From positions 1-32,923 of the forward strand of contig JAYTAM010000266.1 in the NCBI GenBank assembly GCA_043737505.1: DNA of 32,923 bases, in the 5' to 3' direction. The translations under genes were made by a program, and so were the position numbers. This stretch comes from Thermoanaerobaculia bacterium. Lineage in GTDB: Bacteria; Acidobacteriota; Thermoanaerobaculia; Multivoradales; JAGPDF01. Positions 1 through 32,923 of the stretch are shown here, piece after piece (within the stretch, counting starts at the first letter, position 1; each line of letters opens with the position of its first letter). Under the pieces are notes generated by a model. That model was not told the DNA's origin, searched no databases, and saw only the letters and a list, made by a program, of their open reading frames with translations.

Positions 1-1411
1 CGAGGGAGTGGGCCATGCTGGCGCGGTCGACTTTGGTGAGCACCTGCTCGCACATGAACGCCTTGATGTCGAGCCATTGGACGCGTTGGAGCGGCGGCAG
101 CTCGGGCCGCACCAGGCTGCGGTAGAACCAAGCCGGGTCGTCCGGCAAGTGGGCGTGGAGATCGGGATGGAGAAGCCCGGCGAGCCGCGGGCGATCGAAG
201 CCTCCCATCGACATCGCCCCGGCGTAGAAGGCCGTAAGGTCACCGGCCGCGGGATCGCCGGCCTCGCGCGCCAGCATGAACTCGCGCTGCCAGGTGTAGC
301 CGCAGAAGATCTCGTCGGCGCCTTCGCCGGAGAGCACCGCCTTGACGCTCTGCGCGGCGAGGTGCGAGACGGCGAACGTGGGCACGGTCGAGATGTCGGC
401 GAGCGGCTCGTCGAAGGTCCAGGCCAGACGGTGGGTGAGCTCGAGGCTTTCGCTGCCGAGCACGCGGCTGCGATGCTCGAAGCCCAGATGCTGCGCCACC
501 AACTCGGCGTAGCGGTGCTCGCTCTGCGGCCAGTTCTCGAAACCGATCGCGAAGGTCTCTGCGCGGTAGCCGATGCGCTCGAGATAGAGGACGAGAGCCG
601 AGGAGTCGTAGCCGCCGCTCAGAAAAGAGCCGAGGGCGACGTCGCTCTCGAGATGCTGACGCACCGCCGACTCGAGATACGCATCCACCTCGGCAGCGGC
701 TACGGCCAGCGTCGCCTGACGAGCGCCCGGGGAGAGCGTCCAGTACTCGCCGGTCGTGAGTGCGCCGTCGCTGCCGTAACGCAGCCAGGTAGCCGGAGGA
801 AGCTTGGCCAGCCCCTTCCAGATGCACTTCGGGCTCGGCACGTAGCGGTAGACGAGGTAGTCGCAGAGCGCCGACCAGTCGACTTCGCGCGGTACCGCCG
901 GATGGGCCAGGAGGCCTTTCGCTTCGGAGGCGAAGAGCAGCCGGTCGGCGCCGTCGGCGTAGTAGAAGAGCGGCTTGATCCCGAATCGGTCACGAGCGAG
1001 GAAGAGCTCCTGTTCGCGTTCGTCCCAGAGTCCGAAGGCGAACATGCCCTTGAGGCGCGGGAGAACTCCAAGCCCCCACTCCTCGAACCCGTGCAGCACG
1101 ACCTCGGCGTCGCAGCCGGAGCGGAAGCGGTGGCCGCGAGCCTGGAGATCGGCGCGGAGCTCGCGATGGTTGTAGATCTCGCCGTTGAGCGTCAGCCAGA
1201 GGCGCTCGTCTTCGGATGGCATTGGCTGATGCCCGGCGGCGGAAAGGTCGAGAAACGACAGCCGGCGATGACCGAGCCCCGCCCGGGCGTCGCGCGCCAG
1301 CCAGAGTCCGGCATCATCCGGACCGCGGTGCGCGAGCTTGTCGCGCATGGCGGCGAGAAGAGTGGCGTCGACGGTCCCCCGACGCTCGACCTGCCCGACG
1401 ATGCCGCACAT
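1..1411 (-). CDS. asnB: Asparagine synthase (glutamine-hydrolysing)-family amidotransferase, 3' end outside the window
   Basis: Missing from the ORF track. Manual translation from ATG at 1411 gives MCGIVGQVERRGTVDATLLAAMRDKLAHRGPDDAG...GHRRLSFLDLSAAGHQPM...NGEIYNH, the Ntn Cys2 glutaminase signature. A later FLSGGYDSS motif marks the synthetase PP-loop. Confidence 0.93.
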   Translation of the reverse strand, partial: MCGIVGQVERRGTVDATLLAAMRDKLAHRGPDDAGLWLARDARAGLGHRRLSFLDLSAAGHQPMPSEDERLWLTLNGEIYNHRELRADLQARGHRFRSGCDAEVVLHGFEEWGLGVLPRLKGMFAFGLWDEREQELFLARDRFGIKPLFYYADGADRLLFASEAKGLLAHPAVPREVDWSALCDYLVYRYVPSPKCIWKGLAKLPPATWLRYGSDGALTTGEYWTLSPGARQATLAVAAAEVDAYLESAVRQHLESDVALGSFLSGGYDSSALVLYLERIGYRAETFAIGFENWPQSEHRYAELVAQHLGFEHRSRVLGSESLELTHRLAWTFDEPLADISTVPTFAVSHLAAQSVKAVLSGEGADEIFCGYTWQREFMLAREAGDPAAGDLTAFYAGAMSMGGFDRPRLAGLLHPDLHAHLPDDPAWFYRSLVRPELPPLQRVQWLDIKAFMCEQVLTKVDRASMAHSL

Positions 1412-1436
1412 GGAGGTCTGCTCTCCGGCCTGTCGG

Positions 1437-2462
1437 TCAGAAGTCGCCGGCGGTGGCGAAGTTCGCGCGCAGCACGGCGAGGTGGCGGGGGATCTTCGCC
1501 AGCCCTTTGGGAAAGAGGGCGAAGTGCAGCGGCAGGAGCGGCCAGAGCTCGACGTGGCGCCCGACCGCGATCGCCAGCACGGTCGGCGGCAACCACTCCT
1601 CGTAGAAGTCGTTCAAGAAGTAGAGGAACTTGAATCGCAGTTGCCGCCTGGGGAGATAGGGGAACTTCCAGGCGGAGAACATGAGCGCGGTGAAGGCGAG
1701 GAAGAGGACAAATCCGACCCAGACCGGTGCCGCCGGGGCGAGCAGCACGAGCAGGCCGGCGAGGGCGCCGAACTCGAGCGGCAGGAGAAGACGATTGATC
1801 AGGGCGAGTGCCGGGAGGGGACCGACGGCCAGGACGAAAGTGCGCAGGCCGGCGCGGCGATCGTTGAACCGGTCGCCGAGCTGGTGGAGCAGGATGTTCC
1901 GCAGCCCCTTGCAGAGCAGAACGAGGCCGACGAGGAGCGCCGCCGCCCAGGCGCTCCCGCTGCGGCCGAACGCCGTCGTGAGCTCCGGGAAGAAGGTGAA
2001 GAGGGCGATCGCCACCGGCAGGAGGTGGCCGTAGAGCGCGTCGGCCACGACGCCCCAGGCGCCGCGCTCCTTGAGACGGAACGGTCGCGCCGAGTAGAGC
2101 GCGAGGACGGCGATCTGCAGCCCGAGCAGGGCGAGATTGAAACGGTTGACGGGCAGCCGGGCCCAGGGAGCGAGTCCGGCAGCCAGCAGGACGAACAGGA
2201 TCGCGACCCGCATCGCCGGTGTTGTTCCGGCCGCCGCGTTGGCCTTGCCGGCCGTCCGGTCGGCGGCGATGTCGCAGACGTCGTTGAGGAAGTACCCGAA
2301 ACCGGCGATGCCGACGACGCTGGCGAGGAAGAGCGGCAGGCTGAAGAGCAGATCGCCGGGAGCGAGCGCACCGAGGGCGGCGGCGAGATAGACGGTGGCG
2401 AGAATCGGCGGCACGATGTGATGCCACCACATCGAAAAACGCAGGGGCCGGAGGCCGGGCAT
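1437..2462 (-). CDS. UbiA-family prenyltransferase, integral membrane
   Basis: Asp-rich motifs YFLNDVCDIAADRTAGK and HQLGDRFNDRRAGLRT plus multiple hydrophobic helices. Start chosen at ATG 2462 (MPGLRP); the ORF track extends to 2552. Confidence 0.85.
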   Translation of the reverse strand: MPGLRPLRFSMWWHHIVPPILATVYLAAALGALAPGDLLFSLPLFLASVVGIAGFGYFLNDVCDIAADRTAGKANAAAGTTPAMRVAILFVLLAAGLAPWARLPVNRFNLALLGLQIAVLALYSARPFRLKERGAWGVVADALYGHLLPVAIALFTFFPELTTAFGRSGSAWAAALLVGLVLLCKGLRNILLHQLGDRFNDRRAGLRTFVLAVGPLPALALINRLLLPLEFGALAGLLVLLAPAAPVWVGFVLFLAFTALMFSAWKFPYLPRRQLRFKFLYFLNDFYEEWLPPTVLAIAVGRHVELWPLLPLHFALFPKGLAKIPRHLAVLRANFATAGDF

Positions 2463-2579
2463 CGTCGCGCTGAAGTCTACGCCGGTTCGCGGTCGCTCGC
2501 GGACGCTTCCGTTCGCGGTGCGGCGCACCGGCTGCGGTGCGTGCGGTAGCATCGGAGGTCTTCACCGAGGAGTCGAGCC

Positions 2580-3596
2580 CTGAAACCTGAGACTTCTACG
2601 AGCCGTTCCGGCTCTGCCCGCTCACCGGTCCGGAAAGCGCTCTGGGCGGCCGCTCTGCTGCTGCTCGCGCTCGGTGGCGCCGAGCTCGCTCTGCGTCCCT
2701 TCGTGGCACCCTGGACTCTGACGGCGGTCTTCCGTTTCGACGCCGGCCGGAACCCCTGCTACGCGCTCGAGCCGGGAAGCAAGGCGATCTATGAAGGTTG
2801 GTTCACCCCGGTCCGGCCCACCCGCCTGGTGATCAACAGCAAGGGCTACCGCGACCGCGAGTATCCGCCTGAAGCCCCGGCCGGAACGCTGCGCATCGCC
2901 CTCCTCGGCGACAGCCATGCGTTCGGCCTCGGCACCCAGCTCGAGGAGGGCCTCGCCCGACGCCTCGAGGGGGATCTCGCCCAGCGCCTCGGGCGGCAGG
3001 TCGAGGTCGTGAACGCCGGCGTCCCGGGCTACGACCTGCCGAAGGAGGTGTCGCGCGCGGCAGCGGTCCTCGACGACTACTCCCCGGAGCTGTTGCTCTT
3101 CCTGGTCGGGCATCAGGACCTCGAAGATCGCCCTTGCTCCTACTGGAAGGCACCGGTCTGGCCGCTCCTCTCCCGTTCGCGGCTCGCAGTGGCCGCCTTC
3201 GTGAGCCTGGTCGTCCGACGCCAGGGGCTGCAGCCGATGCCGGACGATGCCCGCCACGCGCTGGTGATGGCACAGGTGGCCGAAGTTCAGCGGCTCGCTC
3301 GCGACGCCCCCGCTTCTCGATCGCGCGGGCCGGTGCGCGTCGCTTTCGCCCAGACCTCGGCCTTTCTGCCGGAGTCGCCCGCCAACGACGCGGCCCTGCT
3401 CTCCGCCGTCGCGACTGCGGGGGTGCGAGTGGTCCCGCTGCTCGAGCCGTGGAAAGCGATCTTCGAGAATCAGGAGCGCTACGTCGTCGCGGGCGAGGGA
3501 CATCCGAACGCCGCCGGGATGGCGCTTCTGGCGCCGGCGCTGGGCGCGGCTCTGGTGGCGGGCGGTGTCGTCGAGCGGGAGGGAGCCGGCTCGTGA
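2580..3596 (+). CDS. SGNH/GDSL hydrolase or acyltransferase-family protein with N-terminal membrane anchor
   Basis: Motifs INSKGYRD, LLGDSHAFG (catalytic Ser), VNAGVPGY and GEGHPN. The N-terminal anchor ALWAAALLLLALGGAELALR lies upstream of the ORF-track start, so CTG 2580 after GAGGAG is proposed as the start. Confidence 0.8.
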   Translation: MKPETSTSRSGSARSPVRKALWAAALLLLALGGAELALRPFVAPWTLTAVFRFDAGRNPCYALEPGSKAIYEGWFTPVRPTRLVINSKGYRDREYPPEAPAGTLRIALLGDSHAFGLGTQLEEGLARRLEGDLAQRLGRQVEVVNAGVPGYDLPKEVSRAAAVLDDYSPELLLFLVGHQDLEDRPCSYWKAPVWPLLSRSRLAVAAFVSLVVRRQGLQPMPDDARHALVMAQVAEVQRLARDAPASRSRGPVRVAFAQTSAFLPESPANDAALLSAVATAGVRVVPLLEPWKAIFENQERYVVAGEGHPNAAGMALLAPALGAALVAGGVVEREGAGS

Positions 3597-5401
3597 CCGC
3601 GCCCGGCCCGACCCCGAAGACCTTCGTTCTGCCCACCGTCGCGCCCACCCAATCGACGTTGCCGAAGGTCTTTCGCGACCCCGCCCTGCAAGCTCGCTAC
3701 GAGCGCGACGGCTACGTCGTCGTTCCGTTTCTCTCACCGGACGAGGTGGGGGAGCTGCGTGCGCGGTATGAAGCGCTGCCCAAGGTCGACGACGCAGGGT
3801 TCTTCGCCAGCCTCTACACGACGAGCGGCGAGTACAAGCGGCAAGCGCATGCAGCTCTCGCCGATCTCGGCCAGAGTCTCTGCGCGACCTTCCTCGAGGG
3901 CTACGAAACGCTGATCGCCAACTTCGTCACCAAGAAGACCGGCGAGCGGAGCCTCATGCCGCCGCACCAGGACTGGAGCTTCGTCGACGAGTCGCGCTTC
4001 GCGTCGATGAACCTATGGCTGCCGCTGGTCGACGTCGACGAGTCGAACGGCGCGATCTACCTCCTTCCCGGTGGTCATCGCCTGCCGTTCACCGTTCGCG
4101 GCACGCTGGTCCCCAACGCCTTCGCGGAGGTCAAGGGCCTCACCTGGGAGAACCTCACCTATCTGCCGATGCGGGCCGGAGAGGCGCTGCTCTACGATCA
4201 CCGGCTCATCCACGCCTCGCCGCCCAACACGACGGGCGGGGTGAGGGTCGCCGCCGCCATGGCGGCGATTCCGAGTGCCGGTTCGCCGGTGCACTATTTC
4301 GCCAATCCGGCGACCCGCCGCCTCGAGATGTACGACGCCAGCCACGAGTTCTTCATGGACTATGTCTTCGGCGAGAACCGCATGCCGGAAGTAGCGAGCC
4401 TGGCGGCGGTCTGCGAGGGGCCGGTGCGCGCATTCGCCGAGGAGGAGATCGCCCCGCTCTACGGATCGCGCCCGCTCTTCCGCCAGCCCGAGCTTCAGCA
4501 GCGCTTCGAGCGCGACGGCTATGTTGTGGTGCCCTTCCTGCCCCCCGAGACCTGCGCCCGCATCCTGGCCCTGTTCGAGCGCCTCGACTCGGGAATCGTC
4601 TCCGGCTTCTATTCGAGTCTGTTCAGCGCCAGCCGCGATTACAAGGAGTCGGTCGATCGCGAAATCCGCGCCCTGGTGGGCGAGGCCCCGGCTGCCTGGC
4701 TCGATGCCTATCGTCCGCTGGTGGCGAACTTCGTCGTCAAGCTGCCCGGGCCGGCGAGCGATCTGCCGGTGCATCAGGACTGGAACATCGTCGACGAACG
4801 CCGCTTCCGTTCGCTCAACTGCTGGTTCCCGCTCACCGAGGTTGGCGAAGCTGAAGGGCAGCTGCGCGTGATGCCGGGCAGTCATCGGCTTTTCGGCGGC
4901 CTGCGCGGCAGTCCGGCCTTTCCGTCCGAGGTCGATCTGGTGCGAGACGCGATCCGCGAGCGCCACCTCGTCCCGCTCTCCGTGAAGGTGGGCGAGGCGG
5001 TGATCCATGACAATCGCCTGGTGCACGCCTCGGCGGCCAACCTGTCGCAGGCACCGCGGGTCGCCGTCTGCCTCAACATGATTCCGGAGGCGGCGCAGCC
5101 GCTGCACTGGTACCGCGCGCCCGACGGCACCGTCGAGTGCTTCCACGTCGACGACGGCTTCTTCACTTCGTTCCAGATCGGCGAACGCCCGACCGGCACG
5201 CCGGTGGCAGCGCTCGCCGACTATCGCCCGGCGCCGCTGTCGGCCGCAAGGCTCGAGGCCTGGGTGGAGGAGCAGCGCGGCGAGCGGGCGCCTTTTTCGG
5301 CGACGGCTTCGGAACCGGCGCCGCGCTCCGAAGGGGGCCTCCTGCGCCGGCTGCTGCGCCGTCTCAGCCGGCGGAGCGGGGACGCGGCTTCCGCGCCTTG
5401 A
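3593..5401 (+). CDS. Phytanoyl-CoA dioxygenase (PhyH)-family Fe(II)/2OG oxygenase with two tandem domains
   Basis: Two copies of ERDGYVVVPFL...HQDW...W.PL...PG.H...D.RL(I/V)HAS..N....R. The GTG start overlaps the upstream stop (GTGA). Confidence 0.88.
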   Translation: MTAPGPTPKTFVLPTVAPTQSTLPKVFRDPALQARYERDGYVVVPFLSPDEVGELRARYEALPKVDDAGFFASLYTTSGEYKRQAHAALADLGQSLCATFLEGYETLIANFVTKKTGERSLMPPHQDWSFVDESRFASMNLWLPLVDVDESNGAIYLLPGGHRLPFTVRGTLVPNAFAEVKGLTWENLTYLPMRAGEALLYDHRLIHASPPNTTGGVRVAAAMAAIPSAGSPVHYFANPATRRLEMYDASHEFFMDYVFGENRMPEVASLAAVCEGPVRAFAEEEIAPLYGSRPLFRQPELQQRFERDGYVVVPFLPPETCARILALFERLDSGIVSGFYSSLFSASRDYKESVDREIRALVGEAPAAWLDAYRPLVANFVVKLPGPASDLPVHQDWNIVDERRFRSLNCWFPLTEVGEAEGQLRVMPGSHRLFGGLRGSPAFPSEVDLVRDAIRERHLVPLSVKVGEAVIHDNRLVHASAANLSQAPRVAVCLNMIPEAAQPLHWYRAPDGTVECFHVDDGFFTSFQIGERPTGTPVAALADYRPAPLSAARLEAWVEEQRGERAPFSATASEPAPRSEGGLLRRLLRRLSRRSGDAASAP

Positions 5402-6212
5402 GCTCGAGCCAGTCGAGGAAAGTCACTGGCGGACCCTCGTAGATATCGATTTCGTTGTCCGCCACGAAGGCGTTGCCGAGCTCGTGCTGGGTGGCCAGCG
5501 GTGGTTCGCGCAGCCATTCGAGCGTCAGGCCAGCGCGCTCGAGCGCGCGGAGAAACGGACGCTGCTCCTTGACGTCGAGACTGAAATGCCGGTTGACGTT
5601 GGCGATCGCCCGCGCGACCCGGGCGCGCTCGGCACGCTCGGGGATCCGGGCGCGCTGGAAGAGATCCTTGACGTAGAGCACGCCGCCGGGCTTGAGGACG
5701 CGGCAAGCGGCGGCGAGCGCCACTTGCGGATGCTCCGAGTGCACGAGGGACTCGAGAAACAGCACCGCGTCGAAGCTGTCGCGGGCGTAGAGCTCGTCGA
5801 GGCGATGATAGTCGCCCAGCTTGACCTCCACCCGGTCCGTCGCGTCGGAGCGCGAGATCCGTAGCTGGGCCTCAGCCACCTGCTTCGGCGAGATGTTGAG
5901 CGCTTGAACGTGCACCCCGCGATGACGCGCCAGCCAGAGCGCCGGCCCGGCAATCCCGCAGCCGGCGTCGAGAACCCGCATGCCGGGGGCGAGCTCCGCC
6001 TGGTCGGCAATGTGGGTGAAGAGCTCTCGCAGGTCCACCGTGCGCTGCGACTGGAAGGTGTCGCCAAAGGCCGCCATGTAGCGCTCGTGCCAATCGTCGT
6101 AGTAGCGCGCGACGCGCGCGGAGCTCCACTCGACGGGGCTGTGACCCCGGGAGTCGCCGGCGTCGTCGGTGTCCCGCAGGCGCCGTAGCCGGTCGATCCA
6201 TTTCGAGAACAA
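5364..6212 (-). CDS. Class I SAM-dependent methyltransferase (tocopherol/sterol/CFA-like)
   Basis: VARYYD and VLDAGCGIAG motif I, plus LESLVH and VLKPGG. TTG start with a GAGGAG RBS. Confidence 0.88.
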   Translation of the reverse strand: MFSKWIDRLRRLRDTDDAGDSRGHSPVEWSSARVARYYDDWHERYMAAFGDTFQSQRTVDLRELFTHIADQAELAPGMRVLDAGCGIAGPALWLARHRGVHVQALNISPKQVAEAQLRISRSDATDRVEVKLGDYHRLDELYARDSFDAVLFLESLVHSEHPQVALAAACRVLKPGGVLYVKDLFQRARIPERAERARVARAIANVNRHFSLDVKEQRPFLRALERAGLTLEWLREPPLATQHELGNAFVADNEIDIYEGPPVTFLDWLELKARKPRPRSAG

Positions 6213-6241
6213 GAGCTCTCCTCGGGACTAGAATGCCGACC

Positions 6242-6277
6242 GTGGACTCCGCAGACCCCGCAGACCTCGCAGACCCC
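6242..6277 (+). repeat. 9-bp tandem micro-repeat (GTGGACTCC GCAGACCCC GCAGACCTC GCAGACCCC)
   Basis: Read directly in the intergenic region upstream of wzt. Confidence 0.8.
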
Positions 6278-6285
6278 GGAGATCG

Positions 6286-7632
6286 ATGAGCTCGCCGGCG
6301 CTGGTCAGCGTCGAGGCGGTGTCGAAGAAGTACTGCCGCGACCTCGACAGGTCCCTGCGCTATGGGCTGCAGGATATCGCGCGCGCTCTCGTCGGCCGCG
6401 GCGCCGATCCGGGGCGGCTGCGGCAGGGCGAGTTCTGGGCGTTGCGCGAAGTCTCGCTCGAGCTGGGTGGCGGCGAGTGCGTCGGCGTCATCGGACCCAA
6501 CGGCGCCGGCAAGAGCACGCTGCTCAAACTCATCCACGGTCGCCTGCCGCCGGATCGCGGACGGATCCGGCTGCGCGGGAAGCTGGCGGCGATCTCCGAG
6601 CTCGGCATCGGATTCAACCCGGTGCTCTCCGGCCGCGAGAACATCTTTCACAACGCTGCACTCCTCGGGCTATCGCGCAACGCGACGGAGGAGCTGCTGG
6701 ACGAGATCATCGCGTTCTCGGAACTCGAGGAGTTCATCGACGCGCCGGTGTTCACCTACAGCTCCGGCATGCGCGCGCGCCTCGGGTACTCCGTGGCGGC
6801 CCACCTCGAGCCGGACGCCCTGCTGATCGACGAGGTCCTGACGGTCGGTGACCTCGCCTTCCGGCGCAAGTGCGTGCAGCACATGCAGCGCTTTCTGGCG
6901 CGTGGCAAGTCGGTTCTGCTGGTTTCGCACGACATGTACACCGTACAGACTCTCTGTGCGCGGGCCATCTACCTCGAACGAGGCGAAGTGGCCTTCGCCG
7001 GAACGAGCGCGGAAGCGGTCAACCGCTACCTCAAGGCGAGACGGGAGTTCGAGCCCGCCGGGGCGCCACGGCCGGGAACCGGACCCGACGCGCGCCCGGT
7101 CGGCCTGTCCGACGAGACCCCGGAGACGGTGGGCGGGGACGGCGGGCGCTGGCGGGCCGAAGGGATTCGGCCGCCTAGTGCGCGCGAGCCGGTCGTGCTG
7201 ACAGAAGTCGCGATCGAGGCGGTCGATGGGGGGGAGCTCCGGAGCGGCTGCGCCGCCCGCGTGAGCGTGCGCTATCGCGCTCTGGAAGCGCGGGCGGAAC
7301 TGTTCTGGGCCTTCCGCATTGCGACCGCGGATCTGCTGGTGCAGGTGACTTCGGGCATCCTGCCGGCCGAGAGTTTTCCCGGCAATCGCCTCGCGGCGGG
7401 CGAAGGCACGCTCTCCTGTGTCGTTCCCCGCCTGACGCTCACCGCCGGCACCTACGCCATGCGAGTGGTGTTCGCCGAGCCCGGCGGCGGACTGCTGGTG
7501 ATGTTCGGCTTCGAGGAGGCGCCGCTCTACTTCAGCGTCGCCTCCGGTGCGAACGCGGTCGACAACCTGCACGAGATGTCCGGCGATCTGGTCACCCTCG
7601 TGGTCGAGGGCGAGAGCTCCGCGACGGGCTAG
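6286..7632 (+). CDS. wzt: Polysaccharide/teichoic-acid ABC exporter ATP-binding subunit with C-terminal Wzt_C-like domain
   Basis: EFWALREVS, Walker A GPNGAGKST, GFNPVLSGRENI, signature YSSGMRARLGYS, Walker B IDEVLTVGD, VSHD switch and a C-terminal beta-sandwich (LTAGTY). Confidence 0.88.
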   Translation: MSSPALVSVEAVSKKYCRDLDRSLRYGLQDIARALVGRGADPGRLRQGEFWALREVSLELGGGECVGVIGPNGAGKSTLLKLIHGRLPPDRGRIRLRGKLAAISELGIGFNPVLSGRENIFHNAALLGLSRNATEELLDEIIAFSELEEFIDAPVFTYSSGMRARLGYSVAAHLEPDALLIDEVLTVGDLAFRRKCVQHMQRFLARGKSVLLVSHDMYTVQTLCARAIYLERGEVAFAGTSAEAVNRYLKARREFEPAGAPRPGTGPDARPVGLSDETPETVGGDGGRWRAEGIRPPSAREPVVLTEVAIEAVDGGELRSGCAARVSVRYRALEARAELFWAFRIATADLLVQVTSGILPAESFPGNRLAAGEGTLSCVVPRLTLTAGTYAMRVVFAEPGGGLLVMFGFEEAPLYFSVASGANAVDNLHEMSGDLVTLVVEGESSATG

Positions 7633-7648
7633 AGCCCGGAGAAGCCAG

Positions 7649-8233
7649 TCAGGGGCCCTTCGGCTTACGATCGAGCTCCGGAATCACCTCACCGCGGGCG
7701 TGGCACTCGACGAGCTGGGTGAGCCGGCGCAGCCGGGTCGCCTCCTGTTTGGCGGAGACGATCTTCCAGACCGCGGTCTTGCGGTACCAGGCGGGGCGGG
7801 AATCGAAGTCGGCTGCTGCCTTCGCATTGCGGTCGAGCCGCGCGCGGTAGTCGGGCGGCAGTTCCTGCGGGCGTTGCTCGTAGGCGTAGATGCCGGAGCG
7901 GTTCTCCTGACGCCGGGCGAAAGCGGCGCGTCCGGCGTCGGTCATCCGGCCGCTCTTCTCGAGCGTATCGACCTTGGCGATGTTGACGGCGCTCCAGACG
8001 CTGCCGGCTTTGCGCGGCGTGAAGCGGATCGAGTAGGCGGTGTCGTCGACCCGCCGCCGCACGCCGTCGATCCAGCCGAAACAGAGCGCTTCGTCGACCG
8101 ACTCCGGCCAGGTGAGGCTGGGCTTGCCGCTGTCGCGCTTGTAGAAGCCGACCAGGAGCTCGCTCGCGTCGGCGTGATGCTGCTCGAGCCAGCTGCGGAA
8201 GGCGGCGGGAGTGGGGAAGAATCGCGGCACCAT
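7649..8233 (-). CDS. YdeI/OmpD-associated family protein
   Basis: F..WL..HH, EALCFGWIDG, RFTPRK..SVWS..N and AKQEATRLRRL motifs. Start at ATG 8233. Confidence 0.88.
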   Translation of the reverse strand: MVPRFFPTPAAFRSWLEQHHADASELLVGFYKRDSGKPSLTWPESVDEALCFGWIDGVRRRVDDTAYSIRFTPRKAGSVWSAVNIAKVDTLEKSGRMTDAGRAAFARRQENRSGIYAYEQRPQELPPDYRARLDRNAKAAADFDSRPAWYRKTAVWKIVSAKQEATRLRRLTQLVECHARGEVIPELDRKPKGP

Positions 8234-8332
8234 GGAGCTAGCGTACCTCCGCGGCGGCGACGCGCGAAAAGTGCGGGTGTCGTAGAGCGCGACCGTGCTA
8301 ACTTCGGCCGAACTTTCCTTCAAGGGTGATGC

Positions 8333-11300
8333 ATGGATGGCTGTCTGCCGGTGCTGGCCGTACTGGGTTTCATCTGCGTTGCCGCCTTTCTGCTGCGATT
8401 CTCCGGAAAGATCTCGGCGCTCGAGACCTGGGCGAACGAAACCAACGCCTGGCAGACGAGTGTCCTGGCCAAGCTGAAGGCACTCGAGGCCGAGGTCGCC
8501 CGTCTGCGCGAGGCCGCGGCGAAGCCGGCCGCGATCCTCGGCGCGGCGACGACAACCGTCGAAGCTCCGCCGATCTCCGCCGCACCGTCTCCCTCAGCCA
8601 GCTCGCCTGCGCTCGCAACGGCCGTTCCGCCCGCCGCGCCGCCAGCGGTGCCGGCCATGCCGCCAAGACCCGCCGCGCCGCTCGCTCGCGCCGCAGCTCC
8701 GCCGGCGCCGCCGAAGCCCGCTTCGCCGAGTCCGCCGTTTGCGAGCGGTGCCGCTGCGCAGCAAGCGGCGGCCAAGCCGCCGTTTGACTGGGAGGCGCTC
8801 GTCGGCGTGCGTCTGTTCTCGTGGATCGCCGGTGTCGCGCTGGTTCTCGCCGCGCTCTTCTTCCTCCGCTACTCGGTCGAGCAGGGCTGGCTCGGACCGG
8901 CGGTGCGCATGGCGATGGGTATCGCCACCGGTGTGGCGCTGCTCGTCGTCTGTGAGCTCAAGGCGGCGCGGCGGTACGCCGTCACCGCGAACGCCATGGA
9001 TGCCGCCGGCATCGCCATCCTCTTCGCTTCGTTCTACGCCGGGCACGCGCTCTGGCACCTCATCGGCGCCGCCCTGACCTTCGCCCTGCTCGCTCTGGTG
9101 GCGGCGGTCGCCGTCCTGCTCGCGATTCGCCGCGACTCGATCTTCATTGCGCTGCTCGGCCTGCTCGGCGGCTTCGCCACACCGGCGCTCCTCGCCACTG
9201 GCGAAGATCGACCGATCGGGCTGTTTACCTATCTCCTGCTGCTCAACGTCGGACTCACCTGGGTCGCCTATCGCAAGCGCTGGGCGGTGCTGCAGACGCT
9301 GGCGCTGGCCTTCACCGCGATCTACCAGGTCGGCTGGGCGGCGAAGTTCCTGACCGAGGCGAAGCTGCCGCTGGCGCTCGGAATCTTCGCCCTGTTCTCG
9401 CTGGTCGCCTTCGTCGCCCTGCTGGTGGCCGAGCGCGGGCGAAAGCGAGCGGCCGGGGCGTCCGACGCGGTTCGCCGTGCGAGCGACGACGACGAACCGA
9501 CGCTCTTCGAAGGGGCGACCTACCTGAGCGCCGGCGTGCCCCTGCTCTTCGCCGCCTATTTCGCCGCGGTGCCGGCTTACGGCGCGCACGCCGGCCTTCT
9601 CTTCGGCTTCCTCGCCCTGCTCGTCGCCGGGCTGTTCACCATCGCGACCTTTCGCGGGCCGGAAATGCTGCACCTGCTGGGCGGCGGAACGGCGATGCTG
9701 GTCGTCGGTCTCTGGCTCGGGCGCTCGTACAGCAGCAGCTTCTGGCCGCTGGTGCTCCTCCCGCTCGCCGGTTTCGCCGCCTTCTTCCTCGTTTCGCCGC
9801 TTCTGGCGCGGGCACTCGGGCGCCCGTTCTCCGGCTCCGGGCGGGCCGGCGCGCTCGCCGGCGCGGCGCTCCTCTTCGGCTTTCCGATGCTGCTCGCGCG
9901 CGAGCCGGCGACCGCCGATCCGCTGCTCGCGTTCGGGGTACTGCTCGGTCTGCTGTGCCTCGCCGCCTGGGCGGCGATCGCGCTCGAGGAGGGCCGGGTC
10001 TATCTCGTCGCCGCCTTCTTCGGCATCGCCAGCGAGGCCGTCTGGTCGGCGCTGCGGCTCACGCCGGAGCGCCGGCTCGAGGCTTACGCGCTCTACGGAG
10101 GTCTGGCGCTGTTCTATCTCGGCGTGCCGTTTCTCGCTCGGCGGCGCGGTAGGCGCCTGGCCCCCGAAGGGGGCGGAGCGCTACTGATGTTCGCCAGTAT
10201 CCTGCTGCTCTTCTTCCTCGCCAGCGGCCCGACCGCGTCTGGAAATCTCGTGGGGCTCACCCTCCTGCTGGCGCTGCTGAACCTCGGGCTCTTCCTCGAA
10301 GGGCGCGGCGGGCGGATGCCGCTCGTCGCCGTCGTCGGGTCGGTGGTGTCGTGGCTCGTGCTCGCCAAATGGTGGAGCGCGGTGCCGCTTGCGGAGCACG
10401 CCGTCGGCGCGCTTGCCGCGGTCGGCGGCTTCGGCGTGCTCACCGTCGTCGGCAGCGCAGTCCTCCTGGCGCGCCGCGCCACGGCGGAGCGCGGCGACGA
10501 AGCGCTCGGCATCCCCGACCAGGCGATCTGGGTCGGGCTGGTGGGCCACGCCTTCCTGCTCTTCGCCGCCAGCCGGACGGAGCTCTCGCTGCCGCCCTGG
10601 CCGCTCTTGGCCATCCTCGTGTTGCTCGACATCGCGCTGGCTCTGGCCGCGCTCAAGGCGAGGCGGGGACCGCTGCTCCTGGGAGCGCTCGCCGCCTCGC
10701 AGGCAGTCCTCGGCGTCTGGCTGGGCAGCGTGGACGGCGCCCCCTGGCCGCTCGTCGCCTTCGCCTCCGCGATCGGCATCGCCGCGCTCGGGCTCGGGGC
10801 GCTCGCGCTCGCGCCGCGTCTCGCCCAGGCGAACGAGACGACCGAACGCTTCGCGGTCGCAGCGGCGGTCGGTCTGTTCGGCGCCCAGGCGGTGGCGATC
10901 CTCGCGACACTGTCGGCCGGCGCGCCGGGGTTCCTCTGGCTCGCCGCCGGGACGGTCGCGCTGCTGGTCGCCGAACTCCGGCTGGGCGCCCGGCGCGACT
11001 GGGAAGGGCTCGCTCTCCTAGCCGTGGTGCCCGCCGTAGCGGCCGCTGCGGCCTTCGGGCGATTGCGCGCTCCGACCGATGTCGATCCCGGGGTGGTGCT
11101 CTGGTGGCAGAACCTTCAGTTCTCCTCTCTCTGGTGGCAGAACCTGCTCTTCGCGGCGCTCGTCTGGCTGCCGTTCCTCGGCGATGCGCTCGCGGTGGAC
11201 CTGCGCTCGCGCCGTGCGAACCGCTCGTTTCTCGCCGTGGTGCTGGCTGGCGGGGGCCTCTTCGTGGTCGCCCGCGAGGCGATGCTGCGCGGAGGGCTCG

Positions 11301-12160
11301 GTGGAGTGATCGGCATCCTGCCGGTCGTGCAGGCGCTGCTGCTCGCACCGCTCCTGGTGCGTCTCGTACGCCGCACCAGCTTCGCCGACATCCGGCAGCG
11401 GCAGAGCGGCGACGAGAGCGGGCGGCTGGCCCTGGTCGCCGGGGCGATGCTCGCTTTCGTCACGGTCGCCATTCCGATGCAGCTCGAGAAGCAGTGGATC
11501 ACGCTGGGCTGGGCGCTCCTGGGGGCGGCCCTCGCCTGGCTGCATCGCCGCGTACCGCATCCCGGGCCCGTCCTCTGGGCGGTCGCTCTCGAGCTTGCGG
11601 CCTTCGTGCGCCTGGCGTTGAACCCGGCGGTCCTCGCGTACCATCCGCGCCAGGGACCGCCGGTCCTCAACTGGTTCCTCTACTCCTATCTCGTGACGGC
11701 GCTCGCCATGTTCGCCGCCGCCTGGTGGCTGCGCGAGGCGCGCGTCGAAGGGTCGCCGTTCAAGATCGCGCCGGGCCTCGCCACCGGCGGAACGATCCTC
11801 CTCTTCCTGCTGTTGAACATCGAGATCGCCGACTTCTTCTCGACCGGCGAAACGCTGACGTTCGGATTCCTCGGCGGCAGGGCGGGCCTGCCCGAAGACC
11901 TCGCCTACACGATCGGCTGGGCGCTCTTCGCCATCGCCCTCCTCGTCGCCGGCCTTGTCGGCCGCCAGAAATCGGTGCGGATCTGCGCCATCGCGCTGCT
12001 AGCAGTGACCGTGATCAAGGCGTTCCTGCACGACACCTGGCGGCTCGGCGGCCTCTACAGGGTCGGCTCGCTCGTCGGGCTCGCGGTGAGTCTGGCGCTG
12101 GTTGCGCTGGTGCTGCAGAAGTTCGTCTTCCGCGCCGGCCTCGAAGAGCGCGAGAAGTAG
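8333..12160 (+). CDS. DUF2339-family large polytopic membrane protein
   Basis: N-terminal helix, coiled coil and Pro/Ala linker, then DWEALVGVRLFSWIAG, GGFATPALL and a C-terminal K.FL.D...L.GLYRV. About 30 hydrophobic segments. Confidence 0.82.
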   Translation: MDGCLPVLAVLGFICVAAFLLRFSGKISALETWANETNAWQTSVLAKLKALEAEVARLREAAAKPAAILGAATTTVEAPPISAAPSPSASSPALATAVPPAAPPAVPAMPPRPAAPLARAAAPPAPPKPASPSPPFASGAAAQQAAAKPPFDWEALVGVRLFSWIAGVALVLAALFFLRYSVEQGWLGPAVRMAMGIATGVALLVVCELKAARRYAVTANAMDAAGIAILFASFYAGHALWHLIGAALTFALLALVAAVAVLLAIRRDSIFIALLGLLGGFATPALLATGEDRPIGLFTYLLLLNVGLTWVAYRKRWAVLQTLALAFTAIYQVGWAAKFLTEAKLPLALGIFALFSLVAFVALLVAERGRKRAAGASDAVRRASDDDEPTLFEGATYLSAGVPLLFAAYFAAVPAYGAHAGLLFGFLALLVAGLFTIATFRGPEMLHLLGGGTAMLVVGLWLGRSYSSSFWPLVLLPLAGFAAFFLVSPLLARALGRPFSGSGRAGALAGAALLFGFPMLLAREPATADPLLAFGVLLGLLCLAAWAAIALEEGRVYLVAAFFGIASEAVWSALRLTPERRLEAYALYGGLALFYLGVPFLARRRGRRLAPEGGGALLMFASILLLFFLASGPTASGNLVGLTLLLALLNLGLFLEGRGGRMPLVAVVGSVVSWLVLAKWWSAVPLAEHAVGALAAVGGFGVLTVVGSAVLLARRATAERGDEALGIPDQAIWVGLVGHAFLLFAASRTELSLPPWPLLAILVLLDIALALAALKARRGPLLLGALAASQAVLGVWLGSVDGAPWPLVAFASAIGIAALGLGALALAPRLAQANETTERFAVAAAVGLFGAQAVAILATLSAGAPGFLWLAAGTVALLVAELRLGARRDWEGLALLAVVPAVAAAAAFGRLRAPTDVDPGVVLWWQNLQFSSLWWQNLLFAALVWLPFLGDALAVDLRSRRANRSFLAVVLAGGGLFVVAREAMLRGGLGGVIGILPVVQALLLAPLLVRLVRRTSFADIRQRQSGDESGRLALVAGAMLAFVTVAIPMQLEKQWITLGWALLGAALAWLHRRVPHPGPVLWAVALELAAFVRLALNPAVLAYHPRQGPPVLNWFLYSYLVTALAMFAAAWWLREARVEGSPFKIAPGLATGGTILLFLLLNIEIADFFSTGETLTFGFLGGRAGLPEDLAYTIGWALFAIALLVAGLVGRQKSVRICAIALLAVTVIKAFLHDTWRLGGLYRVGSLVGLAVSLALVALVLQKFVFRAGLEEREK
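11099..11145 (+). repeat. 17-bp direct repeat at 30-bp period (CTCTGGTGGCAGAACCT; LWWQNL twice)
   Basis: Exact copies at 11099-11115 and 11129-11145, both in frame. Confidence 0.85.
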
Positions 12161-12161
12161 C

Positions 12162-14318
12162 GTGCGCTGCCGCAACGCCAAGGGCTACTTGCTTCTCGCC
12201 GTCGGGCTCGCTGCCGGCGCTGTAGCGCGACCGGCTGGCGCGGCCGGCGACGGGTTCGCGTACGAGCGTGGGCTGCAACCGGGAGGCCGCGGGCCGAATC
12301 GGATCGCGCTCGACGAGCCGATGCTCACGCGCGCCATGCCGGTGCGTTACGCGGCCGGCTCCGCCCATGCCGCCGATGCCGCAGACGCCGCGCCGATCGG
12401 CGGACTCGAAGATCTGCGGCTCTTCGACGGCGCCGGTCGGGAGCTGCCGTATCTCCTCATGCTGCCGGCCGCGGCGCGCGAGCGCAGCCTGGAGGGGGCG
12501 CTCCTCGAGATCCCCCTTTCGAAGAGCGAGAGCGGGTTCGAAGCCGACCTGGGACAGGTCGAAAACGTCGATCGTCTGACCCTGCAGGGGCTTCCCTCAC
12601 CGCTTCTCAAGCGCTACAGGTTGGAAGGAAGCGGCGACCGCAAACACTGGGTCACGTTGATCGCCGAGGGAACACTCTTCGATCTGCCGGCGGAGGGGCT
12701 GCGGCTCCTGGCGGCAGATTTTCCCGCCGGCGCCTATCGCTATCTGCGCTGGACCTGGAACGATGCCTCCAGCGGGCGGGTGGCGCCGCCCACGTCGGCG
12801 CGCGCACGGCTGCTCGAACGCGCCGAACCGCCGCAGCCGACGACCGTTCGCCTGGAGGTAACGCGCCGTCCGAGCGAGCCGCGCGTCAGCCGGTTCCATC
12901 TGCGCCTGCCGGGTCGCGGCCTGCCGGTCGCGGCGCTGCTGCTCGAGGTCGGCCCCGGCGACCTGCTCCGTCGCGCCCGGGTCAGCGAACCGCGCCTCGT
13001 TGGCGCTGGGGGCTCCGGCGCCAGTGGCTCCAGTGGCTCCATTGGCTCCAGTGCCTCCGGCACCGTCGAGCCGGCGCCGCTCGGCGAGGCGGTGCTGCGG
13101 CGCTCCTCGCACGCCGGAGAGGTGGCAGCGGCGCTCACCATCGCGATCGAACCGCCACGCGAGACCGGTCTCGACCTCACCGTCGAGGACGGCGACAGCG
13201 GTTCGCTGCGCCTCGACGGGGTCGTTGCGCGCCTGCGGCCGCTGCCGTGGATCTACTTCGAGAGTCCCGACGGCGGGCCGGTCACGGCACGTTACGGCAG
13301 GCCTGGCGCAGCGGGACCCCGCTACGATCTCGAGGCGTCGCGCAGCGCTGCGGCGGTCGGGGTCGCCGCCTCCGCCCGCTGGGGTGAGCCCAGGATCACG
13401 AGCGGCGCGCAGCCGACAGCCCCGGGCGCCGCGGCGACACTCGGGACGCCCCAGCCGCCCGCAGGGGGGGCGCTGGCCACGGCCGGTTTCCGCTACGTGC
13501 GGAGGCTCGCGACGGTCGGCGAAGGACTGCAGCAGCTGCCGCTCGATGCGGCCGTGCTGGCGCATGCGCACGCGCTGGCCGATCTGCGGCTGGCGACAGC
13601 CGAAGATCGCCAGGTGCCGTATCTGCTCGAACGCCGCGCCGAGCCGCTGGAGCTCCGGCTCGAAATCCGGCCCGCAATGGCGCCCGCTCCGGCCACCGGC
13701 GGGAGCGGCGATGCTCCGGCCGGGAGGACGATTTCGCGCTACACGATCCAGCTCCCGGTCGCTGGGCTTCCGGAGTCGCGTCTCGCGATCCTGACCTCGG
13801 CGCGAGTCTTCGCGCGCGACGTCGTGGTGCGCACGGCAACTGCCAATCGAGCGACGGGCGCTGAGCGCTGGGCGACCGTGGCGCATCTCGCCTGGCGCCA
13901 CGCCGATCCCGAGCGCGAAGCGCCCGAGCTGGCGATCGATCTGCCGGCCCTCACCAGCGACCGGCTTCTTCTGGAAGTGGAGGAGGGAGACAACAGCCCG
14001 CTGCCGCTGGCGGGTGCCCGCCTCCTGCTGCCGTCGTGGCAGCTGCGCTTCTTCGGCACCGGGCAGGCGCTGCGCCTTCTCTACGGCGATTCCCGGCTCG
14101 CACCGCCCCGCTACGACCTGGCGCTGCTCGCGCCGCGCCTGGTCGGCGTCGAGGGCAGCGAGCTCGCTTTGCCGGAAGAGCAGAGGCTTTCGGCCGCAGT
14201 GGAGGCCGTGCGCTCGGGGATGTGGTTCTGGCTCGGGCTGGCCGGAGCGGTGCTCGTGCTTCTGGCCCTGCTGGTCCGCCTCTTGCGCGGCGAGCCGCCA
14301 GCGGCTGCGGCCTCGTAG
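12162..14318 (+). CDS. DUF3999-like exported protein with C-terminal membrane anchor, internally duplicated
   Basis: Signal-peptide-like N-terminus. Two copies each of DLRL...PYLL, (D/E)GD...L and PRYDL, then a C-terminal TM helix. It starts 1 nt after the DUF2339 stop, and this pairing is a recurring one. Confidence 0.7.
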   Translation: MRCRNAKGYLLLAVGLAAGAVARPAGAAGDGFAYERGLQPGGRGPNRIALDEPMLTRAMPVRYAAGSAHAADAADAAPIGGLEDLRLFDGAGRELPYLLMLPAAARERSLEGALLEIPLSKSESGFEADLGQVENVDRLTLQGLPSPLLKRYRLEGSGDRKHWVTLIAEGTLFDLPAEGLRLLAADFPAGAYRYLRWTWNDASSGRVAPPTSARARLLERAEPPQPTTVRLEVTRRPSEPRVSRFHLRLPGRGLPVAALLLEVGPGDLLRRARVSEPRLVGAGGSGASGSSGSIGSSASGTVEPAPLGEAVLRRSSHAGEVAAALTIAIEPPRETGLDLTVEDGDSGSLRLDGVVARLRPLPWIYFESPDGGPVTARYGRPGAAGPRYDLEASRSAAAVGVAASARWGEPRITSGAQPTAPGAAATLGTPQPPAGGALATAGFRYVRRLATVGEGLQQLPLDAAVLAHAHALADLRLATAEDRQVPYLLERRAEPLELRLEIRPAMAPAPATGGSGDAPAGRTISRYTIQLPVAGLPESRLAILTSARVFARDVVVRTATANRATGAERWATVAHLAWRHADPEREAPELAIDLPALTSDRLLLEVEEGDNSPLPLAGARLLLPSWQLRFFGTGQALRLLYGDSRLAPPRYDLALLAPRLVGVEGSELALPEEQRLSAAVEAVRSGMWFWLGLAGAVLVLLALLVRLLRGEPPAAAAS
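13017..13058 (+). repeat. 9-bp tandem micro-repeat (consensus GGCTCCAGT) encoding a Gly/Ser insert
   Basis: GGCGCCAGT GGCTCCAGT GGCTCCATT GGCTCCAGT GCCTCC. Confidence 0.8.
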
Positions 14319-14332
14319 CTCCCGCGCCGTCC

Positions 14333-14647
14333 CTATCCCCCGGCGATGGCGCCGACGACGAGGAGGGGTTCGGTGCCCGCGGCGATCGCCGCCGGGAGCG
14401 GCAGGTCGGTCGGCTCGTTGGAGAGGTCCTCCATGCAGGCGAAGAAGCGCAGGAAGGGGCGGCGACGGCGGCTGTCGTGATCCCGGATGGTGCCGCGCAG
14501 TACCGGAAATCGAGCCTCGAGGCTGTCGAGCACCGAGTCGACGGTGACCGGTTCAGCGACCACGAGCTCGACCTCGCCGCCCACCTTCGCCAGAGTGCGC
14601 AAGTGGGCGGGGATGGCGACCCGGACTTTTCGCTCGACCCCGTTCAC
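14333..14647 (-). CDS. MoaD/ThiS-family ubiquitin-like (beta-grasp) protein
   Basis: V.IP..LR, LEARFP.L and C-terminal GAIAGG di-glycine. 104 aa, with the start overlapping the upstream stop. Confidence 0.85.
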
Positions 14648-15759
14648 GGCAGCGTCTGGACTTCGACCGAGAGCACCGCCGGCAGATCGCGGGCGATCGC
14701 CGTCCAGTGGTCGCCGGAATCGGCGGAGGCATAGACCTGTCCGCCGGTGGTGCCGAAATAGATGCCACAGCTGTCGAGCTGGTCGACCGCCATCGCCTCG
14801 CGTAGCACGTTGACGTAGCAGTCACGCTGCGGCAGGCCCTGGGTGAGCGCCTCCCACTCGTTGCCGCCGCTGCGGCTACGGTAGACGCGGAGCTTGCCCT
14901 CCGGAGGGTAGTGCAGCGAATCGCTCTCGATCGGCACGACGTAGATCGTCTCTGGCTCGTGGGCATGGACGTCGATCGGGAAGCCGAAGTCGCTCGGCAG
15001 GTTGCCGCTCACCTCGCGCCAGGAGCCGCCGCCGTCGTCGCTCCGCATGACGTCCCAGTGCTTCTGCATGAACAGAACCTCCGGCCGTGTCGGATGCATG
15101 GCGATGCGGTGCACGCAGTGGCCGACCTCCGCCGTCGGATCGGGCATGAACTCCGACTTCAGGCCCCGGTTCATCGGCCGCCAGGTCGCCCCGGCGTCGT
15201 CGCTCCGGAAGACCCCGGCGGCGGAGATGGCGATGTGGATCCGGCCGGGGTTCTGCCGGTCGAGAAGGATGGTGTGCAGGCCCATTCCGCCGGCACCAGG
15301 TTGCCATCGCGGACCGGAGTCGTGGCAACGGAGGCCCTCGAGCTCGGTCCAGCTCCTGCCGCCATCTCGGGTGCGAAAGATGGCGGCGTCCTCGACACCG
15401 GCGTAGACGGTATCGGGGTCGTCGAGCGAGGGCTCGAGATGCCAGACGCGCTTGAATTCCCACGGATGCTGCGTGCCGTCGTACCAGAGGTGGGTCCCGG
15501 GGGTGCCGGCGTATCTGAACTTGTTGTCGACCGCGTCCCAGGTCTTGCCGCCGTCGTCCGAGCGCTGAATCATCTGCCCGAACCAGCCGCTCGACTGCGA
15601 AGCGTAGAGACGATTCGGGTCGGCCGGCGAACCCTTGAGATGGTAGATCTCCCAGCCGCCGAAGAAGGGACCGGAGACCTCCCACTTGTCGCGCGTGCCA
15701 TCGGACGTCAGCACGAATGCGCCCTTCTTCGTCCCCACCAGCACCCGCACTCCGCTCAT
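14644..15759 (-). CDS. BNR/Asp-box beta-propeller protein (sialidase-like / WD40-YVTN), no signal peptide
   Basis: Repeated S.D.G..W Asp-boxes ([43 protein letters not shown]). Start [13 protein letters not shown] at 15759 with a purine-rich RBS. Confidence 0.88.
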
Positions 15760-15840
15760 GCCGCTCCCTTCCTCTGCTGCCTGGTCGATGTTCCGTTGCG
15801 CATAGTACGAAATCGCCGGTCCCGAGTTCATCTCCCCTCC

Positions 15841-16473
15841 TTACCAGGCGACGGCGACCGTCTCCCGAAGGTGGCGCTTTTCGACCAGCTCGTCGAGCAG
15901 GAACCGGGCGACGTCGGCGCGCGCGATGCGTACGGTCCACAGCGGATTGCCGATACCTTCACCCGCGCGCCACCGGCCGCGCGCCCGCCCGTTCGTGAGC
16001 GCCCCGGGGCGGACGATCGTCCAGTCGAGGCCGCTCGCGCGCACGATCCGCTCCTGCCTCAGCTTGTCCCAGAAGTAGAACTGCAGGATGACCGGGAGGA
16101 CGAAGAGCGTGTAATAGAGGCCCATCCGCCACCAGGAAGCGCCCACGCCGAGCGCGGTCACACCGAGGTATCTCTGCACGCCATGTTGCGCCATCGCTGT
16201 CAGGAGATTCTCGGTGCCGCGGGAGAGGATGCGGGTCGGGATCATCCAGCGCTTGTGGCCGAGGCAGGAAAGGACCGCCTCCTGGCTGGCGACCGCAGCG
16301 TCGACGGCGCCGGGGTCGAGGACATCCCCACCCATCACACGCAGCGCTTCGTGCTGAATGCTGAACTTCTCGGGGCGCCGCACGAGCGCCGTCACCCGGT
16401 GTCCGCGGGCCAGCGCCTGCGCCACCAGCTCCCGGCCCAGCGCTCCACTCGCTCCGACGATCAGAACTCTCAT
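15841..16473 (-). CDS. NAD(P)-binding atypical SDR (BVR-B/flavin reductase-like)
   Basis: GASGALG Rossmann motif, [17 protein letters not shown] and IARADVA. Confidence 0.88.
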
Positions 16474-16636
16474 GCCGCGAGCTTACGGAGGAACGGACGC
16501 CCCGGCGTCCGGTTGCCGGTCAACCGCAGCCGGCCACCGGCGAACGGCACGCACCGCCCTCGGTCGGCGCTGGCGGCGGTGGCACGATCCGTGAAGTCCC
16601 TCGTACTCGGAGCGTGGGGGCGCCTGGGCGCCTCCT

Positions 16637-16662
16637 GATTTCGGGAGATCGCTCCCGAAATC
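16637..16662. repeat. Perfect 11-bp inverted repeat GATTTCGGGAG-ATCG-CTCCCGAAATC in a divergent intergenic region
   Basis: Read directly from the sequence. Confidence 0.8.
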
Positions 16663-16703
16663 GAGTTTCTTCCCGCTGTACGCTGGCGAAAAAGGAGTCT
16701 GCC

Positions 16704-18320
16704 GTGGCCGGTTTCAGGAGAAGGCTTGCTGGTAAAGGGTGTGGCTCACGCTACGCCGTCGTGCTCTGCCTTGCGTCGGTGCTTCTGGCTGCGAACAGCG
16801 CATCGGCGCAGACGACAAGCGGGTCTTTTCCCTCGGGGCCGCTCGGCGAGCGCGGGCGGGCGGTGGCGGGAATCTTCAGCGCGGCGTCGCCGGAGGCGCG
16901 GAGCGCGGCGGGGATCGAAGCCGTCGTGGCGGCGCACTGGTCGCGCGCGGCGCTTGCCGAGAGCCCGGCGGTGGAGCGCGCGCAGCGACTCGCTGGAGCG
17001 CTGGACGATCTGGGTCCTGCCGAGCTCGTGAGCGTGGCGCCCCAGGGCGACAACGAGCTTCGGATGGTGCTGCACGCGGCGGCGAAAGGGCTCTGGCTGA
17101 CCCTCGACATGAAGCTCGAGAGCGCGGCTCCGCGCGGCGTCGCGGGGGTGCGGCTCAACTTGAACTCGGAACCGCCCGCTGGCGGTCCGCGCCCCGGCTC
17201 GCCGGGAAACCCGCCGGGTGCCTCACCGGCTCCGGCCGGGCCGCTGCTTTCGCAAAGCGAGGCGCTCGCCCGCGTGGCGGAGCGGGTCGAAACTCTGGTG
17301 GCGAAGGAAGAGTTCTCCGGCGTCGTGCTGCTCGCTCGGGACGGCAAGGTACTGTACGAACGAGCGGCAGGTTTCGCCGACCGCGAGCATAGCGTGGCCA
17401 ATACGGCGTCGACGCTCTTCAACATCGGCTCGATCGGCAAGGCGTTCACCCAGGTGGCGATCGCGCAACTCGCGGCCGCCGGCAAACTCTCTCCCGAGGA
17501 CAAGCTGATCCGCGCCCTGCCCGACTATCCTGACCGCGAGATCGCCGAGCAGGTGACGCTGCAGCAACTCCTGGCGCACCGTTCGGGCCTCGGTGACATC
17601 TTCAACGAGCGCTTCACGCCGGAGGCGCGGGCGAGTCTCCGCACTCTCGCCGACCACCTCCCTCTCTTCACCGGCAAGCCGCTCGAGTTCTCTCCCGGCA
17701 CCGGGCAGCGCTACTCGAACGCCGGCTACGTCGTCCTCGGGCTGGTCGTCGAACGGCTTTCGGGACAGACCTTTCCGGACTACGTCCGCGACCACATCTT
17801 CGCGCCCGCCGGGATGAGCGGTTCGACTTGGCTGCGACGCGACGCGCTCCCTGCCGGAGCGGCCGTAGGCTACACGCGGGATGGATGGCAGGAGGGCCGC
17901 GCAGCCGCCGCGGACGGACGCCCGTCGCCGCGCCCCGCGCCCACGGTTCGTCCGGTCATCGGCCCTCGCCGGTCGAACAGCGGCGACCTACCGGCGATCG
18001 GCAGCTCCGCCGGTGGCAGCTACTCCACGGCGCGCGACCTGCTGGCCTTCGATCGCGCGCTCGCCGCGAACCGGCTGGGAGGGCCCGAGCGCTATGCGCA
18101 GCAGGGAGGACTCGGCGTCGCCGGCGGCACTGTCGGAGCCAATGCGACCTTGGAGAGCGACTGGGAGAGCGGGTGGACAATCATCGTGCTGGCGAACTTC
18201 GACCCTCCCGCTGCCGAGTCCCTGACGCGGGAGCTCCGAGAACTCCTCGCCCGGCTCGCGCCGGAGTCCGCGAACCAAGCCAACTCAGCCAGCGCCACTA
18301 GAGGTAGTCGAAGGCCTTGA
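16704..18320 (+). CDS. Secreted serine hydrolase, beta-lactamase class C-related/AmpH family, with extra N-terminal domain
   Basis: FNIGSIGK (SxxK), LLAHRSG and YSNAGY motifs plus a signal peptide. GTG 16704 follows AAGGAG. Confidence 0.87.
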   Translation: MAGFRRRLAGKGCGSRYAVVLCLASVLLAANSASAQTTSGSFPSGPLGERGRAVAGIFSAASPEARSAAGIEAVVAAHWSRAALAESPAVERAQRLAGALDDLGPAELVSVAPQGDNELRMVLHAAAKGLWLTLDMKLESAAPRGVAGVRLNLNSEPPAGGPRPGSPGNPPGASPAPAGPLLSQSEALARVAERVETLVAKEEFSGVVLLARDGKVLYERAAGFADREHSVANTASTLFNIGSIGKAFTQVAIAQLAAAGKLSPEDKLIRALPDYPDREIAEQVTLQQLLAHRSGLGDIFNERFTPEARASLRTLADHLPLFTGKPLEFSPGTGQRYSNAGYVVLGLVVERLSGQTFPDYVRDHIFAPAGMSGSTWLRRDALPAGAAVGYTRDGWQEGRAAAADGRPSPRPAPTVRPVIGPRRSNSGDLPAIGSSAGGSYSTARDLLAFDRALAANRLGGPERYAQQGGLGVAGGTVGANATLESDWESGWTIIVLANFDPPAAESLTRELRELLARLAPESANQANSASATRGSRRP

Positions 18321-18383
18321 GCTCACGCTGGGCCGGGCGCAGCGAGCGTCCGGCGAACTGTCCGGGGGAGAACGGCACGCCGG

Positions 18384-18974
18384 TCAGCTACCGGCGGCCG
18401 GACTCTCGGGTTTCGCGGACAACGCCTCCTGAGCGAGCCGGCGCAGCTCGTCGATCGTCATTCCGCCGAGGCTGGCCAGGCGGTCGCCCTCGAACGTGGT
18501 CGAGAAGCGCATCGTCGCCGGATTGCCCATCATGAACACCAGAGAGTGCTGGGTGAGCGTGCGGTCGCCGCAGCCGCCGCCCGGGTAGTGGCTGAGCTCG
18601 TCGTATTCGTCGCCGGCTTTGTAGTAGAGGCGGACGCCCGGTTTCACCTTGAGGACCTCCTGCACGATCGCCTTGTGCACGCCGGCCTCGTCCTTCATCT
18701 CCAGGAGCAGAATCGCGCTCGCCAACCGGATCTTGTCCCGGATCGGACGGGCGCTGAAGTCGTTGTCGAATGCGGACTCAGAATCGTCCATCGCCCCGGC
18801 CGGCGTTCCGAAGGAGGAAACCGATCGGCTCGTCCGCTCCGTCGTTCCTCCGCTGGAATAACGCCACAAATTCCAATAGGAGGCGCCGTAGGTGAGCACC
18901 TGTAGGCCGAAGAAGCACCAGATTGCGATCGTGAGTCCGCGAATCGCCCGCGCGAGCTTGTCGCCGTTGTCCAT
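18384..18974 (-). CDS. Hypothetical protein with a single N-terminal TM helix
   Basis: Protein-like composition, hydrophobic GLTIAIWCFFGLQVL, and an extended -10-like element 6 nt upstream of the ATG. Confidence 0.65.
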   Translation of the reverse strand: MDNGDKLARAIRGLTIAIWCFFGLQVLTYGASYWNLWRYSSGGTTERTSRSVSSFGTPAGAMDDSESAFDNDFSARPIRDKIRLASAILLLEMKDEAGVHKAIVQEVLKVKPGVRLYYKAGDEYDELSHYPGGGCGDRTLTQHSLVFMMGNPATMRFSTTFEGDRLASLGGMTIDELRRLAQEALSAKPESPAAGS

Positions 18975-19051
18975 CCTGCGACGCTAGCACTCGCCGTCCC
19001 GGCAGCAGCGATTCCCGTTGCCGGCCCTGCCTCGGACGGTGCGGGGCAGGC

Positions 19052-19060
19052 TGATAGGAT
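19052..19060 (+). promoter_or_regulatory. Extended -10-like element TGA-TAGGAT of the metal-efflux operon
   Basis: TGn plus TAnnnT, 7 nt before GTG 19068, with no Shine-Dalgarno sequence in between. Confidence 0.5.
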
Positions 19061-19067
19061 CCTGCGC

Positions 19068-19331
19068 GTGCGCAGATGGGCTTGGCTCGCGGTAGCGATC
19101 GTCGTGACCTTCGTCGGCGCGACGTTCGTCGATGACTGCGCGGCGGACGGCCCGTCGGAATGTCCGCCGGCCTGCCACTTCGCCTGCATCGACGGCTGCG
19201 CCGTCGCGCCGATAGAGACCGCGCGGCTCGTGCCGAGTGCAACTGAAGTGCGCAAGGAGCCCCCGGTGGAGGCCGCTTCGCGGCCCCTGGAGCTCGATTT
19301 CCCCCCCAAGCTGATCCCTCCCCGAGCCTGA
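19068..19331 (+). CDS. Small Cys/His-rich leader protein upstream of metal efflux genes (DUF2946/CzcI-like architecture)
   Basis: RR plus hydrophobic helix, ECPPACHFACIDGC, and C-terminal FPPKLIPPRA. It is the first gene of the tolC operon. Confidence 0.72.
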   Translation: MRRWAWLAVAIVVTFVGATFVDDCAADGPSECPPACHFACIDGCAVAPIETARLVPSATEVRKEPPVEAASRPLELDFPPKLIPPRA

Positions 19332-19337
19332 CCCCCG

Positions 19338-19396
19338 CTCCGGCTTCCGCCGGAGTTCGCTGGATGGCTGCCCTGCGCGCGTGTGGCGCGCGGGGC
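19338..19396 (+). promoter_or_regulatory. Two GC-rich hairpins between the leader ORF and tolC
   Basis: CTCCGGC-TTCC-GCCGGAG (19338-19355) and GCCCTGCGCGC-GTGTG-GCGCGCGGGGC (19370-19396, one G-U pair). Neither has a U-tract. Confidence 0.55.
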
Positions 19397-19428
19397 GCTC
19401 GGCCGATCGTGTCTACCTTGGGGGATGT

Positions 19429-20664
19429 ATGCGCCTTCCTGTGTTGATTTTTCTCGTCGCCGAGGCGACTGCGGCGACTGCCGCGCCCGCGGCGGCTGCC
19501 GAACTGACACTTGAAACGGTCGTCGCCGCCGCAAGACCGTCCGCCGAGCGGCTCGCGGCGGAGAGTTTCCTCACCGCCGCGGCGCGCGAGCTCTCGCTCT
19601 CCCGCGGCATCCTGCTCGAGGGCATGGCGGTGTCCGCCGAGGCGGGCCCGCGCCGCTCGCCCGACGGAGACGGCTCGGATTTCGCGCTCGGTCTCGAGCT
19701 GCCTCTGGCCGGCGACCGTACCGAGCGCGAAGCCGCGCTCGACTTCTTCGCCGAGGCGGAGAAAGTGCTCCCGGCCGCGGCCGACCTCGAAGCTGGCCTG
19801 GCGCTCTCGCTCGCCTACGTCGATGCCTGGGAGGCGACGGAGGGGCTGGTGCTCGCGCGGCGGCAGGAGACCAGCGTCGCGGACTGGCTCCAGGTGGTGG
19901 AGGCGCGAGTCGCTGCCGGGGCCGAAGCGCCCTATGAGACCTCACTCGTCGGCGCCGAGCTGGGGCTCGCTCGCCTGGCACTCGCCGAGGCGCTCGTGCA
20001 GGAGCAGATCGCCTGGAGCGAGCTCGCGGCGCGCGCGGCGGTGGGAGCGACGCCCGAGCGTCTCGCTGAACCGCTTTCGGCGAGCTCCGGGCGAAAAGCC
20101 GTAGAGGCCGGGAAGGCCGTCGAAAGCGTCCACCCTGTCTGGGCGCTCACGCGCGCCAGCGAGCTGCGGTCCGCACTCAGGCAGGCGCTCATCCGTCTCG
20201 ATGTCGCGCGCGGCGGGAGCCGCTGGTCGTTGCAAGCCACCGCGGCGCAGGAGGGCGAAGAGGACGTGGCGCGGCTCGGGCTCGGCTATCGTCTGCCGTT
20301 CGCCGGGCAGAATGCGGCGCGGGTGACGGCCCGGGATGCCGCCCTCGCCGAAGAGAGGCGCGGCGCCGAGCTCGAACGCGCCCGACTCGAAGGCCGGTTG
20401 CGCGGCGCCGAAGCGCGCGCCGGTGCGCTCGCCGCGGGGGTCGCCCCAGGAGTTGGGGCGCCTGCGACCCTCTCGCCGCTGGAGATCGAAGAGGCTCTCG
20501 TCGCGCTCGAGGCGCGGGTCACGGCCGGCCGCGATCGGCCTTCGGCGGTCCTGCCGCTCCGCCGTCAGCTGGTCGGCGCCCTCCTCACCGAGCTCGCAGC
20601 GCGCGCCGCGGAGGCGCGAGCCGTATTCCTGATCCAGACCCTGAAAGCGGAGATTTCGCAATGA
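19429..20664 (+). CDS. TolC/CzcC-like outer membrane efflux protein (divergent)
   Basis: Signal peptide, G.ELPL, R..AGAEA..E and GYRLPF patterns, and position before the adaptor and RND genes. Confidence 0.75.
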   Translation: MRLPVLIFLVAEATAATAAPAAAAELTLETVVAAARPSAERLAAESFLTAAARELSLSRGILLEGMAVSAEAGPRRSPDGDGSDFALGLELPLAGDRTEREAALDFFAEAEKVLPAAADLEAGLALSLAYVDAWEATEGLVLARRQETSVADWLQVVEARVAAGAEAPYETSLVGAELGLARLALAEALVQEQIAWSELAARAAVGATPERLAEPLSASSGRKAVEAGKAVESVHPVWALTRASELRSALRQALIRLDVARGGSRWSLQATAAQEGEEDVARLGLGYRLPFAGQNAARVTARDAALAEERRGAELERARLEGRLRGAEARAGALAAGVAPGVGAPATLSPLEIEEALVALEARVTAGRDRPSAVLPLRRQLVGALLTELAARAAEARAVFLIQTLKAEISQ

Positions 20665-21896
20665 CTTCGAGCTCCTTTCGTTTCCTGTCCCTGATCGCGC
20701 TTCTATGCACCACGCTCGCCTGCGGCGCCAAGCAGGACGAACACGCCCATGCCGAGGAAGGCGAAGAGCATCACGATGAGGCCGGCGGTGAAGCCACCGC
20801 CCCGGCGAAGGAAGGCGCCCCGGAAGGCGCAGGGCACGAGGAATCCGGGCACGAAGAAGCCGGGCACGAGGAGGGCGAAGGCGCGGCGGGGGAAGTCCGT
20901 GTGCCGCTCGAGGGTGTCCGCGGCCTGGCGTTCGTGCGCGTCGGCGAGCCGCAGGAAGAGGGCGTCTGGGCTCCGGCCGAGGCGGTCTCGGATTCGGCTG
21001 CCGTCGCCATCGTGACGGCACCGGCTGCGGGGATCGTCCGCCGGTTGCTGGTGCGCCCAGGAGAGACCGTACGGGAAGGGCAGGCCGTCGCGGAACTGGC
21101 GAGCGCCGAGATCGCCGACCTCGCGGCGCGACACCGTTCGGCCCAGGCGCAAGCGGCGCGGACGCAGGTCGAGCTCGAGCGGGAACGGACGCTGCTCGCC
21201 GCCCGCGCGACCTCCCGGCACGAGCTCGAAGCCGCTGAGGCTGCCCATGCTGCCGCGGGCGCCGAGGTGGTGGCGGCGCGCCAGTCGCTTGCCGCGCGCG
21301 GCGTGAATCCCGGCACGTTCGCCGGCACCGCCCTCCTCAGGGCGCCGGTCGCCGGCACGCTCGAGCGCTGGGAGATCGCGCTCGGGCAGGGAGTCGAAGC
21401 GGGGACCTCTCTCGCCACGATCCGCGATCGCCTGGCGTCGCGCGTGCGAGTCGAGCTCGCGCCACCCGGGCCGACGGAGTGGATAGTCGGCTCGGCGAGT
21501 GAGGTCCGCCGCGGCGACGGCACCCGATGGCCGGCGACGGTCGAAGGGCTGCCCGCAGGTCTGACCTCCGAGACCCGGCGCTACCCCTACATTCTGCGGC
21601 TCGAAGGCGAGCCGCTTCCGGCCCCAGGCACTCCCCTCGAGGTGCGTGTACCGCTGACGCGCGGCATCGTGTTGCCGCAGGAGGCGCTGCAGCTCGTCGA
21701 GGGGGACTGGGGCGTCTTCGTCCGCGAGGGGGGCGAGGCCGTCTTCAGAAAAGTTCGACGCGGAGCCGAGCTGGGAGGAGACGTTCTGGTTCTGGAGGGG
21801 ATCGAACCGGGTGTCGAAGTGGCGACGGCCGGCGCCTACCTCCTGCGCCCCCTGTGGATGAAGCGCATGGGCGGGGGCGAGCAGCATGCGCACTGA
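20661..21896 (+). CDS. RND periplasmic adaptor (CzcB/CusB-like), lipoprotein with His/Glu-rich N-terminus
   Basis: Lipobox LACG, lipoyl motifs (APAAGIV..LLVRPGETV..GQ, RAPVAG), and C-terminal GEQHAH. The start overlaps the tolC stop (ATGA). Confidence 0.87.
   Translation: MTSSSFRFLSLIALLCTTLACGAKQDEHAHAEEGEEHHDEAGGEATAPAKEGAPEGAGHEESGHEEAGHEEGEGAAGEVRVPLEGVRGLAFVRVGEPQEEGVWAPAEAVSDSAAVAIVTAPAAGIVRRLLVRPGETVREGQAVAELASAEIADLAARHRSAQAQAARTQVELERERTLLAARATSRHELEAAEAAHAAAGAEVVAARQSLAARGVNPGTFAGTALLRAPVAGTLERWEIALGQGVEAGTSLATIRDRLASRVRVELAPPGPTEWIVGSASEVRRGDGTRWPATVEGLPAGLTSETRRYPYILRLEGEPLPAPGTPLEVRVPLTRGIVLPQEALQLVEGDWGVFVREGGEAVFRKVRRGAELGGDVLVLEGIEPGVEVATAGAYLLRPLWMKRMGGGEQHAH
20832..20873 (+). 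repeat. 15-bp tandem repeat encoding GHEE three times
   Basis: GGGCACGAGGAATCC GGGCACGAAGAAGCC GGGCACGAGGAG. Confidence 0.8.
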
Positions 21897-24800
21897 GGCG
21901 CAGCACGACCAGCACTTGGTGGATGTCGAGGGCGGCCGGCCCTCGATCTTTTTTCGCTGGTTCCGGCGCATCCTGCCGCTGCGCGGATGGGTCATCGGGC
22001 TTTCGCTGGTCTTCGGCATCGTCGGAATGGTGGTCTACGGCGGTCTGCGCCGCGACCTGTTCCCCGACCTGACGCTGCCGACGTTGCAGCTCCTGATTCA
22101 GAGTCCCGGCCGCTCGGCGCCGGAGATCGAGCTCGCGGTCGCTCAGCCCGTCGAGCAGGCGATGCTGGGGCTGCCCGGTGTACGGCGCGTAACCTCGACG
22201 CTGCAGCCCGGCATCGCCCAGATCGTTATCGCCTTCGAGAGCGACAGCGATCCGTGGCGCGCCCGCCAGCTGGTGGGGGAGAAGCTCGCGACACTGTTGG
22301 GCGGCTTCCCCGAAGGCACCGAGGCGCCCCTGGTGACCAGCGCCGCCGGGCGCTTGCAGGAGATTCAGGAGCTGGTGCTCGAAGGGCCGGCGATCGATCC
22401 GATGACGCTCCGGGATCAGGCGGTGCGGGTATTGGTCCCGCGCCTTCAGTCGGTCCCCGGGGTGGCGCGCATCGAGCTTCTGGGCGGCGCGGAGCGGACG
22501 GTCGAGATCAGCCTGGTTGCCGAGCGCCTGCGGCTGGCTGGAGCCTCGCTCGCCCAGGTGCTCGAAGCGCTCGAAGGCAGCGAGCGCGACTCCGGCGCAG
22601 GCCTGCTCGAGGTGCGCGACAAGATGTGGCTGGTCAGCGTCGCGACGCTCGCTGCGACCAACGAGGACCTCCGGCGGATCCCGGTGCACACGGCGCACGG
22701 GCTGGTGACCCTGGGCGACCTCGCGGAGATTCGGGACGCGCCGGGATTCCGCCTCGGCTTGGCCCGCTATGGCGGGTTCGAGGCGGTGTCGATGCGGGTG
22801 GTGAAGCAGCCCGCCGCGGAGACGCTGTCGACGGCACGGCGGGTGCGCGCGCTGCTGCCGGAGCTGCAGAAGGGGCTGCCTCAGGGCATGAAGCTCGACC
22901 TCTTCTACGACCAGGGCGAGCTCGTCGACCACGCCCTCTCGGGGGTCACCACGGCGCTCCTCATCGGTGCGGCTTTCGTCGCCGTCGTCCTCGTGCTGCT
23001 GCTGGGAAGCCTGCGCGGGGCGCTGGTCGTACTCGCCGTCCTGCCGCTGTCGACCGTCGGCGCGGCGATACCGTTGATGCTCCTCGGGCACGGGCTGAAT
23101 GCGATGACCCTCGGAGGCCTGGCGATCGCCGTCGGCATCTTGGTCGATGCCAGTGTGATCATGGTCGAGAACCTCGTCCATCGGCTCGAATCCCATCCCC
23201 ACGAGGCCGGCGACCAGCGCGCCCGGCGTTCGATCCTCTCGGCGGCCGCGGCCGAGGTGGCGGTTCCCATCGTCACCGCAGTCGCCGTCATCCTGGCGGT
23301 TTTCGTTCCGCTCCTGGCGCTGCCCGGAGTCGCCGGCCGGCTTTACGCGCCGCTCGCCGTCGCGGTGGCGTCGGCGATGACGATCAGCCTCGCCCTCTCC
23401 TTCACGCTGGTTCCGGTGCTGGTCGATCGCTTTCTCCCGCCGGGGACTGCGCTCGCCGAACCGCGATTCGTCACCTGGATCAAGGAGGTCTACCGGCCGG
23501 GTCTCGATTGGGCGCTCCGCCACGGCCTGGCGGTCCAGGTCATCGCCTTGCTCGTCGCCCTGCCTTCGTTCTGGCTCGCGACCCGTCTCGACACTCAGTT
23601 CCTGCCCGAGCTCGACGAGGGGGCGTTGATGGTGCAGACGCTCCTGCCCTCCGACCTCAGCGTTGCGGCGGTGGACGAAGCCAACGTCGGCTTCGAAGCG
23701 AGCCTGGTGGAGATCGAGGGAGTGTGCTCGGTCTATCGCCGCAGCGGGCGGGGCGAGATCACCGAAGACCCGATGCCGCATTCGATATCGGACATCCTGA
23801 TCGTCCTCGAACCGGGAACCGACTCGGACGCGGTGGGTGCCGAGATCGAAGAGATCGGCGAAGCGGCTCCGTTCGGGGTCGAAGTGACGACGCCGATGGG
23901 GATGCGGATCGCCGAGGGGATCGGCGGCAGTCCGGCCGACATCGAAGTCGAGCTCTACGCTGCCGACCTCGAGCCTCTGCGCGCGCGCGAGGCGGAGATC
24001 CGGCGCGAGATCGCCGAGCTCGAGGGCGTCGTATCGGTGATTGTCGACTCCGGCACTGCGCTCCCGGCCTGGCGCATCGTGCCCGACGAGGATGCTTTGC
24101 GCCGCCTCGATGTGCCGCGAGCGCTGCTGGCTCTGACTGCCCGCGCCGCGTTGCAGGGGATCCCACTCGCGCCCCGCTTCGAGGGGATCCAGCGCATCGA
24201 TCGCGTCGTGCGGTTTCCCAACGACGGACGGCTGACCGGCGCGGCGCTCGCGCGCCTGCCCCTGATCGTGGAAGAGGGGCGGGTCATCGAGCTCGGACAG
24301 GTCGCGCGGGTGGAGGAGAGCTCCTCGCCCGGGCTGTTGCGGCGCAAGAACGCGCAACGGCGGCTCGGCTTCCGGGTCCAGACGGCCGGGGATCTCGGGG
24401 GCACGGCGAAACGGATCGAGCAGAGGCTCGCGGCGATGAAGCTGCCAAGCGGGACGACCGTGGGGCTATCGGGCCAGATCGAGGAAGCACGCGCCACGCA
24501 ACGTCGCCTTCTCGTCGCCTCGACTGTGGCACTCGGTCTGGTCTTCTTCCTTCTGCTGCTCGCTCTCGGCTCCGTGCGCGAGGTGGCCATCGTGTTCGCG
24601 ACGCTGCCGCTCGCGTTCGCGGGCGGACTGGTGGCGCTGGCGCTCGCCGGCGAGAGCTGGAATGCGAGCTCGATCGTCGGGGTGATCGGTCTGTTCGGCG
24701 TCGCGGTGCAGAACAGTCTGGTCCTGATCACCCAGACGAAGGGGTTTCTCGGCCACGGTCTACCGCTCGAGGCTGCGGTGCGCGAAGCCTCGCTCGGACG

Positions 24801-25029
24801 GGTGCGCCCCAAGCTGATGACCGCCGGCGCGGCGATCCTCGGACTGACACCGATGCTCTTCGGCCTCGGAGGCTCGGAGCTCGAGCGCCCGCTCGCCGTC
24901 GTCATGGTCGGCGGACTGGTCACTTCGACCATTTTCACGCTGCTGGTTCTGCCGGCGGTCTACGCTCATTTCGGCGCTCCGGCGCGGAAGGCGCGACAGC
25001 AGGATGCCTCACCCGCAGGAGCGCGGTGA
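21886..25029 (+). CDS. Heavy-metal efflux RND permease (CusA/CzcA family)
   Basis: DLFPDL, NAMTLGGLAIAVGILVDASVIMVEN, FLPELDEG and RVRPKLMT. 1047 aa. Confidence 0.92.
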   Translation: MRTEAQHDQHLVDVEGGRPSIFFRWFRRILPLRGWVIGLSLVFGIVGMVVYGGLRRDLFPDLTLPTLQLLIQSPGRSAPEIELAVAQPVEQAMLGLPGVRRVTSTLQPGIAQIVIAFESDSDPWRARQLVGEKLATLLGGFPEGTEAPLVTSAAGRLQEIQELVLEGPAIDPMTLRDQAVRVLVPRLQSVPGVARIELLGGAERTVEISLVAERLRLAGASLAQVLEALEGSERDSGAGLLEVRDKMWLVSVATLAATNEDLRRIPVHTAHGLVTLGDLAEIRDAPGFRLGLARYGGFEAVSMRVVKQPAAETLSTARRVRALLPELQKGLPQGMKLDLFYDQGELVDHALSGVTTALLIGAAFVAVVLVLLLGSLRGALVVLAVLPLSTVGAAIPLMLLGHGLNAMTLGGLAIAVGILVDASVIMVENLVHRLESHPHEAGDQRARRSILSAAAAEVAVPIVTAVAVILAVFVPLLALPGVAGRLYAPLAVAVASAMTISLALSFTLVPVLVDRFLPPGTALAEPRFVTWIKEVYRPGLDWALRHGLAVQVIALLVALPSFWLATRLDTQFLPELDEGALMVQTLLPSDLSVAAVDEANVGFEASLVEIEGVCSVYRRSGRGEITEDPMPHSISDILIVLEPGTDSDAVGAEIEEIGEAAPFGVEVTTPMGMRIAEGIGGSPADIEVELYAADLEPLRAREAEIRREIAELEGVVSVIVDSGTALPAWRIVPDEDALRRLDVPRALLALTARAALQGIPLAPRFEGIQRIDRVVRFPNDGRLTGAALARLPLIVEEGRVIELGQVARVEESSSPGLLRRKNAQRRLGFRVQTAGDLGGTAKRIEQRLAAMKLPSGTTVGLSGQIEEARATQRRLLVASTVALGLVFFLLLLALGSVREVAIVFATLPLAFAGGLVALALAGESWNASSIVGVIGLFGVAVQNSLVLITQTKGFLGHGLPLEAAVREASLGRVRPKLMTAGAAILGLTPMLFGLGGSELERPLAVVMVGGLVTSTIFTLLVLPAVYAHFGAPARKARQQDASPAGAR

Positions 25030-25062
25030 GGGCAGGTTCATGATCCGCGAGGGAGAATCGCG

Positions 25063-27228
25063 ATGGCTGTAGAGCCAACTCGGGCGTTCCGCGTCGCCGG
25101 CATGGATTGCGCCGAGGAGATCGCTCTTCTCCGGCGCGGGGTGGGGCCGATCGTCGGCGGTGAAGAAAATCTCGGCTTCGATCTGCTGCGCGGCAAGATG
25201 ACCGTCGCGGCGGCGACCCGTCCGGTCTCCGACGCGGCGATCCTGGCGGCGGTAAAAAGTACGGGCCTCTCGGCGGAGGTCTGGCGCGCCGAAGGGGACG
25301 GCGGCGCCACCGAACGTCTGCGGCGGCGACGCCTCGTCGCGACCGTCGTCTCCGGATCCGCGACGCTCAGCGGATTTCTGCTCCATGCAGCGCTCGCCGG
25401 CGGTTTCGGCGCCGCGCTCGGCAGCGAAGGCATGGGCGGCTCGGCGCCGGTGCCGCTCGCCGTGCGGTGGATCTATGCCGTCGGCATCGTGGCGGGCCTG
25501 ATCACTGTCGCGCCGAAGGCGTGGCAGTCGTTGCGCCGGCTGCGACCGGACATGAACCTTCTGATGACGATCGCGGTCTCCGGCGCCGTCGTGATCGGCG
25601 AATGGTTCGAAGCCGGGACGGTCGCCTTCCTGTTCTCCTTCTCGCTCGCCCTCGAGGCCTGGAGCATCGGCCGCGCGCGCAAGGCCATCGCCAAGCTCCT
25701 CGACCTCGCGCCGCCAACCGCACGGCTCGTGGAGGCGGGCGGGGAGCGCGAAGTACACCCTTCGGAGGTCGAGGTGGGGGCGCGGATCGCCATTCGGCCC
25801 GGCGAGCGCATCCCGCTCGACGGACGGATCGTCGCCGGCAGCTCCTCCCTCAATCAGGCACCGATCACCGGCGAGAGCCGGCCGGTCGACAAGGGGGTCG
25901 GGGACGACGTGTTCGCAGGTTCGATCAACGGCTCGGGGGCGCTCGAGTTCGAGACCACCGCCCGGGCCGAAGCGACGATGCTGGCGAAAATCCTGCGCCT
26001 CGTCGAAGAGGCGCAGGCGCGGCGCTCGCCCTCCGAACGCTGGGTGGACAGGTTCGCCGCCATCTATACGCCGTGCGTCTTCGGCGCGGCGATCGCCGTG
26101 GCCATTCTGCCGCCCCTGTTGACCGGAGCGAGCTTCGCCGAGTGGGGCTATCAGGCGCTGGTCCTGCTGGTCATCGGCTGCCCGTGTGCGCTCGTCGTCT
26201 CGACGCCGGTAGCGATCGTCGCCGGGCTTTCCGCTGCGGCGCGCCATGGCGTCCTGGTGAAGGGCGGGGCCTTCCTCGAGGCTCCCGCGCGACTGCGCGC
26301 CTTCGCTTTCGACAAAACCGGCACGCTGACTCACGGTCGGCCAGCGGTCGTCGAAGTCGTCGCCCTCTCGGGCCACGACGACCGGGAGGTTCTCGAGCGG
26401 CTGGCGGCGCTCGAGGCGAACAGCGAGCACCCGCTCGCCGCGGCCATCCGCGAGTACGCCGCGGAGAAGGGCATCTCGGTCGCGGCGGCGACCGATTTTC
26501 AGGCGATCCAGGGGAAGGGCGCCGTCGGGCTCATCGCAGGGCGGCAGTTCTGGGTCGGCTCGCACCGCTTCCTCGAAGAGCGCGGGCAGGAGACGCCCGA
26601 GGTCCACGCGAAGCTCGAGTCGATCTCGACCTCGGGACGGTCCGCCGTAGTCCTCGGCAACGAGAGTCACGTTTGCGGCATCGTCGCGGTCGCCGACAGC
26701 GTGCGCCCGAATGCGAAGGCCGCGCTCGAAGAGCTGCGCCGGCTGGGGATCGAAACCACCATCATGTTGACCGGCGACAATCAGGGAACCGCGGAGGCAA
26801 TCGGCCGGGAGGCCGGGGTCACCGAGGTCCGAGCCGAGCTGCTGCCGGACGAGAAAGTCGCTGCGATCGAGGCTCTGGTCGCGAAGTACGGCAAGGTTGC
26901 CATGGTCGGCGACGGCATCAACGACGCGCCGGCCCTCGCCAGCGCGAGCCTGGGTATCGCGATGGGCGGCGGAGGCTCGGACGCCGCCATCGAGACCGCC
27001 GATGTGGCGCTGCTTTCGGACGATCTCTCGCGCCTCCCGTGGCTGGTGCGCCACTCGCGCAAGACCCTGGCGATCATCCGTCAGAACATCGCCTTCTCGC
27101 TGGCGATCAAGGCGACGTTCGTCGTACTGACCTTTCTCGGCTTGGCCTCGCTCTGGGGCGCGATCGCCGCCGACATGGGCGCCACCCTGCTGGTCGTCGC
27201 CAACTCGCTGCGGCTGCTTCGTCTATGA
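25063..27228 (+). CDS. cadA: Heavy-metal P1B-type ATPase, Zn/Cd/Pb (CadA/ZntA-like)
   Basis: GMDCAEE N-terminal HMA domain, TGES, CPC, DKTGT, SEHPL, GDGINDAP, and the TM Lys (AIKA) plus ADMG typical of P1B-2 pumps. Confidence 0.92.
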   Translation: MAVEPTRAFRVAGMDCAEEIALLRRGVGPIVGGEENLGFDLLRGKMTVAAATRPVSDAAILAAVKSTGLSAEVWRAEGDGGATERLRRRRLVATVVSGSATLSGFLLHAALAGGFGAALGSEGMGGSAPVPLAVRWIYAVGIVAGLITVAPKAWQSLRRLRPDMNLLMTIAVSGAVVIGEWFEAGTVAFLFSFSLALEAWSIGRARKAIAKLLDLAPPTARLVEAGGEREVHPSEVEVGARIAIRPGERIPLDGRIVAGSSSLNQAPITGESRPVDKGVGDDVFAGSINGSGALEFETTARAEATMLAKILRLVEEAQARRSPSERWVDRFAAIYTPCVFGAAIAVAILPPLLTGASFAEWGYQALVLLVIGCPCALVVSTPVAIVAGLSAAARHGVLVKGGAFLEAPARLRAFAFDKTGTLTHGRPAVVEVVALSGHDDREVLERLAALEANSEHPLAAAIREYAAEKGISVAAATDFQAIQGKGAVGLIAGRQFWVGSHRFLEERGQETPEVHAKLESISTSGRSAVVLGNESHVCGIVAVADSVRPNAKAALEELRRLGIETTIMLTGDNQGTAEAIGREAGVTEVRAELLPDEKVAAIEALVAKYGKVAMVGDGINDAPALASASLGIAMGGGGSDAAIETADVALLSDDLSRLPWLVRHSRKTLAIIRQNIAFSLAIKATFVVLTFLGLASLWGAIAADMGATLLVVANSLRLLRL

Positions 27229-28577
27229 TGGTGAGGATGATTTCCCGCTCCTGGTTGCGACTTTCAGTTCGTCGAATTCTGGCCTTCGTCGCCGGAGCGA
27301 TTGTGGCTTGCGGAGCTTTCGCGGCCACCGGCGGCGACTCCAGTGATTCCAGTGACTCCAGTGACTCCAACGCAGAGGTCTGGATCACGCTCGGAAGCGA
27401 CGCCTACGCCCTCGCCGCGGGCGGGCGGCTGGCGCGAGAGGCGGGCCTGGTGCGGGTCGAGGAGACGGGCGGAGTCGTCCTCGCCCGGATCTCTCGCTCG
27501 GGTCTGGATTCGCTCGGCGAACGGATCCACCACGAGCTGCAGCGCTGTGGCGGGTTCATCGCCCACGAAAGTCTCGCCGAGGCCAACGCTGCGCTGCCGC
27601 GCTCCGGCGCTGACCCACGCACGCCGCTCGGCCTCGGATTCACGATCGATCAGCCGAACTGGGTCGCAGAGGTGGCTGGGTCGGTGAATGAGGCGAACAT
27701 TCTCGGCACCATTACGACCCTTTCGACGAGCTTCGCCAATCGCTACCATGCACATCCCACGGGGACGGCGGCGGCGACGTGGATCCGCGACCTCTGGCTG
27801 TCGTACGCCGCGAGTCGTCCCGAGGTGACCGTCGCGCTCGTCTCGCACACCACGACCGTGCAACCTTCCGTCGTTCTGACCATTCCAGGTACCTTGCTGC
27901 CCGACGAAGTGGTGGTGCTCGGCGCCCACCTCGACTCGACGGCTCCCGGAACGAGCAATCCGAATTTTTCCGCCCCCGGCGCCGACGATGACGCCTCGGG
28001 CATCGCGACCCTGTCGGAGGTGGTCCGCGCGACGCTTTCCGCCGGTTTTCGACCCCAGCGCACGATCCGGGTCATGGCGTATGCCGCCGAGGAGGTCGGC
28101 CTTCGCGGCTCGAATGCGATCGCGCAGAGCTACCTCGCCGCCGGCTCCAATGTGCTGGCGGTCCTGCAGCAGGACATGACCGGCTTCAACGGGTCGAATG
28201 AAGACATCGTCTTCATCTCGGACTTCACCAACGCAGCGCTCAACGCCTTCCTCGTCGACCTGCTCGAGGCCTACCAGCCGGCGCTCACCTGGACGACGAC
28301 CGCCTGCGGGTACGCCTGCTCGGATCATGCTGCGTGGCACAACCGTGGCTTCCCCGCGGCGTTCGCCTTCGAGGCGAGCTTCGGCGACCACAACTCGGCC
28401 ATCCATTCGACCAGCGACACGGTCGCTACCCTCGGTGGGAGTGCTTCCCACGCGGCCAAGTTCGCCCGCCTCGCCGCAGCCTTCCTCGTCGAAACCGGTC
28501 TCGATGGGCCCGATGTGATCTTTGCCGACGGCTTCGAAGACGAGAACTCGGACGCCTGGAGCCTCACCGTCCCCTAG
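27225..28577 (+). CDS. Secreted M28 leucyl aminopeptidase (Vibrio-type) with propeptide and C-terminal IFADGFE tail
   Basis: Zn ligands GAHLDS, GADDDASG, AAEEVG, QDMT and IHST, plus CGYACSDH and the RCGGF propeptide motif. Start is 27225, 27228 or 27237. Confidence 0.9.
   Translation: MMVRMISRSWLRLSVRRILAFVAGAIVACGAFAATGGDSSDSSDSSDSNAEVWITLGSDAYALAAGGRLAREAGLVRVEETGGVVLARISRSGLDSLGERIHHELQRCGGFIAHESLAEANAALPRSGADPRTPLGLGFTIDQPNWVAEVAGSVNEANILGTITTLSTSFANRYHAHPTGTAAATWIRDLWLSYAASRPEVTVALVSHTTTVQPSVVLTIPGTLLPDEVVVLGAHLDSTAPGTSNPNFSAPGADDDASGIATLSEVVRATLSAGFRPQRTIRVMAYAAEEVGLRGSNAIAQSYLAAGSNVLAVLQQDMTGFNGSNEDIVFISDFTNAALNAFLVDLLEAYQPALTWTTTACGYACSDHAAWHNRGFPAAFAFEASFGDHNSAIHSTSDTVATLGGSASHAAKFARLAAAFLVETGLDGPDVIFADGFEDENSDAWSLTVP
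27336..27371 (+). repeat. 9-bp tandem micro-repeat (GACTCCAGT) encoding DSSDSSDSSDSN
   Basis: GACTCCAGT GATTCCAGT GACTCCAGT GACTCCAAC. Confidence 0.85.
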
Positions 28578-28641
28578 CCCGAGCTTCTCACCCTTGCCGG
28601 TAGAATGCTCCAGCGCCTGAACTTCTCCCTGGAGAAATCGA

Positions 28642-29670
28642 ATGTCGAACGAAGCGCAGTGGTACGTCGCGGTCAACGGAAAGCAGGAGGGGCCGATCTC
28701 GGCGACCGAAGTGACGGAGCGGATTCGTGCCGGCCGGCTCGACCGCAACGCCCACGTCTTCGGTCCGGGGATGAAGACCTGGGCGCCGATCGGCACGGTG
28801 GCGGAGTTCGCCGCCGGCTTCGGTGCTTCTCCCGCGCCGCCGCCTCCCCCGCCCACGGGGATTTCGGGCAAGGGTCGCATGCACGAGATCGATTTCGAGA
28901 TCTTCGGCGAGGAGATGCAGTACGTCGAGATCACCCTCGATCCGCAAGAGGCCTGCGTCGCCGAGGCGGGCGCCTTCTTCTACATGGATCCGGCGATCCA
29001 GATGGAGACCATCTTCGGCGACGGCTCGCAGCAGAGCGAGGGCGGCGATTTCTTCGGCAAGCTCCTCTCCGCCGGCAAGCGGGTCCTGACCGGCGAGTCG
29101 CTGTTCACAACCGTCTTCTCCAACGCGGGATCGGCGAGGCAGAAGGTCGCCTTTGCCGCGCCCTATCCGGGCAAGATCATCGCTCTCGACCTCGAGCAGC
29201 ACGGCGGACAGATGCTCTGCCAGAAGGACGCCTTTCTCTGCGCGGCGAAGGGGGTTTCGCTCGGCATCGCCTTCCAGAAACGGCTCGGTGCCGGCCTCTT
29301 CGGCGGTGAGGGTTTCATTCTTCAGAAGCTCGACGGCGACGGACTCGCCTTCTTTCATGCCTGCGGCACGATCCACGAGCGGACGCTCGCCGCCGGAGAG
29401 ACCCTGCGTGTCGACACCGGTTGCCTGGTCGCCTTCGAGCCCCAGGTGCAGTACGACATCCAGATGGTCAAGGGAGTGAAGACGTTCCTGTTCGGCGGAG
29501 AAGGGCTCTTCTTCGCCACCGTCACCGGCCCGGGGAAGGTCTGGCTGCAGTCGCTGCCGTTCTCGCGCCTCGCGGCGCGTGTCATCGCCGCGTCGGGCAT
29601 CGCCCGCGGTCGCCGCGAAGAGGGTTCCGTCCTCGGCCCGCTGGGGAATCTGCTCGACGGCGACAGCTGA
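28642..29670 (+). CDS. TIGR00266/AIM24-family protein with N-terminal GYF_2 (DUF4339) domain
   Basis: N-domain [12 protein letters not shown]...G(M)KTW, then [24 protein letters not shown] and [19 protein letters not shown] and a TAGAAT -10-like element at 28601-28606. Confidence 0.9.
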
Positions 29671-29698
29671 GACCGCTTCGCGCGACAGCGCTCTTGCT

Positions 29699-31168
29699 TC
29701 AGGCAGCGCGAGTGTCGGGCCCGAGGCCGGAGACGGAAATCTCGAGCTCGCCGTCCTTCAGGGTCGCGCTCGCTTCGCCGCCCCAGCCGCGTGCCAGGTC
29801 GCGGACGAGGCCAAGGCCCAGTCCGGCATGGTCCCCGGCGGAGCGGGCGGCGCTCTTGCGCCAGAAGCGGACGAACAGCTGTTCCAGATCGGCCGTTTCC
29901 AGGTCCGGCGCAGAGTTGGCCCAGATGAGCGTTCCGGTGGGAGCATCGAAGCGAATCCGGACTCCGCTCGCCGGCGGGGCGTGCAGCGCAGAATTCGCAG
30001 CCAGGTTCGAGAGCACCAGGTCCAGAGCTTCGGGAGGGGCGAGCACGACCCGGTCGCTGGCGACGCCGTTCTCGACCGAGATTGAGCGCGCATTGAATCT
30101 GCGTTGACTGGCCCCCACCGCTCGCTCGACGGCAGCGTAAAGGTCGACGGACTGCGGCAGGCTCAACCTCTCATCGGCGCCGGAGCGCGCCAGGGCGAGA
30201 AGGTTGACGATCAACCCCTGCATCTGGCTCTGGATCGCTCCCGCCTCCTGCAGCGCCAGCGCCAGCTCGCGCGGATCGTCCGGCCAACGGAGGGCGACAT
30301 CCACCAGGGCGCGGAGCTCAGCGAGGGGCGTTCGCAACTCGTGAGCGAGATGCATGGAGAAGGCGCGCTCGCGCGCGAAAGATGCGTGCAGGCGGTGGAG
30401 CAGCTCTTCCACCCGCGCGGCGATGGGAGCGAGCTCCGCCGGCAGCGCGGCCGGCGCCAGCGGAGTATCGAGGTTCTCGGCGTCGATCCGGGCGATCTGC
30501 GCCGCCAATGACCGCACCGGAGCCAGCTCGCGACGCAGCGTCCAGGCGATGATCGCCGCGCTGGCGGCCAGCAGGATCAGGACGAGGAACGCGGCAGCCG
30601 AACGCACCCGGGTGACGAACGAGTCGAGCGATTCACGTTCGCGCGCGACCACGAGTTCGACCGTCAGCGGCTTCTCGGGGGCCTCCTCCGTCGAAGGGCT
30701 CGTGGTTTCCGGCCGAGGCGTCGACGGGGCGTCGTCGTCATCCGGAGTTTCGAGTCTGGGCTGAAAGCGAAGGACGAAGGCGCGACCTCGCCGCCCGTCG
30801 GGCAGGAGCAGATTCTGGCTGCCGACGTGCTTCGCTCGCTCTGACGCGGCTTTGGAGAACAGCGGCTTGCCTGCCGCGGAGTCGGAGAGGAAGAGCGTCC
30901 TGCCCTCGAGTGTTCGAGCTTCGAAATAGTCGGCGGCACTCTGGCGAAAAAACTCCGGATATTCGGTGGGATCGAACTCGAAGAGGATTCTTCCCTCCTC
31001 CTGTTCGAGCATTCCCGCCAGCGCCCGCGTTCGTTCCTCGAGGGCGCGGTCGAAATCGCTCAACGTCCGGCGTTCGATCTCCTGGTCGACCAGGAGCCCG
31101 GCGACCAATAGGAGCGCCCCGACCCCAACGAGGAGCCCCCGGTTGAGGCGACCCTGGAGCGATTTCAA
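29699..31168 (-). CDS. Membrane sensor histidine kinase (QseC/CusS/ColS-like)
   Basis: Two TM helices, HAMP, AHELRTPL H-box and GLGLG G2 box. TTG start at 31168 overlaps the regulator stop (TTGA). Confidence 0.88.
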   Translation of the reverse strand: MKSLQGRLNRGLLVGVGALLLVAGLLVDQEIERRTLSDFDRALEERTRALAGMLEQEEGRILFEFDPTEYPEFFRQSAADYFEARTLEGRTLFLSDSAAGKPLFSKAASERAKHVGSQNLLLPDGRRGRAFVLRFQPRLETPDDDDAPSTPRPETTSPSTEEAPEKPLTVELVVARERESLDSFVTRVRSAAAFLVLILLAASAAIIAWTLRRELAPVRSLAAQIARIDAENLDTPLAPAALPAELAPIAARVEELLHRLHASFARERAFSMHLAHELRTPLAELRALVDVALRWPDDPRELALALQEAGAIQSQMQGLIVNLLALARSGADERLSLPQSVDLYAAVERAVGASQRRFNARSISVENGVASDRVVLAPPEALDLVLSNLAANSALHAPPASGVRIRFDAPTGTLIWANSAPDLETADLEQLFVRFWRKSAARSAGDHAGLGLGLVRDLARGWGGEASATLKDGELEISVSGLGPDTRAA

Positions 31169-31845
31169 GCCGTGCCGCCGGGTTCCAGAATGTAGCCCTC
31201 TCCGCGTCGGGTGCGGATCAGCTCCGGCAGGCCAGCGTGGGAGAGCTTCCGCCGCAGCGAGTAGATCATCACGTCGAGGACGTTGCTTTCGGCGCCACTC
31301 TCGAATTCGTACATCTTCTCCCACAACTCTCGACGGGTGACGAGCTCGCCGGCCCGCCTCGTGAGCAGCTCCAGCAGCGCGTATTCGCGAGGAGAGACGG
31401 CGATCTCCCGGGCTTCCGCGTAGACGCGGCGTGCCGCTGTTTCGAGGCGCAGGCCGCCGCAGCTGAGAATTGGATTCTTCTGCGAGAAACCTCGGCGCAC
31501 CAGGGCGCGGATGCGGGCCAGAAGCTCTTCGAAGGAGAACGGCTTCACCAGGTAGTCATCGGCACCCAGGTCGAGACCGTGAATTCGGTCCTCCACCAGA
31601 TCGCGCGCCGAGAGAATGAGGACGTGCTGCTGGTTCCCTCGCTCACGCAGTTTCTGCAGAACCGAGAAGCCGTCGATCCCGGGCAGCATCACGTCGAGGA
31701 GCACGACGTCGTATTCGTTCTGGGTTGCCAGCCAGAACCCCTCTTCGCCATCGGTCGCCGCATCGATCACGAAGCCGAGCTTGCGAAAACCTCGCTGCAG
31801 CGAGCGTTGCAGTTTTTCCGAGTCCTCGATCAACAATAGCTTCAC
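31165..31845 (-). CDS. OmpR/PhoB-family response regulator
   Basis: LLIED, LLDVMLPG, GADDYLVKPF and winged helix IRTRRGEGY. Confidence 0.93.
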   Translation of the reverse strand: MKLLLIEDSEKLQRSLQRGFRKLGFVIDAATDGEEGFWLATQNEYDVVLLDVMLPGIDGFSVLQKLRERGNQQHVLILSARDLVEDRIHGLDLGADDYLVKPFSFEELLARIRALVRRGFSQKNPILSCGGLRLETAARRVYAEAREIAVSPREYALLELLTRRAGELVTRRELWEKMYEFESGAESNVLDVMIYSLRRKLSHAGLPELIRTRRGEGYILEPGGTA

Positions 31846-31867
31846 CCGCCAATTGTAGCCCCCGAAT

Positions 31868-31926
31868 ATGAAGCCCGGATGAACGAAGCGCCGCGCTCGG
31901 CTTCGAGCTCTTCACCCTGCATTCAT
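31868..31926. promoter_or_regulatory. Two oppositely oriented TTCAY-N6-TTCAT direct-repeat boxes, putative sites for the adjacent regulator
   Basis: Minus strand TTCAT-CCGGGC-TTCAT (31868-31883) and plus strand TTCAC-CCTGCA-TTCAT (31911-31926). Each lies 10-11 nt upstream of a -10-like hexamer. Confidence 0.65.
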
Positions 31927-31995
31927 GGAGCAGCGCGTAACTTCCGCTTGTCTGCTCCTTCGGGGAGCGGGCCTGTCGGCGAGAGGAAGAGCGCT

Positions 31996-32923
31996 ATGGC
32001 ATCGGATTCGTTGGGCGGCGAGATGGCGCCGGTGTTGCTGGCGCGCTTTCGCGTGGTGACTGCGCTGGGTCTGGTCTATCTCGGGCTCTGCACGCTGACC
32101 CGCCTGGCGCTGCTGGCTTTCCATCCGGACTGGCTGGCCACTTCGGCCGCGGCTGTCGCCCGCAGTCTCCTGAGCGGTCTCGCCTTCGACCTGCTGGCGG
32201 CGGGATGGTGGCTGCTACCCTGGGCGGTCTATCTCGCGCTCCTGCCGCAGCGCTGGTTCGCTGCCGCCTGGCACCGGCGTCTGCTGGCGATCGTGGCGAG
32301 CGCGCTGGTCTTCGCCTGGCTCTTCATCGCCACGGCCGAGCTCTTCTTCTTCTCCGAGTTCGACGGCCGCTTCAATTTCGTCGCTGCCGACTACCTGCTC
32401 TATCCGACCGAGGTCGGAGAGAACATCTGGCAGAGCTATCCGACGGGGCTGATTCTTCTCGCCCTGGGCGTAGCGACCTGGCTGGTGGCGAGGCGGCTGC
32501 GCCGACCGCTGGCCCTGGCGTGGGAGCGACCGGATGCGGGCCGGCGCCGCCTGGCCGGCTTGATCGTCTACGTCGCGACGCTCGGAGCGCTCGCTTTCGC
32601 CGTGCGGCCGGGACTCGCGCACGTCTCCGAGGATCGAGCCCTCAACGAGGTGGCGAGCAACGGTTCGTACAGCTTCTGGCGCGCCCTGCTCGGCAGGGAC
32701 GCTCCGTACGACGGCCTGTATCCGACCTTGGCGCCATCCGAGATCGAGCGGCGGCTCGAGAACCTGTTCAGTGCTTCGGAGAGCCGTCGCGTCGACCTCT
32801 CGGGGGGCTCGACACTGCGTCACATCGTCAATCCGGGAACACCGAGGCGGCTCAATGTCGTCGTCGTGCTCGAAGAGAGTCTCGGCTCCGAGTTCAGCGG
32901 CCTGCTGTCGCGGCGGGAGCCGA
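31996..32923 (+). CDS. LTA synthase/sulfatase-family membrane protein, 3' end outside the window
   Basis: Missing from the ORF track. Manual frame-1 translation gives N-terminal TM helices, FFSEFDGRFNFVAADYLLYPTEV and LNVVVVLEESLG. ATG 31996 follows GAGAGG. Confidence 0.85.
   Translation, partial: MASDSLGGEMAPVLLARFRVVTALGLVYLGLCTLTRLALLAFHPDWLATSAAAVARSLLSGLAFDLLAAGWWLLPWAVYLALLPQRWFAAAWHRRLLAIVASALVFAWLFIATAELFFFSEFDGRFNFVAADYLLYPTEVGENIWQSYPTGLILLALGVATWLVARRLRRPLALAWERPDAGRRRLAGLIVYVATLGALAFAVRPGLAHVSEDRALNEVASNGSYSFWRALLGRDAPYDGLYPTLAPSEIERRLENLFSASESRRVDLSGGSTLRHIVNPGTPRRLNVVVVLEESLGSEFSGLLSRREP

Follow-up and report, generated by a model that had tools for sequence, protein, structure and literature searches.

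A candidate CutF-like leader peptide at the head of a heavy-metal efflux operon in a member of the Thermoanaerobaculia (Acidobacteriota)

The stretch of DNA analyzed here (the window, 32,923 nucleotides of a Thermoanaerobaculia bacterium) carries a group of heavy-metal efflux genes which is preceded by a small open reading frame (ORF) of 87 amino acids, called the leader in the following. The locus is composed of these genes:

19056 to 19059, plus strand: AGGA, a Shine-Dalgarno (SD)-like sequence read from the DNA, 8 nt 5' of the leader GTG
19068 to 19331, plus strand: leader ORF (87 amino acids plus TGA) for a candidate CutF-like small peptide with predicted export, without Pfam or NCBIfam family
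19429 to 20664, plus strand: outer-membrane factor (OMF, TolC/CusC-like, 411 amino acids, signal peptide), assigned by its fold and by the Pfam OEP matches of its homologues
20661 to 21896, plus strand: CzcB/CusB-type periplasmic adaptor, His-rich at both termini (TIGR01730, TIGR00999)
21886 to 25029, plus strand: CusA/CzcA-family heavy-metal RND pump (TIGR00914), overlapping the adaptor gene by 11 nt
25063 to 27228, plus strand: P1B-type heavy-metal ATPase (TIGR01525, 602 bits), 34 nt past the RND gene
approximately 29699 to 31845, minus strand: heavy-metal-type sensor kinase and response regulator (TIGR01386, 158 bits; TIGR01387, 228 bits)

The OMF gene starts at ATG 19429, 97 nt past the leader stop. 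The protein gave no Pfam or PDB sequence match, but its AF2 model (pLDDT 82) retrieved CmeC, TolC, CusC and SilC with Foldseek (E 6e-12). OMF, adaptor and an HME-type RND pump lie together in one operon in which the adaptor start overlaps the OMF stop (ATGA) and the adaptor and RND genes overlap as well. The adaptor scored 99.9 bits with TIGR01730, above the cut-off, and 98.8 bits with the CzcB/NccB model TIGR00999, below it. For the RND pump, the top match was TIGR00914 with 581 bits, a value under the cut-off, and in the PDB it matched CusA (327 bits) and ZneA (312 bits) about equally. Its fourth transmembrane segment, AVGILVDASVIMVEN, is CusA-like, and the positions aligned to M573 and M623 of CusA, which we take to belong to the methionine triad, are occupied by Q and I. 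The ATPase reached 562 bits with the Zn/Cd/Hg/Pb model versus 381 bits with the CopA model. On its sequence, the ATPase looks Zn/Cd/Pb-type, and the RND segment looks CusA-like. Among the ORFs scanned, there is indeed no adjacent MerR, ArsR or CsoR gene, as a previous inspection of the DNA alone (the sequence-only reading) had stated. The two-component pair is located about 2.5 kb past the 3' end of the ATPase gene on the opposite strand; its limits are approximate as the listed ORFs overlap, and TIGR01386 and TIGR01387 were the top matches, both under the NCBIfam cut-offs. This system could regulate the operon without any leader, and it possibly provides a transcriptional layer.

The leader starts with GTG at position 19068, where aligned homologues have the M of MRRW/MRKW, and terminates with TGA at 19329-19331. 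Four parts were distinguished in the peptide:

19068 to 19130, plus strand: residues 1-21, RR and a hydrophobic helix (AF2 helix 2-21), presumably a Sec signal peptide or anchor
19137 to 19199, plus strand: residues 24-44, Cys/His cluster C-x7-CPPxCHxxCxDGC, its columns invariant or at least 90% conserved
19200 to 19301, plus strand: residues 45-78, a spacer of variable sequence and fixed length (His-to-PP distances)
19302 to 19328, plus strand: residues 79-87, PPKLIPPRA, a proline-rich putative arrest motif suggested by conservation and by its CutF-type C-terminus

All residues that the earlier inspection had assigned to the peptide, C24, C32, C36, H37, C40, C44 and the C-terminal FPPKLIPPRA, were found again. 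Its estimate of 35-40 residues between the last Cys and the Pro-Pro pairs also holds, since P79/P80 come 35/36 and P84/P85 come 40/41 residues after C44; counted between single residues, there are 40 from C44 and 44 from C40 to P84. By eye, the N-terminus consists of RR, 15 uncharged, mostly hydrophobic residues and V-G-A. According to the -3/-1 rule, likewise applied by eye, V16-G17-A18 is a possible signal-peptidase site, an uncleaved anchor being possible too. The AF2 helix spanning residues 2-21 (pLDDT 87-95) is the sole confident part of the model, and no structure is predicted for the remainder, including the spacer (pLDDT 61-69, devoid of secondary structure). The cluster with its five Cys and one His can be read as three consecutive overlapping CxxxC motifs.

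To this peptide belongs a family. A search among 1.84 billion proteins yielded 32 cluster representatives at E<=1e-3, two of which are long unrelated Cys-rich proteins; 12 metagenome relatives share 60-81% identity with the leader. Besides Acidobacteriota, clusters of Methylomirabilota/Rokubacteria were indicated by the ESM Atlas. Most members have 86-91 residues, and the family is also encoded in several complete genomes of a Holophagae-like clade. Five positions in the alignment A2 of 40 sequences never vary, namely C24, H37, C44, P84 and P85; conservation is 90% or more at C32, C36, C40, D42, G43, P80 and R86. Among 60 sequences, the distance from His to PP is 47 in 31, 48 in 25, 46 in two and another value in the remaining two, and 53 of the 60 have exactly one residue after PP[R/K/Q] followed by the stop. 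The window leader ends with P80-K-L-I-P-P-R-A-stop, with PP rather than PPP, while the sister Holophagae-like clade has EPEK[D/E]PP[R/K]x-stop. His-rich and CHFFCNHGC variants of the cluster occur in leaders of sister genomes. Values of dN/dS were 0.67 and 0.22 for the spacer in the two clades and 0.09-0.17 for the Cys/His cluster; Cys and C-terminal segments span 0.08-0.17.

The genomic position of the leader was compared in 22 loci in which the ORF was recognised by a regular expression; most loci came from the genome search, and the scans of genome contigs and metagenome contigs contributed one locus each. Outside these counts, six more HMM-positive loci (L032, L034-L037, L043) and five from a second subfamily were viewed by eye. 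In all 22 loci, an outer-membrane efflux gene follows directly 3' of the leader; in 21 it is a homologue of the window OMF, in the 22nd a gene with Pfam OEP. The order leader, OMF, adaptor (MFP) and RND is kept in ten of ten larger loci. The Cys cluster, the PP motif, their spacing, the place of the stop and the gene order are conserved, a comparison that the sequence-only reading had proposed. In one locus (L039, genome G070), a TGA lies inside the leader match.

Membership in DUF2946, CzcI or DUF6660, which the sequence-only reading had put up for an HMM check, was not borne out, since none of the 40 family members matched these models (Pfam, E<=10); HMMER filters, which drop most matches above approximately 0.1, limit this search. 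The leader itself had no match to DUF2946 (PF11162) at E<=1, nor was it among the genome-wide matches of this model at E<=10, and hhalign against four acidobacterial DUF2946 proteins gave a probability of 10% with an alignment at the signal peptide only. Over the 40 members, Pfam returned scattered weak matches (DUF7544 in eight, PRIMA1 in three, others in one or two), a PDB sequence profile search nothing at E<=10, and the A2 profile search of near-length proteins no protein with a Pfam label. By ESM features, the nearest named cluster was DUF6660 (score 0.94, but with only 116 features in common). A SCIFF/RiPP identity was dropped because the SCIFF match (E 0.14), the only one that Pfam and NCBIfam gave for the leader, is below noise and no radical-SAM gene is present among the scanned ORFs.

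The closest described counterpart is CutF of Rhodobacter capsulatus. This protein is reported to have a Sec signal, CxxxC, about 45 residues to the C-terminal motif and the C-terminus P109EPEGPPPRL118-stop, which is required for regulation; when copper induces stalling, a stem-loop covering the ribosome-binding site of the next gene is melted, and the mechanism is described as acting in cis and depending on Sec export and EF-P (PMC9973294; bioRxiv 10.1101/2025.02.05.636593). With its 87 residues, the leader falls under the 150-residue limit of the rule set for CutF-like proteins (PMC9973294), with which its proline pairs P79P80 and P84P85 and the 97 nt to the OMF gene also agree. Both peptides have an N-terminal hydrophobic sequence, of Sec type in CutF and presumably so in the leader, as well as CxxxC and approximately 40-45 residues to a proline motif. 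Each is separated by a short stretch of RNA with predicted structure from a same-strand metal-homeostasis gene. The C-terminal patterns are alike, EPExxPPRx-stop in the sister clade, P-x-x-x-PPR-x-stop in the window and EPEGPPPRL-stop in CutF. Therefore, the 'non-RAPP' motif of the sequence-only reading has the pattern of the known CutF motif and is not a new one. There are also differences. CutF has four cysteines, two of them in a single CxxxC, whereas the leader has five and a His; the PPP of CutF is stronger than the PPR of the window leader; and CutF controls a multicopper oxidase, while the leader heads an operon of OMF, RND pump and P1B ATPase. It also counts against the CutF-like reading that the CutF motif alone is described as giving no stalling in a LepB reporter (PMC9973294; bioRxiv 10.1101/2025.02.05.636593). 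Unlike CutF-like proteins, the leader family is missed by Pfam DUF2946, it is found in Acidobacteriota, and its metal may not be copper. The likeness, judged by the printed motif and the described features, may be convergent.

On these grounds, the 87-residue ORF is probably a CutF-like cis-acting leader that would sense metal while it is made and exported. The earlier proposal of a nascent-chain metal sensor is in agreement with the fixed Cys-to-PP spacing, the PP[R/K/Q]-x-stop ending, the efflux OMF as next gene and the hairpin-bearing intergenic region. Its further suggestion, a leader in front of exporters with a logic reverse to that of the Bordetella leader CruR, holds for the described kind of system but not as a novelty; it is already in print for CutF-like proteins, whose commonest neighbour is reported to be OEP of RND systems (PMC9973294, Ozturk et al., mBio 2023). 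What may be new is an Acidobacteriota family unseen by Pfam models. The main text of PMC9973294 does not contain 'Acidobacteri', and the supplementary lists and logos of its 29 clusters may still include the leader family.

The leader and the OMF gene are separated by RNA with the following elements:

19332 to 19428, plus strand: intergenic region of 97 nt (fold z-scores -3.05 and -2.18)
19332 to 19336, plus strand: C-run
19337 to 19356, plus strand: predicted hairpin H1, recurring in close relatives
19370 to 19396, plus strand: predicted hairpin H2, recurring in close relatives
19420 to 19425, plus strand: GGGGGA, SD of the OMF gene, predicted to pair with C-runs at the leader 3' end

The region is GC-rich and folds with -58.6 kcal/mol over 104 nt. 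Of 21 loci, 20 have a region of 67-125 nt, and the remaining one has 188 nt. In 15 Holophagae-like loci, a conserved GC hairpin sits inside a helix formed by the last codons and stop with the SD; 92% of the cells pair, five pairs change on both sides and nine of 500 shuffles reach this, figures that are favoured by the derivation of the helix from the same alignment and come from columns constrained by coding and the SD. In 20 loci, the predictions leave the OMF SD largely base-paired, with an unpaired probability of 0.11-0.33. Using RNAduplex, pairing of the SD with the footprint of a stalled ribosome was the best ORF window in four and among the top three in six of 21 loci, with mean dG values of -12.2 vs -10.3 kcal/mol. 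A ribosome modelled in the last 42 nt raised the mean SD accessibility from 0.28 to 0.33-0.38, and in the window alone from 0.20 to at most 0.30. The modelling thus lends weak support to SD unmasking. Rfam gave no family for the intergenic region apart from a miRNA model at E 0.35, and scans of the window for consensus promoters and terminators gave no sites.

By analogy with CutF, the signal sequence would take the nascent leader into SecYEG. With the ribosome at P-x-x-x-PPR-x-stop, the Cys/His cluster, 40-60 residues back, would be just out on the periplasmic side. A thiophilic metal bound to the cluster might abolish the pull or folding that frees the slow Pro-Pro step, so that the ribosome lingers at the ORF end and disturbs the 97-nt intergenic RNA, where the SD GGGGGA, paired with C-runs at the leader 3' end, would close two GC hairpins. 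This would allow translation of the OMF, to which the overlapping genes for adaptor and RND pump, and perhaps also the ATPase gene, would be coupled. We infer from the described systems that the leader is exported, binds metal and stalls its ribosome, and draw the direction of the response and its effect on the RNA from them as well. The sequence-only reading, with its count of residues in the exit tunnel, suggests a sensor at the cytoplasmic tunnel mouth; this needs correction, as in the CutF model metal is sensed by the Cys motif at the periplasmic face of SecY while the chain is being exported (PMC9973294). Similar devices are SecM, MifM and VemP, which are described as exported or inserted leaders whose pulling-tuned C-terminal arrest exposes the next SD (per PMC9973294). 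What they monitor is the secretion machinery instead of a metal; they have no Cys cluster, and the motifs at which they arrest bear no relation to that of the leader.

A conserved Cys/His cluster, an N-terminal hydrophobic helix and the constant neighbourhood of efflux genes would also suit a stable, exported or membrane-anchored small protein that binds metal and assists the pump in trans, as a periplasmic metallochaperone or an accessory subunit of the CusF or CzcI kind. The C-terminal PPRx would in this case be a tag for protein interaction or sorting instead of an arrest motif. CzcI (Cupriavidus) and DUF6660 (Bacteroidota) are also small, contain a signal or transmembrane helix and Cys/His, and are encoded by the first gene of heavy-metal RND operons. 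CzcI, however, lacks the C-terminal proline motif of the leader, and CzcI-like relatives without this motif may act differently, as stated in PMC9973294. While the weakness of the RNA tests for SD unmasking speaks for such a protein, a spacer which is fixed in length, free in sequence and predicted to be unstructured does not, nor do the stop one residue after PP[R/K/Q] and the correspondence of the C-terminal pattern to the functionally required CutF motif. Moreover, mature CutF and CruR are themselves described as undetectable or short-lived (PMC9973294 for CutF, PMC9426467 for CruR). We therefore regard a stable accessory protein as unlikely.

Another view retains the same kind of leader but assigns it a different output, e.g. 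Rho- or hairpin-dependent termination or altered mRNA stability, or lets the metal relieve the arrest. The precedent is CruR (Bp2923) of Bordetella pertussis, in which Cu relieves stalling, acting through Rho and controlling an uptake transporter; CruR is reported to be unstructured and to work independently of its signal peptide (PMC9426467). Like CruR, the leader is an upstream ORF at the head of a metal-homeostasis operon, its N-terminus is signal-like, it carries a thiol motif, and it ends in a Pro-containing motif, which causes arrest in CruR and is a putative arrest motif here. Like the fixed spacer of the leader, the thiol-to-arrest spacing of CruR (45 intervening residues) is conserved within 1-2 residues. 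On the other hand, CruR and DUF2946 possess CXXC and RAPP, whereas the leader has neither of these but CxxxC and PPRA, a CutF-type ending, and precedes an exporter operon rather than an uptake gene. Termination could be suspected from the weak SD-accessibility modelling and from a distant locus (L003) whose terminator-like hairpin directly follows the stop and is succeeded by UUUUCU. In the window, however, there is no consensus terminator, and the GC-rich, strongly structured intergenic region does not resemble an unstructured rut site. An arrest relieved by metal would, besides, turn the exporter off when metal is present. Such an alternative output is thus quite improbable.

That the leader is a chance ORF in DNA of 70% G+C, or owes its conservation to RNA or the opposite strand, has a negligible probability: there are many overlapping ORFs on both strands, including antisense ORFs of 279 and 154 residues, but the latter have no Pfam family, the third positions of conserved Pro codons differ among homologues, dN/dS of the whole leader is 0.24 (three close sequences) and 0.16 (nine sequences of the other clade), and in 60 distinct relatives, with 30% identity across them, Cys, His and Pro positions do not vary. 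The leader ORF is a real gene under purifying selection.

Extending the preferred reading of a CutF-like cis-acting leader, it is conceivable, though rather unlikely, that the tail P-E-x-x-P-P-R-x-stop represents a portable, phylum-spanning arrest module on unrelated sensor heads, here the five-Cys/one-His cluster, perhaps joined independently, and that it serves as the main switch of acidobacterial OMF-adaptor-RND-P1B operons for a divalent thiophilic metal (Zn/Cd/Pb), not copper, without a dedicated transcription factor.

If the CutF-like reading is true, transmembrane metal sensing by an exported leader reaches the Acidobacteriota and there controls a full tripartite RND system plus a P1B ATPase. 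So far, experiments have shown such sensing for Rhodobacter CutF only, and Bordetella CruR works with reversed logic. The conserved C-terminal pattern, the spacer and the precision of the stop would then constitute a natural data set on the essential features of the arrest module, and the Cys-to-His variants in sister genomes would help in studying which metals are sensed. As regards annotation, it means that an unnamed 87-residue 'hypothetical protein' is probably a regulatory element of the efflux operon.

To understand the putative control of the heavy-metal efflux operon, the small leader ORF at its head was compared with homologous loci, together with the intergenic region and the genes downstream:

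19068-19331, +: leader ORF, 87 aa, GTG start, AGGA 8 nt 5' of the start
19337-19356 and 19370-19396, +: two GC hairpins in the predicted fold of the intergenic region
19420-19425, +: Shine-Dalgarno sequence (SD) GGGGGA, paired in predicted folds
19429-20664, +: outer-membrane factor (OMF) gene, assigned by AlphaFold2 fold match and the Pfam OEP matches of homologues
20661-21896, +: gene of a His-rich CzcB/CusB-type adaptor, its start overlapping the OMF stop
directly after the adaptor gene, with an 11-nt overlap, +: CusA/CzcA-family RND pump gene
34 nt after the RND gene, +: P1B heavy-metal ATPase gene

The leader (VRRWAWLAVAIVVTFVGATFVDDCAADGPSECPPACHFACIDGCAVAP...FPPKLIPPRA-TGA) is a real, conserved gene. 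G+C around it is about 70% and numerous chance ORFs overlap on both strands; a family search with the antisense ORFs found no family. Of 16 candidates from a word-indexed search, 13 had E<=0.01, namely the window's own protein and 12 relatives with 60-81% identity. Searching 1.84 billion cluster representatives with a profile yielded 32 matches at E<=1e-3 (12 at E<=1e-10), nearly all of 86-90 aa once two very long Cys-rich proteins had been set aside. In an alignment of 40 family members, in which identity to the window peptide drops to 22-35%, C24, H37, C44, P84 and P85 never vary, and conservation is 90% or higher at C32, C36, C40, D42, G43, P80 and R86. The dN/dS ratio is 0.24 for three close sequences and 0.16 for nine sequences of the second, Holophagae-like clade, with minima (0.08-0.17) in the Cys cluster and C-terminus and maxima (0.67 and 0.22) in the linker. 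Since the conserved Pro codons differ at their third positions, selection acts on the peptide. The signal-like helix, Cys/His cluster and Pro-Pro pairs listed by the sequence-only reading were all found in the translation.

In the 22 loci where the small ORF could be delimited, it is directly followed by a homologue of the window OMF (21/22) or a standard OEP gene. Of 21 intergenic regions between leader and OMF gene, 20 measure 67-125 nt and the remaining one 188 nt. All ten larger loci show the order leader, OMF, adaptor, RND (leader detected by tblastn in eight, by HMM in two). The ATPase gene comes next on the same strand in three, one a partial match only. The window OMF itself had no match in Pfam OEP, NCBIfam and PDB sequence searches; its AlphaFold2 model (pLDDT 82) matches CmeC, TolC, CusC and SilC (Foldseek E down to 6e-12, TM ~0.6), and two homologues reach Pfam OEP. 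It is so divergent that only its predicted fold and its homologues' Pfam matches identify it. A heavy-metal-type kinase/regulator pair lies ~2.5 kb past the ATPase gene in the window and ~4.4 kb upstream of the leader in locus L050, and is not a constant neighbour. For the divergent upstream gene (18384-18974, -; 196 aa, without Pfam or NCBIfam family), a 50%-identical homologue sits 4.6 kb ahead of the leader in metagenome locus L010, and tight linkage is thus absent here as well. Further upstream (8333-14318), a 1275-aa DUF2339 membrane protein and, after it, a DUF3999 protein are encoded, a pair of unknown function.

The peptide has a ruler-like spacing. Among 60 distinct sequences, the invariant His and the C-terminal PP lie 47 (n=31), 48 (n=25), 46 (n=2) or another number (n=2) of residues apart, and in 53 the stop follows exactly one residue beyond PP[R/K/Q]. 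The linker is free in sequence and fixed in length. AlphaFold2 with the family alignment is confident for helix 2-21 only; the remainder (pLDDT 61-69) is nearly devoid of secondary structure. The main rival explanation, a stable accessory metal-binding protein, is improbable in our judgement, as such a linker and a stop one residue past PPR are hard to reconcile with a folded protein. A nascent-chain device gauged against ribosome tunnel and translocon would show this very pattern.

Comparable leaders have been described. CutF of Rhodobacter, a small peptide that is exported, has a Sec signal and a CxxxC motif ~45 residues ahead of the C-terminal motif P109EPEGPPPRL118, and its copper-induced stalling lets a stem-loop over the cutO SD melt (PMC9973294; bioRxiv 10.1101/2025.02.05.636593). 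The 5,334 CutF-like proteins fall into 29 clusters, the commonest downstream genes encoding OEP of RND systems (PMC9973294). Bordetella CruR, a DUF2946 protein with CXXC, RAPP and 45 intervening residues, is described as following the opposite logic via Rho (PMC9426467). The window family appears to share the CutF architecture point by point, and the Holophagae-like tail (E-P-E-K-D/E-P-P-R/K-x-stop) follows that of CutF (E-P-E-G-P-P-P-R-L-stop) residue for residue to the stop. Therefore, the motif that had been called a non-RAPP arrest motif is indeed not RAPP, but it is the CutF motif rather than a new one; likewise, the proposed reverse logic before exporters agrees with what is published on CutF-like proteins and is hence not novel (PMC9973294). 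The DUF2946 HMM did not match the leader, nor did any of the 40 family members match DUF2946, DUF6660 or CzcI, the families proposed for comparison. DUF2946 proper is rare in the phylum (3/301 genomes above cut-off); four acidobacterial examples, one just under the cut-off, carry CxxC and RAPP/RGPP and align to the leader family in the putative signal peptide only. By architecture and motif, set against the published description of CutF, the leader is classed as CutF-like and not as a DUF2946 member.

How stalling might be passed on was addressed by RNA folding. In the window, the SD pairs with CCCCC just past the stop or with CCCCCCCAAG of codons 78-81 (folds with z -3.05 and -2.18). For 15 loci of the Holophagae-like clade, RNAalifold predicts a helix between the last codons with the stop (GGGCCU) and the SD (AGGYCC), enclosing a conserved GC hairpin. 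This closing helix pairs in 92% of cells, with five pairs changed on both sides (reached by 9/500 shuffles; slid controls 35-60% pairing), though its columns are constrained by coding and SD and the structure derives from the same alignment. Compared with other ORF windows, the footprint-SD duplex ranked first in only 4/21 loci, and placing a model ribosome close to the end of the ORF lifted SD accessibility from 0.28 to no more than 0.33-0.38. Both tests came out weak, and the output, whether at translation, termination or mRNA stability, is accordingly putative. At a distant locus (L003/L012), the TAG stop is immediately followed by a lone hairpin with UUUUCU behind it, which resembles an intrinsic terminator or attenuator and not an SD-masking stem.

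As to the metal, the RND pump is CusA-like in TM4 but has Q and I at two positions that we assign to the Met triad of CusA. For the ATPase, the highest scores come from Zn/Cd/Hg/Pb models. The adaptor is His-rich, its N-terminal stretch being unusually rich in His/Glu (HAHAEEGEEHHDE...HEESGHEEAGHEEGEG) and its C-terminus ending in GGGEQHAH; both ends are probably extra metal-binding tails. Sister genomes carry variants with His in place of Cys; some family members (L036, L037 and protein P0043) have most cluster Cys replaced in this way (e.g. DHCH...H...H..C.DDC) and retain spacer and tail (EPEKAPPR[A/G]-stop), which hints at a different metal specificity. A second related subfamily in five Holophagae-like genomes (L038, L044-L047) is extended in its N-terminal part and carries the motif CHFFCNHGC; its tail is [Q/R]Px[K/E/T]APPR[A/M/F]LA-TGA, with three residues past PPR (CHFFCNHGC...APPRMLA-stop in sister genomes); judged by eye, a TolC-like ORF follows each member.

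Clear matches to the leader family were obtained for 3 of 41 close relatives (own genome included), for 4 of 401 genomes sampled from the class and for 20 of 401 sampled from the phylum, 18 of these 20 falling in a single taxonomic family. Named records comprise a Thermoanaerobaculia MAG and a relative bearing a Holophagaceae name; ESM Atlas neighbours are unnamed clusters with the labels Acidobacteriota, Methylomirabilota and Rokuibacteriota, and the closest cluster that has a name is DUF6660, with low feature overlap. A second small ORF of the own genome (L016, C74:4319-4534, -, at a contig end) matches DUF2946 weakly (16 bits, E 0.08), shows the CruR-like pattern CATC, ~45 residues, RGPPAA-stop, and directly precedes the gene of a 487-aa exported protein of unknown family. 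This genome may carry both leader types, CutF-like and CruR-like. The idea of a nascent-chain sensor was right in kind, but its difference from known systems was overstated. On the sequence comparisons, the leader probably belongs, as a new member that Pfam does not detect, to the CutF-like class of nascent exported metal sensors.
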